A stretch of DNA of 64,000 nucleotides from an uncultured Anaerolineales bacterium (GTDB lineage: Bacteria; Chloroflexota; Anaerolineae; CG2-30-64-16). The position numbers and the translations under genes were made by a program. The stretch lies in the NCBI GenBank assembly GCA_964614645.1, contig CAZTMA010000001.1, positions 1,295 through 65,294 of the forward strand, written 5' to 3'. Numbering within the stretch: the stretch's first letter is position 1; each line of letters begins with the position of its first letter. Below the pieces are notes generated by a model that worked only from the letters and a program-made list of their open reading frames with translations, was not told the origin of the DNA and did no database searches. Below are positions 1-64,000 of the stretch, piece after piece.

Positions 1-2
1 TC

Positions 3-80
3 GGAACCCTCGCCTTGCTCGTCCTCCTGGCCCTCGCGAGCTGGCTGCGCCGGCGCTCCATTGACATTCCGAGAACGTGA
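3..80 (+). CDS. 3' end (partial) of an upstream gene, hydrophobic C-terminal tail (...GTLALLVLLALASWLRRRSIDIPRT*)
   Basis: Frame 3 is open from the window edge to TGA at 78-80. The residues look like a transmembrane helix. No start codon lies inside the window. Confidence 0.3.
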   Translation, partial: GTLALLVLLALASWLRRRSIDIPRT

Positions 81-129
81 GGCCCACTCGGGCATTCGTA
101 CGGACGGACCGGTGTGTCCGCACCCACAG

Positions 130-191
130 CAAACTTGACCGCAGTCAACCAGTATTGCTTATTATATTCTTGATATGAGAAAATATATGTC
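130..191 (+). repeat. Copy 1 of a ~62-bp AT-rich direct repeat upstream of surE, containing a TTGAC-cgca-GTCAA dyad and a TTGACC..TTATTA promoter-like pattern
   Basis: Near-identical to 417-477, read directly in the sequence. It is AT-rich within a GC-rich genome. Confidence 0.6.
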
Positions 192-416
192 AAATTCTGG
201 TCGCGCGACTCGTTGAGCCTCACATCTGCCCGCCGGAGGGTCTGTAGGGGCCGACTCAGACCTTCTTGGCAAGGGTATCCCTGGGGCCGGACCCGTGAGT
301 CCGCCTGCATAGGCGGTGGGGCCTCGCCCGCCAACCGTGGCTTCGGTGGGGGCGGACCTGCGTGTCCGCCCTTCGCAGAGATTGCCAGAGGCGGGCTCAC
401 AGGTCCGCCCTTGGGA

Positions 417-477
417 CAAACCTGACCGCAGTCAACCAGTATTGCATATTACGTTTTGCAATGAGGAAATATATGTC
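417..477 (+). promoter_or_regulatory. Copy 2 of the 62-bp repeat, immediately upstream of the surE start; probable promoter/operator cassette
   Basis: Same sequence as 130-191 with about 8 substitutions. It ends 11 nt before the surE ATG at 489. Confidence 0.5.
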
Positions 478-488
478 GGAGTCCAGCC

Positions 489-1325
489 ATGCAACCTGTT
501 GAATTGACCGGTGAGCGTCCGTTGATCCTGCTGACGAACGACGACGGCATCCTGTCGCCCGGCCTGCACGCGGCTGCGGAAGCCCTCTGTGAGTTGGGCG
601 AGCTCCTGATCGTCGCGCCCGCTGAGCAACAGACCGGCATGGGCCGGGCCATGCCCGCGCTCGGCGGCGACGCGCAGTTGGGGACGAGCCGCCTTACGCT
701 CACCTGCCAGGACGTACAGGTCTACACGATCACCGCGTCGCCGGCGCAGGCCGTGCTGTTCGGCGTCCTGGCCGTTGCGTCGCGGCGGCCTGCGCTTGTG
801 GTCTCCGGCATCAACCACGGAGAGAACCTCGGCACCACTGTAACTGCCTCCGGCACGGTCGGCGCGGCGCTGATGGCCGCGGAACTGGGCATCCCCGGGC
901 TGGCCGTCTCCTTCGAGACGGATGCGGCCTACCACTTTGGCTATGCGCACGAACTGGATTGGATGGCCCCGGCATACTTCACCCGCCTGTTCGCGCGTGC
1001 GATGCTCGGTGCGCAACTTCCGTTCGACGTGGACGTAGTTAAGGTAGATGTGCCGGGTGAGGCCACGAAGGAGACCCCGTGGCGAATCACGCGCCAGTCG
1101 AAGCAGCCCTACTACGAATCGCTTGCGCCGGAACAACGTTTCGGGGTAGGGCCGCTGCGCACGCTGAATTACCGCGTCATCATCAACTGGGACACGCTGG
1201 AGCCGGACTCGGACATTTCAGTTTTCGCGCGTGACCGCCAGGTGTCGGTTACGCCATTGAGCCATGACCTCACGGCGCGGACGGATTTGGCCGCGCTGGA
1301 GGGGTTATTGAAGGGGCAACCATGA
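489..1325 (+). CDS. surE: 5'/3'-nucleotidase SurE
   Basis: LLTNDDGI...SPGL N-terminal SurE signature, about 278 aa, ATG at 489. Confidence 0.9.
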   Translation: MQPVELTGERPLILLTNDDGILSPGLHAAAEALCELGELLIVAPAEQQTGMGRAMPALGGDAQLGTSRLTLTCQDVQVYTITASPAQAVLFGVLAVASRRPALVVSGINHGENLGTTVTASGTVGAALMAAELGIPGLAVSFETDAAYHFGYAHELDWMAPAYFTRLFARAMLGAQLPFDVDVVKVDVPGEATKETPWRITRQSKQPYYESLAPEQRFGVGPLRTLNYRVIINWDTLEPDSDISVFARDRQVSVTPLSHDLTARTDLAALEGLLKGQP

Positions 1326-2308
1326 TTCGCACCGAAGCATTGAGCAAGCATTTCCAGGCGGATGGCCGCACGATCAAGGCGGTGGATGGTCTGGACCTCC
1401 AGGTGGCCGAGGGGGAAGTGTTCGGCTTCTTGGGGCCGAACGGCGCGGGCAAGACGACTACCGTCCGCCTCCTCACCTGCCTGATCGGTCCCAGCGCGGG
1501 CCGTGCGTGGGTCAACGGGCAGGTGGTAGGCCAGGCCGACCGGCGAATCCGGCAGCAGGTCGGCATTCTCACTGAGTCGCCCGGCCTGTATGAGCGGCTG
1601 AGCGCGCGCTACAACCTCACGATCTTCGCAGAGCTTTACGGCGTCCGGGATGTGCGCGGGCAGGTCGAGAAGTACCTGCGGCTGCTGGACCTGTGGGATC
1701 GTCGTGACACCGAGGCAGGCACGTTCTCGAAGGGCATGAAGCAGAAGCTCGCGATTGCGCGCGCCCTGCTGCATGAGCCGCCGGTCGTGTTCCTCGACGA
1801 GCCGACGGCCGCGTTGGACCCGGAGGCAGCCAAGACCGTCCGTGACTTCGTCGAGACCCTCCGCGGCCAAGGCCGCACCATCTTCCTTTGCACGCACAAC
1901 CTGGACGAGGCGGAGCGGCTGTGTGACCGCATCGGCGTGTTCAAGCAGCACCTCATCGCCGTGGATACGCCGGACGCGCTGCGGCGGCAATTGTTCGGCC
2001 GCCAGACGGTCGTGCACCTGGCCCCGCATGCCGACCCGGGGGCGTTGCAGCGGTGGGCGGGCGCGGTTGCGGGGCTGCCCGATGTGCAACATGTGGAGCC
2101 CCTGCCCGCGGCGGCCGGTGACCCCGAACGCACTGACCGCCTCGTCATCAGTCTGGCCGACCCGCCGGCGCAGAACCCGGCCATCGTGCGCGAGCTGGTC
2201 ACACAGGGTGCGGAGGTGCAGTTTGTCAATGAGGTCAAGCACTCGTTGGAGGATGTCTATCTGAGCCTGATCCACAACGGTGGGACCGGTGCGGGAGGTG
2301 CAGCATGA
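1322..2308 (+). CDS. ABC transporter ATP-binding protein (ABC-2 exporter type) with a C-terminal extension
   Basis: Walker A GPNGAGKTT, signature FSKGMKQKLAIARAL, Walker B VVFLDEPT. ATGA overlap with the surE stop. Confidence 0.9.
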   Translation: MIRTEALSKHFQADGRTIKAVDGLDLQVAEGEVFGFLGPNGAGKTTTVRLLTCLIGPSAGRAWVNGQVVGQADRRIRQQVGILTESPGLYERLSARYNLTIFAELYGVRDVRGQVEKYLRLLDLWDRRDTEAGTFSKGMKQKLAIARALLHEPPVVFLDEPTAALDPEAAKTVRDFVETLRGQGRTIFLCTHNLDEAERLCDRIGVFKQHLIAVDTPDALRRQLFGRQTVVHLAPHADPGALQRWAGAVAGLPDVQHVEPLPAAAGDPERTDRLVISLADPPAQNPAIVRELVTQGAEVQFVNEVKHSLEDVYLSLIHNGGTGAGGAA

Positions 2309-3096
2309 AGGCTGTGCGCACGATTATCCTGAAGGAATGGGCCGATATCCGGCGCAACAAGCTGGTGTTCTCGGTGGTCATCGGCGTGCCGCTGCTGATG
2401 GTGCTGATTCCCGTCGTCATGCTGTTCATCATGAGCCGCGCGCCGGTGGACTCGCGCGACCTGGAGGAGTTGAGCCGCATGTTGCAGAACTCGCTCTTCG
2501 CGGGCATGGACGGCCGCGAGGCGCTCCAGGCCGCGATGGCGAGCAATTTCATGGTCCTGTTCCTCATGATGCCGCTGATGGTGCCGGTGACCATTGCCGC
2601 GTACAGCATCGTAGGCGAGAAGATTACGCGTTCGCTGGAGCCACTGCTCGCGACCCCCGTCTCGACCGCCCAACTGCTGCTCGGCAAGGGGCTGGCTGCG
2701 GCGCTGCCGGGCATCGTGATGACGTGGTTCAGCTACGCGGTCTTCCTGGTCTTTGCCCGGCTCTTTGCCGTCAGCGACCGGGTGTTCAGCGTCTTCATCA
2801 ACCCGATGTGGCTGATTGCCATGTTCGTGCTGTCGCCGCTTCTGACCGTGATGGCCGTGAACGTGGGCATCATCGTCAGCAGCCGCACTTCGGACCCGCG
2901 CGCCGCCGAGCAGCTCGGCAGCCTCATCATCCTGCCGCTGATGGTGTTGTTCATCGGCGTGATGTCCGGCTTCATCATGCTCAATGCCACAACCTTCTGG
3001 CTGAGCTCGCTGATTGTCCTGGTGCTGGACGCGGGCCTGCTGTATCTCGGCGTGACGCTGTTCCAGCGGGAGACCATCCTGACGCGCTGGAAGTAG
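2305..3096 (+). CDS. ABC-2 family transporter permease
   Basis: Six predicted TM helices and a 4-nt overlap with the upstream ATPase. Typical ABC-2 operon layout. Confidence 0.8.
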   Translation: MKAVRTIILKEWADIRRNKLVFSVVIGVPLLMVLIPVVMLFIMSRAPVDSRDLEELSRMLQNSLFAGMDGREALQAAMASNFMVLFLMMPLMVPVTIAAYSIVGEKITRSLEPLLATPVSTAQLLLGKGLAAALPGIVMTWFSYAVFLVFARLFAVSDRVFSVFINPMWLIAMFVLSPLLTVMAVNVGIIVSSRTSDPRAAEQLGSLIILPLMVLFIGVMSGFIMLNATTFWLSSLIVLVLDAGLLYLGVTLFQRETILTRWK

Positions 3097-3291
3097 TCTT
3101 GCAGCTCCATCTATCGGACGGGCGGAGAGACCTCTCTCCGCCCGTCCGTCTGTCCGCACGCTTGTAGCACGGGTTGTCACCCCGTCTTATGTCGGGCCCG
3201 TCTCCCTCGCGCGGTTGCCGCGCGCACCATTTTGGCGTACACTATCCTCCGTGCTCATCTTGCAGAACCCATGATTATCAGACGGGAGTCA

Positions 3292-5474
3292 TGCCCATGA
3301 CTGTTCGGCGCTCACTCTATGCTGCAGCCTTCGCGGGGCTGCTGCTCTTCCTGGCCGGTCTGCTGCTGGCCGTGCGCAGCAGCGCCGGGGGCTGGACCGG
3401 CGGGATCGCCCTGGCAGATACGCGGGCCGCATTCACAGGCATCATTCCCTGGCTGGCCTTGGCGGTTGTCGGGTTGGTTGTCTTCGGCGTCGCCTGGGGC
3501 ATGACGAACCGCGGCGCGCGGCCGCTGACGCTGGCAGGTGCGGCCGAACGCGGGCAGCCCGTGCGCAAGGCGACCCTGTATGCCGGCCAACTCTTGCTGC
3601 TGGCCGCAGGCGTGGCGTTGACGGTGCTGGCGCTGCGCGGCGCAGCCCTGCAATTCTTCGCAGGGCTGGGCTTGGGCCCCGATGAGGCGCTGCCCGGCTG
3701 GCCCGTCGTGCAGGTGGTGGCCGGCCTCCTGAGCCTGCTAGCCTGGGGCTATCTGCGCTATGAGACGCTACGCGACGACGACCTGGGCCGCGAGCAGGGG
3801 CTGGCCGTCGGCTGGCGGCGCGCGTACACCTATCTCGCCGCACTCGGGGGATTGGCCCTCAGCGTGGGCGGCATGGGCGAGTTCATCCGGTCCGTAATTG
3901 CCCTGGGCATCCAGCCGCTTGCGCCGGATGCACCGTGGCGCGTGCCGATGGCCGGGGCGGTGGCCGCGCTGGTGGTGGGCGTGCCGCTGGCTGCGATGGC
4001 CTGGCGCTGGTCGACCCGCAGCGCCGCAGCGCGCCCTGCCCCGGAGATGAACGCCCTGAGCCGCGTGCTCCTTCGTCACGGTGCGCTGCTGGCCGCCGCG
4101 CTCGTGACGCTCCTGGCCCTCGGCTACCTCATCCATGACGTCATCCTGCTCATCCTGGGTCAGCGCGCCGGCCAGTGGTGGGGCTATGCCCTTGCCTACT
4201 TCCCGGCCATGCTGGTGCTCTGGCTGACCTTCAGCAGCGGCATCCAGGGCGACCGGGCGCGCGGCGGCGAAAGCCCGCGCACGGCGCGTGTCCGCCGGAT
4301 TGTGCGGTACACGATCACTGCACTGGCGCTGGCCGCATTCTGGCTCGGGCTGACCGAAGTCGCGCGACTTGTGCTGCAGATGGCGCTCGCACGGCAGGCG
4401 GGCAATGTGGAGCTGGATGCGGTCTGGCGGGGGCGCTTTGCCCTCGCGACCGCGCTGGTCTTGGTCGGTGCGCCGGGCTGGTGGGGCCACTGGTGGCCGC
4501 TCCATGTGCGCGCCCGGCTCAACACGCCTGGCGGCCACAACGAGCGCGCCTCGGGCATTCGCCGCGTTTATCTGTTTGCGGTGGTGCTCATCGGCGCGGC
4601 GGTGCTGGTGTTTTCCCTCGGGTTCGGCGTCTTCCTGGGCATGAATCTCGACGGCGTTACCACCGTGGGCGGCGTGCTGGGCGCACTGGCAGGCGCGATT
4701 GCCGGTGCGGTCATCGCCCTGCTCTGGGCCGCGGCACATGCGCTGGTCCTGCGGGGCGACGAGCGGCTTCTGGCGCGTGACACAGCGGAGGCCGAGCGCC
4801 AGCGGGCGTACAGGCAGCCTGTTGTCTCCGCGGCGGCCGCGGCTCCGGTCGTGGCGGAGATGTCTGCATCGGCGACGGTTGAGCGCGTCTCGTCATTCGA
4901 GTCCGCACCACGTTCTGCCGGCGCACCTCTGCGCTATCGGCGGGAAGACTTGCCTTCCCTGCCGGAGTCGCCCGCGGACTTCCCCGCGGCTGTTGGACAG
5001 GTCGCTGCGAGCTCAGCCGCTGCCACCGCCGGAGAGCCAGCACAGGCTGTGGCGGTGGTGGATGGGGAGAACGGCGTGGCAGGCGCCGCCCTCGTGGCCG
5101 GGCTGCGCCGCGCGCTGCCTGACCTGGTCATCTGGCCGGTCGGCCTGAATGCCGCAGCTCAGGTGGAGATGCTGGCCGCGCTGGGCGATGGCACACCCCC
5201 TGCCGTGCCTGCCACTGCACTGGAGTCCGTTTCGCTCATTCTCGGCCCCGCCGATATCGTGACGCCCGGCGGCATGGACGGCGAAGTGACCGACGAGGTG
5301 TTCGCGGCGATCAGCGCCAGCCCGGCGACGGTGTTCCTGCTGCCGCCGCGCAATGCGCGGCTCCAGTGGATTGCCGCGCCCGAGTGGTCGCTGGCGCAGT
5401 GGGTGGACCATGCGGTTCTAGAGGTGCAACTGGCATTGGGCATCCTGCCGCCTGAGCCGGCGCCCGAGATTTGA
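3292..5474 (+). CDS. Large polytopic membrane protein (about 12 TM helices) with an Ala-rich cytoplasmic C-terminal region; function unknown
   Basis: Long ORF with repeated hydrophobic segments. Start chosen at the ATG pair at 3292/3298, behind a GGGAG ribosome-binding site. The in-frame upstream stretch 3174-3291 lacks TM character. Confidence 0.55.
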
Positions 5475-5534
5475 AAGCGACCACGGAATAAACGGACCAC
5501 GCGGAAGAACTATGCTTGCCTTCCGGAGGCGCGA

Positions 5535-6590
5535 GTGCATACGCTGACTGTATTCCAGGGGCGGTCATTCAGGCACAACCTGCCGCTGACCGACATCAGC
5601 GACTTGCTCGCTGCGCCCAATACCATCGTCTGGCTGGATATCCAGAATCCCACGGACGTTGATGTGGCGCTGCTGGCGGATGAGTTCGGCTTCCACCCGC
5701 TGGCCATCGAGGATGCCGCCCGCTCGCATGAGCGCCCGAAGGTGGACGCTTACCCGTCGGCGCAGTATCTCGAAGAAGACGCGCCGGAGGCTGAAGCAGT
5801 CCCAGTGTCAGTTGAGGAACCGGACGAGGCTATGCCGGCATCGGCCGGTTACTACTTTGTCGTGTTCTACGAGGCCGCGTTCGACCCCGCCGAGGACCGG
5901 ATCGTCACCGAGGCCATCAACCTGTTCATTGGGGCCAACTATCTCGTCACGGTTCACCAGGGCGACATCCGCCACGTCAAGGAGACACTGGCGCGCTGGC
6001 AGACGCCCAACAGCCCGCTGGGCAACAGCGTGGCCGCACTCGTCCACGCGCTGCTCGACTCGATCGTGGACGACTACTTCCCGTTGATGGATCGGGTGGC
6101 CGACCGGGTGGAGGATCTCGAGGATGCCATCTTCGTCCACTACGAGGAGGACTCTATCCAGACGATGTTCGGGCTGAAGCGCGACCTGTTGAGCCTGCGC
6201 CGCGTGGTTGCGCCGGAGCGCGATGTGCTGAACGTGCTGCTGCGCCGCGAGCTGCCCATCTTCCGCCAGGCCGATATAGCCTATCTGCAGGATGTCTACG
6301 ACCACTTGGTGCGCGTCACCGACAACATCGACACCTATCGTGACCTGCTCTCGAGCGCGTTGGATAGCTATCTGTCGCTGCAATCCAATAATTTGAACCA
6401 GGTTGTCAAGATATTAACTATTGCATCAATAATATTGATGGCGGATAGCCTGATCGCCGGCATCTACGGCATGAACTTCGCCCATATGCCCGAACTGCAA
6501 TGGCGAATCGGCCACGGCTTCGCCATCCTGGTGATGGTGGTCGTCACCGCCGGGTTGATTATCTACTTCAAGCGCAAGCGCTGGCTATAG
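5535..6590 (+). CDS. corA: Magnesium/cobalt transporter CorA
   Basis: C-terminal YGMNF motif (IAGIYGMNFAHMPEL) followed by two TM helices. Length about 350 aa. Confidence 0.9.
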   Translation: MHTLTVFQGRSFRHNLPLTDISDLLAAPNTIVWLDIQNPTDVDVALLADEFGFHPLAIEDAARSHERPKVDAYPSAQYLEEDAPEAEAVPVSVEEPDEAMPASAGYYFVVFYEAAFDPAEDRIVTEAINLFIGANYLVTVHQGDIRHVKETLARWQTPNSPLGNSVAALVHALLDSIVDDYFPLMDRVADRVEDLEDAIFVHYEEDSIQTMFGLKRDLLSLRRVVAPERDVLNVLLRRELPIFRQADIAYLQDVYDHLVRVTDNIDTYRDLLSSALDSYLSLQSNNLNQVVKILTIASIILMADSLIAGIYGMNFAHMPELQWRIGHGFAILVMVVVTAGLIIYFKRKRWL

Positions 6591-9001
6591 CAGTCAAATC
6601 CTCCGATTACCCCGCTCGCTGCCCCCACCAGTGCATCGCTCACCCCCGTCGGTCGAAAGGCAAACCGCACGAAAAGCGGGTCGTGATCGGAGCTGCGCAG
6701 GCTCGTCGTGTCGGGCGCCAGCTTCTCGGGGAAATCCGCGTTGATGTGCACCGGTCCGCCTGCGAGATAGTAGGCGTCAAGGCCGGTCGTGGTAACAAAG
6801 TGATCCAGCACCTCGGCACGCCCTTCATAAATGTAAGTATAGCGACCTGCGGGTGAGACATAACGCGCGAAAAGGTTGGCGTAACCTGCGAATGGCGCCA
6901 GCGTGTCGGACGCCAGCAGGTCGTTGAAATCGCCCAGCGCAACCGCGTGCGGCCCGGCATCCGGCGCGCGCAGCAGCTCCGCAACAAACGCCGCCTGCAG
7001 GACGCGGCGCGGAGCATTGTCGGCCTCGTCCCCCCGCTTGGACTTGAAGTGGTTGACGATCACGCGGACTTCGAGCGCCCGGTCGCCGGCCGCATTGCGC
7101 ACGACCAGGTCGGCCACGTAGGGCGGCCGGTCGAACAGCGGATAGGTGCCCTCGGCGCAGGGATTCGTCGTCGCACGGGGTCCGCGTGCGGCAGCATAAT
7201 TCACCCCGTAGTCGGTCGCGGTGCAGGTCTGCGCCGGCGCGCTCCGCCGCAACTCCACGCGTCTGGCATCATAGAGCAGGCCCACCGTGATATCACGGAC
7301 ATCCGCGCTCTCATAATAGTCATAACGGTAGCGTGGCCCCGCGGCCTCCGCCAGCGCGGCCCAGACTGCATCCTTCCCCTCGACTTCCTGCAGCCCTACG
7401 ACCGTGCAGCCCTGCAGGTTCTGCAGGATGGCATTCGCCCGCTTGGCCAGTTGCACGCGGAACTCGGCGGCATTCGCCGGCGACCAGTCGCCCACATCGC
7501 CGTCGCCATCGTCCACTGCGTCGAACAGGTCCAGCACGTTGAACGAGCAGATGGCGAACTCGTCCGGGCCGATGACGCGCTCCATAGGGACGGGCTCAGG
7601 CCGATCCGTCACGGTCAACCGCGCCGGGTCATCCACCAGCAGGACGTACCGGCCGAACTGGTAGGCCAGGATGCCGGTCAGGTCGGTCGCCGCAATCAGG
7701 TCCGCTGTCCCGGCCAGGGGCAGGTCCACGCCCAGCCCGCCCGACAATGCAATGCTGCCGCGACCTTCCGGCAGGAGGGGCGCCTGCTCAGGTGCCGCGG
7801 ACTCCGTGAAGACGCGTAGGCCGTAGTGCGGGCTGCTCCGGTCCACCAGGACAATCTCGGGGTCTCCGGCCGGATAGCGGGACGCGTAGCGGTGCGTCGG
7901 GCCGATGACTGATCCGTCGAAGCTCAGGCTGACCCGCATTCCCTCGAACCGTTCGTAGACCGCGTCCGGGTCAATGGTCGGGTCGCCCGGCGGGGGGATC
8001 GGGCCGGGTGCGGGCAGCGGGCAGCGGCCCGTCATCCGGTATGAGGCAGTCGTATCGTCGGACAGGCCGACAATCTCCGTCTGGCCGTAGAACTCCTGCA
8101 CGCGGAAGTCGACCAACTCGACCAGCGTGCCCGGCGCCAGGCCGCGCGGGTTTTGCCAGGAAGTATAGCGGAAGACGAAGATGCCGTCGGAGGTGGCCGG
8201 GTTCAGATCCGGCGCGGGGTCCTGCAGGAAAAAGCCATCTGCGGTCACGCCGGTCACGCAGCCGGTGAGCCGCCCGAAGGTCGTTTCGTCGTCAAAGGGA
8301 GTAGTGGCTGCAGGGCCCTGTAGCTGCGCAATCGTCACCGCGGGACTGGCCGCAACGCTGCACGCGGCGGGGCGGATGTCCGCCTGGCTGCGCGGCCACA
8401 CCTGCGCGCCATCGTAATCCGCGCTCAGGCCGCTGACGGTGGCCGGGCAGCCGTTCTGCAGGCCCGTGATGGACAGCCCCAGCCGCTCGGTGAGGTAGAT
8501 GAGCGCGCCGCCGACGCGGAAACGCCGCTCGCTGAGCCGCGAGACCGGCCCGGTGAGTTGCACGAGGCGGCCTTCGGTGGCCTCGCCCACCTGGCCGGGC
8601 TGCACGACCTGGGGAGCAGGGGGAGTTGCGCCCGTTCCGAGCCGGATGACACGCGCCGGGCTGTCCGGCAGGATCTCGCGCAGCCCGTGATGCTCCGCGA
8701 GCCGGCCGCTGATGCAGACGGTATCTCCCGCGGCCAGCGCCTGCCCGATGCCACGGCCGGCGTAGACGTAGATTCCGCCGCTCGCATCCTGCAGGGCGAA
8801 CGACTGTCCGTCGGTGAACACCCCGGTGGCTACGCTGACCACGCCCTGGACGGTCACCTCCGTGTCGAGAGGCCGGATGCGCGCCTCCGCAACCGGTATG
8901 GCCCCGGCGCAGGTGGCCTGGGCGTCTGCGGCCGGCTCGGCCGGCAGCATCAGCCATAAGGCGATGAGGAAGACTGCGATGACGCGCGGGCGGTGGGACA
9001 T
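6563..9001 (-). CDS. Secreted extracellular nuclease, ExeM/NucH-like, endonuclease/exonuclease/phosphatase (EEP) family
   Basis: C-terminal EEP motifs (...NHFKSK..GD.ND...SDHDP). N-terminal signal peptide MSHRPRVIAVFLIALWLMLPAEPAADA. Start set at the ATG at 9001 rather than the ORF-track 9058. Confidence 0.75.
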   Translation of the reverse strand: MSHRPRVIAVFLIALWLMLPAEPAADAQATCAGAIPVAEARIRPLDTEVTVQGVVSVATGVFTDGQSFALQDASGGIYVYAGRGIGQALAAGDTVCISGRLAEHHGLREILPDSPARVIRLGTGATPPAPQVVQPGQVGEATEGRLVQLTGPVSRLSERRFRVGGALIYLTERLGLSITGLQNGCPATVSGLSADYDGAQVWPRSQADIRPAACSVAASPAVTIAQLQGPAATTPFDDETTFGRLTGCVTGVTADGFFLQDPAPDLNPATSDGIFVFRYTSWQNPRGLAPGTLVELVDFRVQEFYGQTEIVGLSDDTTASYRMTGRCPLPAPGPIPPPGDPTIDPDAVYERFEGMRVSLSFDGSVIGPTHRYASRYPAGDPEIVLVDRSSPHYGLRVFTESAAPEQAPLLPEGRGSIALSGGLGVDLPLAGTADLIAATDLTGILAYQFGRYVLLVDDPARLTVTDRPEPVPMERVIGPDEFAICSFNVLDLFDAVDDGDGDVGDWSPANAAEFRVQLAKRANAILQNLQGCTVVGLQEVEGKDAVWAALAEAAGPRYRYDYYESADVRDITVGLLYDARRVELRRSAPAQTCTATDYGVNYAAARGPRATTNPCAEGTYPLFDRPPYVADLVVRNAAGDRALEVRVIVNHFKSKRGDEADNAPRRVLQAAFVAELLRAPDAGPHAVALGDFNDLLASDTLAPFAGYANLFARYVSPAGRYTYIYEGRAEVLDHFVTTTGLDAYYLAGGPVHINADFPEKLAPDTTSLRSSDHDPLFVRFAFRPTGVSDALVGAASGVIGGFDCYSQRLRLK

Positions 9002-9170
9002 GGCTGGCCTCACAGTAGGTTGCTTGTCCATGAAAACACAATGCCCGGAGAAGCGCAAACGCGGTCTACTTCCCTTTCTCTGTCTACCAGTTACCCTGTG
9101 CTATAATGCGAAGCACTGTCCGGCTGCCCATGCGTGGCTCGGCCGGTTCCTGCGATCTCCGGAGGCCCTG

Positions 9171-12100
9171 ATGCGACTAGCAGATTTCCCTCGTCCGAAA
9201 AACGATAATCGCCGCGGTGTGCATTGGTCCGCGTCGGTCTACCACCCCGCCGGCGGGGCGCTGGATTTCTGGATTTCCGAACTGCAGGCCATGAAAATCA
9301 AGTGGGTGAAGGTGCTGGATGACAGCGGCGGGTCATCGTTTGAGCTGTGCCAGCGCCTCCTCGCTGCGGACATCATGCCCGTCGTCCGCCTCTATCGCAT
9401 CGAGCCTAACCCGGGCCACATCGGGGGCCGCGAGGAAGACACCATCCGCCGGCTGGTCGCGGCGGGCGTCCGTTATTTCGAGACCAACAATGAGCCGGAT
9501 CTGCCTATCGAGTGGAAGGGCGGCAAGAAGCCGTCCAATTGGCTCGATGTCGTGATCGACAATTTCATCATCGATGCCGACAAGGTCATTTCACTCGGCG
9601 GCCTGCCCGCTCTCCCCGCGATGGGCGTTGGCAGCAAGCTCAACCCGGTTGCTGAGGTCGTTACGCGGGGCCGGGCCGACCTGTTTGACAACGGCGCGTG
9701 GGTGGCCATCCACAACTACACGATCAACCATCCGCTTGACTATCCCTACGACCCGGTCAACCAGGAGGGCCAGCCTGTCAGCGAGGAGGAGTATGACCGG
9801 CTGGGGCAGTGGGCCTGGGAAGGCCGGCCGCGCGAACAGATCAACGAGTGGCGGCAGTCGGACAAGAACCCCGGCGACACGCTGGCGGATGATGCGACCT
9901 GTTTCCTGTCGTTTCACCTGATGGACCAGATGATCCAGGAGGCCCTGGGCCATGCCGTGCCCATCATCAGCACCGAGGGTGGACCGGTCGTCGGCTGGAA
10001 GGAAGACCGCCGCTATCCGCGCGTCGACCCGAACACGCACGCCCAATGGGTGGCTGAGATTGCGGAGTTCATGCAGGGCACGCGCGAGATTCATGGGATG
10101 CGGTGCTCGGACAGCTACTTTTCGATGTGCCACTGGCTCATCGCCAACTACCGCATGGGCTTCCTTGCACCCACTTGGGAGAGCAACTCCTGGTACACGG
10201 ACTGGTGGAACGGAGACTTCAACCTGGCAGGTGAGCTGCCCGTCGTTGCGCGGCTGAAGGCGCTGGATGACCCACCGCCCGGCCCCGTCGACCGGGCCGT
10301 GGTCGCGGGCCACGTCCTGCGTGCCGACACCGGCGCAGGCCTGCCAGACCTCACCGTCAGGCTGCTCCAGGCGGACCGCGAGGTCAAGAGCGCGATCACC
10401 GGGCCGGACGGCGCATTTCGCATCGAGGGCCTGGCCGTGGGCGTCTACGACATCTCGATTGCGCCCTGGGGCATCGTGCGCCGCGGGGTCAGTGCGGTCG
10501 AGGAGGGGCCGGGCAATCCGCTGCCATCCGTCACCCTCCGGCTCAGCGGCGGCCAGAACAGCGTGCTCACGGGCACCGTGCAGAGCGCTACAGGTACGCC
10601 ACAAGCAGACGTCCGCGTCTGGCTGGCCCGCAACGGTGTGCCTGTCGGAGAGACCGTCACCGGCACGGACGGAGCGTTCCGCTTCGAGGCGCTGCCGCTG
10701 GGCTCCTACCGGCTCGACATCCCCGGCATCACGGTCGCAGGCATCGCACTGGACGGCTGGCAGACGAAGAACCTCCGCCTGACTGCGGGAGCGGCGGGGC
10801 AGTATCGGTACGCTGTCGTGCAGCGGCGGCTGCTGCCCCAGGATGAAACCGCGGGCCGGCGGATCTTCTACGGCACGGTGACGGATGCCAGCGGTGCGCC
10901 ACTGAATGGGATCAAGCTGCGGATGGCCTGGAACGGTGCGGAGCCGGGCACGGACTTCCCGACTACGACGACCGGCCGCGATCCGTTCAAGCCTGCGGGT
11001 TCCTACGAGTTTGTGCACAGTCCCGGCACCTTCAACCTGCAGGTGGTACAGGGTGATTGGCCGAGCGATACCGCCGCCGATCTGGAGACGGCAAAGGTCC
11101 CCGGCCGCGAGGGTCAGGACATCACGTATGAGGTCAATTTCCGGCTGCAGGCGGCCGGCGCGCCCGCGCAGGTGGACGGCATGGTCGCGGGCGGCGCGAC
11201 GGATGCCCTGCTGACACTCACCGCCGCGGACGACACGGTGCGCACGACGCGGCTGGCCGGCGACGGCAGCTTTGTCTTCCCCAACCTGCCGGCAGGAACC
11301 TATCGCCTGTCCCTGGATGGCATCGGGGAGATTGCCGCGCAGATGGTGCTGGAGCCGGGTGCGCTGTTCAAGCTGCTCTTCCCCATGCGCAGCCGCCTGT
11401 CGGGGCACGTCGTCGACGCAGGCACGGTCGCGCCCGATGGCCTGGTGGCGGTGCTGTATGCGCCGGCCCCATGGGGCTGGACGCGGCAGGCGTTGCTTGA
11501 CCCCGCCGGCAACTTCGCGATTGACAACCTCCCGGCGGGCAGTTACCGGCTGGAGATCAACGGGCTGACGCTCCCCGACCTGGCGCTGAACGGCGAGAAC
11601 GAACTAAAACTGGCTTCACTCGACCTGAATCAGGGCCAGCGCAGCGTCGTGCGCGGGCGGGTGGCTGATGGTGCAGGCCGGCCCCAGGCGGATGTCCTGA
11701 TGACCCTCCGCCGCGACGGTATTCTGGTCGCTCAGACCCGCACCGACATCATGGGCGTGTACCGGTTCGTCAGGCTGCCGGCCGGAAGTTATCTGCTGGA
11801 GGCGGTGGGCCTGGGCCAGGTGGCGGCCTTCGTGCTCGACGGGGAGCGCCAGGAGGTCGCCGATGTGCTCTGGCCGCTGCCCGGCCCGCGCGGCATGGTG
11901 CAGGGCCATGTGCGGGACGCCGCAGGCGCACTCGTCTCTGGCATCTGGGTGCGTCTCCTGTCTGCGGGCGGCGAGGTCGCGCGCGTGCAGACCGACCTGA
12001 CCGGCGCCTTCCGCTTTGCGGAGCTGCCCGGCGGGGTGTATGCGCTGGCGCTGGCCGAGGGGGAGCCGCTGGTCACGGGCATCGTGCTCGAAGAGGATGC

Positions 12101-12449
12101 ACTGGTCACGCGCGACATCGTACTGCCGCCCGCGCCGGTCAGGCTGCTCGGCCATTATCTGCTGCTGGCTCCGCCGCCGGAGCCTGCCGCGCCGGGCCAT
12201 GCCGAGGCGCGGATGCTCCTGGCGCTGGTGTCGCAGCACGCTACGCGGGCGTCGGGCAGCATCAGTGCCGGCTACAGCGCCACCGACGCGGCCAACGCCA
12301 GCCGCGTCACTATCGTGGGCGACAACGTGCCGCCGGAAGTTGAAGCGACACTCCGGGCCGCAGGATGCCAGGTGAGCCGGCTGTCGGGCGATGGTTACGC
12401 GGTCGCCGCAGGCCTGGCCCAGCTTTTTGCCGAGGGGGTGAACTCATGA
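9171..12449 (+). CDS. Large cell-envelope protein: N-terminal GH-A (GH5-like) TIM-barrel domain, at least 8 Cna-B/carboxypeptidase-regulatory-like repeats, and a C-terminal cell-wall-binding-like (CW_binding_2-like) domain
   Basis: TNNEPD acid/base-like and IISTEGGP nucleophile-like motifs. Repeated ~85-aa units (V.G.V....G.P..DV.V.L......V.TG.DGAFRF..LP.G.Y.L). C-terminal LLGHYLLL..RVTIVGDNVP...RLSGDGYAV. Start at ATG 9171 after a GGAGG site. No signal peptide found. Confidence 0.65.
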   Translation: MRLADFPRPKNDNRRGVHWSASVYHPAGGALDFWISELQAMKIKWVKVLDDSGGSSFELCQRLLAADIMPVVRLYRIEPNPGHIGGREEDTIRRLVAAGVRYFETNNEPDLPIEWKGGKKPSNWLDVVIDNFIIDADKVISLGGLPALPAMGVGSKLNPVAEVVTRGRADLFDNGAWVAIHNYTINHPLDYPYDPVNQEGQPVSEEEYDRLGQWAWEGRPREQINEWRQSDKNPGDTLADDATCFLSFHLMDQMIQEALGHAVPIISTEGGPVVGWKEDRRYPRVDPNTHAQWVAEIAEFMQGTREIHGMRCSDSYFSMCHWLIANYRMGFLAPTWESNSWYTDWWNGDFNLAGELPVVARLKALDDPPPGPVDRAVVAGHVLRADTGAGLPDLTVRLLQADREVKSAITGPDGAFRIEGLAVGVYDISIAPWGIVRRGVSAVEEGPGNPLPSVTLRLSGGQNSVLTGTVQSATGTPQADVRVWLARNGVPVGETVTGTDGAFRFEALPLGSYRLDIPGITVAGIALDGWQTKNLRLTAGAAGQYRYAVVQRRLLPQDETAGRRIFYGTVTDASGAPLNGIKLRMAWNGAEPGTDFPTTTTGRDPFKPAGSYEFVHSPGTFNLQVVQGDWPSDTAADLETAKVPGREGQDITYEVNFRLQAAGAPAQVDGMVAGGATDALLTLTAADDTVRTTRLAGDGSFVFPNLPAGTYRLSLDGIGEIAAQMVLEPGALFKLLFPMRSRLSGHVVDAGTVAPDGLVAVLYAPAPWGWTRQALLDPAGNFAIDNLPAGSYRLEINGLTLPDLALNGENELKLASLDLNQGQRSVVRGRVADGAGRPQADVLMTLRRDGILVAQTRTDIMGVYRFVRLPAGSYLLEAVGLGQVAAFVLDGERQEVADVLWPLPGPRGMVQGHVRDAAGALVSGIWVRLLSAGGEVARVQTDLTGAFRFAELPGGVYALALAEGEPLVTGIVLEEDALVTRDIVLPPAPVRLLGHYLLLAPPPEPAAPGHAEARMLLALVSQHATRASGSISAGYSATDAANASRVTIVGDNVPPEVEATLRAAGCQVSRLSGDGYAVAAGLAQLFAEGVNS

Positions 12450-13762
12450 GCCTTTCCGTACGCCTCGGACGGTTCTTCGGCCGGCGCAATATGAGCACGC
12501 CGCTGCCCGAACGCGCCGCCGTCTCGTCTGCACCCCGCGACGTGGTCAACGACGCGCAGGGGTATGGCGTCGAAATCAGGACGGCCACGGTTGCACCGGG
12601 CAGCTGGTACTGGCAGGTCGTCCGCGTACACCACCTCACCCCGGAAGAGAACGGCGGCAACCATCACATCTACATGGACATCCTCGACCCGGCCATCGGT
12701 GACGGCAGCAACCCGAACGGCGGCCGCGTCTACGGCGCGCGTGCCCGCGTGACGTGGGATGGCGGCGAGCAGATTGTGACCGTGGATAAGCCCGCGAACG
12801 AGCCGGGCACCAACTTCCCGATGTGGAAGTGGCAGGTGTGCGCTGCGGAGGCGCTGGGCCTGCCCGGTTTGGAGCTGCCCTCGGACCGCGTGACCGGCAT
12901 GCACACCGGCCACCCCGACGAAGCGCCCGGCAACACCCTGTTTCACCACTCCTTCAGCATCACCTTCGTCAAGGTCCAGGCCCCGCTGACCACCTATCGC
13001 GATAGCGTGATATACGGCGTGATATATAACGGGGAGGGGCGCACTGCTCGGCTGCTAGAGGGCGAACGCACCGTGGCGGAACAGGTCATCGGCAGCGACG
13101 AAACTTTCCGCTTTGTGGAACTGGCTGCGGGGAATTACGTGGTCGAAGTCGTGGGTGCGGGCCTGCGCTCCGAGCCGGTGCAACTGGACGGACGCAACCA
13201 GGTCCAGCTTGAACTGACCGTCATCCTGGCCGAAAGCATCATCCGCGGTCGCGTGCGTAACGGCGTCGGGCGCATCGTTACGCTCACGCGCAATGAGATA
13301 GTCGTTACTTCTCAGGTCGTCGCGTCGGACGAGACCTTCTACTTCACTGACCTGCCGGCCGGCGCATACCGCGTGGCCGTGGACGGCGCCGTCTCTGACC
13401 TCCTGACCCTGGACGGCCGGAACTCGGTCATGGTGGACCTCTTTGTGCCGCCTGCGGGCAAGCTGCTCGGCCACTATCTCCTGCTGGGCCCGGCCGGCCA
13501 GCCCGCAACCCAGGCCAACCTGGTGCTGGCACAAGAGTATATCCTGACCTTCCGGCCTTCTTTCGGCTTCAGCGCGGAGGAGGCCGCCGCAGCGGGCATG
13601 GTGACGATCCTTGCCGCAACGGATGCTGTCAGCGAGGAGACAGCGGCCGGGCTGGCTGCGGATGGCACGCCTGTGCAGCGCATTGCGGGCACGGTTGACG
13701 CGGTCGCTCAGGCGCTGGCCGCGCGGGTCGCCAGCGGCCAGCCGTTCGGACAGACCCTGTAG
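12446..13762 (+). CDS. Paralogous envelope protein: unique N-domain, 3 Cna-B-like repeats and the same C-terminal CW_binding_2-like domain
   Basis: ATGA overlap with the previous gene. C-terminal LLGHYLLLGP...MVTILAATDAVSEE...QRIAGTVDAV aligns to the C-terminus of the 9171 gene. Confidence 0.65.
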   Translation: MSLSVRLGRFFGRRNMSTPLPERAAVSSAPRDVVNDAQGYGVEIRTATVAPGSWYWQVVRVHHLTPEENGGNHHIYMDILDPAIGDGSNPNGGRVYGARARVTWDGGEQIVTVDKPANEPGTNFPMWKWQVCAAEALGLPGLELPSDRVTGMHTGHPDEAPGNTLFHHSFSITFVKVQAPLTTYRDSVIYGVIYNGEGRTARLLEGERTVAEQVIGSDETFRFVELAAGNYVVEVVGAGLRSEPVQLDGRNQVQLELTVILAESIIRGRVRNGVGRIVTLTRNEIVVTSQVVASDETFYFTDLPAGAYRVAVDGAVSDLLTLDGRNSVMVDLFVPPAGKLLGHYLLLGPAGQPATQANLVLAQEYILTFRPSFGFSAEEAAAAGMVTILAATDAVSEETAAGLAADGTPVQRIAGTVDAVAQALAARVASGQPFGQTL

Positions 13763-13772
13763 CCTGTGGCCT

Positions 13773-15932
13773 ATGCCTGATTCGCTCTCCCGGCCCATGC
13801 CGCGCTGGTTTACGCCGGTTGCGTTGGCCCTGATCACGGCGCTCGCCGCGTTCCTGCGCTACTGGCAGCTCGAGACGACCCCGCCCGGCTTCCATTACGA
13901 TGAGGCCTTCGATGCACTGGAAGCCTGGCGGTTGCTAACAGATGCCGATTATCGTCCGGTTTTCTTCCCCGGCAACTTCGGCGTCGAGCCTGGGTTTATC
14001 TATCTCACGGCGCTCGCGTTCAACCTCTTTGGCGCGACGCCAGAGGTGATGCGCGGGGTCGGCGCGGCGGTCGGGACTGTCACCGTGCCGGCGCTGTATA
14101 TGTTGGCGCGTGAATGGGTTCAGGCGGATCGCCGGCTGTCGCCCGCGCTGCCGCTGCTGGCGGCGCTGGCGCTGGCGATTCAGCGGTGGCACATCACGTT
14201 CAGCAGAATGGGCATTCAGCCCATTTTGCTCCCCCTGTTCCTGGTGCTGTTGCTGTGGGCCTTCCTGAGAGCACGCCGTAGCAGGAGTCTGTGGGCTTGG
14301 GCCGGGTTCGGATTGGTCACCGGCTTGGGTGTCTACACGTATCTTGCGGGCCGGCTGCTGCCGGTATTGGCCGTGCTGCTGGGGACTGTCGCGCTTCTAT
14401 CAGCGTTTGCAGCCGTGCGGCGACAGCGCAACCAGTCCGGGCGAGCCATCAGCCTGCTCAGCCCAGAGAATGTAGAGCACCCTGAGCGCAGCTCGCCTGG
14501 CCTTTCGGTCACCCTCGCCGGCCTGCTTGTTGCTGCGGCTGTAGCACTGATTATCGTCACTCCCCTGATGCTGCACTTCCTGCACTATCCCGATCAACTG
14601 CTCGTCCGCAGCGGCCAGGTTGCCGTGCTCCCTGGTACTGCCGAAACCGCAAGTCTCTTCCAGAATTTCGCCGCGGTGCTGCGTATGTTCAATGTACGAG
14701 GCGATGCGGATCCACGCAGCAACGTGCCCGGTCTGCCTGTCCTCGACGTGCTGATGAGCATTCCGTTCTTGCTCGGTATTTTATGGCTCATCTGGCGTGG
14801 GTCCAGGTTTGCCAGCGTGACGTGGTGGTTGGCCTTCGTGGTGATGGTCGTGCCCACGGTCTTTAGCGACTATGCGCCTCACTTCCGCCGCGCCTTGGGA
14901 CTGGCTCCGCTGGTGGCGCTGGCCTCCGGGCTGGGTCTGGCCGTCATCCTCGGCCGCGCGGGCAGCCACCCGGCCACCGCCCCCGCGGCCGTGCCCCCGC
15001 GGTTGCAGCAAAACGGTGTGCCTGTGGAGGAAATCGCGGCCGACATGGACCGCCTGCGCCGAGCAGGTCGGGCAGTCGTCGTCGCCGCCATCGTCGCGGG
15101 CAGCCTGGTCTACAGCGCAACCGCCTACTTTGGCACGTGGGGCCGCAGCGCCGTCCTGTATTACACCTATGACCAGGGACTCTGGGAGATCGGCCAATAT
15201 GTCCTCGGCCTGCCGCCGGATGAACTCGTGTACGTGAGCCCGCGCCCGGCCAGCGACATGACGCTCGGATTCGCGTGGCGCGAGGGCCGGCCCGTGCGTC
15301 ACTTCGATGGGCGGCACGCGTTCGTCGCGCCGGAGCAGGGGACGGGGGCCGCAACCTACATCATCATCGAATACGAGGACTTCCGCGGCTGGCGGCTGCT
15401 GGAGGAGCTCTATCCCGGCCGCCGCGAGGTGCGCCAGTTCCTCGATCGCGCAGGTCAGGTGTATGCCCGCGCCTACCGGCTGGACGGCGGGCAGCCGCCC
15501 GTGCGCGGCCCGCGCAACCCGGTGGATGCGGGTGTTGCAAGCTGGCCCGGTTTTGCGCTGGTGGGGTATGATACCGACCGGGCCAGCTATGAGCCCGGCC
15601 AGAGGGTGTACCTCCAGCTCTGGTGGCGCGCCAACGCACCGGTCGGCACGGACTGGACCGTGTTCACGCACCTGCTCGGCCCGGCCAGGGCGGACGGCAG
15701 CATGCTCTGGGCGGGGCAGGATGCACGGCCCGGTCAGGGCAGTGCAGCGATGACGACTTGGGCGCCGGGCGACCTGGTGCTGGACGAGTACCAGTGGCAA
15801 CTTCCGGCGGATGCACCGCCAGGCGAATATCAGATCGAAATCGGCGTGTATGATCCGGCCCAGGGCGGCCGGCGCGGGCTGACGGTGGGCGGCGAAGATC
15901 ACGTGACTATCGGCACCCTGCGCGTCGAGTAG
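13773..15932 (+). CDS. GT-C fold membrane glycosyltransferase, family 39/83-like (PMT/ArnT-type)
   Basis: N-terminal TM helix followed by the FHYDEAFD loop motif (the DE motif of PMT/ArnT). About 11 TM helices and a large C-terminal soluble domain. Confidence 0.7.
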   Translation: MPDSLSRPMPRWFTPVALALITALAAFLRYWQLETTPPGFHYDEAFDALEAWRLLTDADYRPVFFPGNFGVEPGFIYLTALAFNLFGATPEVMRGVGAAVGTVTVPALYMLAREWVQADRRLSPALPLLAALALAIQRWHITFSRMGIQPILLPLFLVLLLWAFLRARRSRSLWAWAGFGLVTGLGVYTYLAGRLLPVLAVLLGTVALLSAFAAVRRQRNQSGRAISLLSPENVEHPERSSPGLSVTLAGLLVAAAVALIIVTPLMLHFLHYPDQLLVRSGQVAVLPGTAETASLFQNFAAVLRMFNVRGDADPRSNVPGLPVLDVLMSIPFLLGILWLIWRGSRFASVTWWLAFVVMVVPTVFSDYAPHFRRALGLAPLVALASGLGLAVILGRAGSHPATAPAAVPPRLQQNGVPVEEIAADMDRLRRAGRAVVVAAIVAGSLVYSATAYFGTWGRSAVLYYTYDQGLWEIGQYVLGLPPDELVYVSPRPASDMTLGFAWREGRPVRHFDGRHAFVAPEQGTGAATYIIIEYEDFRGWRLLEELYPGRREVRQFLDRAGQVYARAYRLDGGQPPVRGPRNPVDAGVASWPGFALVGYDTDRASYEPGQRVYLQLWWRANAPVGTDWTVFTHLLGPARADGSMLWAGQDARPGQGSAAMTTWAPGDLVLDEYQWQLPADAPPGEYQIEIGVYDPAQGGRRGLTVGGEDHVTIGTLRVE

Positions 15933-16029
15933 CGCTTTTCGGTTGCGCTTATCTGCCTCGTGGGGCAACACACTGCGGAGAGCGTTGCAGCGAGTTCCTG
16001 GCGGTTGGGCACGCTAGCAGGCGCGCATC

Positions 16030-16059
16030 GGGGCGACCTGTAGGTCGCCCCGATGCTAT
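16030..16059. terminator. Bidirectional intrinsic terminator hairpin between convergent genes
   Basis: catcggggcgacc-tgta-ggtcgccccgatg: a perfect 13-bp GC-rich stem with a 4-nt loop. Confidence 0.6.
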
Positions 16060-16068
16060 TCTGCTGAG

Positions 16069-16644
16069 CTACTTCGTGATGGTAGCGGGGGCGGTCACCG
16101 GCTCGGACTGGGCGGCCGGCTCGCGTGCAGCCAGAGGCTGCTCAACGTGCTCGACGACGACCGGCTGCCGGAAGCGGCTCTCTTCCACGTACTGCGGCTC
16201 GGCGACCGGCGTCGTGCAGAAGGGGCACGCAATCCAGTTGAGTTCGAGCGGCTTTCCGCACGCGGCGCACGTCTGGCGCAGCTCGGTGCGGCACTGCGGG
16301 CAGATCAGCCATGCCGGTTCGGTGACGGTCTGGCAGTTCGGGCAGGCGCGACGCTCGGTAATGTCACGCAGCAGCGCCTCCTCCTCCAACTGCCGGTCAT
16401 ACACCGCGGCCAGCGTGTCCTTGGGCCGCAGGAGCAGGTACAAGAGGAGGCCGAGCGGGCCGAGGGCCAGCACCAGGATAACGGCCAGCAGCCACGCAAA
16501 GATGTCGCGGGTGCGCGAGCGGATATCGCGGAACGTCCAGACGGCGAAACCGATCCAAAACGCGACCAGTGTCGCAGTGAAGAACGCCACGACCAGTTCC
16601 AGCACGACACCGATCTGGTTCAGTAATTCAGACGGAAGTGACAT
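16069..16644 (-). CDS. Membrane-anchored double zinc-ribbon protein, function unknown
   Basis: Two CxxC...CxxC pairs (CPNCQ...CPQC, CAACG...CPFC) and one N-terminal TM helix. Start at the ATG at 16644 behind a GAGGT site. Confidence 0.55.
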   Translation of the reverse strand: MSLPSELLNQIGVVLELVVAFFTATLVAFWIGFAVWTFRDIRSRTRDIFAWLLAVILVLALGPLGLLLYLLLRPKDTLAAVYDRQLEEEALLRDITERRACPNCQTVTEPAWLICPQCRTELRQTCAACGKPLELNWIACPFCTTPVAEPQYVEESRFRQPVVVEHVEQPLAAREPAAQSEPVTAPATITK

Positions 16645-16811
16645 GGGACAACAAACCTCATTAGCCCCGCTGCACGGGAGTTTGCCAGGGCCGGAAAGCG
16701 CGCCGCCGATGCGCAACGCTGCAATTCGGGCCGAGGACCACGTGCCATCATATCATATCTGCCACGTATCGACCAAAAGCACCGTATAAGAAGCCGCCGC
16801 AGCATGGCATA

Positions 16812-16845
16812 TTTGGTTAACGCGCCGCGCGGGGGTATAATCGGG
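16812..16845 (+). promoter_or_regulatory. Sigma70-like promoter for the translin-like gene
   Basis: TTGGTT, 17-nt spacer, TATAAT, about 40 nt upstream of the TTG start. Confidence 0.4.
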
Positions 16846-16880
16846 GATACGTAACTGAAGTTGCCCCTGAGGAGCATGGC

Positions 16881-17513
16881 TTGTCTGAACTCAGCCAAAT
16901 CATCGAGGAAATCCGGGCCGAATTTACGGCCAAGAACCAGGTGCGCGATGCGACGCTGAATCGCAGCCGCGAGCTCATCCGCTACTGCGCGTTGAGCATC
17001 CGCGCGATTCACCGGCACGAGTGGGAGGAAGCAGAGAAGCTGCTTGCCACCGCCCGTAACGCGGCCGTGGTCATGTCTGCGGACCTGGCGAACTACCATG
17101 ATATGTATCAGGCCGGCTACACCCAGGACGCGCTCAAGGAAGTGGTCGAGGCCCATCTGCTTTACGCCTTCGTGCGCGACGGGGAGATTCCGTCGCCTGC
17201 CGACCTCCACGTACCCGCGGCGGCCTATCTCAATGGACTGGCGGAGGCGGCCAACGAGCTGCGCCGTTTCGTGCTGGACCTGGTGCGGCTGGGCCGCTGC
17301 GCCGAGGCCGAACCCTTTCTCGGCATGATGGATGACGTCTACAGTCACCTGGTCACCATGGACTTCCCCGATGCCCTGACCGGCGGGCTGCGCCGCTCGA
17401 CCGACGTACTGCGCGGCGTGCTGGAACGCACTCGCGGCGACCTGACCGTCGCCGTTCGCCAGGAGGAGCTTGAGGCCGCGCTGCAGGCCTTCGAGCGCAT
17501 CAACCTGAAGTGA
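16881..17513 (+). CDS. All-alpha protein resembling the translin family (tentative)
   Basis: About 210 aa, helical, with a conserved-looking YLNGLAEAANELRRF segment. TTG start behind a GAGGAG site. Assignment is by eye only. Confidence 0.4.
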   Translation: MSELSQIIEEIRAEFTAKNQVRDATLNRSRELIRYCALSIRAIHRHEWEEAEKLLATARNAAVVMSADLANYHDMYQAGYTQDALKEVVEAHLLYAFVRDGEIPSPADLHVPAAAYLNGLAEAANELRRFVLDLVRLGRCAEAEPFLGMMDDVYSHLVTMDFPDALTGGLRRSTDVLRGVLERTRGDLTVAVRQEELEAALQAFERINLK

Positions 17514-17538
17514 TGGCCCGGTTGCTATCCTACCCGAT

Positions 17539-18318
17539 ATGGATGTTGCTTTGAAACGACCCGCCTTCTCGCGCGCCTCGCGGCGTACGTCGTTGGTGTT
17601 AGCATTAGCCCTGCTGATGATGATCCTGCTGGCAGGCACGGTGTGGGCCGCTTGGGGCGGCCTGGCCGCGCCGCTGCACGGCGGCCTGTTTGCGTTCCTC
17701 GATGATGTCGAAGCCACCGTGACACCGACTCGCACCCCCCGACCGTTGACTGCGACGCCAGTGCCCGCGGCCGTGGACCTGACGATTGTCTTCCCGACTG
17801 CGACGCCCTTGCCCACCGTTGCACCGACCGCCCCGCCGTCGCCGGACGATGCGGACGCGTTGCCCGGCTGGCTGGCCGAGGTGGTCGGGAGCTACGGCAT
17901 GCACCCCGACCGCCGCTTTGTTGTGATCGACCTGGCGAGCCAGCAGATGTTCGCGTGGCAGCCCGGCGAGCCGCTGCGCGTCATGCCCGTCAGCACGGGC
18001 GATGAATCGCGGGGCTATCGCACCCTGGCCTGGTACGGTCTGGTAGGCGAATACTGGGGCACTTTCAATGCCTTCGGCGTCTACGCGGATGAAGGCTGGT
18101 ACTTGTTCGAAGACGCGGGCACCATCCTGATTCATGGCGCGCCCTACCGGTTGGTTGACGGCGAGAAGGTATACGAGGATATGGGCGCGTTGGGCGCATA
18201 TCCCGCCTCGCGCGGCTGCATCCGGCTGGCGCCGGAGGATGCGCGCTGGTTCACCGAGTGGCAACCCCAGGGCGTCCCGATCGTCATTCTGCCGAAGGGC
18301 GAAGGCGCGGAGGGCTGA
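17539..18318 (+). CDS. L,D-transpeptidase (YkuD domain) with N-terminal TM anchor and Thr/Pro linker
   Basis: Catalytic motif HG...SRGCIRL near the C-terminus. Confidence 0.85.
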   Translation: MDVALKRPAFSRASRRTSLVLALALLMMILLAGTVWAAWGGLAAPLHGGLFAFLDDVEATVTPTRTPRPLTATPVPAAVDLTIVFPTATPLPTVAPTAPPSPDDADALPGWLAEVVGSYGMHPDRRFVVIDLASQQMFAWQPGEPLRVMPVSTGDESRGYRTLAWYGLVGEYWGTFNAFGVYADEGWYLFEDAGTILIHGAPYRLVDGEKVYEDMGALGAYPASRGCIRLAPEDARWFTEWQPQGVPIVILPKGEGAEG

Positions 18319-18321
18319 GCC

Positions 18322-19545
18322 GTGAACCGACGCGCCTTCCTGAAGCTCCTGGGCGGGGCGAGCGCGGCGGCGTTGGCTGCTAGCTGCAACTCCCGCACGC
18401 CCCCCGCGACCCCGACGCCGACCCGCACCCCGCGTGTCGCGCTGTCGCCCCTGCAGCCGACCGGTACGCTGACGCCAACTGCGACGGGCACGGCCACGCC
18501 AACGGTTGCTACAACTGCGACCGCCACCGGCACGGCGACCTTGACCGCGACGCCCTCACCGACGCCGCTGCCCACCGACACGCCCACACCGACGGCCAGT
18601 CCATTCCCGCCCGGCCCGCCGACCAAGCTGGGCCTGTTCGTGACGCGCAACGACCCGCGCATCTTTGACCTGTTGCGCACGGGCAACATCGCGCTGGTCA
18701 AGACGATGGAGTACGACTCCAACTTTGCGCTCGAGATCAAGCACAACGGGCCGAACACCATTCTCGTGGGGCGCATCGATCTGCCGCAGATTGACCTGGG
18801 CTCGCTGACCGACCCGCGGGCCGCAGCGCAGGGCTTCGCAGACCAGCTCCTGCCGATTGCCACCGAGCCCCGGCGCATGGCGGCATTCGACGCGTGGGAG
18901 TCCTATAACGAGCCGACGCCGTCGGACGCCGATCAAATGGCGCGCCTGGCGGAGTTTGAGGCCCACCGCACGCGGCTGCTGGCTGCGGCCGGGGTGCGCT
19001 CGGTCGTCGGCAACTTCGGGACGGGTACGCCGCCGCTGGAGTGGTGGCCGCAGTTTCGCCCGGCCATCGAAGCGGCGCGCGAGCACGATGGCTATCTTGG
19101 CCTGCACGAGTACTCCGCGCCGACCATGCAGTTCGGCACGCCGCAGGACCCGCTCGGCTGGGGCCAGGACCCGGCACAGGAAGGCTGGCTGACGTTGCGC
19201 TACCGCAAGGTCTACCGTAACTATCTGGAGCCGAACGGCCTGATGCTGCCTTTGCTGCTCACCGAGGTGGGTATCGATGGACTGGTGACCAACCGGCCCG
19301 GGCCGCCCGGCTACGGCTGGATGGATTTCGCCGGCTACTGGAACGAACTGGGCATGGGCTCCGATACACCGGGCAACTATGTTGAGCAGCTTGCCTGGTA
19401 CGATGGACAGCTCCAGCAGGACGACTACGTGAAGGGCGCGGCGATTTTCGCGGCTGCGGCGTCTCCTGGCTGGCAATCCTACGAAATCCTGGGTGATACC
19501 TTCGAAATCCTCAAGCAGTATTTGAGCGTGCACCCGCCGAGGTAA
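18322..19545 (+). CDS. Tat-signal lipoprotein with Thr/Pro-rich linker and a GH-A-like TIM-barrel domain
   Basis: RRAFLK twin-arginine motif, ...AASC lipobox, SYNEP acid/base-like motif and LLLTEVGIDG nucleophile-like motif. Confidence 0.65.
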   Translation: MNRRAFLKLLGGASAAALAASCNSRTPPATPTPTRTPRVALSPLQPTGTLTPTATGTATPTVATTATATGTATLTATPSPTPLPTDTPTPTASPFPPGPPTKLGLFVTRNDPRIFDLLRTGNIALVKTMEYDSNFALEIKHNGPNTILVGRIDLPQIDLGSLTDPRAAAQGFADQLLPIATEPRRMAAFDAWESYNEPTPSDADQMARLAEFEAHRTRLLAAAGVRSVVGNFGTGTPPLEWWPQFRPAIEAAREHDGYLGLHEYSAPTMQFGTPQDPLGWGQDPAQEGWLTLRYRKVYRNYLEPNGLMLPLLLTEVGIDGLVTNRPGPPGYGWMDFAGYWNELGMGSDTPGNYVEQLAWYDGQLQQDDYVKGAAIFAAAASPGWQSYEILGDTFEILKQYLSVHPPR

Positions 19546-19554
19546 GTCAAACCT

Positions 19555-22407
19555 ATGGCATCGCGCAATACATCCTCTAATCGTTTCCTGCGGCCGGTCT
19601 ACCTGTTTGCCGGTCTCGTGGTTCTGGCATTCAAGCGGCTGCTCTATCGCCCCGGGCTGACCCTGCTCGCGCTGGCATCCATCGCGCTGGCGATCGGCCT
19701 GGTGAGCAGCGCCGGGTTCTTTGCGCAGGCGGTGGATCGCTCGGTGCTCTCGCAGGAACTCGTGCGGTTCGTCGAGCAGACCGGCCGGCCCCCGTTCCTG
19801 ATGCGCGTCTATTTCCTGCCATCATCGGATATTCCCCTGTCCCTGGAGACGACCGAAAGTCTGGCGCCGCGCGTTGCCGCGACGCTGGAGCGGGAGATCG
19901 GCCTTCCGCCGGTATCTGTCGGCGTCGAGGTCGAGAGTGGCGCCATGATGCTGCACCCGGCGACCGAAACAGAGGGCGCCCGCAACAATATGGGCAGCGT
20001 CAGCCTGGTGCACTTCGAGAACGTGGTGGACCACATCACGGTCCAGGGGGAGCCGTTCACCGGCGAGCGCTCAGGCGATGTGTTGGATGTCTGGCTGCCT
20101 GACCATTATGCGGCCAAGGCGGGCGCCAACGTCGGGGATCGTTATGCGATCAGCCACTTTCCCGATCCTACCCGCATCCCCATCCGGGTGGCCGGCATCT
20201 GGTCGCCGAATGACCCCGACGAGCCGTTCTGGTTCACCGATCCCGAACTGTCGTTGAGCGATGGACTGCTGGTGCGCCGGCAGGACTTCATCGATCGCAT
20301 CCAGCCGCGCATCGCCTCGGGCACGCGCTTCGCCTCCTGGCACGTGCGGCTGGACGAGATGAGGATTCAACCGGGCAACGCGCGCCAGTACCTGGAGGGG
20401 CTGACGACCAGCAAGACGGCCCTGGACCGGATATTGCCCGGCATTCGCATCGACGTCTCGCCCATCAAGCCGCTGGAGCAGTTTGTCAATCGCAGCAGCA
20501 CGCTGACGATCCTGCTGCTCGGCTTCAATATCCCGGCGCTGGCGTTCCTGCTCTATTTCCTCTTCCTGACCTCCTCGATTATTGCCCGCTGGCAGCGCCG
20601 CGAAACAGCCATCCTGGTGAGTCGCGGAATGAATGTGCCGAGCGTCCTCAGCATCACGCTGGTCGAGCAGATACTTCTGTTCGTTGCAGGCGTACCGCTC
20701 GGTCTGGCTGCGGGCGTGCTCATCGCCCGTTTCATGGGCAATGCGTCGAGCTTCCTGACGTTTGTCCCGCGCGAGCCGCTGCCCGTTTCGCTGGAAGGCT
20801 TGAACGTGACGCTGCTGCTGGCGACGATGGCCGTTGTGCTCCTCACGAGGCTAGCCGCCGCGTCCGGCGCGGCGCGGCAAAGCAATGTCGAGGAGGAACG
20901 CGAGCAGGCACGGCCGATGAAGACGCCGTTCTGGTATCGCTACTATCTCGACCTGCTGCTGATTCTGCCCGCGGCTTACGGTTATCGCCTGCTTTCGCAG
21001 CAAGGTTCGCTGGCCATGCTCGTCAAGGACCGGCCCAGCGACCTGTACCAGGACCCGCTGTTGATCCTGCTGCCGGCGCTGTTCACGCTCGTGGCCGCGT
21101 TGTTGGCGATGCGCCTCTTCCCGCTGATTCTGCGGCTGATGGATCGGCTGGCGAGCGTTGTGCCGTGGGTGACGCCACATCTGGCGCTGCAGCAGCTTGG
21201 CCGCCAGAGTCAGGCGTATATCAATCCGCTGCTGCTCATTATTGTGTGTCTCGCGCTAGGCGTCTACACCTTCTCGCTGGCCGGCAGTCTGGACAAGTGG
21301 CTGGAAGACCGCATGTATTACCAGGTGGGCGCCGACGTCGCCTTCCAGCCGATGATCGTCTCGGAGGGCAGCTCCGGCACGTCACAGGAGCCGGTTTCGT
21401 TGCCGATAGAGGAATACCTGAAGCTGCCGGGCGTGGAGACGGGCACGGCGGTCGGTAACTTCCCTGCGCGCGTCTCGTTCACGGGCGGACGGCAGATGCG
21501 GGGGCGTTTCCTGGCCGTGGATCGGCTGACCTTCCCGAAGGTGGCGTGGTTCCGGCGCGACTTTGCCGACGAGCCGATGGGCGGGCTGATGAACCTGTTG
21601 GCCCAGCAGCAGGATGCCATCCTCGTGCCGGAGGCCGTGATGGAGGCCGGCGACCTGCAGGTTGGCGACCAGATGCGGATTGCCATCTCGCTGGAATCGA
21701 CCGTGAGCATGGAGGCCGTCTTTACCATCGTCGGCTCGTACACCTATTTTCCGACGGTCAATGAAGACAGCCCCGCGGCCATCGGCAATCTGGAATATCT
21801 GTCTTACACCTATGGGATGCCCGTGCCGGAGAGCATCTGGCTGAAGCTGAAGCCGGACGGCGACGGAGCGGAGATTCTGCGCATCGTGCGCGATGGCATG
21901 GGCATCGAGCCGGTCGGCGGTCGCGATACAGTGGGGTTGATTGCCGCAGAGCGGGGTAAGACGGAGCGAGTGGGCGTGTTCGGCACGCTATCCATCGGTT
22001 TCCTGGCCTCGGCAGTGATGGCGTTCGCAGGGTTGCTGATCAATACCTATGCCTCGCTGAGCGATCGGCTGTACCGGTTTACGATCCTCTATGCCATCGG
22101 CCTGCAACGCCGCCAGATTCTCGGCCAGGTGCTGATGGAGTATCTGTTCCTGACGGCCTATGGGGCGGCCGCGGGTGCGCTGATCGGCAGCCAGGTCTCG
22201 CGCTTCTTCGCGCCCTTCTTCCGTATCACGGGCGCGCAGGAGATTGTCCGGCCGCCGCTGATTCCTATCATTGCCCGCGATCAGATTACCGACATGGCGA
22301 TCGCCTTTGCGGTCATCATGATCCTGCTGGAACTGGGGATTATCGGTTCTGCGCTCTACCGGCGTTTCTTCCGCCAGGCGCTCGGCCTCCGGGGCGGCCA
22401 GGGGTGA
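19555..22407 (+). CDS. Large FtsX-family ABC transporter permease (MacB/FtsX-like, two FtsX modules)
   Basis: 950 aa with two blocks of 4 TM helices separated by large extracytoplasmic domains. No ATPase gene adjacent on the same strand. Confidence 0.8.
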   Translation: MASRNTSSNRFLRPVYLFAGLVVLAFKRLLYRPGLTLLALASIALAIGLVSSAGFFAQAVDRSVLSQELVRFVEQTGRPPFLMRVYFLPSSDIPLSLETTESLAPRVAATLEREIGLPPVSVGVEVESGAMMLHPATETEGARNNMGSVSLVHFENVVDHITVQGEPFTGERSGDVLDVWLPDHYAAKAGANVGDRYAISHFPDPTRIPIRVAGIWSPNDPDEPFWFTDPELSLSDGLLVRRQDFIDRIQPRIASGTRFASWHVRLDEMRIQPGNARQYLEGLTTSKTALDRILPGIRIDVSPIKPLEQFVNRSSTLTILLLGFNIPALAFLLYFLFLTSSIIARWQRRETAILVSRGMNVPSVLSITLVEQILLFVAGVPLGLAAGVLIARFMGNASSFLTFVPREPLPVSLEGLNVTLLLATMAVVLLTRLAAASGAARQSNVEEEREQARPMKTPFWYRYYLDLLLILPAAYGYRLLSQQGSLAMLVKDRPSDLYQDPLLILLPALFTLVAALLAMRLFPLILRLMDRLASVVPWVTPHLALQQLGRQSQAYINPLLLIIVCLALGVYTFSLAGSLDKWLEDRMYYQVGADVAFQPMIVSEGSSGTSQEPVSLPIEEYLKLPGVETGTAVGNFPARVSFTGGRQMRGRFLAVDRLTFPKVAWFRRDFADEPMGGLMNLLAQQQDAILVPEAVMEAGDLQVGDQMRIAISLESTVSMEAVFTIVGSYTYFPTVNEDSPAAIGNLEYLSYTYGMPVPESIWLKLKPDGDGAEILRIVRDGMGIEPVGGRDTVGLIAAERGKTERVGVFGTLSIGFLASAVMAFAGLLINTYASLSDRLYRFTILYAIGLQRRQILGQVLMEYLFLTAYGAAAGALIGSQVSRFFAPFFRITGAQEIVRPPLIPIIARDQITDMAIAFAVIMILLELGIIGSALYRRFFRQALGLRGGQG

Positions 22408-22408
22408 G

Positions 22409-22487
22409 GCGGATTGAAGATTACAGATTGAAGATTGAAGATTATTTAACTATCGCTGAGTAATCTTCAATCTGTAATCTTCAATCT
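22409..22487. repeat. AT-rich near-palindromic element built from GATTGAAGATTA units; probable bidirectional terminator
   Basis: gattgaagattacagattgaagattgaagatta...taatcttcaatctgtaatcttcaatcttcaatc fills the whole gap between convergent genes. Confidence 0.6.
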
Positions 22488-23651
22488 TCAATCGGCCCGC
22501 GGCCAGAATCCGGCGACGGGCGGCACATCCACCGGCACACCGCCGTTCCGCAGCGAGTGCGCGGCGCAGACACCTGCGGCCACGCTCATCCGCCCGGCCA
22601 GCGGAGGCGCCAGCGGTTCCTTCCCGTCCAATACCATCTCCACGAAGTCGCGGCAAATCACCGGGTCTGCCCCGCCGTGCCCGCCCTCGGCGGCCTTGAT
22701 GTCGTACGTCCGATCGGCCAGGTCGCGCCACGTGCGCGACTTGCGCGTCTTGAGCCACACCTTCATCTCCGGCTCGGAGTTTTCGATGCGCCCCTGCGTG
22801 CCGATAAAGGTATAATTGCGGTGGTAATCGGGCGTGAAGTGGCACTGCAGGTACGACGCCTTGATGCCCCCCTCCAGCTCCATGATCATCACCTGGTTGT
22901 CCTCCACATCCACTTCCTGCCGGAACGCGCACTGGTTGCGGCGAGGGCTGTGTGATACCTCGGTGCAGGTGTCGCGGTCGGGGCAGACGGGGCAGGTCAG
23001 GTCGTTGGGCCGGTCGCCGCCGAAGAAGTCCAGGCTGCCGAACGCAGCGGTGCGCTTGGTGTAGGCCCCGGTGATCCAGTGGATCATGTCGATGTCATGC
23101 GAGCCCTTCTGCAGCAACAGCGAAGTTCCGTTGGCGCGCGTGGCGTGCCAGTCATGATAGTAGAAGTCGCTGCCGAAGCCGACGAAATGGCGCACCCAGA
23201 CGGCCTTCATCTCCCCGATCGCACCTGACTCCACGATTTCCTTCATCACGCGGAATATGTTCATGTAGCGCATGTTGAAGCCGACCATCAGCCGGCGGCC
23301 CGACGTGCGCCAGGTCTGCAGGATGTGGTCGCAGCCCTCGATGGTGATGGCGAGCGGCTTCTCGCAGAAGACGTGCTTCCCCGCCTGCAGCGCAGCCACC
23401 GCATGCTCCTCGTGACAGAAGTCGGGCGTGGTCACCGCAATCGCGTCGATGTCAGGCCGTGCCAGCAGCTCGCGATAGTCGTGCGTCACGAATGGCTGGC
23501 CGCCATGTTCCGTGCGGAACTGCTCCAGCGCGTCCGCGCTGATGTCCGCGGCGCCGGCGATGACCGAACGGCCCGCGGGCTGGTGCCAGTGACGCCACAG
23601 GCCTCCGCGGCCGCTGACGCCGATCATGCCGATTCGAAGCTGGGTTTGCAT
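22488..23651 (-). CDS. Gfo/Idh/MocA family oxidoreductase
   Basis: N-terminal Rossmann motif IGMIGVSGRGG. The EKP-like motif FCEKPLA. Confidence 0.85.
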   Translation of the reverse strand: MQTQLRIGMIGVSGRGGLWRHWHQPAGRSVIAGAADISADALEQFRTEHGGQPFVTHDYRELLARPDIDAIAVTTPDFCHEEHAVAALQAGKHVFCEKPLAITIEGCDHILQTWRTSGRRLMVGFNMRYMNIFRVMKEIVESGAIGEMKAVWVRHFVGFGSDFYYHDWHATRANGTSLLLQKGSHDIDMIHWITGAYTKRTAAFGSLDFFGGDRPNDLTCPVCPDRDTCTEVSHSPRRNQCAFRQEVDVEDNQVMIMELEGGIKASYLQCHFTPDYHRNYTFIGTQGRIENSEPEMKVWLKTRKSRTWRDLADRTYDIKAAEGGHGGADPVICRDFVEMVLDGKEPLAPPLAGRMSVAAGVCAAHSLRNGGVPVDVPPVAGFWPRAD

Positions 23652-24691
23652 TACCGTTTCCTCCCCAGGCGATCGCCCAGGCGTGCGCCCAGGCGCTCAC
23701 GCCCCTGCGTAATGCGGCCGACCAGGCCGTGCGATGTGGCTTCCGGAATCAGGGCTGCAGGCTCCGGCGCGGGCTCCGGCATGCCTTCCTTCTGCTCGAC
23801 CGGCAGAATCAGCACCCCGTCGTCCGTCACCTCCAGCCGCGCGCGGCCCTTGATGTTGAACCGCTGGAGGTATTCCTTGGGAACCTGCAGCCGGCCCGCC
23901 GAATCCAGGACGACCAGCTCCTCGAAAACCGGCGGAGGCGGCTCCGTATCATGGACGGGCCGCGGCCCGTACAGGTCCTCCGCAGTCGGCTCCTGGCGCA
24001 TCGTCTCGCTGGACAACCGGCCATCGCGGATGGCGACCACCCGATCTACGTGGCGCGCGATGGTCGGGTCATGGCTGACAATCAGCGTCGTCAAGTTGAA
24101 GGCCGTGTTGAGGTCGCGGAAGGTCTGGTAGATGGTGAGCGCGGTCGCGGAGTCGACTTCGCCGGTCGGTTCGTCGGCCAGCAGCATGATGGGGTTGTGG
24201 ACCAGCGCGACCGCAATCGCGACGCGCTGCTGCTCGCCGCCGGAGAGCTGCCCGACCCGGTGGTGCATCCGCTCCGCCAGCCCGACGGCCGCCAGCAATT
24301 CCCGCGCGCGTTTACGCTTGGTGCGCGGCGCCTCACCGACAAGCGTCAGCGGCATCTCCACGTTCTCCTGCGCGTTGAGGAAGGGGATCAGGTTGCGCGC
24401 GGACTGCTGCCAGACGAAGCCGACCTGTGTGCGGCGGTAGTTGAGCAGCGCCGTGTTGGAAAACTTGAGCAGGTTCTGATTGTTCACCCAGACGCGGCCG
24501 GCCGAGGGGCGATCCAGCCCGCCCAGGATGTTCATCAGGGTGGACTTGCCGCTGCCGCTGGCGCCGACGACGCCGAGCAACTCACCGCGCGGCACGACCA
24601 GGTCCAACCCCTGGAGCGCGACGACTTCGAGGTTGGCAACCTTGTAGATTTTCATCAGGTTGTCGCAGATAATAATGGGTTCTTCAGCCAA
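23651..24691 (-). CDS. ABC transporter ATP-binding protein (MacB/LolD-like) with a ~120-aa Pro/Glu-rich C-terminal extension
   Basis: GASGSGKST, LSGGEQQRVAIA, LLADEPTG. 1-nt overlap with the downstream oxidoreductase gene. Confidence 0.9.
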   Translation of the reverse strand: MAEEPIIICDNLMKIYKVANLEVVALQGLDLVVPRGELLGVVGASGSGKSTLMNILGGLDRPSAGRVWVNNQNLLKFSNTALLNYRRTQVGFVWQQSARNLIPFLNAQENVEMPLTLVGEAPRTKRKRARELLAAVGLAERMHHRVGQLSGGEQQRVAIAVALVHNPIMLLADEPTGEVDSATALTIYQTFRDLNTAFNLTTLIVSHDPTIARHVDRVVAIRDGRLSSETMRQEPTAEDLYGPRPVHDTEPPPPVFEELVVLDSAGRLQVPKEYLQRFNIKGRARLEVTDDGVLILPVEQKEGMPEPAPEPAALIPEATSHGLVGRITQGRERLGARLGDRLGRKR

Positions 24692-24881
24692 TGGACATCA
24701 TCCGCTGCGGGACAGGCCCGCCAATGCCGGGCATACCCGTGTGATTTCGTCTAGCGATTCCGTCGGATGGGCGCGTGGTTCGGCCGGGGGGAGGCGAAAC
24801 CGAGACGTTTGTAGTGCGAAGTATAACATAGTCCAGTTGAGGATGCACGTTCTGAAACGGTTTTGACGCCGCGCATGACAT

Positions 24882-24911
24882 TTGACGGCTGAGGCAAAAC
24901 AACCGTATAAT
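24882..24911 (+). promoter_or_regulatory. Sigma70-like promoter upstream of the SBP1 leader
   Basis: TTGACG, 18-nt spacer, TATAAT. It lies about 280 nt upstream of the SBP1 start. Confidence 0.4.
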
Positions 24912-25193
24912 TTCCTGGGCCTTGTATACTGCCTCGTAATCGATCTGACTCTGTACCGTTCAGTGCACCTGTTGTCCAGGCACCTGTCATCCATGCCCGG
25001 GTGGACCGGCACGAACCCGTGTGCATGACTACACTCACTCGATGCTCCGGTTTGGTGTGCAACAAATAAAGATTGCTTCGTTTAGTCAGTTCGTGCCGGA
25101 AGGAGGAGCGTTCTTCGTCTCATCGGAGCATTTACGTACGTTCACTGCCACATTCTCACGACGGTGAAAGAACCCCAACGAGGAGGACTATCC

Positions 25194-27260
25194 ATGTCTC
25201 GCAAGTTTGTGTTCCCCCTGCTGCTGATCCTGGCCCTGATCCTGTCCGCTTGTGGCGGGGCAGCCACGCCCGCACCGGCCCCCGCGCCGGCAGCAGAAGA
25301 ACCCGCCGCAGAAGCCCCCGCTGCGGAAGAGCCCGCTGCTGAAGAACCGGTAGCGGAAGAGCCTGCGGCTGAGGAGCCTGCTGCGGAAGAGCCCGCTGCT
25401 GAAGAACCGGCCGCTGAGGAACCTGCAGCCACCGGCCAGTACAAAGAATCCCCCATGCTGGCTGAGCTGGTCGCCGCGGGCACGCTGCCGCCCATCGAGG
25501 AGCGCCTGCCCGAGGAGCCCTTCGTCGTCGGCCCCGGCACCCTGATCATCAAGGAGGACCTGCCTGACTGGCAGCCCGGCGTGTACGGCGGCATCCTCAA
25601 CTTCGCGCACGCGTCCGCCAACTGGAATCCCGACATCTTCATCATGGCCAACGACAACCTGCTGTGCGCGCCTGGCATCGGGTTGGACGGTCTCATGCCG
25701 TGTATCGTGAAGGAATACAAGGTCGAGAACGAGAACAAGGAGTTTACCTTCACGCTGCGCAAGGGCCTCAAGTGGTCCGACGGCACCCCCGTCACGACCG
25801 AGGATGTCCGCTTCGTGATGGAAGACGTCTACGGGGATGAGAAGATCACCCCCATCTACCCGGCGAAGTTCCGCGATGGCGGCCGCTCGGATGGTGAGAT
25901 TGTCAAGCTCGACATCCTCGACGACTACACCTGGAAGCTGACCTTCGGCGAACCGTACGGTGGCCTGCTGCGTGAAATCAGCGTCAAGGGCTGGCAGGGC
26001 TACACTGACATGCTGCGGCCTTCGCACGTGCTCAAGCAGTGGCACGTCAAGTACGCGGACGTCACGAGCGATGCCTTCAAGACCGAATACGAGAGGATGA
26101 ACCTGAAGGACGAATGGTGGCAGGTCTTTGCCGATAAGAACTGCACGAACTGGGACCTGACCAACCCGCGCTGCGCCAACTTCCCGGTGCTGTACGCGTG
26201 GGTCAACACCACCCCGACCGGCCAGTCCAATCTGCTCACCTTCGAGCGCAACCCCTACTACTGGAAGGTGGACAACACCGGCCAGCAGTTGCCGTACATC
26301 GACAAGCTGCAGTCGCAGCAGGTCAACGATGTCGAGATGCTGACGCTGAAGGTCTTCGCCGGCGAGGTCGACTTCGTGCGCGAGAGCACCGGCCTGAACA
26401 AGCTCCCGCTCTACAAGGAGAATGAGGAGAAGGCGGGCATCAACATCACGTTGATGGACAACCACGTCGATCCGACCGCCCTTTTCATCAACTACACCTA
26501 TGCCGATGAGAACTGGCGGACGGTGGTGGGCGATGTACGGTTCCGCCAGGCCATCACGCACGGCATCAATCGCCAGGAGATCATCGACACGGTCTACTTC
26601 GGCTATGGCCAGATGCCGACCCTGGTGCCCGCTGAGTACGACGTTGACGCCGCAAATGCGCTGCTCGACGAGATGGGCATGACCAAGAATGCAGACGGGT
26701 TGCGGGTCGGGCCGGATGGCAATGTCTTCACCATCCTGTTCGAGCACGGTGCGCACGCGCCTGACATCGCCCAGGTGGCCGAGCTGGTTGGGACGCAATT
26801 GAGGGCCAACCTGGGCCTCGATGTGCAGGTCAAGCAGCTCGATTCTGCGCTGTGGGGCACGCGCCGAGACGCTAATGAGCTACAGATGACCAGCATCTGG
26901 GACGTGCAGCCGATGTGGGCCAATGGCACCTGGACGGACTACACGCTGGAAAACCAGGCGATTCGTCTGTGGAATCAGTGGCGGACGAGCGCAGGCGCGG
27001 AAGGCGAAGAACCGCCCGCTGAGATCAAGGAGCTGTGGCGGCTGGCTGAGGTGCGCACCCAGTCCGTGCCGTTCTCCGAAGAGGATACGGCCGCCTACGC
27101 GGCCATCCGCAAGTTGCACTACGACAACATCTGGATCTTCCCCATCGCGGAGAAGGTCAACTACGCGCTGATCTCGAGCAAGAAGCTGGGCAACGTGCCG
27201 ATCTCCGGTCAGGCCATCGGCGCCGACTACAGCGGCGAGCAGTTCTTCTTCAAGCCGTAG
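25194..27260 (+). CDS. ABC transporter substrate-binding lipoprotein, family 5 (peptide/oligosaccharide/nickel type), paralogue 1
   Basis: Lipoprotein signal ...LILSACGG, an Ala/Glu/Pro repeat linker, and an SBP_bac_5-like body (WSDG..VTTEDV). Start at ATG 25194 after a GAGGAGG site. Confidence 0.85.
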   Translation: MSRKFVFPLLLILALILSACGGAATPAPAPAPAAEEPAAEAPAAEEPAAEEPVAEEPAAEEPAAEEPAAEEPAAEEPAATGQYKESPMLAELVAAGTLPPIEERLPEEPFVVGPGTLIIKEDLPDWQPGVYGGILNFAHASANWNPDIFIMANDNLLCAPGIGLDGLMPCIVKEYKVENENKEFTFTLRKGLKWSDGTPVTTEDVRFVMEDVYGDEKITPIYPAKFRDGGRSDGEIVKLDILDDYTWKLTFGEPYGGLLREISVKGWQGYTDMLRPSHVLKQWHVKYADVTSDAFKTEYERMNLKDEWWQVFADKNCTNWDLTNPRCANFPVLYAWVNTTPTGQSNLLTFERNPYYWKVDNTGQQLPYIDKLQSQQVNDVEMLTLKVFAGEVDFVRESTGLNKLPLYKENEEKAGINITLMDNHVDPTALFINYTYADENWRTVVGDVRFRQAITHGINRQEIIDTVYFGYGQMPTLVPAEYDVDAANALLDEMGMTKNADGLRVGPDGNVFTILFEHGAHAPDIAQVAELVGTQLRANLGLDVQVKQLDSALWGTRRDANELQMTSIWDVQPMWANGTWTDYTLENQAIRLWNQWRTSAGAEGEEPPAEIKELWRLAEVRTQSVPFSEEDTAAYAAIRKLHYDNIWIFPIAEKVNYALISSKKLGNVPISGQAIGADYSGEQFFFKP

Positions 27261-27281
27261 CCCGGCTCACCGCACCTGGAT

Positions 27282-27360
27282 CCTATCCGAAAATCCGTAG
27301 CATAGGGCCTTGTGCCCGTCGGAACGCCCACAAGGGGCCAGGCGGCTCTTTTCGGATAGG
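27282..27360 (+). terminator. Nested hairpin terminator after SBP1
   Basis: Outer stem cctatccgaaaa/ttttcggatagg enclosing an inner stem gggccttgtg/cacaaggggcc. Confidence 0.5.
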
Positions 27361-27460
27361 TCTTTGACGCAGTAGTTACATCAGTTGAAGGGGGGGCCTC
27401 AGGCGACGGTTCGTATAGCCGCCCGAGGCCCGCCCCGAACCTCCCCTGTTAATTCGCGAC

Positions 27461-27488
27461 TTGACTACTGTTCAAAATCGATTATGAT
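27461..27488 (+). promoter_or_regulatory. Sigma70-like promoter for SBP2
   Basis: TTGACT, 16-nt spacer, TATGAT. Confidence 0.4.
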
Positions 27489-27834
27489 ACGCGTCAACAT
27501 CTTGTGGCGGCGCCCTGTACGCGTCTCTGAGCTGTTCTGCCAATCGCATCTCTCCGCCAACGGTCCTGGACTGCGTCATCTGCATCTATCCGCTGCGCCG
27601 CCCGTACTGCGGCAGCCGCACTTCGCACCTCAGTTTCGTGCCGGACAGAGCAGCCATGGCTGAATTGACGGAAGCACTGCTATTGTAGAGACTCCCTATC
27701 GGCGCCATTCAAGCCTTGATCAGAAAGGGGGTGGTAAGGAGCGATCGAATCTCATCGTAGACCTAGGGACCCGACATCGGGTGGAGGCAAGCTTTCCACC
27801 AAACATCGCCTGCTTCGAAGGAGAAAAAGGAGAC

Positions 27835-29883
27835 ATGTTCAAGAAATCCCTATGGCCCATCTTGTTGATCCTGGCGCTGGTCCTGTCCGCCTGCGGCGGC
27901 GCGGCCACGCCGGCCCCGGCGCCAGCCCCGGCCGCAGAAGAACCGGCTGCGGAAGCGCCGGCCGCTGAGGAACCTGCGGCTGAAGAACCGGCTGCTGAGG
28001 AACCTGCGGCGGAAGAACCCGCAGCAGAAGAACCCGCGGCTGCCACTGGCATGTATAAGGAATCCCCTGTCCTGGCCGAGAAGGTTGCGGCCGGCGAATT
28101 GCCCCCTGTGGATGAGCGTCTGCCCGAAGAGCCGATGGTTGTCGGCCCTGGCACGTACCTGACCGAAGAGAATCTGCCCAACTGGGAGCCCGGCGTCTAC
28201 GGCGGCACGCTCCGCTCTGCGCATGGCGTCGCCAACTGGTCGCCCGACATCTTCGTGATGGCCGACGAGCCGCTGGTCATGGCCCCGAAGATCGGTGACC
28301 AAGGCATTGTCGGCGCGGTCGTCAAGGACTTCACCGTCGAGAACGACAACAAGGACTTCACCTTCGTGCTCCGCAAGGGCCTGAAGTGGTCCGACGGTGT
28401 GCCGGTCACGACCGAGGATGTCCGCTTCACCTATGAGCAGATCATGCTCAATGAGAAGATCAACCCCATCTTCGCGGCCAAGTTCCGCAACGGCTTCAAG
28501 GCCGACGAAGAACCCATGACGCTGGAGGTCGTGGACGACTACACCTTCAAGGTCCACTTCACGAAGCCGTACGGTGGGTTCCTGCGTGCGCTGGCGATCG
28601 AAGGCTGGGTGGGCTACACCGACCTGATCAACCCGTCGCACTACCTGTCGAAATGGCATCCGGACACGAATCCCGACCTGCTGACCAGCGATGAGTACAA
28701 GGAAGCGGCCGAAACGATCAGCGTGACCGACGAGTGGTGGCAGGTCTTCGCACAGAAGCGCTGCCAGAACTGGGACCTGACCAACCCGCGCTGCGTGAAC
28801 TACCCGAGCCTCTACGCCTGGGTCGGCGTGCCGTCCGACAATGCCAGCCTGCTCACCTTTGAGCGCAACCCGTACTACTTCAAGGTTGACACCGAAGGCC
28901 AGCAGCTCCCGTACGTCGACCGCATTGTTTCCCAGCAGGTCGAGAACGTGGAAATGGTCAACATGAAGGTGTTGGCCGGCGAGGTGGACTTCCTGCGCGA
29001 GAGCACGGCCCTGGTGAAGATCCCGCTCTACAAGGAGAACGAGGAGAAGGCGGGTTTCAACACGGTCCTGCTTGACATGCACGTGGACTCCACTGGTCTG
29101 CGCCTCAACCAGACCTTCGACGATCCGGACTGGCAGGCTGCCGCGCGGGACATCCGCTTCCGCCAGGCCGTCAGCCTCGCCATCAACCGGCAGGAACTGA
29201 TCGACAGCATCTACTACGGCTATGCCAGCTTCCCGCTCACTACGGTCGGCGAGGAGTTCTCGACGTTCGATGTCGACAAGGCTAATGCGCTGCTCGACGA
29301 GATGGGCCTGACCGAGAAGGACGCCGATGGGTTCCGCAAGTACCCGAGCGGCAAGACCGTTGAAATCTTGCTGGAACACGGCGCACACGCGCCTGACCAG
29401 GGCCCGGCGGCTGACCTGACTGCGCAGTACCTGAAAGCGATCGGCATCAAGGTCACCGTGAAGCAGCTAGACTCCAACCTGTTCAGCGAGCGGTGGAATG
29501 CCAACCAGGTTCAGGCCACGGTGCACTGGAGTCACGATGTGGGCTGGGCCGGCGATATCACGCTGGGCAACTACCATCGCGCCGGCCGGCTCTGGGAAGT
29601 CTGGCGGACGTCCAACGGCGCGGACGGCGAGGAGCCGCCGGATTGGGCTAAGGAAGCCATCCAGATCGACGCGGACCGCTGGTCGGCCGTCCCCGGCACC
29701 GACGAGTACAACGGGTTGGTTGATGCCGGCCTCAAGTGGACGCGCGACAACCTGCCCTACATCAACTACGTTGAGGGCGTGAAGTACCCGATGATCGTCA
29801 ACAAGAAGATGGGCAACGTGCCCCAGGGTGGCTACGCCATCGGTTACAACTTCACCGGCCCGCAGATGTTCTTCAAGCCGTAA
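27835..29883 (+). CDS. ABC transporter substrate-binding lipoprotein, family 5, paralogue 2
   Basis: Same architecture as SBP1 (LVLSACGG, AEEP repeats, WSDG.PVTTEDV). ATG 27835 after a GGAGAAAAAGGAG site. Confidence 0.85.
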   Translation: MFKKSLWPILLILALVLSACGGAATPAPAPAPAAEEPAAEAPAAEEPAAEEPAAEEPAAEEPAAEEPAAATGMYKESPVLAEKVAAGELPPVDERLPEEPMVVGPGTYLTEENLPNWEPGVYGGTLRSAHGVANWSPDIFVMADEPLVMAPKIGDQGIVGAVVKDFTVENDNKDFTFVLRKGLKWSDGVPVTTEDVRFTYEQIMLNEKINPIFAAKFRNGFKADEEPMTLEVVDDYTFKVHFTKPYGGFLRALAIEGWVGYTDLINPSHYLSKWHPDTNPDLLTSDEYKEAAETISVTDEWWQVFAQKRCQNWDLTNPRCVNYPSLYAWVGVPSDNASLLTFERNPYYFKVDTEGQQLPYVDRIVSQQVENVEMVNMKVLAGEVDFLRESTALVKIPLYKENEEKAGFNTVLLDMHVDSTGLRLNQTFDDPDWQAAARDIRFRQAVSLAINRQELIDSIYYGYASFPLTTVGEEFSTFDVDKANALLDEMGLTEKDADGFRKYPSGKTVEILLEHGAHAPDQGPAADLTAQYLKAIGIKVTVKQLDSNLFSERWNANQVQATVHWSHDVGWAGDITLGNYHRAGRLWEVWRTSNGADGEEPPDWAKEAIQIDADRWSAVPGTDEYNGLVDAGLKWTRDNLPYINYVEGVKYPMIVNKKMGNVPQGGYAIGYNFTGPQMFFKP

Positions 29884-29895
29884 CAACAAAGGTTC

Positions 29896-29938
29896 GTAGT
29901 AGGCACTTCAGTGCCCCAGGCGCTGAAGCGCCTACTAC
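29896..29938 (+). terminator. Imperfect hairpin after SBP2
   Basis: gtagtaggcacttcagtgcc...ggcgctgaagcgcctactac. Confidence 0.4.
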
Positions 29939-30002
29939 CAACGGAAATCTCGAAATGGGCCGGCCGCCTGCAGGCGACCGGCCCGACGGCGGAGGAAATA
30001 CA

Positions 30003-31001
30003 GTGATAATTTACATTATACGCCGCCTTCTGATGCTGATCCCGATCCTGATACTGATGTCCATGGTGGCCTTCTTCCTGATCGAGCTGCCGCCGGGCGA
30101 CTATGTCAGCATGCGCATCACGCAGTTGGAGATGTCGGGCGTCCAGGTATCTGCTGATGAGGCGGCACGCTTGACCGTGCAGTATGGCCTGGACAAGCCG
30201 ATGCCGATTCGCTACTGGCGCTGGGTTTCAGGCATCGTACTACGCGGCAACTGGGGCTTTTCCTTGCAGTGGAACAAACCCGTCAACGAGATTCTGGCCG
30301 AGCGGGTGCCCATGACCATCCTGATTTCATTCTCGGCGCTGATTCTCTCATGGGCGATAGCGATTCCCATCGGCATCTACTCGGCGACGCACCAGTACTC
30401 TTTCCTGGACTACGTCTTTACGATTCTGGGATTTATAGGTGCGGCCACGCCGGGGTTCCTGCTGGCGCTCATCCTGGCCTGGCTGCTGTTCGCAAAGTTC
30501 GGCTTCTCGATGCTCGGCCTTTTCTCGAAAGAGTACCTGGAAGCCCCCTGGAGCATGGCCCGCGTCTGGGATCTGATTAAGCACATCTGGCTGCCGCTCA
30601 TCCTGGTCGGCCTGGGCAGCACGGCCTCCACCATCCGCGTGGTGCGCAACAATCTGCTCGACGAGCTCAACAAGCAATATGTGATTGCGGCGCGCTCCAA
30701 GGGCCTGTCCGAGTGGAAGCTGCTCATGAAGTACCCGGTGCGGCTGGCCATTAACCCGCTGCTCAGCACGGTCAGTTGGGTTCTGCCGGGGCTGGTCTCC
30801 GGCTCGGTCCTGATCGATATCGTTCTGAGCCTGCAGACGACCGGTCCGGTGCTGCTGCGGGCGACGCTGGCACAGGACATGTACCTGGCGGGCAGCATCG
30901 TGCTGATCCTGAGCGCCCTGACTGTCCTCGGCGCCCTGGTCGGTGACCTGTTGCTGGTCCTGGTAGATCCCCGCATTCGTTTCGGGAGGGCGGAAAAGTG
31001 A
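30003..31001 (+). CDS. ABC transporter permease (OppB/DppB-like)
   Basis: Begins VIIYIIRRLL. Contains the EAA-like loop region and 6 TM helices. GTG start after a GGAGGA site; the ORF-track start at 29955 is less likely. Confidence 0.8.
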   Translation: MIIYIIRRLLMLIPILILMSMVAFFLIELPPGDYVSMRITQLEMSGVQVSADEAARLTVQYGLDKPMPIRYWRWVSGIVLRGNWGFSLQWNKPVNEILAERVPMTILISFSALILSWAIAIPIGIYSATHQYSFLDYVFTILGFIGAATPGFLLALILAWLLFAKFGFSMLGLFSKEYLEAPWSMARVWDLIKHIWLPLILVGLGSTASTIRVVRNNLLDELNKQYVIAARSKGLSEWKLLMKYPVRLAINPLLSTVSWVLPGLVSGSVLIDIVLSLQTTGPVLLRATLAQDMYLAGSIVLILSALTVLGALVGDLLLVLVDPRIRFGRAEK

Positions 31002-32164
31002 GCACCCAAACACCCATCGCGGTCCCCCAGACTCCAGATGCACCTCCGGAGACGATCCTCGAGCCAGGACAGGCGGTGAAGGATGAGCGCTATTACTACG
31101 CGAGCCAGTGGCAGCTGATTCGCTGGCGTTTCTCGCGCCACAAGGCGGCCATGTTCTCCGTCTTTATGCTCGTCATCCTGTATATCCTGGCAATCTTTGC
31201 GGAGTTCTTCTCGCCTTACACGCCGGATACGCGCTTCGAAGGCTACCAGAGCGCGCCGCCCACGCCGATCCACTGGATCAAGCCCGACGGCGGCGGCTTC
31301 GGCCCGTACGTGTTCGACACGGTGCGCGAGCTCGATACGGAAACCTTCAAGTACATCTACCAGCCGGACGAGACAAAGGTGATCCCTCTCAAGTTCTTCA
31401 TCCGGGGGGAGCCATACAAGCTGCTCGGGTTTATCCGCACGAACGTGCACCTGTTCGGCGTCGAGGAGGGCCGGGTCCTGCTCTTCGGCTCGGACCGGCT
31501 GGCGCGTGATGTGTTTACGCGGACGCTCCACGGCGCGCGCATCTCGCTGTCCATCGGCCTGGTGGGCGTGTTCATCAGCTTCGTGCTGGGTGTGCTCCTG
31601 GGCGGGATTTCGGGCTACTTCGGCGGGGTGGTGGACGACATCATCCAGCGCGTGATCGACTTCCTGATCGCGATCCCGGGCCTGCCCCTGTGGATGACGC
31701 TCTCCGCCGCGCTCCCGCGGGACTGGCCCACACTTAAGCTGTACTTCGCGATTACCATTATTCTGTCCATCCTCGGCTGGACCGGCCTGGCCCGCGTCGT
31801 GCGCGGCAAGATGCTGGCCCTGCGCGAGGAGGATTATACGCTGGCCGCGCGCGGCGCGGGCGCCAGCGCTTGGCGCATCATCACGCGCCACCTGCTGCCC
31901 GGCTTCACGAGCCACCTGATTGTGTCGATCACCTTCAATATCCCGGGCATGATTCTGAGCGAGACAGCCCTGAGCTTCATCGGCGTCGGCATCCAGCCGC
32001 CGGCTGTGAGTTGGGGCACGCTGCTGCAGGATGCGCAGAATCTGACGGCGGTTGCGCAGCAGACCTGGCTCATGATCCCCGCGCTCTTCGTGATTGCGAC
32101 GGTGCTGTTCTTCAACTTCGTCGGCGACGGCCTGCGCGATGCGGCCGATCCGTATTCGCGCTAG
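30998..32164 (+). CDS. ABC transporter permease (OppC/DppC-like)
   Basis: N-terminal extension then the BPD_transp_1 core. 4-nt overlap with the previous gene. Confidence 0.85.
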   Translation: MSTQTPIAVPQTPDAPPETILEPGQAVKDERYYYASQWQLIRWRFSRHKAAMFSVFMLVILYILAIFAEFFSPYTPDTRFEGYQSAPPTPIHWIKPDGGGFGPYVFDTVRELDTETFKYIYQPDETKVIPLKFFIRGEPYKLLGFIRTNVHLFGVEEGRVLLFGSDRLARDVFTRTLHGARISLSIGLVGVFISFVLGVLLGGISGYFGGVVDDIIQRVIDFLIAIPGLPLWMTLSAALPRDWPTLKLYFAITIILSILGWTGLARVVRGKMLALREEDYTLAARGAGASAWRIITRHLLPGFTSHLIVSITFNIPGMILSETALSFIGVGIQPPAVSWGTLLQDAQNLTAVAQQTWLMIPALFVIATVLFFNFVGDGLRDAADPYSR

Positions 32165-32176
32165 AGGGGGAATCGT

Positions 32177-33199
32177 ATGACAGACACAGCTAACCTGTTC
32201 CTGGAAGTAGAGAACCTCAAGACCTACTTCTTCCTCCATGAAGGCACGGTCAAAGCCGTCGATGGCGTGAGCTTCAACCTGTACAAGGGCAAGTCCCTCG
32301 GCGTGATCGGCGAGAGCGGCTGCGGCAAGTCCGTGACCGCGCACTCGATCCTGCGCCTGGTGCCGAGCCCGCCCGGCCGCGAGGTGGAGGGCAAGATTTT
32401 GATGCACCTCCACGAAGGCAGCAACGGCAGCTACAGCGAAGAAATCGTCGACACCCTCAAGCTGGAGCGCAATGGGCCCAAGATGCGCAGCATCCGGGGC
32501 AAGGAAGTCGGCATGATCTTCCAGGAGCCGATGACCTCCTTCAGCCCCGTGCACACCATCGGCAGCCAGATCATGGAGAACCTGGTCATCCACACTCCAA
32601 ACATCTCAAAGAAGGAAGCGCGCGAACGCACCATCGAGATGTTGCAACGTGTAGGCATCGCCCGGGCGAACCAGTTGGTGGACGCCTACCCGCACCAGTT
32701 CAGCGGCGGCATGCGCCAGCGGGCCATGATTGCCATGGCGCTCATCTGTGGCCCGAGCATGTTGATCGGCGACGAGCCGACGACTGCCCTGGACGTGACC
32801 ATCGCGGCGCAGATTCTGGACCTCATCAATGACCTGCAGTCCGAGTTCAACATGGCGCTGATGTACATCAGCCATGACCTGGCCGTGGTCGGCGAGATGT
32901 CCGACGAGATCATGGTGATGTACCTGGGCCTGGTGATGGAGCACGCCAGCACGGACGAAATCTTCGACAACCCGCTGCATCCGTACACGCTGGCACTCTG
33001 GCGCTCGATTCCGACCATCGAGGGCAAGCTGGAGCGGCTCGTGCCTATCAGCGGTACGCTGCCCAGCCCGTTCGCCCATGTGCCGGGCTGTCCCTTCTTC
33101 TCGCGCTGCGAGCGGCGCAAGCCGGGAATCTGTGATGCGGCGTTGCCGCCCTTGAAAGAAGTCGCGCCCGGACATTTTGTGCGCTGCGTGTTGTATTAG
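32177..33199 (+). CDS. ABC transporter ATP-binding protein (OppD/DppD-like)
   Basis: GESGCGKS, FSGGMRQR, LIGDEPTTALD, plus a C-terminal oligopeptide-ABC Cys-rich tail. Confidence 0.9.
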   Translation: MTDTANLFLEVENLKTYFFLHEGTVKAVDGVSFNLYKGKSLGVIGESGCGKSVTAHSILRLVPSPPGREVEGKILMHLHEGSNGSYSEEIVDTLKLERNGPKMRSIRGKEVGMIFQEPMTSFSPVHTIGSQIMENLVIHTPNISKKEARERTIEMLQRVGIARANQLVDAYPHQFSGGMRQRAMIAMALICGPSMLIGDEPTTALDVTIAAQILDLINDLQSEFNMALMYISHDLAVVGEMSDEIMVMYLGLVMEHASTDEIFDNPLHPYTLALWRSIPTIEGKLERLVPISGTLPSPFAHVPGCPFFSRCERRKPGICDAALPPLKEVAPGHFVRCVLY

Positions 33200-33203
33200 A
33201 GGC

Positions 33204-34238
33204 ATGAACCGTATGACCAACCAATCACAATCGCCATTGCTGGAGGTCCAGGACCTCAAGAAATACTTCTACGGTCATCGGGGTTTCATCAAGCGCGAGA
33301 TGGTGACCGTGAAGGCGGTGGACGGCGTCAACCTGCAAGTGCAGGCCGGCGAGACGCTGGGCATCGTCGGTGAGAGCGGCTCGGGCAAGACGACGCTCGG
33401 CCGCTGCATCACCCGGCTGTACGAGCCGACCGGCGGCAAGGTCTACCTGAACGACGAGAGCGGCAAGGTCTCCGTTCTCGAGCTGCAAGGTGATGACCTC
33501 AAGAAGTTCCGCCGCAAGGCGCAGACCATCTTCCAGGACCCCTACTCGTCGCTCAATCCCCGCATGAACGTCCTGCAGACGGTGGGCGAACCGCTCCTGG
33601 TGAACAACCTCGCCAGGGGCAAGGAGATCGAGGAGCGGGTGACGGAGACCATCCTGCAGGTGGGGCTGCGTGTAGAGCACCTGCAGCGCTATCCTCACAG
33701 CTTCAGCGGCGGCCAGCGCCAACGCATCGGCATCGCCCGCGCGTTGGTCTTGCAGCCGAAGCTGATCGTGGCCGATGAGCCCGTGTCCGCGCTGGATGTG
33801 TCCATCCAGGCGCAGGTGCTGAACCTGCTGATGGACCTCCAGCAGAAGTATCAGCTCACCTACTTGTTCATCTCCCACGCCATGAGCGTGGTGCGCTACA
33901 TCAGCGACCGCATCGCCGTGATGTATGCCGGCAAGCTGGTGGAGCTGGGGCCGAAGACCGAACTGCTGGAAAACCCGCGCCACCCGTACACCGAGGTGCT
34001 GCTGGCCGCAGTCCCGCGCACGGCGGAGCGGCATCGCGGCAAGCGGAACGTCACGCCCGGCGAGCCGCCGGACCTGGCGAATCTGCCCAAGGGCTGCGTG
34101 TTCATGCCGCGCTGCAAGTATGCCCAGGATATCTGTCGGGAGGAAGCCCCGCAGCTCAGGCAGGTGGGGACCAACCTGGCAAGCTGTCACTTTGCCGACT
34201 CGCTTCAGCTTCAGGGTCTCAGGGTAGAAAAGGCATGA
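33204..34238 (+). CDS. ABC transporter ATP-binding protein (OppF/DppF-like)
   Basis: GESGSGKTT, FSGGQRQR, IVADEPVSALD. Start taken at ATG 33204 (MNRMTNQ...). Confidence 0.9.
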   Translation: MNRMTNQSQSPLLEVQDLKKYFYGHRGFIKREMVTVKAVDGVNLQVQAGETLGIVGESGSGKTTLGRCITRLYEPTGGKVYLNDESGKVSVLELQGDDLKKFRRKAQTIFQDPYSSLNPRMNVLQTVGEPLLVNNLARGKEIEERVTETILQVGLRVEHLQRYPHSFSGGQRQRIGIARALVLQPKLIVADEPVSALDVSIQAQVLNLLMDLQQKYQLTYLFISHAMSVVRYISDRIAVMYAGKLVELGPKTELLENPRHPYTEVLLAAVPRTAERHRGKRNVTPGEPPDLANLPKGCVFMPRCKYAQDICREEAPQLRQVGTNLASCHFADSLQLQGLRVEKA

Positions 34239-34257
34239 GTCGATTGACGATTGAGGT

Positions 34258-34728
34258 ATGATGCGGCAAGTCCCGAAATATGCCCTGGCCTACCTGTTGT
34301 GGGCCGTAACCATCGCACTCGGGTTCTATGTAATCAATACGGTTCGCCAGACGGTCATCGGACTTATGGACCTCTCCCGCCAGGGCGCGGCCGATGTGGA
34401 CCAGTTCAGCCGGCTGATGCAGCGCAACGCTGTCGACCGGTTCGGCGTCGTAATCATGGGTCTCGTGTTGTTGATCGTGATCATTACGGCGGAGCACCTG
34501 TATCGGACAGGTGTGGCACGCGGGACGCTGGCACGCAGCTTCTTCCTGATTACGGCCATCGAACTCGGTGTACTGTTCGTGTTCGATCTGATATTCTACA
34601 TTGCTGCGCTGAGCGCCGGCATCCTGACCCTGGCGGCCGGTTGGATCCAGTTGGTGGAATTCGCCTTGCTGGTGCTGTTCATCTGGCTCTACCGCCGCGA
34701 GAAAGCCAAGCCAGTCTCGTACATCTGA
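34258..34728 (+). CDS. Small 4-TM membrane protein, unknown function
   Basis: 156 aa and hydrophobic throughout. Confidence 0.5.
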   Translation: MMRQVPKYALAYLLWAVTIALGFYVINTVRQTVIGLMDLSRQGAADVDQFSRLMQRNAVDRFGVVIMGLVLLIVIITAEHLYRTGVARGTLARSFFLITAIELGVLFVFDLIFYIAALSAGILTLAAGWIQLVEFALLVLFIWLYRREKAKPVSYI

Positions 34729-34752
34729 GACTGTCTGTCATGGGAGCCTTGT

Positions 34753-34778
34753 GCAGGACGACCACCTGGTCGTCCTGC
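34753..34778. terminator. Perfect palindrome hairpin terminator
   Basis: gcaggacgacca-cc-tggtcgtcctgc. Confidence 0.5.
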
Positions 34779-34807
34779 ATGACTTTCAGGATTCTTATCA
34801 CGTGACT

Positions 34808-34877
34808 GGAGTCGAGGCTTTAGCCGGTTTGGATGTGAACGCATACAGCCAGACTAACCGGCTAAAGCCTCGACTCC
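34808..34877. repeat. Long perfect inverted repeat (22-bp stem, 26-nt loop)
   Basis: ggagtcgaggctttagccggtt ... aaccggctaaagcctcgactcc. Confidence 0.6.
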
Positions 34878-34913
34878 AATCTGCCACCTGGCATCACATT
34901 TGGAAACCCTCGT

Positions 34914-36581
34914 ATGACCTTGGCTCACCTGGCAGACAGCCGCGCAGGGCGCCGGTTGCCTTCCTTGCTGTTCGGGCTCGTCCTGGCAGCGTTGTTTGCA
35001 TTGGGCCTCTGGTTCCTCACCCTGCAGCTCAAGTCGGGCGCGAACTTCTACGATGAAGGGTTGATTCTGCTGAACGCGGAGCGGATCACCCTGGGCGAGC
35101 TGCCTTACCGGGACTATTGGACCCTCTACTCCCCAGGCTACTTCTATCTCGTCGCGGGCGCGTTCGAGCTGGCCGGGCCGAACATGCTCGTGGCGCGCTA
35201 CCTCGACATCGCGCTGCGCTTCCTCCTCACGCTGGAGGTGTACGTCTTGGCGCGCCGCCTGACCGGGCGCGAGGCTGCGCTGATCCCTTGGGCCTTCGTG
35301 ACGCTCTGGCTCGGCACGATCCGCTTCTATTCGTACCCCGCCTTTCCGGCGACCGCCGCCATCCTGCTCGTGATGCTCCTGTTGCACCGTTACCTCGCCG
35401 GCGGCGCGCGATCAACGCGGTGGCTGGCGCTGGCAGGCGTGGCGGTTGGCGTGACCGCGCTGCTTCGGCTGGACTTCGGCGGATACGTGGGCATCGGTGC
35501 AGCGGCCGGCGTTGCGGCCTACGAACTGCGCCGGGTTAGCACTGGCGAAGATTCCTGGCGCGGGCGGCTGGCCACGCTGATGCGGGCGGAGGGGCTGCTC
35601 GTGGCAGCCGCGCTCGTCACGGCGCTGCCGCTGTATCTCTACCTGGCAAGCAAGGCCGGGTTTGGTACGCTCTGGCAGGACCTGATCGTGTTCCCGGCGA
35701 CAACGTTCCGCGCGGCGCGCTACCTGCCCGTGCCCGCACCTGTCCCTGATTTCGCCAACCTGTCCGGCCCGCAGTGGGAGGACTGGGTGCGGCTTTACGT
35801 GCCCATCCTGACCTATGTCGTGGGGCTGGTGGTTGCTGCGTATGGCCTGCTGCGCCGGGATGAGGGGGCTGCGCTGCGCGTGCCGCGGGCTGCATCGTAC
35901 CTGGCGCTGACCGGCGCGGGGCTGGGGCTGGTGGTCAAGGCGACCTCTCGCTACCACGAGCTGCACGCGCTGCCGACCGCAATCGTGGCCGCAGTGCTCG
36001 CGACGGCCCTGCTGTACCGGCTGCCCGCGCGCTGGTGGCGGTCAGGCGTGCTGCCGGTCGTCCTGGCTGGGCTGGCCTTCCTGCTCCTGCTGAACCCTTA
36101 CGTGCTGCACTTTACCGAGATGCTCGACCAGTCCGCGCAATACACGCGCACCGGCTGCTATTCGGAGGTGGCGCGCGCCGGCTGCATCCCGTTGACGCAG
36201 GACCAGGAGCAGGCCGTGTTGTTCTTGCAGCGCCGCGCCGCGCCCGACGACTACATCTACGTCGGCACGCACCGGCACGATGAGATCTTCGCCAACGATG
36301 TGCTGTTCTACTTCCTGGCCGGGCAGCGCGCCGCAACGAAATACACCGAGCTGCATCCTGGCCTGGCGAACACCCTGCCTGTGCAGCAAGAGATTGCCGG
36401 TGAGCTGCAGGCAAAGGATGTGCGCTGGGTCGTGACGTATCGCATCTGGGACTCGAACGAGCCGAACACCAGCGCCGAGAGCACCGGTGTCAACTACCTG
36501 GACGACATCATCCGGGAGCATTACCGCTCGGTCGTCACCTTGGGCAACTACCAGATTTGGGAGCGGCGAGGCAACGGATAG
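34914..36581 (+). CDS. Polytopic membrane protein, probable GT-C fold glycosyltransferase or related
   Basis: N-terminal TM helix followed by NFYDEGL (DE motif). More than 10 TM helices and a C-terminal soluble domain. Confidence 0.5.
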   Translation: MTLAHLADSRAGRRLPSLLFGLVLAALFALGLWFLTLQLKSGANFYDEGLILLNAERITLGELPYRDYWTLYSPGYFYLVAGAFELAGPNMLVARYLDIALRFLLTLEVYVLARRLTGREAALIPWAFVTLWLGTIRFYSYPAFPATAAILLVMLLLHRYLAGGARSTRWLALAGVAVGVTALLRLDFGGYVGIGAAAGVAAYELRRVSTGEDSWRGRLATLMRAEGLLVAAALVTALPLYLYLASKAGFGTLWQDLIVFPATTFRAARYLPVPAPVPDFANLSGPQWEDWVRLYVPILTYVVGLVVAAYGLLRRDEGAALRVPRAASYLALTGAGLGLVVKATSRYHELHALPTAIVAAVLATALLYRLPARWWRSGVLPVVLAGLAFLLLLNPYVLHFTEMLDQSAQYTRTGCYSEVARAGCIPLTQDQEQAVLFLQRRAAPDDYIYVGTHRHDEIFANDVLFYFLAGQRAATKYTELHPGLANTLPVQQEIAGELQAKDVRWVVTYRIWDSNEPNTSAESTGVNYLDDIIREHYRSVVTLGNYQIWERRGNG

Positions 36582-36654
36582 ACACAGATAAACGGATGAC
36601 TACTGCGGGCCCACGACCTGTATCCGTTTATCCGGAGCGAAGGGCAGTGCGCCT

Positions 36655-37416
36655 TTATCCGTTGCCGCGGGCCTCGATCAGGTACTTCCATGCGACGAAG
36701 CGCAGCTCACCCTCGGCTTCGACCCGTTCCTGCAGCGCGAACAGGTGACGTTGGTGCGTTGAGACGCTGAAGCCGGGCACGGTCCACGGCACGGCCTTCA
36801 GGTAATAGACGAGCGCGGCGACGTCCGTGAAGCGCAGGACGCCCTGCCACTCCTGCACGTCGGTGATGGTCAGCCCCGCGGCCTGCAACTGCGGCACGTA
36901 CTTGGCGGGCGTCGCGTCGGGCCATTCCGGCGTCGCATCGAAGGCGGCGATCAGGTCCCACGCGTACAGGCCGTGCACCTGTTGGGTGAGAAATGTCCCG
37001 TGCGGGGAGAGGCAGCGGGCCACCTCCGCCGGGTTGAACGCGGCATGCCGGTTGAGGATCAGGTCGAATTCGGCATCTGCGAACGGCATGGGATCGTCGT
37101 CGGTCAGGTGGACCGGAATGACCTGCACGCCCAGCGGTTCGAGCCGCTGCCGGGCGAGCGCGAGGTTGGGCGGATACTCCTCGGTCGCGAGGAGGCGCGG
37201 CGGCCAGTGCGGCCGCAGCACGAGCAGGCGCTCGCCGCCGCCAGTGTCCAGGTCCACGGCGGTGGCGGCTGTGTCCATCAATGCCGCTGCCCGCTCCATG
37301 TAATCCCAGGGCGTCTCTTCCTCGATCATGCGCCCGTCGAGATAGGCGAAGTCCCACCCTGCGAAGGGTTTGTGTTCTTCACCGGTCCAATATGCGAGCA
37401 ATTCTTCCTGGTTCAT
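36655..37416 (-). CDS. Class I SAM-dependent methyltransferase
   Basis: Motif I VDLDTGGGERL, about 250 aa. Confidence 0.8.
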   Translation of the reverse strand: MNQEELLAYWTGEEHKPFAGWDFAYLDGRMIEEETPWDYMERAAALMDTAATAVDLDTGGGERLLVLRPHWPPRLLATEEYPPNLALARQRLEPLGVQVIPVHLTDDDPMPFADAEFDLILNRHAAFNPAEVARCLSPHGTFLTQQVHGLYAWDLIAAFDATPEWPDATPAKYVPQLQAAGLTITDVQEWQGVLRFTDVAALVYYLKAVPWTVPGFSVSTHQRHLFALQERVEAEGELRFVAWKYLIEARGNG

Positions 37417-37501
37417 CGCGGCTCATTTCTCTTGCATCATTGCTTACCGGAAAATCATGCTGCTTATTATTGCGAAGCTGGCACCAAGCTCTACCACTAT
37501 T

Positions 37502-38335
37502 TCATGCTTCATTTTTGCCGGTGCACCAGACGATGTGTGCCGGATAGTCCTCCACTTTCGTGAAGCCAATCTTCAGCGCAGTGGCCCAGGAAGGACGATT
37601 TTCCGCATAGCAGTGCCATCCGATGCGGGCGATGCTGCGGGCCAGCGCGTGCTCGATGAACGCGACGCCCGTCGCAGTCGCCAGACCCTTCCCCTGGTAG
37701 GGCGGCAGCGTCGCAATGCCCACCTCGCAGCGGTCGCCGGTGTTGTACTCCGACAGGCACCACCCGGCCAGCGCCTCTTCCGTGACCGGACAGATGCCGA
37801 AGCTGCGCGCCAGAAAGTCCTCCACCGACGCACGCTCGGAGGTCATCTCCTCGCGCAGGTCAGCGAGATTGGCCAGGTGGCCGGCTGCAAGCAACCGCGC
37901 ATCCGCCGGGTGCAGCGCATAGCCCTCGGGCAGCCGCGCCGGAGCGAGAGGCCGGCCCGCGACGTATTCGTAATACTGGCGCTCCGTCCGGATGGGGGCC
38001 AGGCCCGGCAGCAGGCGGTCGATGTAGTCCCCCCACCCCACCGGTGCATAACAAAGCTGGAACACGGGCACGCCCTCTGCCCGGGCCGCGGGGTGGATGA
38101 CATCGGCCAGCAGGCGCCCGCACAGCTCAGCCGTCCGGCGCGCAGGCGTGCCCGCCAGATACAAACGGCGGTGGCGCACGTCGACCAGCGCGACCTCCGG
38201 GTGCACGGGATCGTCCGCATAGACATCCGCGTCGATGTCCCCGCGCAGCGCGGCGACGACGGGCAGGTGGCTGTCCATACCCGCAAAGAGGGGCTGGACG
38301 ATGGGATATGCGGCAGGTGTAATCAGAATCATGGG
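37502..38335 (-). CDS. GNAT-family N-acetyltransferase (two-lobed)
   Basis: Only the last 277 codons of the 790-aa antisense ORF look protein-like (MILITPAAY...GIATLPPYQGKGLATA...). Start at the ATG at 38335. Confidence 0.7.
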   Translation of the reverse strand, partial: PMILITPAAYPIVQPLFAGMDSHLPVVAALRGDIDADVYADDPVHPEVALVDVRHRRLYLAGTPARRTAELCGRLLADVIHPAARAEGVPVFQLCYAPVGWGDYIDRLLPGLAPIRTERQYYEYVAGRPLAPARLPEGYALHPADARLLAAGHLANLADLREEMTSERASVEDFLARSFGICPVTEEALAGWCLSEYNTGDRCEVGIATLPPYQGKGLATATGVAFIEHALARSIARIGWHCYAENRPSWATALKIGFTKVEDYPAHIVWCTGKNEA

Positions 38336-38467
38336 CGTAATGTACTCCAGAAACCCGCTTTCTGCCAGAAAACGGGTTTCTGCTCCGCATTGAGTTGGGC
38401 TGCGCGCCGCTTCGTGATACACTATCCATACTTTATCTGTCCCGCTGCTCCACGAAGGAGACCCCCA

Positions 38468-40366
38468 ATGCTTCAAACACCACATTTCGCGCCCCTGCCC
38501 CTGGGCTCGATCCGGCCCGCCGGCTGGCTGGCCCGCCAGTTGCGCATCCAGGCCGACGGCATCAGCGGCCGGCTCGACGAATTCTGGCCCGACATTCAGC
38601 GCAGCGGCTGGTTCGGCGGCGACACCGAAAGCTGGGAGCGCGCCCCTTACTGGCTGGACGGCCTCGTGCCGCTGGCGTTCCTGCTGGATGACCCGATCCT
38701 CAAGGACAAGGTGCACCGCTACGTCGGCTATATCATCGAGCATCAGGCTGCGGATGGCTGGCTGGGGCCGCGGCAGATGGTTGCGGGCGCCGGGCAGGCT
38801 GTCCAGCCCAGCTACGACCTGTGGGCGCAATTGCTTGCGCTGAAGGTGCTGGTGCAGTATGCGGACGCAACCGGCGATGTGCGGGCGACCGCCGCGCTGG
38901 AGCGGGCCTTGCGCTGCATCGACCGGGTGATCGACCGCGCGCCGCTCTTCAACTGGGGCCAGTTCCGCTGGTTCGAGGCGCTGATCGGCATCTACTGGCT
39001 TTACGAGCGGACGGGCGAGCCGTGGCTGTATGACCTGGCCATCAAGCTGCACGCGCAGGGGTTCGACTGGCCGGCCTTTTTTGCGCGCTGGCCCGTGACA
39101 GAGCCGACGCCGCATGGCCGCTGGAACTTTGCGGGCCACGTCGTCAACAACGCGATGGCCCCGAAGGGCCCGGCGCTGTGGTGGCGGCTCACCGGGGAGG
39201 AGCGAGATCGCGTCGCGGCCTACGACATCATTGCGAAGCTGGACCAGTATCACGGCATGGTGACGGGCGTCTTCTCGGGCGACGAGTGCCTGGCGGGGCT
39301 GAGCCCCACTCAGGGCACGGAGCTGTGCGCGGTCGTGGAATACGCCTACTCGTTGGAGCATCTCCTGGCGCTCCTGGGCGATCCGGCCTTCGGTGACCGG
39401 CTGGAAAAGATCGTGTTCAACGCGCTGCCTGCGACCTTCTCGCCCGACATGTGGGCGCACCAGTACGACCAGCAGGTCAACCAGGTCGAGTGCAGCATCC
39501 GGCCGGACCGGACGTGGAACACCAACGGCCCCGAGTCCAACATCTTCGGCGTGGAGCCGAACTACGGCTGCTGCACTGCCAACCTGAGCCAGGGCTGGCC
39601 GAAGTTCGCCGCGCACCTGTGGATGGCGACGCAGGACGGCGGGCTGGCCGCGGTCGCGTATGCGCCGAGCCGCGTCGAGACGACCGTGCAGGGGCAGGCG
39701 GTCACCGTCGAGCTGGACACGGATTACCCGTTCCGCGAGACGCTGCGGTTCAGCGTGACGGCTGCCGCGCCGGTGCGTTTCCCGCTGCACCTGCGCATCC
39801 CCGCCTGGGCGCAGGGTGCGGAGGTCCGCGTGGCGGGCGAGGCAGCGACCTCCGCCCGGCCCGGCAGCTTCCACCGTGTCGAGCGCGCGTGGACCGGCAC
39901 GACGGAAATTGTGCTACATCTGCCGATGCGCCCCGCCCTCGTGTCGCGGCCGAGCCGGACCGTGGCAGTCGAGCGCGGGCCGCTGGTGTATGCGCTGCGC
40001 ATTGGGGAGGACTGGCGCCGTGTGCACGCAGACAAGCCCTATCGCGAGCTGCCCCACGCGGACTGGGAGGTGTATCCCACGACGCCGTGGAACTATGCAT
40101 TGGCCGTCGGCAGGTCGGCAGAGGACGCCATCACGTTTATCGAGCAGCCCATTGGCCCGCTGCCGTTCTCACCGGAGGGCGCACCGGTCATCGCGACGGC
40201 GCAGGCGCGCCGTGTGCCAGCGTGGCAGATGGAGAACGGGTCCGCCGGCGAGCTGCCTGCCGGGCCCGTCACGTCGGACGAACCCCTGGAGCAGGTGACG
40301 CTCATCCCGTACGGCTGCACGAACCTGCGCATCACCGAATTTCCCATCCTGGAGTCACATACATGA
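38468..40366 (+). CDS. Glycoside hydrolase family 127-like (DUF1680, beta-L-arabinofuranosidase type)
   Basis: Begins MLQTPHFAPLPLGSIRPAGWLARQ...SGRLDEFWPDI...APYWLDGLVPLA, as GH127 N-termini do. The ORF-track 998-aa call carries about 365 aa of non-coding-looking N-extension. Confidence 0.75.
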   Translation: MLQTPHFAPLPLGSIRPAGWLARQLRIQADGISGRLDEFWPDIQRSGWFGGDTESWERAPYWLDGLVPLAFLLDDPILKDKVHRYVGYIIEHQAADGWLGPRQMVAGAGQAVQPSYDLWAQLLALKVLVQYADATGDVRATAALERALRCIDRVIDRAPLFNWGQFRWFEALIGIYWLYERTGEPWLYDLAIKLHAQGFDWPAFFARWPVTEPTPHGRWNFAGHVVNNAMAPKGPALWWRLTGEERDRVAAYDIIAKLDQYHGMVTGVFSGDECLAGLSPTQGTELCAVVEYAYSLEHLLALLGDPAFGDRLEKIVFNALPATFSPDMWAHQYDQQVNQVECSIRPDRTWNTNGPESNIFGVEPNYGCCTANLSQGWPKFAAHLWMATQDGGLAAVAYAPSRVETTVQGQAVTVELDTDYPFRETLRFSVTAAAPVRFPLHLRIPAWAQGAEVRVAGEAATSARPGSFHRVERAWTGTTEIVLHLPMRPALVSRPSRTVAVERGPLVYALRIGEDWRRVHADKPYRELPHADWEVYPTTPWNYALAVGRSAEDAITFIEQPIGPLPFSPEGAPVIATAQARRVPAWQMENGSAGELPAGPVTSDEPLEQVTLIPYGCTNLRITEFPILESHT

Positions 40367-41130
40367 AGATCAACGTTGCCAAACAGAAGATGCTGGCCGG
40401 GGAGCCGGTCGTCGGCTACTCGCTGAAGCTGCCTTCTCTCGTCGTTGCGGAGTTCATGGGCCGTTGCGGCGCGGATTTCCTCTACCTCGACACCCAGCAT
40501 GGGTCATGGGGCGAGGATTCGGTGATCGAGGGCCTGGCTGCGGTCAGCAGCGGGCCATCCACCCCGATGGCGCGCGTCTCGTCCAATCGCTTCCACCGCA
40601 TCGGCCGGCTGCTGGACGCTGGCGCGCTGGGCATCATCGTGCCGCTCATTAACACGCGTGAGGAAGCGCAGGCCGCGGCAGACGCGTGCCGCTTCCCGCC
40701 GGTCGGGACCCGCTCCTACGGCACAGGCCGCTGCCTTGTCTACGGCGATGACTATCCGGAATGGATCAACGAGCAGATCTTCGTCGCGGTGCAGATCGAG
40801 ACCGTTGAGGCCGTCAACAACGCTGAGGCGATCCTCTCCGTGCCTGGCGTGGACGGGTGCATGGTCGGCCCTGCGGACCTCTCGCTGTCGCTCGGTTTCC
40901 CGCCGAGGGAGGCTCCGCACAGGGAGGAACACGCGCGGGCGCTGGAACGGGTGCTGGATGCCTGCCGCAACACAGGCAAGATTCCCGGCATCGACACCGG
41001 GAACATCGAACAGGCAGTGAGGTGGGGCCGCAACGGCTATCAGTTCCTGGTCATCAGCGCGGACCTGCGCCTTCTCTCCGCCGCTGCGACGGCCGGCGTC
41101 CGCGAGGCGCGCCAGCTGCTCGCCAGTTAA
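40364..41130 (+). CDS. HpcH/HpaI family 2-keto-3-deoxy-sugar-acid aldolase
   Basis: MKINVAKQKMLAGEPVVG...FLYLDTQHG..., about 255 aa. ATGA overlap with the GH127 stop. Confidence 0.8.
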
Positions 41131-41189
41131 AGAATGCTCATTCGTAATTCATAATTCTCAATTCTAAATTGGATTTCATCGAGGTCTGC

Positions 41190-42164
41190 ATGAAGAAAGT
41201 ACTGCTGCTCTACTATGATATGCCCGACGACGCGGTTACCCTGCTGTACAACGGCGCGCAGGTCATCGGCCCGCTGCGGCCCACCGACCCCTGGCTGGAC
41301 GCGCTGCCGGAGGCGGACGGCATCGTCACCAACGTGCCATACAAGTTCACCCCTGACGTGCTGGACCGGGTCACGCGGGCGCGTGTCATCGGCCGGCCCG
41401 GCATCGGCGTCGATAACATCGACGTGGCTGCCGCGTCCGCGCGGGATATCCTGGTAGTCAACACGCCCGACGGTCCCACCCTGCCCGTTGTCGAAAACAC
41501 CATCGGGTGGCTGATCGCGCTGGCCCACAACACCTTCCCCGGGGATCGCATCGCGCGCGAGGAGGGCTGGGCACGGCGACCCGTCCTGCGGGGCATGGAC
41601 CTCGCCGGCAAGACCATCGGGCTGGTCGGCATCGGGCGCATCGGCAGCCGGGTGGCGACCATCTGCGCGCAGGCCCTCGGCATGCGCGTCATCTCATATG
41701 ACCCCTACGTCAACCCGCAGCGCAGTCGGGAGCTCGGCATCGAGTCCGTGGATTCGCTCGACGCGCTGCTCCCCGTGGTGGACGTGCTCTCGTTGCACTG
41801 CCCGCTCTCCGTAGAGACGCGCGGCCTCATTGGTGAACGCGAACTCGGGCTGATGAAGCCGGGTGCGTACCTCATCAACACGGCGCGCGGGCCGGTCGTC
41901 GATGAGTCCGCACTTGCCTCCGCGCTGCGCACGCAACGGCTGGCCGGCGCCGCGGTGGATGTCTTTGTCACCGAACCCCTGCCCGCGGGCCATCCCTTCG
42001 TGGAGCTGGACAACATCATCCTGTCGCCGCATTCCGCCTCGTTCACGAACGAGGGCATCTATCGCATGACGATGGGTTGCATCGAGCAGGTCCTGATGGT
42101 GTTAAGAGACGAGTGCCCGCCGCACCTGGTCAATCCGGAAGTGTGGCTGCGCCGACGGCCCTGA
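41190..42164 (+). CDS. D-isomer-specific 2-hydroxyacid dehydrogenase (PGDH-like)
   Basis: GIGVDNIDV and the NAD-binding GLVGIGRIGSRVA motif. Catalytic R/E/H region present. Confidence 0.85.
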   Translation: MKKVLLLYYDMPDDAVTLLYNGAQVIGPLRPTDPWLDALPEADGIVTNVPYKFTPDVLDRVTRARVIGRPGIGVDNIDVAAASARDILVVNTPDGPTLPVVENTIGWLIALAHNTFPGDRIAREEGWARRPVLRGMDLAGKTIGLVGIGRIGSRVATICAQALGMRVISYDPYVNPQRSRELGIESVDSLDALLPVVDVLSLHCPLSVETRGLIGERELGLMKPGAYLINTARGPVVDESALASALRTQRLAGAAVDVFVTEPLPAGHPFVELDNIILSPHSASFTNEGIYRMTMGCIEQVLMVLRDECPPHLVNPEVWLRRRP

Positions 42165-42372
42165 CTCTGGGCGAACAACCTGCGTACATAGTTGTGGCAA
42201 ACAGTGTGCTTGTGCTTCACGGGCCTTGCATCCTGAGTGGCTTTCTCATATAATGTCTGCTGTGTGGATCGCATCTTCTCTTGTGTGAAACGCGGGCTTT
42301 CGCTCCATAATTCACACAGGAGAAAGAAATGCGCTGGCTGTATGCATTCCGGTAAGACAGGAGAGTGCGCTC

Positions 42373-43236
42373 ATGGCAGATTTCGGCTCCATCATCAAGC
42401 AGTTGAACGAGTTGAAGAAGGAGGTCGAGAAGGTCGGTCCGGACCTGGCTCCCAAGGTCGGAGAAATCAGTGATGCCCTTGGCCGATTGTCGGTCGAGGT
42501 TGGTGAAATGACGATCGAGCACCGCCCCCAGGTCGAGCCGCCCACGCGGCCGGGCCGGGAGATCGTCGGCGGTGCGGAAACGCAGGACTTCCCCGATTGC
42601 TGCGCGCTGGGGGACGACCGCGGGTACTACTGCTCAGGCACGCTCATCGCACCGAACGTAGTTGTGACGGCGGAGCACTGCCAGGGTCTGACGCGGGTCT
42701 ACCTGCGGGGCACCGACGTGACGAAGCCGGACGGCGCCGAGATTATCCCCATCGCGGAGGAATTCGTCCACCCCGAACTCGACCTGCGCGTCCTCGTGCT
42801 CAAGCACAACGCCGCTACCCCCCCGCGTACGGTCGGCCATGCAGCGCAGTTGGACGGCATCAAAGAGGTCACGCTTGTCGGCTTCGGCACGATCGACCCG
42901 GATGGCCGGTTCGGCTACGGCATCAAGCGCCGGGTGGACGTGCCCATCAAGACGTTCGACTGTGGGCAGATGGGCGAGGCGAAGCGGTTCGGTTGCCTGC
43001 CGGGCCGGGAGATTGTCGCCGGCCATGCAGGGCTGATGCTGGATTCGTGCAAGGGTGACAGCGGCGGGCCGCTCTACATCCAGCAGGATGGCGAGTTCTA
43101 CCTGCTGGGCGTGACCTCACGCGGCGCGCGGGGCGGGTTCCGCGAGTGCGGCGACGGCGGCATCTACGTGCGTGTGGACCTGTGCCTGGATTGGATTCGC
43201 GAAGTGACCGGCGCGGAAATCGCGCAGGCCGCGTGA
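42373..43236 (+). CDS. Cytoplasmic trypsin-like (S1) serine protease with a ~55-aa N-terminal coiled-coil extension (island gene A)
   Basis: IVGG...TAEHC (His)...GDSGGP (Ser). No signal peptide or TM segment. Confidence 0.8.
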   Translation: MADFGSIIKQLNELKKEVEKVGPDLAPKVGEISDALGRLSVEVGEMTIEHRPQVEPPTRPGREIVGGAETQDFPDCCALGDDRGYYCSGTLIAPNVVVTAEHCQGLTRVYLRGTDVTKPDGAEIIPIAEEFVHPELDLRVLVLKHNAATPPRTVGHAAQLDGIKEVTLVGFGTIDPDGRFGYGIKRRVDVPIKTFDCGQMGEAKRFGCLPGREIVAGHAGLMLDSCKGDSGGPLYIQQDGEFYLLGVTSRGARGGFRECGDGGIYVRVDLCLDWIREVTGAEIAQAA

Positions 43237-43260
43237 TCGCGGAGGGCAAGGAGGTCACCG

Positions 43261-44313
43261 ATGCCTAAGGAACTCAACCGCCAGGCCCACATGGTCCTGC
43301 GCGAGGCTCTGACCGGTCTCTATTGGGACGTGAAGGACATCAGGCTGGTCACGAAGGACGCAGGGCTCAATGTCGGACGTATCGGTTGGAACGAGGCGGC
43401 ACAGATCTCGTGGGAGAACGTCCTGAATGAGGCCAACAATCAAGGCTTGGTCAAGGTGCTGGCGCAGCGCGTGCTGAAGGATTACCCCAACGAAGAGCAG
43501 ATCAAGCTGGCTGCGGCAGGCGAACTGACCGCCATCCCAACCCCTTCGCTACCTGCGGAGGACCTGGCCCGCTTGAAGACGGGGGGCCGGCTCGAGAAGA
43601 TCATCGGTGCGGCGAGCACCTTCCGGCCGATCGGGTTCCTGGAGCGCGGCATGAAGGTCTCCCGTTCGGTGTGCCGTGTCGTTCTGCCGCTGAAGCCGGG
43701 CGAGGATAAGCCCGGCACCGGCAGCGGCTTCCTCATCGACGGCAACATTCTCATCACCAACCATCACGTGCTGCCCGATGCAGCGACGGCCCGCGCCGCG
43801 CATGTTGAATTCAACTATCAAACGGACGAATTGGGTGCGGAGCTGACGCCGACCCCCTATGACCTCGATCCGGACGCGCCCAATGGGTTCGCCACCTCGC
43901 TCCTGGATGAACAAGGTGGCGACGACTGGACCGCGGTCAAGGTCAAGGGCGATCCTGCGACGAAGTGGGGCACGCTGCGCATCTTCAAGCTGGAAGCAGA
44001 GGCCATGCCGAAGGAGAAGGATGAGGTCATCGTCATCCAGCATCCCGGCGGCGGACGCAAGCAGATTGCCCTGTCGCACAACACGGTTGTCGAGGCGAGT
44101 GAGCGGCGCGTCCAGTACCTGACCGACACCGCCGAAGGCTCATCAGGCTCCCCGGTGTTCGATGTGAAGTGGCGCGTGGTCGCGCTGCACCACGCTGGCG
44201 ACTGGCTGACCGGCGTGACGACCGGCAAACCGGTATATGCCAACCAGGGGATCCACATCAATCAGGTTATCGCCGGGTTGAGAAAAGCAGGAATGTTAAC
44301 GGACGGCTCTTGA
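43261..44313 (+). CDS. N-terminal ~70-aa helical adaptor (EAD-like, 'N-dom') fused to an active Trypsin_2-like serine protease (island gene B)
   Basis: ITNHHV (His), DDWTAV (Asp), GSSGSPV (Ser). N-dom L..LY......R.V.KDAGL...RI.....AQI.W..V..EA is shared with genes C, D and E. Confidence 0.75.
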   Translation: MPKELNRQAHMVLREALTGLYWDVKDIRLVTKDAGLNVGRIGWNEAAQISWENVLNEANNQGLVKVLAQRVLKDYPNEEQIKLAAAGELTAIPTPSLPAEDLARLKTGGRLEKIIGAASTFRPIGFLERGMKVSRSVCRVVLPLKPGEDKPGTGSGFLIDGNILITNHHVLPDAATARAAHVEFNYQTDELGAELTPTPYDLDPDAPNGFATSLLDEQGGDDWTAVKVKGDPATKWGTLRIFKLEAEAMPKEKDEVIVIQHPGGGRKQIALSHNTVVEASERRVQYLTDTAEGSSGSPVFDVKWRVVALHHAGDWLTGVTTGKPVYANQGIHINQVIAGLRKAGMLTDGS

Positions 44314-44325
44314 GGAGGTCGCATC

Positions 44326-44928
44326 ATGTCGTGGCACGCATCGCTCAGCCGGTTGGTCCAGGTCCTCGCGAATCTCTATGACACCGAAGCACAGGCTCGC
44401 ATTGTGGCGAAGGATGCCGGACTGGACCTGACGCGCATTCCTCTCAGTGGCAGCGCACAGATCTTCTGGGATGCCATCGTGACCGAAGCCCACAAACAGA
44501 ACTGCATGGAAGCGCTGGTGCAGCAGGCGCGGAGTGAGTTTCCCCTGAACGCAGAACTGCAGGCGACCTTGCAGGCAATTCAGCAGGACTATCTCGCCTG
44601 GCAGCAGGAGCCGGTCGTGGTTGAGCCAGCTGCCCCGCGCATCTACCAGCTCACGCCGCAGCAGAAACGGCCGCTTGTCGATGCGCTGCTCGGTTGCCCC
44701 ACGATGCAAGCCCGCCAGAGCCGGGACACTGTCGTAGAGGATCTGCGAGCAGATATCCGGAACAACGTCGAGCGGCACAACGCGCCGCGCCTGGATGTGA
44801 ACAGCATCGTCAGCACTGCGCTGGTCTACGCGGGCGGGCTCCAGGAACTGATCGAGGCCGTGCGCAACTACGAAGGCGACTCGCTGCCGATGATAGAAGT
44901 GGACCGGGTGATCGCTTCGTTCGGGTAA
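44326..44928 (+). CDS. Adaptor protein: N-dom + C-terminal ~90-aa helical 'X' domain (...GGL.ELIEAVR.YEGDSLPM..VDRVI..FG) (island gene C)
   Basis: By-eye alignment of its N-dom to gene B and of its X domain to genes D and E. Confidence 0.65.
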   Translation: MSWHASLSRLVQVLANLYDTEAQARIVAKDAGLDLTRIPLSGSAQIFWDAIVTEAHKQNCMEALVQQARSEFPLNAELQATLQAIQQDYLAWQQEPVVVEPAAPRIYQLTPQQKRPLVDALLGCPTMQARQSRDTVVEDLRADIRNNVERHNAPRLDVNSIVSTALVYAGGLQELIEAVRNYEGDSLPMIEVDRVIASFG

Positions 44929-44963
44929 GGCCATAGCGTCAGTTGCACAGGAGGGCCGGGGGG

Positions 44964-46640
44964 ATGGACGTCGCCAAACAGCGGGAAATCGTGGAGGCTC
45001 TCACTGCCTGTCCCAGCATGGGCAGCGAGCCGCGCCGCGACGCGGTCGTGGAAGAACTGCGCGAGAGCATCCGGTCTGCGATCGACCGCAGCGCGTCAGG
45101 CCGCGATGATGTGACGGCGATTGTCCGCGCCTGTCTCCAGTTCTTCAACGGGCTGGAGGAACTGGTGGCCGCGGTGCGCGTACGCGACGGGGACTCGCTT
45201 CCGATGCAGAACCTCGACCGGGTGATTCTGCGGGTGTTCGGCTTCGACCTGGCGGAGGAGGAGATGGGCCTGCGGTTGCTGACCGTGCTGGCGGGCATCC
45301 AGGCCGCACCGGACGACCTCCAGCGCACCTACCGGCGTCTCCTGCCGCCCGACGTGGCGCCCGCCCCGGATGCTCGCGGCCTGTTCAGCGTGTTGCCGCA
45401 TCTCTGGCAGATATCGCGTGAACTGGCGACGCAGAGCCGCACCGGCAACGTACCGATCCTCGACTTCGTCGAACAACTGGCGCGCGATGCGCCGGGCAGC
45501 GTCGCGGGCCAGTTGCGCGGCTGGGCAACCGAGGTGACATCCCTGGTGCTCTCGACCGGACCCGCGGGACGGCCGGCGGACATGGTTATGCGCGGCACCG
45601 GAACCGGCGACGGCGGGGTCAGCGCGCTGGACCCGCGGCTGGCCATCCTCGCCAGCGTGCTCGCGGCCCTCTATCCTTCTATAGAGGCGTCGGGTGAGCT
45701 GGTGGCCGCAGCGCGCCTGAATCCGGTCGGCATCGAGTTTCGCGAACTGCCCTCGCTCAACTGGCACAACATCCTGACGGCTGCCGCGCGGCGCGACCGC
45801 GTTAGCCACCTGGTCGAAGCTGCGCTGGCAGACCAGCCAGACAACCCCTGGCTGAAGGTGGCGCTGGGCCAGCAGCAGTCGGCTTATGAGCCCGAGGTGC
45901 GGCCTTCCGATGAGCCCACAGCGGTAGCGCAACCATCGCCGGCCGCGGGAAGCCCGCTGCCGGCCTGGCCGCAGCACGTCAGCTTTCTGGAAGAAGCCCT
46001 GAATCGCGCCCAGGCGGTGCTGCTCATCCAGTTACCAAATGGGGGCAGTGGTACCGGCTTCCTCGTACAAGGTGATCTCCTGATTACCGGTGGATTCAAC
46101 ATCCGCAATGTTGCCGAGGCACGCGAGGCTGTCGTCCGCTGCAATTTCCAGCGTACGATGGGAGAACTGATGACGACTTCTGAGGAGCTCCGCCTGTTGC
46201 CGGATCAAGGCTTTGCAACCACAGAGGATCGGCTATGGACTGCGGTGCGGGTTGCCAGGAAGCCGACTGAACGCTACGGCTATCTGCACCTTGAGCCGGC
46301 CAGCCCCCAGGTCAAGGATCGGGTCAGCCTGATCCATCATACCGGAGGCGGGCCGAAGCAACTGGAACTTCTAAATCGGATTGTAATTGATGTGGACAAA
46401 TCCAGTCTCCAGTATGACACGGAGAACCCCCTCCACAGCATCAAGCAGCCCGGGTCCGGGGGGGCGCCGATCTTCGATGTGAATTGGCGGGTCGTCGGGG
46501 TGCATCGTGCGCACGGCACGCTGAAGGCCCTTTCCGGTGGGGAGCGCCGTTGCAGCGAAGGGGTGCACATCAATGTCATCATCGAGGGGTTGAAGGCCGC
46601 CGGCCTGTATCTGGGCAAGGGGGAGGGTGAGACACCATGA
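44964..46640 (+). CDS. X domain + linker + N-dom + degenerate (His- and Ser-less) trypsin-like domain, a pseudoprotease (island gene D)
   Basis: Aligned to gene B, ITNHHV becomes ITGGFN and GSSGSPV becomes GSGGAPI. The X domain sits at the N-terminus (EELVAAVRVRDGDSLPMQNLDRVI). Confidence 0.65.
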   Translation: MDVAKQREIVEALTACPSMGSEPRRDAVVEELRESIRSAIDRSASGRDDVTAIVRACLQFFNGLEELVAAVRVRDGDSLPMQNLDRVILRVFGFDLAEEEMGLRLLTVLAGIQAAPDDLQRTYRRLLPPDVAPAPDARGLFSVLPHLWQISRELATQSRTGNVPILDFVEQLARDAPGSVAGQLRGWATEVTSLVLSTGPAGRPADMVMRGTGTGDGGVSALDPRLAILASVLAALYPSIEASGELVAAARLNPVGIEFRELPSLNWHNILTAAARRDRVSHLVEAALADQPDNPWLKVALGQQQSAYEPEVRPSDEPTAVAQPSPAAGSPLPAWPQHVSFLEEALNRAQAVLLIQLPNGGSGTGFLVQGDLLITGGFNIRNVAEAREAVVRCNFQRTMGELMTTSEELRLLPDQGFATTEDRLWTAVRVARKPTERYGYLHLEPASPQVKDRVSLIHHTGGGPKQLELLNRIVIDVDKSSLQYDTENPLHSIKQPGSGGAPIFDVNWRVVGVHRAHGTLKALSGGERRCSEGVHINVIIEGLKAAGLYLGKGEGETP

Positions 46641-47797
46641 AGTTTGAGGATATCGTGCGCCGGCTGGCGGATTTGTTGGCCGAGTTGTTCCCCGCAGCGG
46701 CCGCTGGGCCGCGCCTTGCCGAGGCAGCCGGCATCGAGTTGGAAGGCAGCCTGCTCGACGGGGGCCAGGATCGGGTAGCCTGGTGGCGCGCCGCGCTCAG
46801 CACAGTGACGGAGGAACAGGTGGGCAAGCTGCTGGCGCTGGCCCAGCAGGAGCGTGCCGGTTCCTTTGCCCTGTTGATCCTGCAGAGCGAATTCGAGCGG
46901 TGGTGGCGCGAACGCCACCAGGTCTACCGCGGGGCCAAATCCGGAGCCCGACCTGAACCGGTGTCCCCACCGGCACCCATTTCGAAGGACGTGGAGCCGC
47001 CCGAAACCACCGGGCCATCCGCTCCGCAATCCTCTTTCTCCGCTGGGGTTGCGGCAGTGACTACCCTGCGGCTGGACGCTGCCGTGCCGGAGCGCGTCGT
47101 AGTAGGCCGGCCCTTCACGATTGCCGTGGCCGTCCGCCAACTGGCCTCCCCGCGGCTGAGCGAGGCGGATATGCCTGTGATGCGCTCCAGCGATGCGCAG
47201 GTGTTCTGGCCCGCGGGGCAGCCGTTCGTGCGGCTGCGCCTCGAGGTCTCGTCGGCATACTGCACGGTGAACAATGAGTCATCGCGCGCCTTCAGGCTCT
47301 ACCAGGCCCACGACTCGCCCACATTCTACTTCTCCCTGACGCCCACCGTTACCGGCCAGATCGATGTCCATATCGAGCTGTACCAGGAAGATGACCTCAT
47401 CGGCAGCACGCGCATCAACACCACGGCGGATGAGCAGGTGCAGCGGCTGGCCGGCACGGTCGAGATCGTGATGCACAGCCAGACCGTCGAGGCTGCGCGG
47501 ATGACGGCCGCGGCGAAGATGAAATTGGCGAAGACGCTGCTGCGCTGCCCGACCGTCCTCGACCGGGAGAATCGGGATGCGATCGTCACCGATCTGCCCG
47601 AGGAGATTCGGCTTGGAGTGAGCCGCAGCGATTCAGCCCTGCTCGACGTCCAGAACATCATCGGGCTGGCTTTGAACTATGAGGGAGGGCTGAACGCCTT
47701 CATCGAGGGGGTGCGCCTGTTCGAAGGCAATTCGCTCCCCATGGCGAAGGTGGATCGCGTCCTGGGCGAGATTGGTTGGGTCGGTCTGGCGGACTGA
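46637..47797 (+). CDS. N-dom + beta-rich middle domain + C-terminal X domain (island gene E)
   Basis: 4-nt overlap with gene D. C-terminus ...GGLNAFIEGVRLFEGNSLPMAKVDRVLGEIG. Confidence 0.65.
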   Translation: MKFEDIVRRLADLLAELFPAAAAGPRLAEAAGIELEGSLLDGGQDRVAWWRAALSTVTEEQVGKLLALAQQERAGSFALLILQSEFERWWRERHQVYRGAKSGARPEPVSPPAPISKDVEPPETTGPSAPQSSFSAGVAAVTTLRLDAAVPERVVVGRPFTIAVAVRQLASPRLSEADMPVMRSSDAQVFWPAGQPFVRLRLEVSSAYCTVNNESSRAFRLYQAHDSPTFYFSLTPTVTGQIDVHIELYQEDDLIGSTRINTTADEQVQRLAGTVEIVMHSQTVEAARMTAAAKMKLAKTLLRCPTVLDRENRDAIVTDLPEEIRLGVSRSDSALLDVQNIIGLALNYEGGLNAFIEGVRLFEGNSLPMAKVDRVLGEIGWVGLAD

Positions 47798-47803
47798 TCG
47801 CGA

Positions 47804-49162
47804 TCAGCCGATGAGCACCTGCGCTTCGGGGTAGGACACGGGCTGGGGTGGCGCGGTCTGGGCGAGCGCGGCGACGACGGTCAGCGCGCCCAAACGTCCC
47901 CAGAACATCACAAACATGATGACGAACTGGCCGAAGAGGTTGAGCTGGTCGGTGAAGGCCAGCGACAGGCCGGTCGTCGCGAAGGCCGAGACCACCTCGA
48001 ACAGCGCCGTGTCAAGCGTGACGCGGTGGGTCATCAGGATCAGCCAGGTCGCGATGCCGACCACAAACAGAGAGATCGTCAGCACTGCGCCGGCGCGGCG
48101 CACGGTGTCCGCCCCGATGGACCTGCCGCCAATCTGCGCGACCGGCTGCCCCTGGGCATAGGCCCACAGCGAAAGTGTCAGGACGGCGAACGTGCCGGTC
48201 GTGATGCCCCCACCCATGGAGGCAGGCGCGGAGCCAATCAGCATCAGGGCCATGACGAGCCATTGGCTCGCCGGCGTCAGTTGCTCGAAGCCTGACAGGG
48301 CCGCAAACCCCGCAGTCCGGGCTGAGATTGACTGGAACAGCGACATGCTGAGGCGCTCGAACCAGGCCATCTGCGTCATCGTGCCGTTCACCCTGGATTC
48401 AGCCAACAGGATGCCCAGCCACCCCACTGCTATCAACCCCGCGTAGACCGCAAAGGTGATCTTCGTGTGCAGGGTCAGCTTACCCCGCTGCCAGAACAGG
48501 TCTGAGAGCACGGGGATCCCCAGCCCGCCGAAGATAATCAGCCCCGCGAAGACGCCGAGCGTAAACGGATCGGTCGGGATCCCGCCTGTGTGGCCCGGCG
48601 TGCCCGTGAACAGCTCGAAGCCCGCGTTGCAGAAGGCCGATGTGGCATGGAAGATGGCATAGAACAGCGCGCGTCCATTGCCCAGCATGTGTCGCCAGCT
48701 CAGCCATAACAAGGCCGCGCCTGTCCCCTGAATCGCCAGCGAGGTCAGGAAGACCCGGCCCGCAATGTTCAGAACCGCGCGTGGCTCGAGCAGACCCAGG
48801 GAATCGCGTAGCGCCAGCCGGTCCGCCAGCGAGATTTTACGGCCCAGCAGCCGCAGAATGACGACCGCCGCCGACATGAACCCGACGCCGCCAATTTGCA
48901 CGAGCAGCAGGAGAATCACCTGGCCCGCCAGGCTGAGGTCTTGCGCCGGCACGATGATCGAGAGACCCGTCACCGCCAGCGCGGAAGTCGCGGTGAAAAG
49001 GGCTTCGTTGGCTGCAAGCGGCCGCGTGGCAACCCCCGGCAGAAGCAACAGCAGCGTGCCGAGCAGGATCAGCAGCCCCAGGCCGCCTACCAGCCGGACG
49101 GCCGTCCGGATGCGGTGACGCTGTACATTCCGGGCGGCGACCGGGCGCCTCATGGCGGGCAT
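47804..49162 (-). CDS. trkH: TrkH/KtrB family potassium uptake membrane subunit
   Basis: Repeated pore-loop GxG-like segments and 8+ TM helices. Confidence 0.8.
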   Translation of the reverse strand: MPAMRRPVAARNVQRHRIRTAVRLVGGLGLLILLGTLLLLLPGVATRPLAANEALFTATSALAVTGLSIIVPAQDLSLAGQVILLLLVQIGGVGFMSAAVVILRLLGRKISLADRLALRDSLGLLEPRAVLNIAGRVFLTSLAIQGTGAALLWLSWRHMLGNGRALFYAIFHATSAFCNAGFELFTGTPGHTGGIPTDPFTLGVFAGLIIFGGLGIPVLSDLFWQRGKLTLHTKITFAVYAGLIAVGWLGILLAESRVNGTMTQMAWFERLSMSLFQSISARTAGFAALSGFEQLTPASQWLVMALMLIGSAPASMGGGITTGTFAVLTLSLWAYAQGQPVAQIGGRSIGADTVRRAGAVLTISLFVVGIATWLILMTHRVTLDTALFEVVSAFATTGLSLAFTDQLNLFGQFVIMFVMFWGRLGALTVVAALAQTAPPQPVSYPEAQVLIG

Positions 49163-49165
49163 GCG

Positions 49166-49831
49166 CTAGGATACCCTGGCGAGCCGGTCGAGATTGGCGT
49201 TGGAACCGATGACCACAAGCAGGTCGTCCGCCTGCATGATTACATCTGCAGACGGCGAGATCAGGAATTCCTCGTTGCGCTTGATCGCCAGCAATGTGAT
49301 GGCGAACCGGCCGCGCAGGTCTACCTGGCGCAGGCTCCGGCCTACGAAGGAACTGGGCGTGCGGAACTCGGTGATCGTGTGGTCCGCATCCAGGGTGAGG
49401 TGATCGAGGAGCAAGGGCATGGTCAGGCTGTAGGCGAGCCGCTGGCCGGCCTCATATTCGGGCAGAACTACCCGATCCGCGCCGACCTTGAGCAGGATGG
49501 TTTTCTGTCGCTCGCTGAGAGCCTTGCACACGATCCGGCGCACCCCCAGGCTTTTCAAAGCGACGGTCGCCATGAGATTACTCTCGAAGTCCGCGCCGAT
49601 GGCCACCACGACCGTGTCAAACGACGCGATATCGATCGCCCGCAGGGCGTCCTCGTCGCTCGCATCCAGGGCCACGGTCTGTGTCAGCTCGTCCGCGAAC
49701 TGCTGCACCAGGGCGCGGTCGCGATCGATGCCGATGACCGTGTATCCGCGTGCGACCAGTGTCAGCGCGAGGCTGCTGCCGAAACGGCCCAGCCCGATGA
49801 CGGCAAATTCAGGTTGGTTGTTCTTCGCCAT
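49166..49831 (-). CDS. trkA: TrkA/KtrA potassium uptake regulatory subunit (RCK N/C domains)
   Basis: AVIGLGRFGSSLA NAD-binding motif. Confidence 0.9.
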   Translation of the reverse strand: MAKNNQPEFAVIGLGRFGSSLALTLVARGYTVIGIDRDRALVQQFADELTQTVALDASDEDALRAIDIASFDTVVVAIGADFESNLMATVALKSLGVRRIVCKALSERQKTILLKVGADRVVLPEYEAGQRLAYSLTMPLLLDHLTLDADHTITEFRTPSSFVGRSLRQVDLRGRFAITLLAIKRNEEFLISPSADVIMQADDLLVVIGSNANLDRLARVS

Positions 49832-50008
49832 AGGTGTGGGTTCCTCTAGCGGTCAAACTGGGGTGCTGCACACAGTCTACTCTTGTCCCGCGTCTTGCGC
49901 AAGCGGCAAAAGTCGCCAATCGTATTTCCGGCCCCTGTCCCTGGTAAGCTTTTGTGCTAGCTTTGTCAACAGGCTTGCGCGCCATGGCCGCGGCATCGCG
50001 CGCCGGAA

Positions 50009-50037
50009 TTGTCAACATTCGACAACGGCTATACAAT
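50009..50037 (+). promoter_or_regulatory. Promoter of the cooC-like/carH operon, flanked by TTGTCAACA repeats
   Basis: TTGTCA, 17-nt spacer, TACAAT. TTTGTCAACA at 49963 and ATTGTCAACA/TTCGACAACG at 50008-50027. Confidence 0.4.
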
Positions 50038-50093
50038 GACTCTTGCAACAGACATGCCTGACGATTACGACTGACCAGGATAAGGACAACATC

Positions 50094-50876
50094 ATGCCAA
50101 AAATCGCCATTACCGGAAAAGGCGGCGTCGGGAAGACGACGTTGACCGCGCTGCTCTCGTACGTTTATGCCCAGCAGGGCCACGATGTGATTGCCATTGA
50201 CGCGGACCCCGCGGGCAACCTGGGGATGGCCTTCGGGCTCAGTGCGGCGCTGGATGCTGAGCTCAAGCCCATCGCGGAGATGGAAGCCTTGATCTACGAG
50301 CGCACCGGCGCCCAGCCCGGCACGGTCGGCGGCTGGTTCAAGCTCAACCCTAAGGTGGACGACATCCCTGACAATTTCAGCATCCACCACCGGGGCGTGC
50401 GGCTCCTGCGCCTGGGCACGGTGCGCGGGGGCGGGACGGGTTGCCTGTGTCCTGAAAATGCGCTGCTCAAAGCCCTGGTCACGCACCTGTTGTTGCGCAA
50501 GAACCAGACGCTTATCCTGGATATGGAAGCGGGCGTGGAGCACCTGGGCCGGGGCACAGCCGGCTCCGTCGATGCATTCGTGATTGTAGTGGAGCCGGGC
50601 CTGCGCAGCCTGGGCACTGCGGAGCAGATCCGCGGGCTGGCTGCAGAAATCGGCATCCATCAGGTGTACCTGGTCGCAAACAAGACCCGTCATGCGGACG
50701 ATGAGGCCTTTATCCGGGCCCATGCGGATGGGATGCCCGTGTTGGGCAGCCTGCCGTATACCGCCGATGCAGTGGCCGCGGATCAGGGAGGGCTGGCCGT
50801 TTTCGACCAGGCGCCTGAGCTGCTGGCGGCCGCAGAGCGGATCGCGGATGCCCTGGCAGAACTTGCAGTGACGTGA
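50094..50876 (+). CDS. CooC-family P-loop ATPase (nickel-insertion/MinD-ParA class) with a CxC motif
   Basis: IAITGKGGVGKTT, IDADP, and GTVRGGGTGCLCPENALLKAL closely resembling the CooC metal-site region. Confidence 0.8.
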   Translation: MPKIAITGKGGVGKTTLTALLSYVYAQQGHDVIAIDADPAGNLGMAFGLSAALDAELKPIAEMEALIYERTGAQPGTVGGWFKLNPKVDDIPDNFSIHHRGVRLLRLGTVRGGGTGCLCPENALLKALVTHLLLRKNQTLILDMEAGVEHLGRGTAGSVDAFVIVVEPGLRSLGTAEQIRGLAAEIGIHQVYLVANKTRHADDEAFIRAHADGMPVLGSLPYTADAVAADQGGLAVFDQAPELLAAAERIADALAELAVT

Positions 50877-50882
50877 GGCGAG

Positions 50883-51851
50883 GTGGCTATGACTGAGGAA
50901 GCGCGCTTGAGTGCCTACGACGATGCACCCGTCTACACCATCAAGACGGTCGTGCAGGAGACGGGCATCCCGCCGGCCACGTTGCGGGCCTGGGAACGGC
51001 GTTACGGGGTATTGTCGCCCGGCCGCAGCGACGGCGGCTATCGGCTCTATTCGGAGCGCGATATCGCCATCCTGCGCTGGCTGAAAACGCAGGTGGATAC
51101 AGGCGTCTCCATCAGCCGGGCTGTGGCGCTCCTGGAACTGCGGCACCAGGCCGGGGAGCAGCCGGAACGCAAGACCGCCCGATCCGGGCCGGATCAGGCG
51201 CTACTGGCCCCGGCGGGAGCGCGCAGCGCCGATGCCATCGGTGATGAACTGGTGGATGCTCTGTTAGCATTCCAGGAAGCGCGCGTGGAAACCCTCCTGA
51301 ACGAGGCCTTCGCGCTGTATCCGGTGGAAGCGGTGGCCGAGGACATCATCACGCCGGTCCTCGTTGAAATCGGTGAGATGTGGCACCGAGGCGAGGCGAG
51401 CGTCGTGCAGGAGCACTTCGCCACGGCAATCCTGCGCCGCCGGCTGACCGCCCTGTTCCACGCCTACGCGCAGCCCGCCGCGGGGCCGCTGGCCATGACC
51501 GGCTCCGGCCCGTCGGAATGGCATGATGTGGGCATTTTGCTCGTCAGTCTGGTGCTGCGCCGGATGGGTTGGCGGGTCATCTATCTGGGCCAGAATGTGC
51601 CTGCAGACCACTTGGGGCAGGAGATCGCCCGGCTGCGGCCCGCGCTGGTTTGCCTCTCCGCCAGTACCCGCGAAAGCGGAGACGCGCTGGCAGATGTATA
51701 CGAGTTAGTGCGCGCTCTGCCGGAGCCCCGGCCGCGCCTGGTCTTCGGCGGCCGCGCGTTCAATATTCACCCGGAACTGCGGAGCCGCTTTGCCGGCACC
51801 TACATCGCAGGCAGCGCTCGCGAACTCGCAAACGAATTAAGCCTCGGCTGA
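50883..51851 (+). CDS. carH: MerR-family regulator with C-terminal cobalamin-binding domain (CarH/LitR-like light sensor), paralogue 1
   Basis: MerR HTH (YTIKTVVQETGIPPATLRAWERRYG), W-x9-EH motif (EMWHRGEASVVQEHF), B12 Rossmann motif (EWHDVG). Confidence 0.8.
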   Translation: MAMTEEARLSAYDDAPVYTIKTVVQETGIPPATLRAWERRYGVLSPGRSDGGYRLYSERDIAILRWLKTQVDTGVSISRAVALLELRHQAGEQPERKTARSGPDQALLAPAGARSADAIGDELVDALLAFQEARVETLLNEAFALYPVEAVAEDIITPVLVEIGEMWHRGEASVVQEHFATAILRRRLTALFHAYAQPAAGPLAMTGSGPSEWHDVGILLVSLVLRRMGWRVIYLGQNVPADHLGQEIARLRPALVCLSASTRESGDALADVYELVRALPEPRPRLVFGGRAFNIHPELRSRFAGTYIAGSARELANELSLG

Positions 51852-51862
51852 TCTTACCCCTT

Positions 51863-51890
51863 GTAGAGACGTTCCGCGGAACGTCTCTAC
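51863..51890. terminator. Perfect 28-bp palindrome after carH-1 (terminator or operator)
   Basis: gtagagacgttccgc|ggaacgtctctac. Confidence 0.45.
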
Positions 51891-51900
51891 AATCCACCAA

Positions 51901-51948
51901 ACAAACTATAAACAAACTATTGACATCTGTCTGCTTCTGTGCTATAGT
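51901..51948 (+). promoter_or_regulatory. carH-2 promoter with 11-bp direct repeats overlapping -35 (candidate CarH operator)
   Basis: ACAAACTATA AACAAACTAT TGACAT; TTGACA, 17-nt spacer, TATAGT. Confidence 0.5.
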
Positions 51949-52019
51949 GCTGAGGATTGTGCAGGTAATCTACCGTGCGGAGATGTTCCGCCGGAATGTC
52001 CCTGCAAGCGTAGCCAGGA

Positions 52020-52988
52020 GTGAGCATCAACGTGAACGAGCAGCGAGGCGAGACAGATACGCAGCCCGTGTATAACATCAAGGCGGTGGTGGAGGCCACG
52101 GGTCTGCCCGCGGCCACCTTGCGCGCCTGGGAACGGCGCTATGGCGCCCTTGTGCCCGGCCGCACCGACAGCGGCTACCGGCTCTATTCGGCTCAGGACA
52201 TCAAGGTGCTGCGCTGGCTCAAGGCGCGCGTGGAAGAAGGTCTCACGATTAGCCAGGCGATTGCCCTCCACCGCCATCGCAGGCTGGGCGAGCCCGGCGC
52301 AGCGGCCGACGAGCCTCGCGCTGAGAGCCGCCAGGGCCTGACCGGCGCGCGGGATATGCTGCTGGCTGCGCTGATAGATTTTGAGGAGGCGCAGGCTGAC
52401 CGGCTTCTGGAAGAGGCCTTTGCCGTGTACGGCCTCGAAGCGGTGACCGAGCATGTCATCGGCCCCACGATGGTGCAGATCGGTGACCGTTGGCATCGCG
52501 GGGAAGTGACCACCGCGGTCGAACATTTCGCGAGCAACTATCTGCGCCGCAAGATAGACGCCATCATCAACGCCGCGCCGCGCAGCGCCGCCGGCCCCCT
52601 GGTTGTCTTGGGATGTGCGCCGAACGATTGGCATGAGCTTGGGCTGCTCCTCATCTACCTGTTACTGCGCCGCCGCGGCCTGCGCACCCTTTACCTGGGC
52701 CAGAATGTGCCGGTGCTGCAGTTTGTCGAAGAAATGGAACGTCTGCGCCCCGCCATCGTCGTTATTGCTGCTACCACTGCTGAGACCGCTGGCGGCGTTG
52801 GGGAGCTGGCTGCAGCCCTACAGAGCCTGCCCGAACCGCGGCCGGTGTTTGCCTTTGGAGGTCGGGCCTTTAACGTTCAGCCTGAATTGCGCAGGGAGAT
52901 TCCGGGCATCTTTCTGGGCGAGAACGCACGTTCCGCCGTCGAGTACCTCGTAGCCTTACTCGATGACATTAAAACAGTTAGTCCGTAG
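52020..52988 (+). CDS. carH: MerR-family B12-binding regulator (CarH/LitR-like), paralogue 2
   Basis: YNIKAVVEATGLPAATLRAWERRYG, DRWHRGEVTTAVEHF, NDWHELG. Confidence 0.8.
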   Translation: MSINVNEQRGETDTQPVYNIKAVVEATGLPAATLRAWERRYGALVPGRTDSGYRLYSAQDIKVLRWLKARVEEGLTISQAIALHRHRRLGEPGAAADEPRAESRQGLTGARDMLLAALIDFEEAQADRLLEEAFAVYGLEAVTEHVIGPTMVQIGDRWHRGEVTTAVEHFASNYLRRKIDAIINAAPRSAAGPLVVLGCAPNDWHELGLLLIYLLLRRRGLRTLYLGQNVPVLQFVEEMERLRPAIVVIAATTAETAGGVGELAAALQSLPEPRPVFAFGGRAFNVQPELRREIPGIFLGENARSAVEYLVALLDDIKTVSP

Positions 52989-53051
52989 CCTGCCTTACAG
53001 CAAAGTGTGCGTCTACCTAAAGGCAAGATTAAGAGTTAATTAACAGCTTTG

Positions 53052-53088
53052 ACAAACTATTGACATATCGCTGATTTTCACTTATACT
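53052..53088 (+). promoter_or_regulatory. crp/fnr promoter carrying the same ACAAACTATTGACAT motif
   Basis: TTTGACAAACTATTGACAT; TTGACA, 17-nt spacer, TATACT. Confidence 0.5.
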
Positions 53089-53156
53089 CTTGAGAGTAAT
53101 TGGAGGAAGGCTGACAGATCAGTGTTGGATACGAAGTGCAAAGGGGAGGTGTTCTG

Positions 53157-53822
53157 ATGGTGCATCGAGGGAAACAACGATCGGTACCGGAGATTCTGAT
53201 TGAACTCCGCGAAGATGATCCCGAATTCAAGCAAGCAATCACGGCACAGTCAATTCGCTCGGGCCAGACCCTCGCTGAACCGGATGTGCTGGGTCGTAAT
53301 CTCTTTACCCTGATGAAGGGTCGGGTGCAGTTGATTCGTGAAGGGCCCAACGGGCGGCGGCTGGCCATTGCCACGTTGGGGCCGGGCTCGATGTTCGGGG
53401 AAGGCGCGCTGTTGGGCGCCGTAGATCCGTGTGTGAAGGCCGTGGCCTTGACGGATTGTGTGGTCTGGATGGTTCCACAGCCCCAGGCACAAACACTGGC
53501 GCTGCGCTACCCGGTCCTGAGCTGGGGCCTGCTGCAAACCGTGGGGCAGCGTCTCGCCCAGGTCGAAAACCGGATGGAAGAAGTCGCGTACAAGCGGCTG
53601 CCGGAACGGCTGGCCGGTCTGCTGCTGGAGCTGGCGAACGGCGGCAAGGCGATCCGCGGGACGAGCCACCAGGCGCTTGCGGACATGTTGGGCACGTATC
53701 GTGAGACAATCAGCGCCATCCTGCGCGGGTTCAAGGATGATGGCCTGGTTGAACTGGGTTATCGCAAGATCGAGTTGCGGGATTTGCGCGGCCTGCGCAT
53801 GGCGGCCGGCAGCATCGAATAA
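53157..53822 (+). CDS. Crp/Fnr family transcriptional regulator
   Basis: cNMP-binding beta-roll (GPGSMFGEGALL) and C-terminal HTH (HQALADMLGTYRETISAILRGF). Confidence 0.85.
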   Translation: MVHRGKQRSVPEILIELREDDPEFKQAITAQSIRSGQTLAEPDVLGRNLFTLMKGRVQLIREGPNGRRLAIATLGPGSMFGEGALLGAVDPCVKAVALTDCVVWMVPQPQAQTLALRYPVLSWGLLQTVGQRLAQVENRMEEVAYKRLPERLAGLLLELANGGKAIRGTSHQALADMLGTYRETISAILRGFKDDGLVELGYRKIELRDLRGLRMAAGSIE

Positions 53823-53845
53823 GAGTAACAGTTTCAGGTTGTCTA

Positions 53846-53873
53846 CGGGAGCAGTGTACTGGCGCTGCTCCCG
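53846..53873 (+). terminator. Hairpin after crp
   Basis: cgggagcag-tgtactggcg-ctgctcccg. Confidence 0.45.
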
Positions 53874-53924
53874 TATTGTTTAAGCCCTCGAAACAGTGTA
53901 TGATACGAATCGTGAACGCAAAAG

Positions 53925-54647
53925 ATGGAGCGTGCCATGCTCACAGGTAAGGTGGCCTGGGTCACCGGGGCAACGGGCGGTGTAGGGCCAGCAGTCGTCA
54001 AGGATCTGGCGGATGCGGGCGCAATCGTACTGGCGAGCGCGCGGGATGCGGCTGCGGTTGCGGCGTTGGCCGCGAAGCACGGTATCCCTGCAGACCGGTT
54101 CCTGGCACTGCCCGTGGACCTGACGGACGAGTCTGCCGTTCAGACGGCTGTCGCGGCAGGCGTGGCCCGGTTTGGCCGGATCGACATCCTGGCGGCTGTT
54201 GCGGGCACATGGCGCGGCGGTGCAACCGTGGCCGAGACCGAACCGGAAACCCTCGATCTCCTGTGGCGCGTGAATGTGCAGACGGCCTTCAACGCCTGTC
54301 GGGCCGTCCTACCCCATATGACCTCACAGGGGTGGGGTCGCATCGTCACCTTTGGCGCCCGTGCAGCCACGACCGGCCAGGCCAAGAGCGGCGCCTATGC
54401 GGCGAGCAAGGCGGCCGTGCTGGCGCTGACCCAGTCCATTGCGGCTGAGGTGCGCGCCGACGGTGTTACGGCGAATACACTGCTCATGAGCACCGTGGAC
54501 ACGCCGGATAACCGGGCCGCAATGCCTGAGGCGGACTGGAGCAAGTGGGTACAGCCGGAACAAATTGCTGCAGCAGTGCGTTTCCTGTGCAGCGATGCCG
54601 CTGCTGCGCTCAGCGGCGCGGCTGTTCCGTTGTACGGGCGCGCATGA
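53925..54647 (+). CDS. SDR family oxidoreductase
   Basis: VTGATGGVGPAV, YAASKAAV. Confidence 0.85.
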   Translation: MERAMLTGKVAWVTGATGGVGPAVVKDLADAGAIVLASARDAAAVAALAAKHGIPADRFLALPVDLTDESAVQTAVAAGVARFGRIDILAAVAGTWRGGATVAETEPETLDLLWRVNVQTAFNACRAVLPHMTSQGWGRIVTFGARAATTGQAKSGAYAASKAAVLALTQSIAAEVRADGVTANTLLMSTVDTPDNRAAMPEADWSKWVQPEQIAAAVRFLCSDAAAALSGAAVPLYGRA

Positions 54648-54705
54648 CGGGTGGACAGCCACGCAGGTGGAGCGAGGTAATCGGAGGGTAGCCTGAGGTA
54701 GCCTT

Positions 54706-55395
54706 ATGGACGAAGCAACCGAAACAACCGAACTGGCCCTGTTTCCACTCAACACAGTGCTGTTTCCCGGCCAGGTGTTGCCGCTGCACATCTTCGAAGA
54801 TCGCTATCGTTTGATGGTTCGGCGGTGTCTGGCCGATGAGTTGCCGTTCGGCGTCGTGCTCATCAAGCAGGGCGAGGAAGTGGGCATGCCTGCGGAACCG
54901 TATGGCGTCGGCACACTGGCGCGCATCATCGAGAGCACGCATCTGCCCAATGGGACAATGAATATCATCACGGTCGGGGTCGAACGCTTCCGCATACGCC
55001 GGTTCATTCACGACCAGCCCTACCTGCGCGGTGAGGTGGAAACGCTGCCCCTGGACGAGCAGGGCGACGCGGGGGCCTTGGAAGGACTGGCAGACAGCGT
55101 GCGCGAGCGGGTGGCACTTTACATCAAGCTGATTGCGGAGGCTGCCGGGTTGGAAATCAAGGTTGACCAGATGCCTGACTTGCCCGCACAGATCGGCTAT
55201 CTCGCGGCCATAACCATGCAGATCGACAACCGCGAAAAGCAAGAGTTGCTGGCCAGCCGGTCGCTGACTGTGATTCTGAGCCAAGCGCGCACGCTGCTGA
55301 ATCGTGAGAATGCCCTGCTGACCTGGATGGTCGGCAGCAAAGCCTGGCCGGAGCAAGTGCAGTTTGGACCGAGCGGCACACTCTTGCCCAACTGA
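54706..55395 (+). CDS. Stand-alone LON N-terminal (substrate-binding) domain protein
   Basis: LALFPLNTVLFPGQVLPLHIFEDRYR signature. Confidence 0.8.
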   Translation: MDEATETTELALFPLNTVLFPGQVLPLHIFEDRYRLMVRRCLADELPFGVVLIKQGEEVGMPAEPYGVGTLARIIESTHLPNGTMNIITVGVERFRIRRFIHDQPYLRGEVETLPLDEQGDAGALEGLADSVRERVALYIKLIAEAAGLEIKVDQMPDLPAQIGYLAAITMQIDNREKQELLASRSLTVILSQARTLLNRENALLTWMVGSKAWPEQVQFGPSGTLLPN

Positions 55396-55412
55396 CCGAT
55401 TGTCTCACGCAT

Positions 55413-55441
55413 TTGACACGGACCCCCTGACATGGTAAAAT
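55413..55441 (+). promoter_or_regulatory. cspA promoter
   Basis: TTGACA, 17-nt spacer, TAAAAT. A long 5' UTR (about 185 nt) follows. Confidence 0.5.
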
Positions 55442-55492
55442 CCTATTCGTTGTGATCGTTACAACAATGGCCAGGGAGTAGGACAGTCACCA

Positions 55493-55534
55493 GCCACCGG
55501 TGCTGCAGTCTAGCCCGGTGGTTTTTGTGTTTTG
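55493..55534 (+). promoter_or_regulatory. Terminator-like hairpin plus U-tract inside the csp 5' UTR (candidate attenuator)
   Basis: ccaccggtgctgcagtctagcccggtgg followed by tttttgtgttttg. Confidence 0.45.
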
Positions 55535-55627
55535 TCGGCTGTGCGGGCAGCGAACTGGCTGTACAGCAACTCCAGTGCCCGGCCAGGCGTGGACGATCAC
55601 AGGACTATTAGCAGGAGGCACTACCAA

Positions 55628-55834
55628 ATGGAGAGCACGGGTGTAGTTAAGTGGTTTAGCCGGAGCAAGGGTTATGGATTCATTTCGCCGGATGGCGGAG
55701 ACAAGGACGTATTCGTTCACTACTCCAACATCCTCGGCGAAGGCTTTCGCAACCTGGACGCTGGAGAGCGGGTGAGCTTTGTCATCGAAGATACGCCCAA
55801 AGGCCCGCAGGCAGTTAATGTAACCCCGGTCTAA
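55628..55834 (+). CDS. cspA: Cold-shock protein (CspA family)
   Basis: [15 protein letters not shown]...VFVHYS, 68 aa. Confidence 0.9.
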
Positions 55835-55866
55835 GAGGTTACTGAGCGCCACATCCGGCCCCCGGC

Positions 55867-55898
55867 TCTCCGCTGGGGGCTTCTGTTTTAAGTCGACC
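55867..55898 (+). terminator. Intrinsic terminator after csp
   Basis: gcccccgg-ctctccg-ctgggggc followed by ttctgtttt. Confidence 0.55.
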
Positions 55899-55918
55899 AT
55901 CTAAGGTTTGGCCCAACG

Positions 55919-57058
55919 TTGTGGCAACCCTGTAAACAGAATCACTTGCCAATGCCCCTGAACCGGTGTAGAATGCCGGACAACTGGTCAGGAGCAGGAT
56001 TGTCGGTGATTCGTCCGTTCGGTCTGAACGATATCGGGTTGGTGCGCCGGCTACAACGTGACGGAATGGCGCTGGCAATGGAGCCTATGCTGGCCCACCC
56101 GCACCAACCATTGTGGACTGCGCTGACCGCGCCGTGGCCATGGGCGGGAGCGGGCGTGGCCTCTTTCGTGTTGGATGAGAGGGTCGATGGCCGGCGGCTG
56201 ATGGGCTTCGTGCAGTTGATGAAACGGGCCGCGCGACCTGAGGCCGATCTGCTGCATCTCGCACCGGTGGTGACCGCGGTGGATGACACGGCGGAAGCTG
56301 CACCGTCAGATCAGGCACCGGCCGCTTGCAGCGGGGACGGCGCAGTCATCTGGAGCAAGTTGCTGGCTTACTGCCAGCGGGCGGCGGCCGGTCACGGGCT
56401 CCAGCGTATCTATGCCAGCACGCCGGACGGGTGTGCCGAGCAGCAATGCTTGCGTGCAGCGACCTTCAGCCCGTACACGCGGGAGACCATCTATCGGCTG
56501 GCATCGCTGCCTCCGGCTGGCGGGGCACTGGTGGGGTTTCGGCCGCAGACGCCGCAAGATAGTTGGGCGTTGCAGCGGCTCTACACCCGCAATACGCCGC
56601 TGCTGGTGCAGCAGGCCGAAGGCGCCCTGACCGGCGAGGTCGGCTCGCCGCCGCTATCCTGGTGGGAACCGGATAGCTGGCGCGGCACCGTGTGGGAGCC
56701 GGCAGGTGAAGTGCGCGCCGCCGTGCAGGTGCACATCGGGCGGGCGGGCCACTGGCTGCGGCTGTGGGGGGCGAATGAGATTTCGCCGCGTGAATTGCGG
56801 TCACTCGTCGAACAGGGTCTCCGCCAGATTGACCTGCTGCGGCGGTCGCGGCGCACCGTGCCGGTGTATACGACCGTCCGCGAGTATGAGAGCGGACTGC
56901 GCGGCGCCCTGACCGGGTTCGGCTTTGCACCCTATCTGGAACGGGTGCGTTTCGTCAAACACACTGTTGCAATGGTCCGGCATCCGGCAGCAGTGTCTGC
57001 GGTGGGCCGTGAGGTGCGCCAGGAAATGCCAGTGCGCAGTCAGGCGGGTCGCCCATAG
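55919..57058 (+). CDS. Hypothetical protein, possibly a two-lobed acyl-CoA N-acyltransferase fold
   Basis: ORF codon usage matches its neighbours. No confident motifs. Exact start uncertain. Confidence 0.45.
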   Translation: MWQPCKQNHLPMPLNRCRMPDNWSGAGLSVIRPFGLNDIGLVRRLQRDGMALAMEPMLAHPHQPLWTALTAPWPWAGAGVASFVLDERVDGRRLMGFVQLMKRAARPEADLLHLAPVVTAVDDTAEAAPSDQAPAACSGDGAVIWSKLLAYCQRAAAGHGLQRIYASTPDGCAEQQCLRAATFSPYTRETIYRLASLPPAGGALVGFRPQTPQDSWALQRLYTRNTPLLVQQAEGALTGEVGSPPLSWWEPDSWRGTVWEPAGEVRAAVQVHIGRAGHWLRLWGANEISPRELRSLVEQGLRQIDLLRRSRRTVPVYTTVREYESGLRGALTGFGFAPYLERVRFVKHTVAMVRHPAAVSAVGREVRQEMPVRSQAGRP

Positions 57059-57088
57059 TGCGACCACATTGACACATGACCTGTTCTG

Positions 57089-58753
57089 ATGACAGGCAAA
57101 AGGTTGTATTCAGAACGTATGCAACAACGAAGAATTACGGACGACCTGGATGCCCTGCTCCAGGTCCTGCCGCCACCCGTCGAACAAGCGTTGCGGGAAT
57201 CCAATCAGGGCGATAGCCTGCTGGAAGTCATCCTGGACCTGGGAAGGCTGCCAGAGGCCCGTTTTGTGGACCGCGAGCTGGTGTTGAGCCAGCGCGAGGT
57301 CAGCGAAGATGACCTGAAGTTTGTCATCGATCGCATCGGCATGTTCACCGGCGACAACCGGGCCGGCATCGAGCGCACGCTCCACCGCATCTCGTGTATC
57401 CGCAACCGGCAGGGCCGCATCATCGGCCTGACCTGTCGTGTCGGCCGCGCGGTGTACGGCGTGATCGATATCATCGAGGATATCGTCAAGTCCGGCCAGA
57501 GCATCCTGCTGCTGGGCCGGCCGGGCGTCGGCAAGACGACCTTGCTGCGCGAGGCCGCGCGCATTCTGAGCGAGAAGGCGCGCGTCGTCGTCGTGGATAC
57601 GTCCAACGAAATCGGCGGCGACGGCGACATCCCGCACCCGGCCATCGGCCGCGCGCGGCGCATGCAGGTGGCCGCGCCCGAGTTGCAGCACGAGGTCATG
57701 ATCGAGGCCGTCGAGAATCACATGCCGCAGATCATCGTCATCGACGAGATCGGTCGCGAGCAGGAAGCCGCGGCAGCCCGCACCATCGCGGAGCGCGGCG
57801 TGCAACTGGTCGGCACTGCGCACGGCAACAGCCTCGAAAATCTGCTCATCAACCCGACTCTGTCAGACCTGGTGGGCGGCATCGAGAGCGTCACGTTGAG
57901 CGACGAAGAAGCGCGCCGCCGCGGCACGCAGAAGTCTGTGCTGGAACGCCGCGCGCCGCCCACGTTCGATGTGCTGATCGAGCTGCAGGATCGCCAGCGC
58001 ATGGCCGTGCATCACAGCGTGGCCGCAGCCGTGGATGCCATCCTGCGGGGCCGGTCGCTGCAGCCGGAGATTCGTTTCCGTGACGAGAGCGGCCAGGTGC
58101 GCATTGAGAAGGCGCCCGCGCCGCTGCCCGAATCGCGCACCATGGGCGCGGGGCCGGGGATGAACCGTTTGCCTTTCGAGAAGCGCGGCAATGGCCGCTC
58201 CAATGATGTGGAGCGCGGCGGTCCTATGCGCGGCAGCCAGCCGCAGTATCAGGCGACCCCGGATGAAGCGCCGCAGCCCGCGCGCCAACAGGCTCAGACC
58301 CTGCGGGTCTATCCCTATGGGGTGGGCCGCGGCCGGCTCATTCAGGCCGCACAGAACCTCGGTGTGCCGATTGCGTTGGTGGACAGCCTCGAGCAGGCCA
58401 ACGCGGTCGTGACGCTGAAGAATTACTATCGCAAGCACCCGCAGCCCATCTCGGATGCGGAGCGCCGCCGGATTCCGGTGTATGTGCTGCGCGCCAATAC
58501 CATGAATCAGGTCGAGTCGTTCCTGGGCGATGTGTTCGGCCTGCCGGTGGTGATGGAGGATCCGGTGGAGCAGGCCGTGGCCGAGACCCAGGAGGCCATT
58601 CGCCGCGTACTGGGAGGATCGAACTCGGAGGAACTGCGGCCCGCAGGGGCGGACGTCCGGCGGATGCAGCACGAGATGGCGCGGGCCGCGAATCTCGTGT
58701 CGCACAGCTACGGCAATGAACCGCGGCGCCGCGTACGTATCTTTCCGGGCTAG
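57089..58753 (+). CDS. AAA-type ATPase of the SpoIIIAA/Ycf45-like family with C-terminal R3H-like nucleic-acid-binding region
   Basis: LLLGRPGVGKTTLLRE, VVIDEIG Walker B, sensor region GTAHGNSLENL. An alternative start is the ATG at 57119. Confidence 0.7.
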   Translation: MTGKRLYSERMQQRRITDDLDALLQVLPPPVEQALRESNQGDSLLEVILDLGRLPEARFVDRELVLSQREVSEDDLKFVIDRIGMFTGDNRAGIERTLHRISCIRNRQGRIIGLTCRVGRAVYGVIDIIEDIVKSGQSILLLGRPGVGKTTLLREAARILSEKARVVVVDTSNEIGGDGDIPHPAIGRARRMQVAAPELQHEVMIEAVENHMPQIIVIDEIGREQEAAAARTIAERGVQLVGTAHGNSLENLLINPTLSDLVGGIESVTLSDEEARRRGTQKSVLERRAPPTFDVLIELQDRQRMAVHHSVAAAVDAILRGRSLQPEIRFRDESGQVRIEKAPAPLPESRTMGAGPGMNRLPFEKRGNGRSNDVERGGPMRGSQPQYQATPDEAPQPARQQAQTLRVYPYGVGRGRLIQAAQNLGVPIALVDSLEQANAVVTLKNYYRKHPQPISDAERRRIPVYVLRANTMNQVESFLGDVFGLPVVMEDPVEQAVAETQEAIRRVLGGSNSEELRPAGADVRRMQHEMARAANLVSHSYGNEPRRRVRIFPG

Positions 58754-59446
58754 GTGATGGGCCTGTTCATCACGTTCGAGGGGCCGGAGGGCGGCGGCAA
58801 GACGACGCAGATTCCGTTGCTCGCCGCCTGGCTCCGCGAACAGGGCCGCGATGTGCTGACGACGCGTGAGCCGGGCGGCACGCGCATCGGTGACGCGGTG
58901 CGAGCCGTCCTGCTGGAACCGACGCACACGGAGATGCGCGCGCAGACGGAGATTCTGCTGTTCTCTGCCGCCCGTGCGCAGCTCGTCGGTGAGGTCATCC
59001 AGCCGCATCTTGCGCAAGGTGGCGTGGTGCTGTGTGACCGCTTTGCGGATTCGACGTTGGCCTACCAGGGCTACGGTCGCGGGTTGGACCTGGACGTGCT
59101 GCGGCAGATTACCGATTTCGCGATCGGCCCCGTGCGCCCGCACCTGACCGTTTGTCTGGACCTGCCGGTGCTGGAGGGGTTGCGCCGAAAACGGGGTGGA
59201 GGCGCAGCCGAATGGAACCGCATGGAGCGTGAGGAACTGGCCTTCCACGAAGCCGTGCGAAGGGGCTATCTGACGTTGGCCGTTGCAGAGCCGGCACGCT
59301 GGTTAGTCCTGGACGCCCTGCAGCCCAGCGCAGTCATCCAGGCGCATATCCGTGAGCGGGTGGCGAATCTGCTGGCACCGAGCCAGCAGGCAACGGGCCA
59401 GCAGGCAACGGGCCAACAGGCAACGGGCCAGCAGGCTTCAAGCTAA
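58754..59446 (+). CDS. tmk: Thymidylate kinase with C-terminal (QQATG)n tail
   Basis: FITFEGPEGGGKTTQ P-loop and the DRF motif region (CDRFADSTLAYQG). Confidence 0.9.
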   Translation: MMGLFITFEGPEGGGKTTQIPLLAAWLREQGRDVLTTREPGGTRIGDAVRAVLLEPTHTEMRAQTEILLFSAARAQLVGEVIQPHLAQGGVVLCDRFADSTLAYQGYGRGLDLDVLRQITDFAIGPVRPHLTVCLDLPVLEGLRRKRGGGAAEWNRMEREELAFHEAVRRGYLTLAVAEPARWLVLDALQPSAVIQAHIRERVANLLAPSQQATGQQATGQQATGQQASS

Positions 59447-59528
59447 TAGACGATGGGCCGGTTAGCAACCGGGCGATGAACCAGTCGTTCTGCCAAAACC
59501 ATATACACCCAGGGTCAGGAGGATCTCT

Positions 59529-59855
59529 ATGAAGCTAATCATGGCTATTGTGAGCAGCGATGATTCACGCGATGTGCTCGACCGACTGACCAAGTCAGGG
59601 TTCCGGGCCACGGTAATCAGCACGACCGGCGGCTTCCTCCGCGAGGGCAACAGCACCATCTTCCTGGGGACCGAGGATCAGAAGGTGGCGCAGGCTATCG
59701 ACATTCTGCGGCAGGCCTGCCGCCGGCGAACGCAGTGGGTATCACCGCTGCCCACGCTGGAGGGGCCGGGCCTGGAAATGGCCGAGCCGATCGAGGTGAG
59801 CGTGGGTGGAGCGGTGGTTTTCGTGCTGAACGTGGAGCAATTCGTCCAGGTCTGA
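59529..59855 (+). CDS. darA: PII-like c-di-AMP receptor DarA (YaaQ family)
   Basis: MKLIMAIVSSDDSRDVLDRLTKSGFRATVISTTGGFLREGNSTIFLG closely matches the YaaQ family. The usual tmk-yaaQ synteny is present. Confidence 0.8.
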   Translation: MKLIMAIVSSDDSRDVLDRLTKSGFRATVISTTGGFLREGNSTIFLGTEDQKVAQAIDILRQACRRRTQWVSPLPTLEGPGLEMAEPIEVSVGGAVVFVLNVEQFVQV

Positions 59856-59883
59856 GCCGCGGAGCTTCAGACGCCCGCCGCAG

Positions 59884-60282
59884 TCACATGACCCCGAAAT
59901 CCTCGCCGCCGCCGCCGGGCGCGGCGAGGTCGGGCATGGACTTTTCGATGTCTTCGGGGTCCTCGCCGGCCTCCAGCCGGCCGACGACTTCTTCAAACTC
60001 GGCCCCGAGGTCCTCGCCGGTTTCGTTCGCCATCTTGCGCATGAAACGGGCCAGTGACTTGGGGTCGTTTTCGTCCAGGTCGCCCATGCTCGACGGATCG
60101 GCCAGGTCATCCAGGCGGCTATCCTCAGAGCGGAGGACGGCGACGCGCGAAATCAGGCGCGTGAGGTTGTGGCCGCCGCAGCGCGGGCAAACCGGCGCGC
60201 GGGCTTGGGCATCTTCGAATGAGCGCCATAGCAAGCTGACTCGGCGACGGCAGTCGTGACACGTATATTCGTAGATCGGCAT
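59884..60282 (-). CDS. FmdB-family zinc-ribbon protein with acidic C-terminal tail
   Basis: MPIYEYTCHDC...CPRCG. Start at the ATG at 60282 after a GGAGAAG site. Confidence 0.7.
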   Translation of the reverse strand: MPIYEYTCHDCRRRVSLLWRSFEDAQARAPVCPRCGGHNLTRLISRVAVLRSEDSRLDDLADPSSMGDLDENDPKSLARFMRKMANETGEDLGAEFEEVVGRLEAGEDPEDIEKSMPDLAAPGGGGEDFGVM

Positions 60283-60366
60283 GCTTCTCCTCGTCATCTG
60301 ATACTGACGAGATTATACGCGAAAGCGGAACCGGAAACAAGCATCCGGCATCTGCGGTGAGCGCTC

Positions 60367-61050
60367 TTGCAGGCTGAGAGGGTTATGAGCCACACGGACT
60401 CCACCGATATTCAGACGTCACAGGCGCACCGGGCTGACTGGTATGCGTCTCTGCACGAACCCCGGCCATTGCTGGTTGTCATCTCCGGGCCTTCGGGCGT
60501 CGGCAAGGACGCGACCATCCAGCGCATGAAGGACAGAGGCTTCCCCTGCCACTTTGTGGTCACCGCTACCACGCGCCCCCGGCGCGCCAACGAGCTCGAT
60601 GGTGTGGACTACCACTTCGTCACGGAAGTAGCCTTCAAGGAAATGATCGAGCGCGGGGAACTGCTCGAGTATGCCCTGGTGTATGAACAATATAAGGGCA
60701 TTCCGAAGGCCGGTATCCGTGCGGCGCTGGCGAGCGGGCAGGATGTGGTCATGCGGGTGGATGTGCAGGGCGCCGCAACCGTGCGCGCGCTGGTGCCCCA
60801 GGTCGTGACGATCTTCCTCACCGCAGAGTCGGAGGATGAGCTGGTCGAGCGTCTGCGTCGCCGCCGCACGGAGGATGAGGCCCAGTTACAGCGCCGCCTG
60901 GAGATGGCCCGTGCGGAGCTGGCGCGCGCAAGTGAATTCAAGTATCGGGTCATCAACTGCGAATGCGCGCTCGATGACACGGTCGACAAGGTCATAGCGA
61001 TCATCGAGGCCGAGAAGAGTCGGGTGGACTGGCAGCCGGTGGCGCTATGA
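60367..61050 (+). CDS. gmk: Guanylate kinase
   Basis: ISGPSGVGKDA, TTRPRR..E.DGVDYHFV. Confidence 0.9.
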   Translation: MQAERVMSHTDSTDIQTSQAHRADWYASLHEPRPLLVVISGPSGVGKDATIQRMKDRGFPCHFVVTATTRPRRANELDGVDYHFVTEVAFKEMIERGELLEYALVYEQYKGIPKAGIRAALASGQDVVMRVDVQGAATVRALVPQVVTIFLTAESEDELVERLRRRRTEDEAQLQRRLEMARAELARASEFKYRVINCECALDDTVDKVIAIIEAEKSRVDWQPVAL

Positions 61051-62177
61051 GCGCGCCCCAGGCCAACGACATGAGCCCAGCCGCTGCGGGCGAGCAAGGG
61101 CATGTCAACGTGCGATTGCCCCTGCACAAGCCGCGCGTGGTGTATGTTTTCCTCGCGTTGATCGGCTTGGTGTTCGTGGCGGAATTGGCGTTGGGCGGCT
61201 CGCAGAACCACGAGACGCTCCGCCGGCTGGGCGCCCAGGTCAACCCGCTGGTTGCGGTGGGCGAGCTCTGGCGGCTGGTCGCCGCGATGTTCCTGCACAT
61301 CGGGCTGCAGCACATCCTGTTCAACGGGTGGGCGCTGTTCAGCGTGGGCCGCGAGGTCGAAGCCATGTATGGCTCCCTCTGGTTCACGGTCATCTACCTC
61401 GCGGCCGGGCTGGCCGGCAACATCGGCTACTACTGGCTGGGCGATTCGGTCCTGTCCGCCGGCGCATCGGGCGCGGTATTCGGCCTGATTGGTGCGGAGG
61501 CCGCTTTCTTCCTCACCAACCGCTCGCTGTTCGGCAAGCTGGGTAGCCAGCGGCTGGGGAATCTCGGCGTGCTCATCGCCATCAACCTCGTCTTCGGCTT
61601 CACCGTGCCCGGCATCAACAACATAGCACACCTGGGGGGCCTGATCATGGGGTTTGCGCTCGGCCTGCTGCTGGCCCCGCGCTTCGCGGTCGAGTGGCGT
61701 TGGGATATCGCCGGTGCGCAGGGCCATGTCGCAGACCGGCAGCGTGCGGTTGTGCGGCTGGCGGGCACGTTGGCGGCCGTGGTGCTGCTGTTTAGCGGCT
61801 GGCAGCTCGGCAACGCGCGCTGGCAGAACAGTGCGGAGACGTTCCGCACGCAGGCCTATGAAGCCCTGTCCGCGGGGAGCCGTGACGAGGCACGCCAGCT
61901 TTTCGAGCAGGCCGTCGCCGCCGACCCGCAGGACGCAGTCAGCCTTGCCAATCTGGGCCTCATGTTTCTGCAGGATGACCAGCTTGCGCAGGGCGTGACG
62001 CTGCTGGAGCGCGCCTACGCATTGATGCCGGACAATCCGGATGTGCAGTTCTTCCTGGCCGCGGGCTATGTGGAAACCGGCCGGCTGGCCGAGGCCAAGC
62101 TGTTGATGGAGCGGTTCCTCCAATCCGAAGATGCCGGCGAGCGCGCCGATTATGCACGCCAGGTCCTGGCACGCTAG
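61047..62177 (+). CDS. Rhomboid-family intramembrane serine protease with C-terminal TPR repeats
   Basis: GASGAVFGLIGA (the GxSG motif), AHLGGL (His), and TPR-like helices at the C-terminus. Confidence 0.8.
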   Translation: MSAPQANDMSPAAAGEQGHVNVRLPLHKPRVVYVFLALIGLVFVAELALGGSQNHETLRRLGAQVNPLVAVGELWRLVAAMFLHIGLQHILFNGWALFSVGREVEAMYGSLWFTVIYLAAGLAGNIGYYWLGDSVLSAGASGAVFGLIGAEAAFFLTNRSLFGKLGSQRLGNLGVLIAINLVFGFTVPGINNIAHLGGLIMGFALGLLLAPRFAVEWRWDIAGAQGHVADRQRAVVRLAGTLAAVVLLFSGWQLGNARWQNSAETFRTQAYEALSAGSRDEARQLFEQAVAADPQDAVSLANLGLMFLQDDQLAQGVTLLERAYALMPDNPDVQFFLAAGYVETGRLAEAKLLMERFLQSEDAGERADYARQVLAR

Positions 62178-62195
62178 GAAACACGGAGACAGATT

Positions 62196-63056
62196 ATGGC
62201 GCTCGGTGAAAAATATACAGTCCGGCCGTCGGCCATCGCGGGTACGTGGTATCCCGGCAGCGCGCCGGCCTTGCGCCGTACCGTCGAGGAACACCTGGCT
62301 CAGGCACCGCGTACGGATCTGCCCGGTGACGTGCTGGTTCTCGTCAGTCCTCATGCGGGCTACGCATACTCCGGCCCCACGGCCGGGCACGCCTTCACCC
62401 AGGTGCGCGGGGCAGCGATCAAGCGCGTCATCGTGCTCGGTCCGCTGCATCGGCCCATCTGGGGCAGTGACGTAGGCTCATTCATGGTTCCCGTCGAAGA
62501 CGCTTATCGGACTCCCCTGGGCGATGTGCTGCTGGATCGCGAGTTCATTGCGCGTCTGGGACAGCAGGTCGAGCTGACTCCGGTGCGCCGCGACGAAGAA
62601 CATGCACTGGAAATCGAGCTACCCTTCCTGCAGGTGGTGCTCGGCAGCTTTCAGCTTGTGCCGGTGATGCTGGGCGACTACATCGGGACGCGCGGGGCAG
62701 TCGAGCGGCTGGACGGGCTGGCGCAGGCGCTGGCTGCGCTGTGGGAGACAGGCACGCTCATCGTCGTCTCGACCGACCTCAGCCACCTCGACAACTATAC
62801 CGATGTGGTGCGCACCGACCGCAAGCTGGTCGATCTCGTGCAAGCCCTCGATGTGCCCGGGCTGACTGCCGCGCTCATTCACGAGCAGGTGCAGGCGTGC
62901 GGGGCCAGCAGCCTCGTGGCTGCTCTGCGAGCTGCACAGCAGTTGGGCGCAACCGCTGCCCAAGTCCTCCACTACACCAACTCCGGCGATGTCACCGGCA
63001 ACCGCACGCCCGGCACCTACACCGTCGGTTACATGGCCGCGGCCGTATGCCGGTAG
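62196..63056 (+). CDS. MEMO1/AmmeMemoRadiSam system protein B family
   Basis: AGTWYPGS...VSPHAGYAYSGPTAGHAF signature. Confidence 0.8.
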   Translation: MALGEKYTVRPSAIAGTWYPGSAPALRRTVEEHLAQAPRTDLPGDVLVLVSPHAGYAYSGPTAGHAFTQVRGAAIKRVIVLGPLHRPIWGSDVGSFMVPVEDAYRTPLGDVLLDREFIARLGQQVELTPVRRDEEHALEIELPFLQVVLGSFQLVPVMLGDYIGTRGAVERLDGLAQALAALWETGTLIVVSTDLSHLDNYTDVVRTDRKLVDLVQALDVPGLTAALIHEQVQACGASSLVAALRAAQQLGATAAQVLHYTNSGDVTGNRTPGTYTVGYMAAAVCR

Positions 63057-63076
63057 CGGGCCGCGGGTGAGCCTTC

Positions 63077-64000
63077 ATGCTTTACGCTGATGTCTGCGTC
63101 AACACGCCGCTCGGCGCGCGGCTGACTGCGCCCGGTGCGGAAGATGATCCCCTGCTGCGCACATTTACCTATGAGGTCCCCGATCGGCTTATCGGACGCA
63201 TCGAGCCGGGCCATCTGGTCTGGGTCACCTTCCGCGGCCGCCGGCTGCAGGCCGTCGTGCTGCGGCTCTTCGATGCGGCACCCGACTTCAAGACGCGCGA
63301 GATTCTCTCCCTGGTGTGGGCCCAGCCCGTACTGACGCCGGTCCAGCTGACGCTCGCCGCGTGGATCAGCGAGACCTACCTGGCCCCCCTGATCGAAGCC
63401 TTGCGGCTGATGCTGCCCGTGGGCCTGGCTCAGCGCGGGCGCAACGTCTTCGCCCGCACGCGTGCGGCCGCGCCCTCCGGTCTGCCCGCCAATCAACAGG
63501 CATTACTCGATCGCATCACGGCCGCGCCCGGTGAGTGGTCCGAAATCAGCGCGGGACTCAAGCGCGTAACGCAGCGGGACGACCTGGAGCCGCTGATTGC
63601 GCTCGGCCTGGTGACGCGCGAGGTGGCATTCCCTGCGCCCCCGCCGCGCGCCAAGACCGACCGCCAGGTTCGGCTGCTCGTGCCGCCCGGCGAGCTGCCG
63701 CGCGTGCTGCCGTCCTTGGGCCGCACTTCGAAGCAGGCGGATGCGCTCGCGCGTGTCGCGGCGGCCCCTGAGGGCCTGCCGCTCGGAGAGCTGTGTGCGG
63801 CCGCGGGCTGCACCCCCGGCCCCGTGCGCGAACTCCAGAAGCGCGGCTGGGTAGTGATCACCGGCAGCGGGTCTGCTGCGCAGGTGACGCTGGCGCTGCC
63901 GCCGGAAGCCATCACCGACACCCTGGTCGAACTGCGCGGGGGGCAGAAACAGCGTGCGGTGCTGGAGGCGCTGGCCCGTCACGATGGCCCCGCGTGGATC
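63077..64000 (+). CDS. priA: Primosomal protein N' (PriA), N-terminal part, runs off the window
   Basis: MLYADVCVNTPLG...TFTYEVP...GHLVWVTFRGRRLQAVVL is the PriA 3'-DNA-binding N-domain. No stop before the window end. Confidence 0.7.
   Translation, partial: MLYADVCVNTPLGARLTAPGAEDDPLLRTFTYEVPDRLIGRIEPGHLVWVTFRGRRLQAVVLRLFDAAPDFKTREILSLVWAQPVLTPVQLTLAAWISETYLAPLIEALRLMLPVGLAQRGRNVFARTRAAAPSGLPANQQALLDRITAAPGEWSEISAGLKRVTQRDDLEPLIALGLVTREVAFPAPPPRAKTDRQVRLLVPPGELPRVLPSLGRTSKQADALARVAAAPEGLPLGELCAAAGCTPGPVRELQKRGWVVITGSGSAAQVTLALPPEAITDTLVELRGGQKQRAVLEALARHDGPAWI

Follow-up and report, generated by a model that had tools for sequence, protein, structure and literature searches.

A catalytically dead trypsin-fold paralogue with EAD adaptor domains, encoded beside live proteases in Anaerolineae, is a candidate non-catalytic regulator

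Introduction

In the EAD-coupled and VMAP ternary conflict systems of bacteria (Kaur, Burroughs, Iyer and Aravind, 2020, eLife, PMC7159879; 2021, PMC8195603) the adaptor domains EAD1 and EAD2 are duplicated across adjacent genes and trypsin-like peptidases are attached to them. Inactive trypsin domains have been reported in these systems, with dominant-negative or peptide-binding roles proposed for them (Kaur et al, 2020, PMC7159879). Such domains of bacterial conflict systems are sequence predictions, and no experimental study of them was found in the literature searched. The type II gasdermin or CARD-NLR system of Lysobacter (PMC10312443) and LypABC of Caulobacter (PMC13236601) have at least two trypsin-like protease genes per operon. 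In Lysobacter the CARD of the trypsin-like immune protease is experimentally essential, and the active site is dispensable in one of the two proteases (PMC10312443).

Two pseudoenzymes from other settings are also relevant. The human pseudo-caspase cFLIP(L), in which death-fold adaptors are fused to a dead paralogue of a protease, modulates proximity-induced activation within a homotypic-adaptor assembly (PMC7586951). In magnetotactic bacteria MamO, a trypsin-fold pseudoprotease with a degenerate site, is encoded in the same gene island as the live protease MamE and promotes MamE proteolysis without catalysis (PMC4794232).

Here we describe a five-gene operon within a 64-kb stretch of DNA from an Anaerolineales bacterium (the window), in which one protein, D, joins EAD adaptor domains to a trypsin fold that has lost its catalytic triad.

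Results

A five-gene operon of proteases and adaptors

The genes, A to E, lie within 5.4 kb (Table 1). The TAEHC, DLRVL and GDSGGP motifs of A are all intact, in its own sequence and in the orthologue alignment. Its N-terminal extension of ~63 amino acids does not resemble a signal peptide and ends at a zymogen-type junction, GRE↓IVGG, of which Glu↓IVGG is conserved; A is a candidate downstream (executioner) protease. The triad of B (second His of TNHHV, Asp of DWTAV, second Ser of GSSGSP) is intact in B and its orthologues. The EAD1 of the adaptor C is nearest to that of B (33%, E = 4e-13), while its EAD2 is nearest to those of D and E (48%). E has a clear EAD2 in Pfam (52.2 bits); its EAD1 (18.2 bits) and DUF7363 (22.6 bits) matches are both under the cut-off, and the EAD1-like region matches a local EAD1 HMM with an E-value of 5.6e-5. 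It is possible that E is a sensor or a further adaptor. EAD1 is therefore found on B, C and D, and weakly on E, and EAD2 on C, D and E, so that, as in EAD-coupled systems, at least two proteins from neighbouring genes have the same EAD in common, and one of these proteins also carries an effector or signalling enzyme.

The start codon of D has an AGGAGG 8 nt upstream and is the ATG (44964) at which the database entries also begin; its stop overlaps the start of E (ATGA). E is followed by convergent TrkH/TrkA genes. A promoter and terminator scan of the operon gave nothing exceeding the shuffled expectation, and no PADLOC or NCBIfam model matches C, D or E.

Table 1. Coordinates of the genes, of the domains of D and of the altered positions in its trypsin-fold domain (numbered along the window).
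Feature	Position	Strand	Description
Gene A	42373..43236	+	S1A chymotrypsin-type protease; Pfam Trypsin PF00089, 67.6 bits
Gene B	43261..44313	+	EAD1 adaptor and live Trypsin_2 protease; Pfam EAD1 27.5 bits, Trypsin_2 77.6 bits
Gene C	44326..44928	+	Pure adaptor, EAD1 and EAD2; Pfam EAD1 44.3 bits, EAD2 72.3 bits
Gene D	44964..46640	+	558 aa; EAD2, VMAP-M0, EAD1, dead Trypsin_2 (Pfam)
Gene E	46637..47797	+	Weak EAD1-like N-terminus, DUF7363-like middle domain, EAD2 C-terminus
D, EAD2	44991..45227	+	Pfam PF19956, 71 bits; 36-48% identical to EAD2 of C and E
D, VMAP-M0-like helical middle region	45270..45536	+	Pfam PF19916, 27.1 bits, cut-off 25.9
D, EAD1	45633..45881	+	CARD-like death-fold helical bundle
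D, linker	45882..45977	+	Pro/Ala/Ser-rich; evolves neutrally
D, trypsin-fold domain	45978..46598	+	Catalytically dead
D, Phe378	46095..46097	+	Catalytic His position; codon TTC; Phe or Tyr in every dead relative
D, Leu424	46233..46235	+	Catalytic Asp position; codon CTA; Leu, Ile or Met in dead clade
D, PLHSIK	46428..46445	+	Six-residue insertion in loop just before former Ser motif; TDT to TEN
D, Gly499	46458..46460	+	Catalytic Ser position; codon GGG; Gly or Ala in dead clade

D combines adaptor domains with a trypsin fold

The best fold match of the EAD1 of D is the CARD of the Lysobacter protease, at an identity of only 16%. D, like the proteins of CARD-NLR-type systems, therefore has a CARD-like death fold on the N-terminal side of its trypsin-like domain. 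An earlier note on this DNA had likened D to the dead paralogues of eukaryotic death pathways, and with a CARD-like domain directly upstream of the dead protease this likeness is better founded than could be seen from the sequence alone. The VMAP-M0-like region is helical (pLDDT 68-86) and has a dN/dS of 0.06-0.10. D is not a VMAP proper: Pfam shows no VMAP-C, and the C-terminal half is a B-like module.

The dead domain scores above the curated cut-off of Pfam Trypsin_2 (PF13365), and structure prediction and fold search confidently give the double beta-barrel of the PA-clan trypsin fold, as the note had supposed. A sequence search of the PDB with this domain returned insignificant matches only. 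The nearest solved folds are the V8/Esp glutamyl endopeptidases and the protease domain of FAM111A, the closest Foldseek match, at 15-17% identity; unlike D these are active enzymes without EAD domains. The FAM111A protease is dimerisation-dependent (PMC10920703).

The catalytic triad has been lost

D is a paralogue of B. The alignment between the two, which had been put at about 190 residues, is real and longer than that (BLASTP, 30% identity over 347 columns, E = 2e-39), since the N-terminal EAD1 of B aligns as well. The motif changes that had been described are borne out, ITNHHV of B reading ITGGFN in D and GSSGSP reading GSGGAP. The Asp region was said to be retained, and WTAV is indeed present, but in D a Leu has replaced the catalytic Asp that immediately precedes this motif, and the relatives have Ile or Met there. 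An HMM built from triad-intact members only aligns D with 270 bits and with top posterior probability at all three motifs. As this agrees with BLASTP and with a MAFFT alignment of 153 sequences, an alternative register that would restore the triad is rejected.

The family comprises ~2,260 hits. Amongst ~143 active representatives the His and Asp are conserved in 100% and the Ser in 97%. D lacks the His-Asp-Ser triad of an active S1 serine peptidase, as do P0002 to P0005, and the D clade also lacks the flanking Asn (TN-x-H) and the family-conserved TDT loop. The structural core is kept, with 29 of 47 highly conserved columns retained in D. No conserved substitute His, Asp or Ser was seen near the lost positions in the alignment of D and its orthologues. 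Hydrolysis through non-canonical residues, such as His459, Lys465 and His514, is highly improbable: these three are invariant across live and dead members, but being equally conserved where the triad is intact they do not form a replacement catalytic set. Moreover, Gly or Ala stands where the nucleophile would be, and two orthologues have Ala in place of the neighbouring Ser498.

The S1-pocket-like TDT loop is remodelled in D and not simply mutated, which fits a new binding function equally as well as a regulatory partner. The pLDDT falls to 72-79 at the PLHSIK insertion, which is kept in the close orthologues of D and absent from the dead homologue P0005 (48% identical). One possible, though rather unlikely, explanation is that the dead domain serves to bind or to sense, either as a decoy for invader-encoded inhibitors of B- or A-type proteases or as a receptor for a specific peptide. 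Ligand bound to D would then nucleate EAD assembly and turn the cascade on, making D a sensor and not a brake. Peptide-binding and decoy roles for inactive enzymes were proposed by Kaur et al (PMC7159879), and the remodelled substrate-side loop with its conserved insertion, the retention of the family-invariant His514 and the lack of any other obvious sensor in the cluster, or of an NTPase in the 64-kb window, would all be consistent with this. Solved pseudoproteases of the binding type (SMIPP-S, RsgI9 S1C, haptoglobin and HGF) are amongst the fold matches, and FAM111A, structurally the closest eukaryotic protease, is known to be targeted by viral inhibitors. On the other hand, with no insertion in P0005 a conserved new pocket is not evident, and dN/dS is uniformly low in the dead domain with no sign of diversifying selection, as a whole-domain average over three genome pairs.

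The dead state is old and maintained by selection

The overall dN/dS of D is 0.16-0.19. As whole-domain averages over only three genome pairs, dN/dS is 0.13-0.18 for the dead domain and 0.13 for the live domain of B in the same pairs. The linker directly before the dead domain has a dN/dS of 0.83-1.2 and an amino acid identity between orthologues of 34-37%; its pLDDT is below 50, and the LEKIxG...FLExG motif that live family members conserve at this place is missing. The orthologues, down to 48% identity, share the dead state. These observations support D as a true pseudoprotease that is maintained by selection and is not decaying. That the domain is a degenerating relic of recent decay, or an artefact of assembly, is effectively refuted. 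It has nothing in its favour except the triad loss itself, while the 558-residue reading frame is intact, four independent assemblies and the 48%-identical homologue all show the same substitutions, the fold is predicted with high confidence, and the domain is constrained where the adjacent linker, with a dN/dS of about 1, is not.

D falls in an old clade apart from that of B, marked by a four-domain architecture of its own. The outgroup P0006 (42% identity) has the same architecture with a live triad. Since this outgroup is live and the dead state is kept down to 48% identity, the architecture came first, and the loss was fixed afterwards and has been maintained. A recent tandem duplication of B as the origin of D was ruled out, as D groups with P0005 and P0006 in a neighbour-joining tree, in which the nearest relative of B is P0045. 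D-type sequences number only about seven, so that comparative power is low. A genome scan for D-type loci gave two Anaerolineae MAGs and one unrelated trypsin, and a metagenome scan one fragment of 1.6 kb; the close homologues of D come from Anaerolineae MAGs.

Genomic context

Genes A to E are syntenic in L001 and L006, and L002 has B to E, its contig ending where A would be; all three operons occupy the same chromosomal site. This points to a self-contained module. Elsewhere the neighbourhoods differ. In L004 (a contig of only 3.2 kb) the dead D-like gene is preceded by a C-like adaptor, with no adjacent B or E. In L005 a C-like adaptor precedes a live D-like protein, which is followed by a protein whose trypsin domain has a Ser-to-Gly change. 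In L010 an independent dead EAD1-trypsin protein, P0086, adjoins a caspase and a live A-like protease (44% identity to A by MAFFT, 42% by BLASTP) with the same N-terminus, AE↓IVDG. Live and dead trypsin domains thus recur together in L010 and L005.

Pfam searches of 25 flanking ORFs in the 64-kb window gave no MoxR, vWA, VMAP-C, STAND or other core NTPase. An AAA match at 57089-58753 was considered and set aside, being of the SpoIIIAA/R3H type and housekeeping in appearance. VMAP-C, MoxR and vWA were likewise not found in the syntenic loci of 14-22 kb, nor was a VMAP, iSTAND, GAP1 or Ubl core component with an EAD found in the window or these loci, and the VMAP, MoxR, vWA gene order is absent at the D locus. 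Neither operon nor window holds an NLR-like STAND ATPase, a gasdermin or a nuclease effector.

This context bears on whether D could be a satellite of a VMAP-MoxR-vWA or other NTPase system elsewhere in the genome. It would then be a VMAP derivative, its VMAP-C having been replaced and its dead trypsin domain being simply one of the effector-position domains described by Kaur et al, and the local operon would not be autonomous. VMAP-M0 is reported only in VMAPs (PMC7159879), and EAD-bearing satellites distant from their core are described; the product encoded directly downstream of the live D-like homologue in L005 has a Walker A-like motif (GPRSGKS). Nevertheless, we consider this reading quite improbable. 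The VMAP-M0 score is only just above the cut-off in D and falls under it in P0005 (22.0 bits) and P0006 (21.7 bits), no core component is present in the window or the syntenic loci, and the operon is kept together at one site. It is also largely compatible with D as a regulator or hub.

Discussion

The idea of a D-type protein is not new, both the concept and the domain vocabulary being already in Kaur et al (2020, 2021) and Wein et al (2023). In addition to the EADs and attached peptidases, the A to E operon may share with the systems of Kaur et al (PMC7159879) a VMAP-M0-like helical region, for which the match is marginal, and a host from a presumably filamentous (multicellular) bacterial lineage; Anaerolinea is scored as multicellular in a table there. 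It differs from the VMAP ternary systems in having no VMAP-C, MoxR, vWA, GAP1 or STAND within 64 kb, and in that the dead trypsin domain is not on a vWA protein, but stands behind EAD2, VMAP-M0 and EAD1 in a stand-alone protein. This domain order was not found in the accessible part of the supplementary table of PMC7159879. Furthermore, EAD2 was described as mainly actinobacterial and cyanobacterial (PMC7159879), whereas the present host belongs to the Anaerolineae (Chloroflexota). A STAND ATPase of NLR-like type and a gasdermin or nuclease effector are part of the Lysobacter and Caulobacter systems but were not found at this locus, and the proteases of those systems keep the catalytic residues that D has lost. 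MamO and MamE resemble D and B as a dead and a live protease of one gene island, though they are HtrA-type membrane proteins of biomineralisation with di-His metal binding and no death-fold adaptors, and the dead state of MamO is of independent origin.

Pseudoenzyme regulators are central to the control of animal cell death, with cFLIP as the main example. cFLIP is encoded beside its live paralogues, in the CFLAR-CASP10-CASP8 cluster. The likeness of D to cFLIP(L) is one of architecture only, a death-fold domain joined to a dead protease paralogue: the caspase and trypsin folds make it an analogy, not a homology, for the protease part, and D additionally has EAD2 and VMAP-M0.

It would seem probable, on balance, that the role of D is non-catalytic, and that, tethered by its adaptors, it regulates the neighbouring proteases or serves as their scaffold. 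We suggest that D may sit at the hub of a protease cascade built on homotypic adaptors, and regulate it. Contacts between EAD2 domains would link D with C and with E, while B would be reached by EAD1-EAD1 contacts, made with D itself or by way of C. The dead domain of D may pair with the live domain of B, or compete for the surface at which B meets its partner, and this would set the threshold for proximity-induced activation of B, in the manner of cFLIP(L) with caspase-8 or MamO with MamE. A trigger would release or assemble B; its sensor might be E, or an NTPase core with its gene in another part of the genome. B would then act on downstream targets, the most obvious being the pro-form of the S1 protease A, for which the conserved Glu↓IVGG junction motif suggests the site of the cut. 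The specific model in which B and D form a gating heterodimer is tentative and somewhat doubtful; as D is not the closest relative of B (~30% identity), there is no recent duplication that would speak for a specific pairing.

A bolder and unlikely proposal is that bacteria have in D their own trypsin-fold counterpart to cFLIP. Its CARD-like EAD1 would recruit it to the EAD1 of B, and the dead domain would heterodimerise with B and gate it. The operon would then be a self-contained, NTPase-free suicide or defence cascade, in which the adaptors would gather B, and B would convert the cytoplasmic zymogen A at Glu↓IVGG. If this were true, filamentous bacteria would independently have combined, on the basis of serine proteases, death-fold adaptors with an initiator protease, a pseudo-protease brake and an executioner zymogen.

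The advance from a study of this operon would be mechanistic and not conceptual. It is a compact, testable case, with a live and dead paralogue pair carrying matching CARD-like adaptors, a bridging adaptor and a zymogen-like protease, and with a dead state that is old and maintained and a live homologue of the same architecture as a natural control. As such it could show how a threshold is set for protease cascades in bacterial immunity or programmed death, and whether an NTPase switch is needed.

Operon organisation and proposed adaptor network

Genes A to E, which lie close together on the + strand (42373-47797), form an operon of proteases and proteins carrying the adaptor domains EAD1 and EAD2. 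Upstream are housekeeping genes (GH127, an HpcH aldolase and a 2-hydroxyacid dehydrogenase), downstream is convergent TrkH/TrkA, and the close homologues are from Anaerolineae metagenome-assembled genomes. Gene D most likely starts at the ATG at 44964, because AGGAGG lies 8 nt upstream and database entries begin there too; its stop overlaps the start of E in the sequence ATGA.

Genes of the operon and other features of the window
Feature	Position	Strand	Content	Source
Gene A	42373-43236	+	S1 Trypsin (PF00089)	Pfam
Gene B	43261-44313	+	EAD1 + Trypsin_2	Pfam
Gene C	44326-44928	+	EAD1 + EAD2	Pfam
Gene D	44964-46640	+	EAD2 + VMAP-M0 + EAD1 + Trypsin_2	Pfam
Gene E	46637-47797	+	weak EAD1 + DUF7363-like + EAD2	Pfam
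Divergent B-C segment	43245-44924
LEKIxG..STLLPIxFLExG segment of B	43531-43635
EAD1/EAD2 cross-matches in D	44991-45227, 45633-45881
Pro/Ala-rich linker of D	45882-45977
Long ORF	8814-12449		at least four CarboxypepD_reg / SdrD-B-type beta-sandwich repeats
Gene after the long ORF	12365-13762		Ig-like repeats
Tandem solute-binding proteins	25164-27260, 27781-29883		family 5 (SBP_bac_5)
Tandem paralogous regulators	50883-51851, 52020-52988		MerR-HTH + B12-binding

Using local HMMs, matches to EAD1 and EAD2 within the 64-kb window were confined to B, C, D and E. Between the EAD2 copies in C, D and E the identity is 36-48%; the nearest EAD1 in the window to that of B is C's (33%, E 4e-13) and the nearest to that of D is B's (27%, E 6e-8). 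D is hard-wired to two adaptor types common to its neighbours. On the principle that EAD domains couple homotypically (PMC7159879), the operon would form a connected network in which EAD1 couples B to C and D, and EAD2 couples C, D and E. The EAD1 HMM also gave weak secondary matches in EAD2 regions and vice versa (D residues 51-79, C residues 153-185; D residues 277-298, C residues 62-72), which hints that the two may be distantly related helical bundles.

Elsewhere in the window, the two MerR-type regulators (CarH-like light or B12 sensors) are kept in the syntenic loci and adjoin a ParA/CbiA-like ATPase gene. The two solute-binding proteins, each of ~700 residues, lie within the slightly lower-GC stretch of the window (0.61-0.62). 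The long ORF encodes 1,211 residues, probably a surface protein, and is followed by another Ig-like-repeat protein.

Loss of the catalytic triad in D

An earlier note had described D as a dead paralogue of the live protease B, alignable over about 190 residues, with the His and Ser boxes replaced and the Asp region kept. The homology is real (30% identity, E 2e-39), though the alignment spans 347 columns and covers EAD1 plus the protease domain rather than the protease domain alone. Both box replacements are exactly as worded there; the Asp, on the other hand, is not retained. An exhaustive HMMER search gave 2,263 matches at E up to 0.001, from which 150 representatives were compared. In these the triad consists of the second His of TN[NH]H, the Asp that immediately precedes WTAV and the Ser at the third position of GSSGSP; ~143 have it complete. 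The corresponding residues of D are Phe, Leu (directly before WTAV) and Gly. A different register restoring the triad is ruled out by an HMM built from triad-intact members only, which scores 270 bits with all three motifs at maximal posterior, and no conserved substitute catalytic residues were found near the former triad in the orthologue alignment. Judged from its sequence, D cannot use the classical triad.

Conservation among live members reaches at least 80% in 47 columns, of which D retains 29 by manual count. The probability of all three triad columns, which are the family's most invariant, falling among the 18 lost by chance is ~0.05 (hand hypergeometric calculation). Among the columns lost across the dead clade are those of the triad and of the Asn next to its His. 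The TDT loop ahead of the Ser motif is also lost, with TEN and an inserted PLHSIK in its place, as is the LEKIxG motif that separates EAD1 from the protease domain. In live members, including B, this motif belongs to a conserved segment, LEKIxG..STLLPIxFLExG, with a possible role in processing or autoinhibition; in the D clade its first part is replaced by a neutral Pro/Ala-rich linker.

In every dead family member the catalytic His is replaced by Phe or Tyr (residue 378 of D; also P0005, P0086 and P0087). The other changed triad positions carry a hydrophobic or small residue, with P0086 having Asn for Asp and keeping the Ser. Filling and stabilising the empty active site in this manner may be a recurrent solution.

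Maintenance of the dead state

Replacements of one kind at all three triad positions (F/Y, L/I/M and G/A) are found in four orthologues, each from an independent assembly (80-87% identity), and in the more distant homologue P0005 (48%). P0006 (42% identity) shares the four-domain architecture of D but has H/D/S intact. As the neighbour-joining tree is ((D clade, P0005), P0006), the architecture is older than the loss of the triad, which was then fixed and kept. The dead domain has a dN/dS of 0.13-0.18 (Nei-Gojobori, three genome pairs), compared with 0.13 for the live domain of B in two of those pairs and 0.05 in the pair with L006, in which the B proteins are 96% identical. Evolution of the linker preceding the dead domain is neutral (0.83-1.2). 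AlphaFold2 predicts the dead domain with a pLDDT of 94-98. D keeps its fold under selection and is a real, maintained pseudoprotease; the general idea of the earlier note is sound.

Related loci

In L001 and L006 all five genes are syntenic at the identical chromosomal site, and L002 has B-E in operon order on a contig that stops where A would be. Divergence across the island is mosaic among these loci. Nucleotide identity to L001 is 87% for the flank and gene A, 75% for B-C and 83% for D and what follows it; at the protein level L006 has only 82% identity in D against 96% in B; and dS is 0.85-0.98 in B and C, double the 0.41 of the flanking dehydrogenase. The pattern suggests that the B-C segment underwent recombination or an exchange of alleles between lineages.

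Three more distant loci are on short contigs. L004 has a TPR gene upstream, a C-like adaptor and then P0005, with no adjoining B. In L005 a fragment of an astacin-like peptidase and an x-EAD2 adaptor precede the live P0006. Next come a 384-residue protein (2975-4129), which matches nothing in Pfam or NCBIfam but contains a Walker A-like motif (GPRSGKS) and an hhhhDD motif, and a trypsin-domain protein (4126-5271) that lacks a His box and reads PGSGGAP, with Gly in place of Ser; here the dead role appears to fall on another gene than the D-like one. In L010 a caspase fragment and an unknown gene come before P0086, an EAD1-trypsin that is dead independently (Phe for His, Asn for Asp), and an A-like S1 protease follows it. 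A recurrent association of live and dead trypsin-fold proteins, with the dead role on different genes, is suggested by these three loci only.

Gene A as a candidate zymogen

A belongs to the chymotrypsin-type S1A proteases, and its triad is intact. As its N-terminus is not signal-peptide-like and a ~63-residue helical pro-region precedes a zymogen-style junction (GRE|IVGG) in which Glu|IVGG is conserved, A is a candidate zymogen that would be activated by B. The A-like gene of L010 (2388-2882; 44% identical by MAFFT alignment, 42% by BLASTP) shares the MxDFxSI N-terminus, has the junction AE|IVDG (Glu|IVxG) and lies directly 3' of P0086, an unrelated dead EAD1-trypsin, and close to the caspase. 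This suggests that A-type proteases are recurrent cytoplasmic zymogen partners of EAD1-(pseudo)trypsins. The best matches of the dead domain of D, the paralogue of B, are Glu-specific endopeptidases and His514 is invariant in the family, which fits weakly with Glu-directed cleavage.

Discussion

We infer that D is a non-catalytic hub or regulator. In the version we prefer, its dead domain would pair with the live domain of B, or compete for its partner surface, and so set the threshold of proximity-induced activation of B, as FLIP(L) does for caspase-8 (PMC7586951) and MamO for MamE (PMC4794232). The nearest Foldseek neighbour of the dead domain is FAM111A, which is dimerisation-dependent (PMC10920703); this makes pairing of the protease domains of D and B plausible, rather than proving it. 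The main rival is that the remodelled cleft would make D a sensor, or a decoy to which, for instance, protease inhibitors of an invader bind; the data are compatible with either reading.

The domain vocabulary and the logic of homotypic adaptors were published by Kaur et al. (2020), who also noted inactive trypsin domains and proposed dominant-negative or peptide-binding roles for them (PMC7159879). D is not a VMAP proper, being without VMAP-C and with no MoxR-vWA in the window, and its VMAP-M0 score is marginal; nor is the operon a CARD-NLR or gasdermin system, having no STAND ATPase, gasdermin or nuclease. Compared with the published cases, D is a stand-alone EAD2-VMAP-M0-EAD1-dead-trypsin protein, with about seven sequences in the databases searched, and its operon is made up solely of adaptors and proteases, no NTPase being encoded within 64 kb. 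It also differs in showing explicit evidence, with a live outgroup, that the loss is old and selected, and in having its EAD1 assigned structurally to the CARD-like death fold. There is no conceptual surprise here; the locus is a clean experimental entry to pseudoprotease control of bacterial protease cascades.

Follow-up and report, generated by a model that had tools for sequence, protein, structure and literature searches.

Tandem CarH-type genes and a Crp-family gene behind promoters with CarH-family repeats: a probable light-responsive cascade in an Anaerolineae bacterium

The DNA analysed here, a 64-kb stretch from an Anaerolineae bacterium (the window), carries tandem genes for CarH-type regulators and an adjoining gene for a Crp-type regulator (Table 1). 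The original prediction placed two MerR-B12 paralogues at 50883 and 52020, and both ORFs are indeed found on the + strand with the corresponding Pfam domains. The likelier start of carH1 is an ATG, with a GTG at 50883 as the alternative (ORF listing 50883-51851), while for carH2 a GTG is likelier than the start given in the ORF listing (52020-52988). GAGG boxes directly precede the carH1 start, which lies 12 nt past the stop of cooC. The hairpin that follows carH1 (minimum free energy -22.3 kcal/mol, z = -8.5) probably marks a terminator or the 3' end of the cooC-carH1 transcript; orthologues have hairpins at the same place, followed by T-runs in L002, L004 and L005.

Table 1. Positions of genes, promoter elements, operator-like repeats and hairpins within the window
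Feature	Position	Strand	Description and basis
Distal promoter-like element 5' of cooC	49918..49963	+	AATCGTA box, then extended -10 TGTGCTAGCTT
Proximal cooC-carH1 promoter	50009..50037	+	Promoter scan, 10/12
-35 TTGTCA	50009-50014	+	17-nt spacer to -10
CarH-type repeat ACATTCGACAA	50015-50025	+	Tandem with next repeat
CarH-type repeat CGGCTATACAA	50026-50036	+	
-10 TACAAT	50032-50037	+	
cooC	50094..50876	+	P-loop ATPase of the CooC family, 260 aa; opens the cooC-carH1 operon
carH1	50889..51851	+	CarH/LitR-type MerR-B12 regulator, 320 aa; Pfam domains, signature residues
Hairpin just after carH1	51861..51892	+	Perfect 14-bp stem, no T-run here
carH2 promoter/operator	51894..51948	+	Promoter scan, repeat search, alignment
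Pseudo-repeat CCACCAAACAA	51894-51904	+	
Operator repeat ACTATAAACAA	51905-51915	+	
Operator repeat ACTATTGACAT	51916-51926	+	Holds -35 TTGACA (51920-51925)
TG-extended -10 TATAGT	51943-51948	+	
carH2	52032..52988	+	Second CarH/LitR-type MerR-B12 regulator, 318 aa; Pfam, structure matches
crp promoter/operator	53028..53088	+	Promoter scan, repeat search, alignment
Upstream conserved box ATTAAGAG	53028-53035	+	
Upstream conserved box TTAAC	53040-53044	+	
Operator repeat AGCTTTGACAA	53045-53055	+	
Operator repeat ACTATTGACAT	53056-53066	+	Holds -35 TTGACA (53060-53065)
-10 TATACT	53083-53088	+	
crp	53157..53822	+	Crp/Fnr-family regulator, 221 aa; RBS GGGGAGG upstream
Intrinsic terminator 3' of crp	53844..53875	+	14-pair stem, T-rich tail; terminator scan

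By its sequence, the first gene of the operon encodes a true CooC homologue. It matches CbiA/ArsA_ATPase in Pfam, is 78-96% identical to its best 120 database matches and aligns over residues 3-224 with Carboxydothermus hydrogenoformans CooC1 (PDB 3KJE, E 1.7e-44), with which it shares fold family, length, a deviant Walker A motif (GKGGVGKTT) and an aligned metal-binding C-x-C motif (GTGCLCPEN). CooC1 of C. hydrogenoformans matures the Ni site of CO dehydrogenase (CODH) and is encoded together with that enzyme, whereas cooC here forms an operon with a B12 photoreceptor-type regulator gene, and a CODH gene was not found in the window. Among seven loci sampled through CooC, carH follows cooC directly or with one gene between in six, and CarH1 is always found together with cooC. 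This conserved operon structure, as observed here, is the most unusual feature of the locus.

In the protein architecture computed here, CarH1 and CarH2 (49% identity) are both full-length, with a MerR domain and two B12-binding domains (Pfam MerR_1, B12-binding_2 and B12-binding, all above the curated cut-offs). CarH2 is 100% identical to a database entry of 318 aa; its match to the Thermus thermophilus LitR/CarH structures 3WHP and 5C8D (E 1.4e-36 and 1.7e-36) extends from the DNA-binding to the B12 domain. Both predicted signatures are present in the two paralogues, in sequence and in alignment: W-x9-EH as EMWHRGEASVVQEH and DRWHRGEVTTAVEH, with the His beside the Trp kept, and the cobalt-ligand motif (D/E)xHxxG as SEWHDVG and NDWHELG. 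The published signature comprises the elements GxxW, EH and GxxxP with W131/E141/H142/H177 as key residues (PMC11796333). In a 22-sequence alignment that takes in both paralogues, W158, H159, E168, H169, W204 and H205 (CarH2 numbering) are among the invariant columns, and at least 90% of the sequences keep the glycine of the cobalt-ligand motif. The B12-binding His, named in the original prediction as a point to check, is invariant in this alignment and in CarH2 aligns with the segment ...GERHEIG... of the T. thermophilus CarH chain. Two features count against a function as light switch, namely the replacement of the G of the GxxH signature by S in CarH1 and N in CarH2, and the low NCBIfam scores, the best match of CarH1 being the CarH model NF052513 at 170 bits, below its 400-bit equivalog cut-off, and CarH2 falling far below the same cut-off at 162 bits.

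The downstream Crp/Fnr gene was also correctly recognized and encodes a protein with cNMP_binding and HTH_Crp_2 domains that is 85-96% identical among orthologous loci. It aligns with T. thermophilus CRP 4EV0 (E 6e-19), SdrP 2ZCW and LdrP/TTHB099 3B02 (E 1.4e-11), and in the structure-chain alignment it has Pro-Cys at the position of the Arg-Ser that contacts the cAMP phosphate. The protein is not closer to LdrP than to other CRPs, and its 48 bits against the LdrP NCBIfam model, far below the cut-off of 300, likewise speak against a light switch.

As originally noticed, the carH2 and crp promoters share a motif: the 15-mer ACAAACTATTGACAT occurs exactly twice in the 64 kb, at 51912 and 53052, both times at the -35 box. 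With up to three mismatches it has three matches compared to 0.26 expected, a count that none of the shuffles reached. Each copy constitutes a pair of tandem 11-bp repeats, T-N2-ACA recurring at 51909/51920 and 53049/53060 with the predicted 11-bp period, and the pairs fit the experimentally derived CarH repeat 5'-nnnnTnnACAn-3' (PMC9304148), in agreement with the proposal of a CarH-type operator across the -35. Both promoters score 11/12 with a 17-nt spacer; with a perfect -35 and -10 boxes matching at 5/6 positions, the claim of a perfect pair was slightly overstated. Over both strands (128 kb), the pattern T..ACA-N5-T..ACA has only three matches, against 0.5 expected; each lies at a promoter of the carH locus, and a weight-matrix scan of the window yields no operator beyond these three. 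At the proximal cooC-carH1 promoter, the third pair spans spacer and -10, and carH1 is therefore probably not simply constitutive. Clear CarH repeats are not seen in the distal cooC element; the corresponding pattern in relatives, (G/A)AATGTA-N~28-TGTGnTAnnnT in an alignment of 18 cooC upstream regions, precedes cooC in 14 loci and is otherwise nearly absent from the 83 loci searched. Judged by these repeats, all three regulator genes sit behind promoters with operator-like sites of the CarH family.

The repeats of the carH2 and crp promoters are kept in eight orthologous Anaerolineae loci while the flanking intergenic DNA has diverged, and those of carH2 are also present in L003. The consensus is AAAc.aTAaACAAACTaTTGACAaa...TgTGCTATA for carH2 (eight aligned loci) and aTtaa.ag.tT.gACAAAc..TTGACa for crp (14 aligned upstream regions, one mis-anchored). 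At the cooC-carH1 promoter, the repeats are fully or partly kept in L001, L002, L006, L018, L020 and L025. Only two well-formed repeats per operator are conserved, which weighs against the light-switch interpretation, and the third repeat of carH2 is a pseudo-repeat seen only in the window and L001 in the eight-locus alignment; CarH also binds operators in which pseudo-repeats accompany just one or two good repeats (PMC9304148). A further point on the negative side is that the crp promoter of Amarolinea-type loci is without such repeats. Across 80 Anaerolineae carH loci, 86 tandem sites compared to 10.4 expected (~8-fold enrichment) lie mostly directly 5' of carH or a divergently transcribed neighbour. 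In relatives, genes for CrtI-like, phytoene synthase, NmrA-like/DUF1731 and heliorhodopsin proteins also have these repeats upstream, and carH-crtI-crp loci exist, with whose carH CarH2 clusters. Four independent tests at the sequence level (repeat fit, conservation, enrichment at carH loci and distinction from general -35 context) support the operator assignment.

These observations suggest that the locus is probably a CarH/LitR-type light switch that depends on adenosylcobalamin (AdoCbl) and is arranged as a short cascade. CarH1, CarH2 or both would bind AdoCbl in the dark, oligomerise and occupy the tandem repeats; since these overlap the -35 of carH2 and crp and the spacer and -10 of cooC-carH1, RNA polymerase would be blocked. 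Near-UV to green light would cleave the Co-C bond and the oligomer would fall apart, opening all three promoters. One output would be more repressor, providing negative feedback and reset, and the other a Crp-family factor relaying the signal to targets elsewhere in the genome, like LdrP below LitR. Without the cAMP-contacting Arg-Ser, the activity of Crp would depend on its amount and not on a ligand. Binding of AdoCbl, release by light and repression are expected from what is known of the CarH family, an activator role of Crp and any role of CooC only by analogy. The observation behind the original prediction is confirmed and its interpretation supported, with light response and DNA binding predicted from sequence; within the proposed cascade, the putative operators at carH2 and crp are supported, whereas carH1 is probably not a mere input co-expressed with cooC, since its promoter has repeats as well. 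Likewise, the predicted regulon so far consists of three regulator-gene promoters at one locus, without a wider target set in the window. Any output genes must lie elsewhere, presumably reached via Crp; the window holds no photoprotective target gene, which also counts against a light switch.

It is possible, if unlikely, that only one paralogue acts as photoreceptor-repressor here, and that the other, most likely the cooC-tied CarH1, has taken on a different job, for instance controlling the CooC ATPase or acting together with it. By sequence, the two genes represent separate old lineages rather than a recent tandem duplicate, carH1 and cooC stay together in varied neighbourhoods (beside FemAB, RecA or crp), and some loci hold carH1 only and one holds neither paralogue. 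However, the B12 and photochemistry residues are all kept in both proteins and the recognition-helix segment ATLRAWERRYG is identical. Furthermore, loci with carH1 only keep the crp-promoter repeats (L016, L205; L204 partly), which suggests that CarH1 can serve these sites without CarH2.

Rather unlikely is also that both proteins are dark-state corrinoid sensors in a rarely lit host, repressing with AdoCbl or another corrinoid and releasing when it is scarce, with the CooC-type ATPase and Crp as parts of a circuit for cofactor or metal status. Close relatives stem from dark habitats such as the anaerobic membrane bioreactor of the closest one (L001), for which a B12 sensor fits as well as a light sensor. 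In addition, carotenoid and photolyase genes were not found in the window, carH1 shares its transcript with a metallochaperone-family gene, L081 and L205 have an ECF-type CbiQ/ABC transporter immediately upstream, and repression needs B12 in characterised CarH systems (PMC9304148). Yet the kept residues (Trp, Glu-His and the His beside Trp) are those of the photoreceptor signature, and in relatives crtI-like, crtB and heliorhodopsin genes stand behind the same operator. AdoCbl in the CarH fold is moreover intrinsically photolabile, which makes both roles compatible.

That the shared 15-mer is promoter context without repressor binding (a strong -35 preceded by an A-rich element, or the remnant of a copied promoter) is very improbable. 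The last repeat does largely coincide with the -35 TTGACA and the second cooC-promoter repeat with the -10 TACAAT, and the upstream A/T-rich sequence could serve as an UP element. Nevertheless, of the window's five promoters of the TTGAC[AG] type, only those of carH2 and crp carry the repeat pair, so the motif is not general -35 context, and the upstream repeat, which lies outside the -35, keeps a fixed 11-bp phase in orthologues whose spacers vary freely. The pattern also follows carH genes in distant Anaerolineae, divergent promoters included, and is lost without carH: in L206 (cooC-crp), the single locus available as control, both repeats are absent from the cooC promoter and the upstream one from the crp promoter, while -35 and -10 boxes remain. 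Binding by the Crp-family protein (autoregulation) or another factor instead of CarH is the most improbable, for although crp adjoins the sites and the T. thermophilus LdrP half-site TGTA...TACA also has ACA (PMC7662524), CRP-family dimers bind inverted rather than direct repeats, TGT(A/G)-N8-(T/C)ACA is absent in or near the locus (single window match at 113-128, 1.6 expected), and the same repeats stand at carH promoters of loci without crp nearby.

Among the closest known systems to the probable light-responsive cascade is T. thermophilus LitR (CarH, TTHB100/TT_P0056) with LdrP (TTHB099/TT_P0055), where an AdoCbl-type MerR repressor gene adjoins a CRP/FNR-family gene whose expression LitR controls: TT_P0055 is repressed by litR and itself regulates crtB positively, and TTHB099 needs no cAMP to bind DNA (PMC7662524). 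In the Crp of this locus, the Arg-Ser contact to cAMP is missing. The operator is also alike, with the -35 inside the last of its tandem 11-bp repeats in T. thermophilus (PMC9304148). Unlike Thermus, with one such regulator and three repeats, this locus has two B12-competent paralogues and two well-formed conserved repeats per site, the regulator genes are each served by a separate promoter and operator, with a third operator on the cooC-carH1 operon, no crtB or photolyase gene adjoins, and Crp is not an LdrP orthologue. Myxococcus xanthus CarA/CarH similarly are two MerR-type paralogues on one operator region overlapping the -35 (PMC9304148), but CarA works without B12 and depends on the antirepressor CarS, whereas both paralogues here keep the B12/photoreceptor signatures, and the myxobacterial genes, unlike those of this locus, lie inside the carotenoid operon. 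In Bacillus megaterium CarH/LitR, tandem repeat/pseudo-repeat operators can overlap both -10 and -35, which the proximal cooC promoter resembles, but these have four repeats per operator and carotenoid genes as direct targets. Taken together, the locus appears to be a cascade under light control like that of Thermus, in a hitherto unstudied phylum and linked with a gene for a CooC-type ATPase.

Downstream of the divergent trkA/trkH genes, the plus strand of the window (64.7% GC) encodes in order the CooC-family ATPase CooC, the two CarH/LitR-type MerR-B12 proteins CarH1 and CarH2, the Crp/Fnr-family regulator Crp, a classical SDR, a Lon-N-domain protein and a cold-shock protein. The closest relatives are metagenome-assembled genomes of Anaerolineae (Chloroflexota). 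cooC and carH1 are separated by 12 nt, GAGG boxes precede the carH1 ATG, and the promoter scan predicted no promoter between the two genes. A perfect 14-bp hairpin (-22.3 kcal/mol, z = -8.5) lies 3' of carH1, and hairpins occupy the corresponding place in orthologues, several of them with T-runs behind the stem. carH2 and crp each have a promoter of their own, and a strong terminator is found 3' of crp. No cobalamin riboswitch or other leader RNA was detected with Rfam in 49700-56000. The cold-shock gene, in its leader and coding region, gave a match to the cspA thermoregulator RF01766 of 38.5 bits (E 2e-7), which falls short of the gathering score (78). Elsewhere in the window, four consecutive genes, in which domains of trypsin-like proteases are combined with EAD1, EAD2 and VMAP-M0, resemble a conflict-system cluster of the vWA-MoxR-associated or effector-associated-domain type, and two neighbouring ORFs, each of some 700 aa, whose codon-position GC profiles are nearly identical may be tandem paralogues.

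Genes, predicted operators and further elements, in window coordinates
Feature	Position	Strand	Sequence or remark
Adjacent ORFs	25164-27260, 27781-29883		
Protease-domain gene cluster	42373-47797		
Element upstream of cooC	49918-49963		(G/A)AATGTA-N~28-TGTGnTAnnnT in relatives
cooC promoter operator	50019		third tandem pair; ACATTCGACAA / CGGCTATACAA fills spacer and -10 of TTGTCA-17-TACAAT
cooC	50094-50876	+	
carH1	50889-51851	+	
carH2 operator, 11-base units	51912 (copy of ACAAACTATTGACAT)		CCACCAAACAA / ACTATAAACAA / ACTATTGACAT; last two fit nnnnTnnACAn
carH2	52032-52988	+	
Box upstream of crp	53028-53044		cATTAAGA(G/T)TT
crp operator, 11-base units	53052 (copy of ACAAACTATTGACAT)		AGCTTTGACAA / ACTATTGACAT; both fit nnnnTnnACAn
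crp	53157-53822	+	
RF01766 match	55446-55884		

CarH1 and CarH2 are 49% identical, and Pfam matches both to a MerR-type winged-helix DNA-binding domain (PF13411 and PF00376, above cut-off), the B12-binding_2 four-helix bundle (PF02607) and the Rossmann B12-binding domain (PF02310). CarH2 aligns with the T. thermophilus LitR/CarH structures 3WHP and 5C8D from the DNA-binding domain through the B12 domain (E ~1e-36). The best-scoring NCBIfam family for both is CarH (NF052513), with 170 bits for CarH1 and 162 bits for CarH2 against an equivalog cut-off of 400 bits, so that by this model the proteins are family members rather than equivalogs. The photoreceptor signature comprises GxxW, EH, GxxH and GxxxP, with W131, E141, H142 and H177 in TtCarH (PMC11796333), and three of these four elements (GxxW, EH and GxxxP) are matched by CarH1 and CarH2. 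GEMW/GDRW and EH are invariant columns in an alignment of 22 sequences that includes both paralogues, as are W-x9-EH, with the His that follows its Trp, and the cobalt-ligand His (EWHDVG / DWHELG), which confirms the B12 residues named in the original prediction, W-x9-EH and the His-ligand motif. The GxxxP element is present in the aligned CarH proteins as GQNVP. The Gly of GxxH is absent from both proteins in the 22-sequence alignment (SEWH in CarH1, NDWH in CarH2); the position is variable within the clade, G or D being common there among close homologues. Furthermore, the recognition-helix segment ATLRAWERRYG is the same in both proteins, and the crp promoter still has the repeats in related loci where carH1 is the only carH (L016 and L205, and L204 in part), so that CarH1 and CarH2 probably read the same sites. 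In a neighbour-joining tree, which is distance-based and without support values, the CarH1 sequences linked to cooC group in one clade and the CarH2 sequences in another, sister to the carH of the Candidatus Amarolinea-type loci, where the gene order is carH-crtI-like-x-crp. carH1 and carH2 thus appear not to be recent duplicates.

In the mechanism proposed for this locus, AdoCbl-bound CarH oligomers would sit on the repeats in the dark and block the -35 of carH2 and crp or the -10 of cooC-carH1. Light would cleave the cofactor, upon which the oligomers would dissociate and the promoters fire. As the direct targets found at the locus are all regulator genes, the physiological output would have to pass through Crp. 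The main rival explanation is that the CarH proteins sense corrinoid availability and not light, for which the origin of relatives in dark reactors and the lack of a photoprotective gene in the window both speak; it does not rule out a light response. If true, it would make the locus a protein counterpart of the B12 riboswitch, placed over a global-type regulator.

The repeat of CarH operators derived by experiment is 5'-nnnnTnnACAn-3' (PMC9304148). ACAAACTATTGACAT has exactly two copies in the 64 kb, and allowing up to three mismatches yields three matches in the window versus 0.26 expected. Both copies end in the -35 TTGACA, followed after 17 nt by TATAGT or TATACT. The motif that the original prediction had placed in the carH2 and crp promoters is borne out, with exact copies at these two positions alone. 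The strict pattern T..ACA-N5-T..ACA occurs three times in the window, counting both strands, versus 0.5 expected; the third tandem pair, before cooC, had been overlooked. Each of the three sigma-70-type promoters predicted at the locus has the repeat element. The view that the shared motif is pure promoter context, already raised as a possible refutation in the original prediction, is poorly supported: among the five TTGAC[AG]-N16-18-TAnnnT promoters in the window, the element is present in those of carH2 and crp alone and missing from the other three. At the level of sequence, the repeat element is not generic promoter context. A weight matrix of 19 orthologous operator sites, applied to the window with a threshold of 8 bits, retrieved nothing above 8 bits beyond the two known operators, and hence no additional targets in the 64 kb. 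An exact scan of metagenome contigs with the 14-mer ACAAACTATTGACA gave at least 120 matches, mostly low-GC, unrelated and due to chance, and offers no view of further regulon members; among the matches listed, only L185 adjoined a carH. The box upstream of crp is kept in window-type and Amarolinea-type loci (about 12775-12800 in the related locus L082), is followed in the window by TTAAC after 11 bp, and is present in the Amarolinea-type loci with CarH repeats absent. It may be a separate regulatory site.

A profile search with one genome per species yielded 80 Anaerolineae and Chloroflexota loci. In eight of them (L001-L008), where CarH2 is 59-86% identical, the gene order cooC-carH1-carH2-crp-(sdr)-lonN-csp is conserved. 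The carH1-carH2 spacer has the consensus AAAc.aTAaACAAACTaTTGACAaa...TGTGCTATA in the eight loci with a called promoter, with the same repeats in L003, and the carH2-crp spacer of the orthologous loci reads aTtaa.ag.tT.gACAAAc..TTGACa; flanking intergenic DNA and promoter spacers are not conserved. Over the 80 loci the tandem pattern is found 86 times versus 10.4 expected, mostly within about 130 bp upstream of the start of carH or of a divergent neighbour. When a gene other than carH follows the repeats, its product is often a protein of the NmrA-like/NAD(P)-binding or DUF1731 epimerase kind, a CrtI-like desaturase (L067), a phytoene synthase (L078), an MFS transporter (L031) or a heliorhodopsin (L080). 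In L080, two overlapping T-N2-ACA pairs (L080:1542-1591) are located directly upstream of a heliorhodopsin gene (from 1638; PF18761, E 6e-100) that adjoins a carH at 2500-3378, and this rhodopsin may be under a B12-photoreceptor operator. The related locus L206 (5780-7062) has cooC-crp-sdr-lonN-csp without carH, and its crp and proximal cooC promoters have kept the -35/-10 boxes but lost the T-N2-ACA repeats. This natural control, although a single case, points the same way as the other evidence. In L015, a locus without carH2, a carH2-type promoter/operator (TAAACAAACTATTGACAAA...TGTGCTATACT; 7069-7349) lies 280 nt upstream of crp, as if carH2 had been deleted and its promoter left behind.

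Crp consists of a cNMP-binding beta-roll (PF00027) and a C-terminal HTH_Crp_2 domain (PF13545), both above cut-off, and is 85-96% identical among species, above either CarH. In Thermus, litR represses the CRP-family gene TT_P0055, whose product LdrP does not need cAMP to bind DNA and activates the crtB cluster that is induced by light (PMC7662524). As there, where a CRP-family gene is under an adjacent CarH-type repressor, a predicted CarH-type operator overlies the crp -35 here. Crp is, however, no orthologue of LdrP, and the resemblance to Thermus is therefore one of wiring and not of descent. With the LdrP model NF052518 (cut-off 300 bits) it scores 48 bits, about the same as with FixK and generic CRP models. 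It aligns with PDB 3B02 at E 1.4e-11 and with T. thermophilus CRP at 6e-19, the Arg-Ser of the latter corresponding to Pro-Cys in Crp. Binding of the repeats by Crp itself is poorly supported; the LdrP-type site TGT(A/G)-N8-(T/C)ACA has one chance-level match in the window (113-128) and none near the locus.

The remaining gene of the first transcription unit encodes a protein with the MinD-type deviant Walker A GKGGVGKTT and a GCLCPEN segment aligned to the C-x-C metal site of CooC1, and its identity across the clade (78-96%) is above CarH conservation. The Pfam name 'CbiA' was rejected as a hint of B12 amidation, as the ATPase is without a glutaminase domain and the match is to a generic P-loop domain. 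Whereas CooC, the nickel-insertion ATPase of CODH, is associated with CODH/acetyl-CoA synthase genes, the partner gene here is carH, and no CODH gene was found in seven CooC-anchored loci or, within the window, among the genes annotated in the part beyond 34 kb. In six of the seven CooC-anchored loci, carH1 follows cooC directly or after one membrane-protein gene, in otherwise unrelated neighbourhoods. The arrangements sampled are cooC-carH1-crp, cooC-X-carH1-crp, cooC-X-carH1 beside FemAB genes, cooC-carH1 beside recA, cooC-crp (once) and, in L209, cooC-carH1-carH2-crp with carH2 called in two pieces, which makes cooC-carH1 a mobile module of two and sometimes three genes, with zero to two carH copies between cooC and crp. 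No literature link between CooC and B12-MerR regulators was found, and the cooC-carH1 linkage is the feature of the locus that might surprise a specialist. On purely genomic grounds, namely the carH1 genes that follow cooC in these loci and the high conservation of the ATPase, a dedicated partnership between CooC and the CarH1 lineage can be proposed, though it seems rather unlikely. Such a role could be, for example, ATP-driven corrinoid loading or exchange, or the re-arming of the repressor after photolysis, which, if true, would amount to a resettable B12 photoreceptor. Given such a partnership, CarH1 would be the standing repressor and CarH2 a light-induced feedback copy, with mixed tetramers possible.

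The membrane protein encoded between cooC and carH1 in some relatives (L205:6782-7552, L207:4779-5549, L210:4785-5558) is absent from the window; it is polytopic, 256 aa long and without a match in Pfam or PDB, and its GDGLADVVGRRWG motif presumably recalls the CTP-dependent polyprenol/phytol kinase family. In two relatives (L081:1850-5385, L205:1039-4709), though not in the window, the region a few genes before cooC encodes an ECF-type transporter set (CbiQ, ABC ATPases, ECF_trnsprt) that could be related to cobalt or corrinoid uptake. The conserved distal element upstream of cooC in the window, which is free of the repeats, precedes cooC in 14 loci, is hardly ever found in other places, and looks like an extended -10 promoter plus an upstream box. 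Speculatively, it could supply basal CarH1 in the dark. It was rejected as a minus-strand CarH operator, the ACA-N8-ACA spacing of the window and some relatives not being conserved, and is unsupported as a class II CRP site, the conserved part being a TGTA half-site only.

Characterised B12-based photoreceptors come from Myxococcus, Thermus, Bacillus and Streptomyces, and the top-ranked literature matches included no paper on CarH/LitR in Chloroflexi. Judged by its sequence, the locus is of a known kind, CarH/LitR with a CRP-family relay, here in a new phylum and with two B12-competent paralogues and three operators. Both CarH proteins, as natural variants, could serve together with their cognate operators in building optogenetic tools. 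The conserved cooC-carH1 operon poses the question of whether a cobalamin photoreceptor is serviced by an ATPase of the metallochaperone family. Anaerolineae occur in large numbers in wastewater, sediments and mats and are generally taken to be non-phototrophic; for them, the locus provides a testable wiring diagram with two receptors, three operators and a single regulator as the relay.
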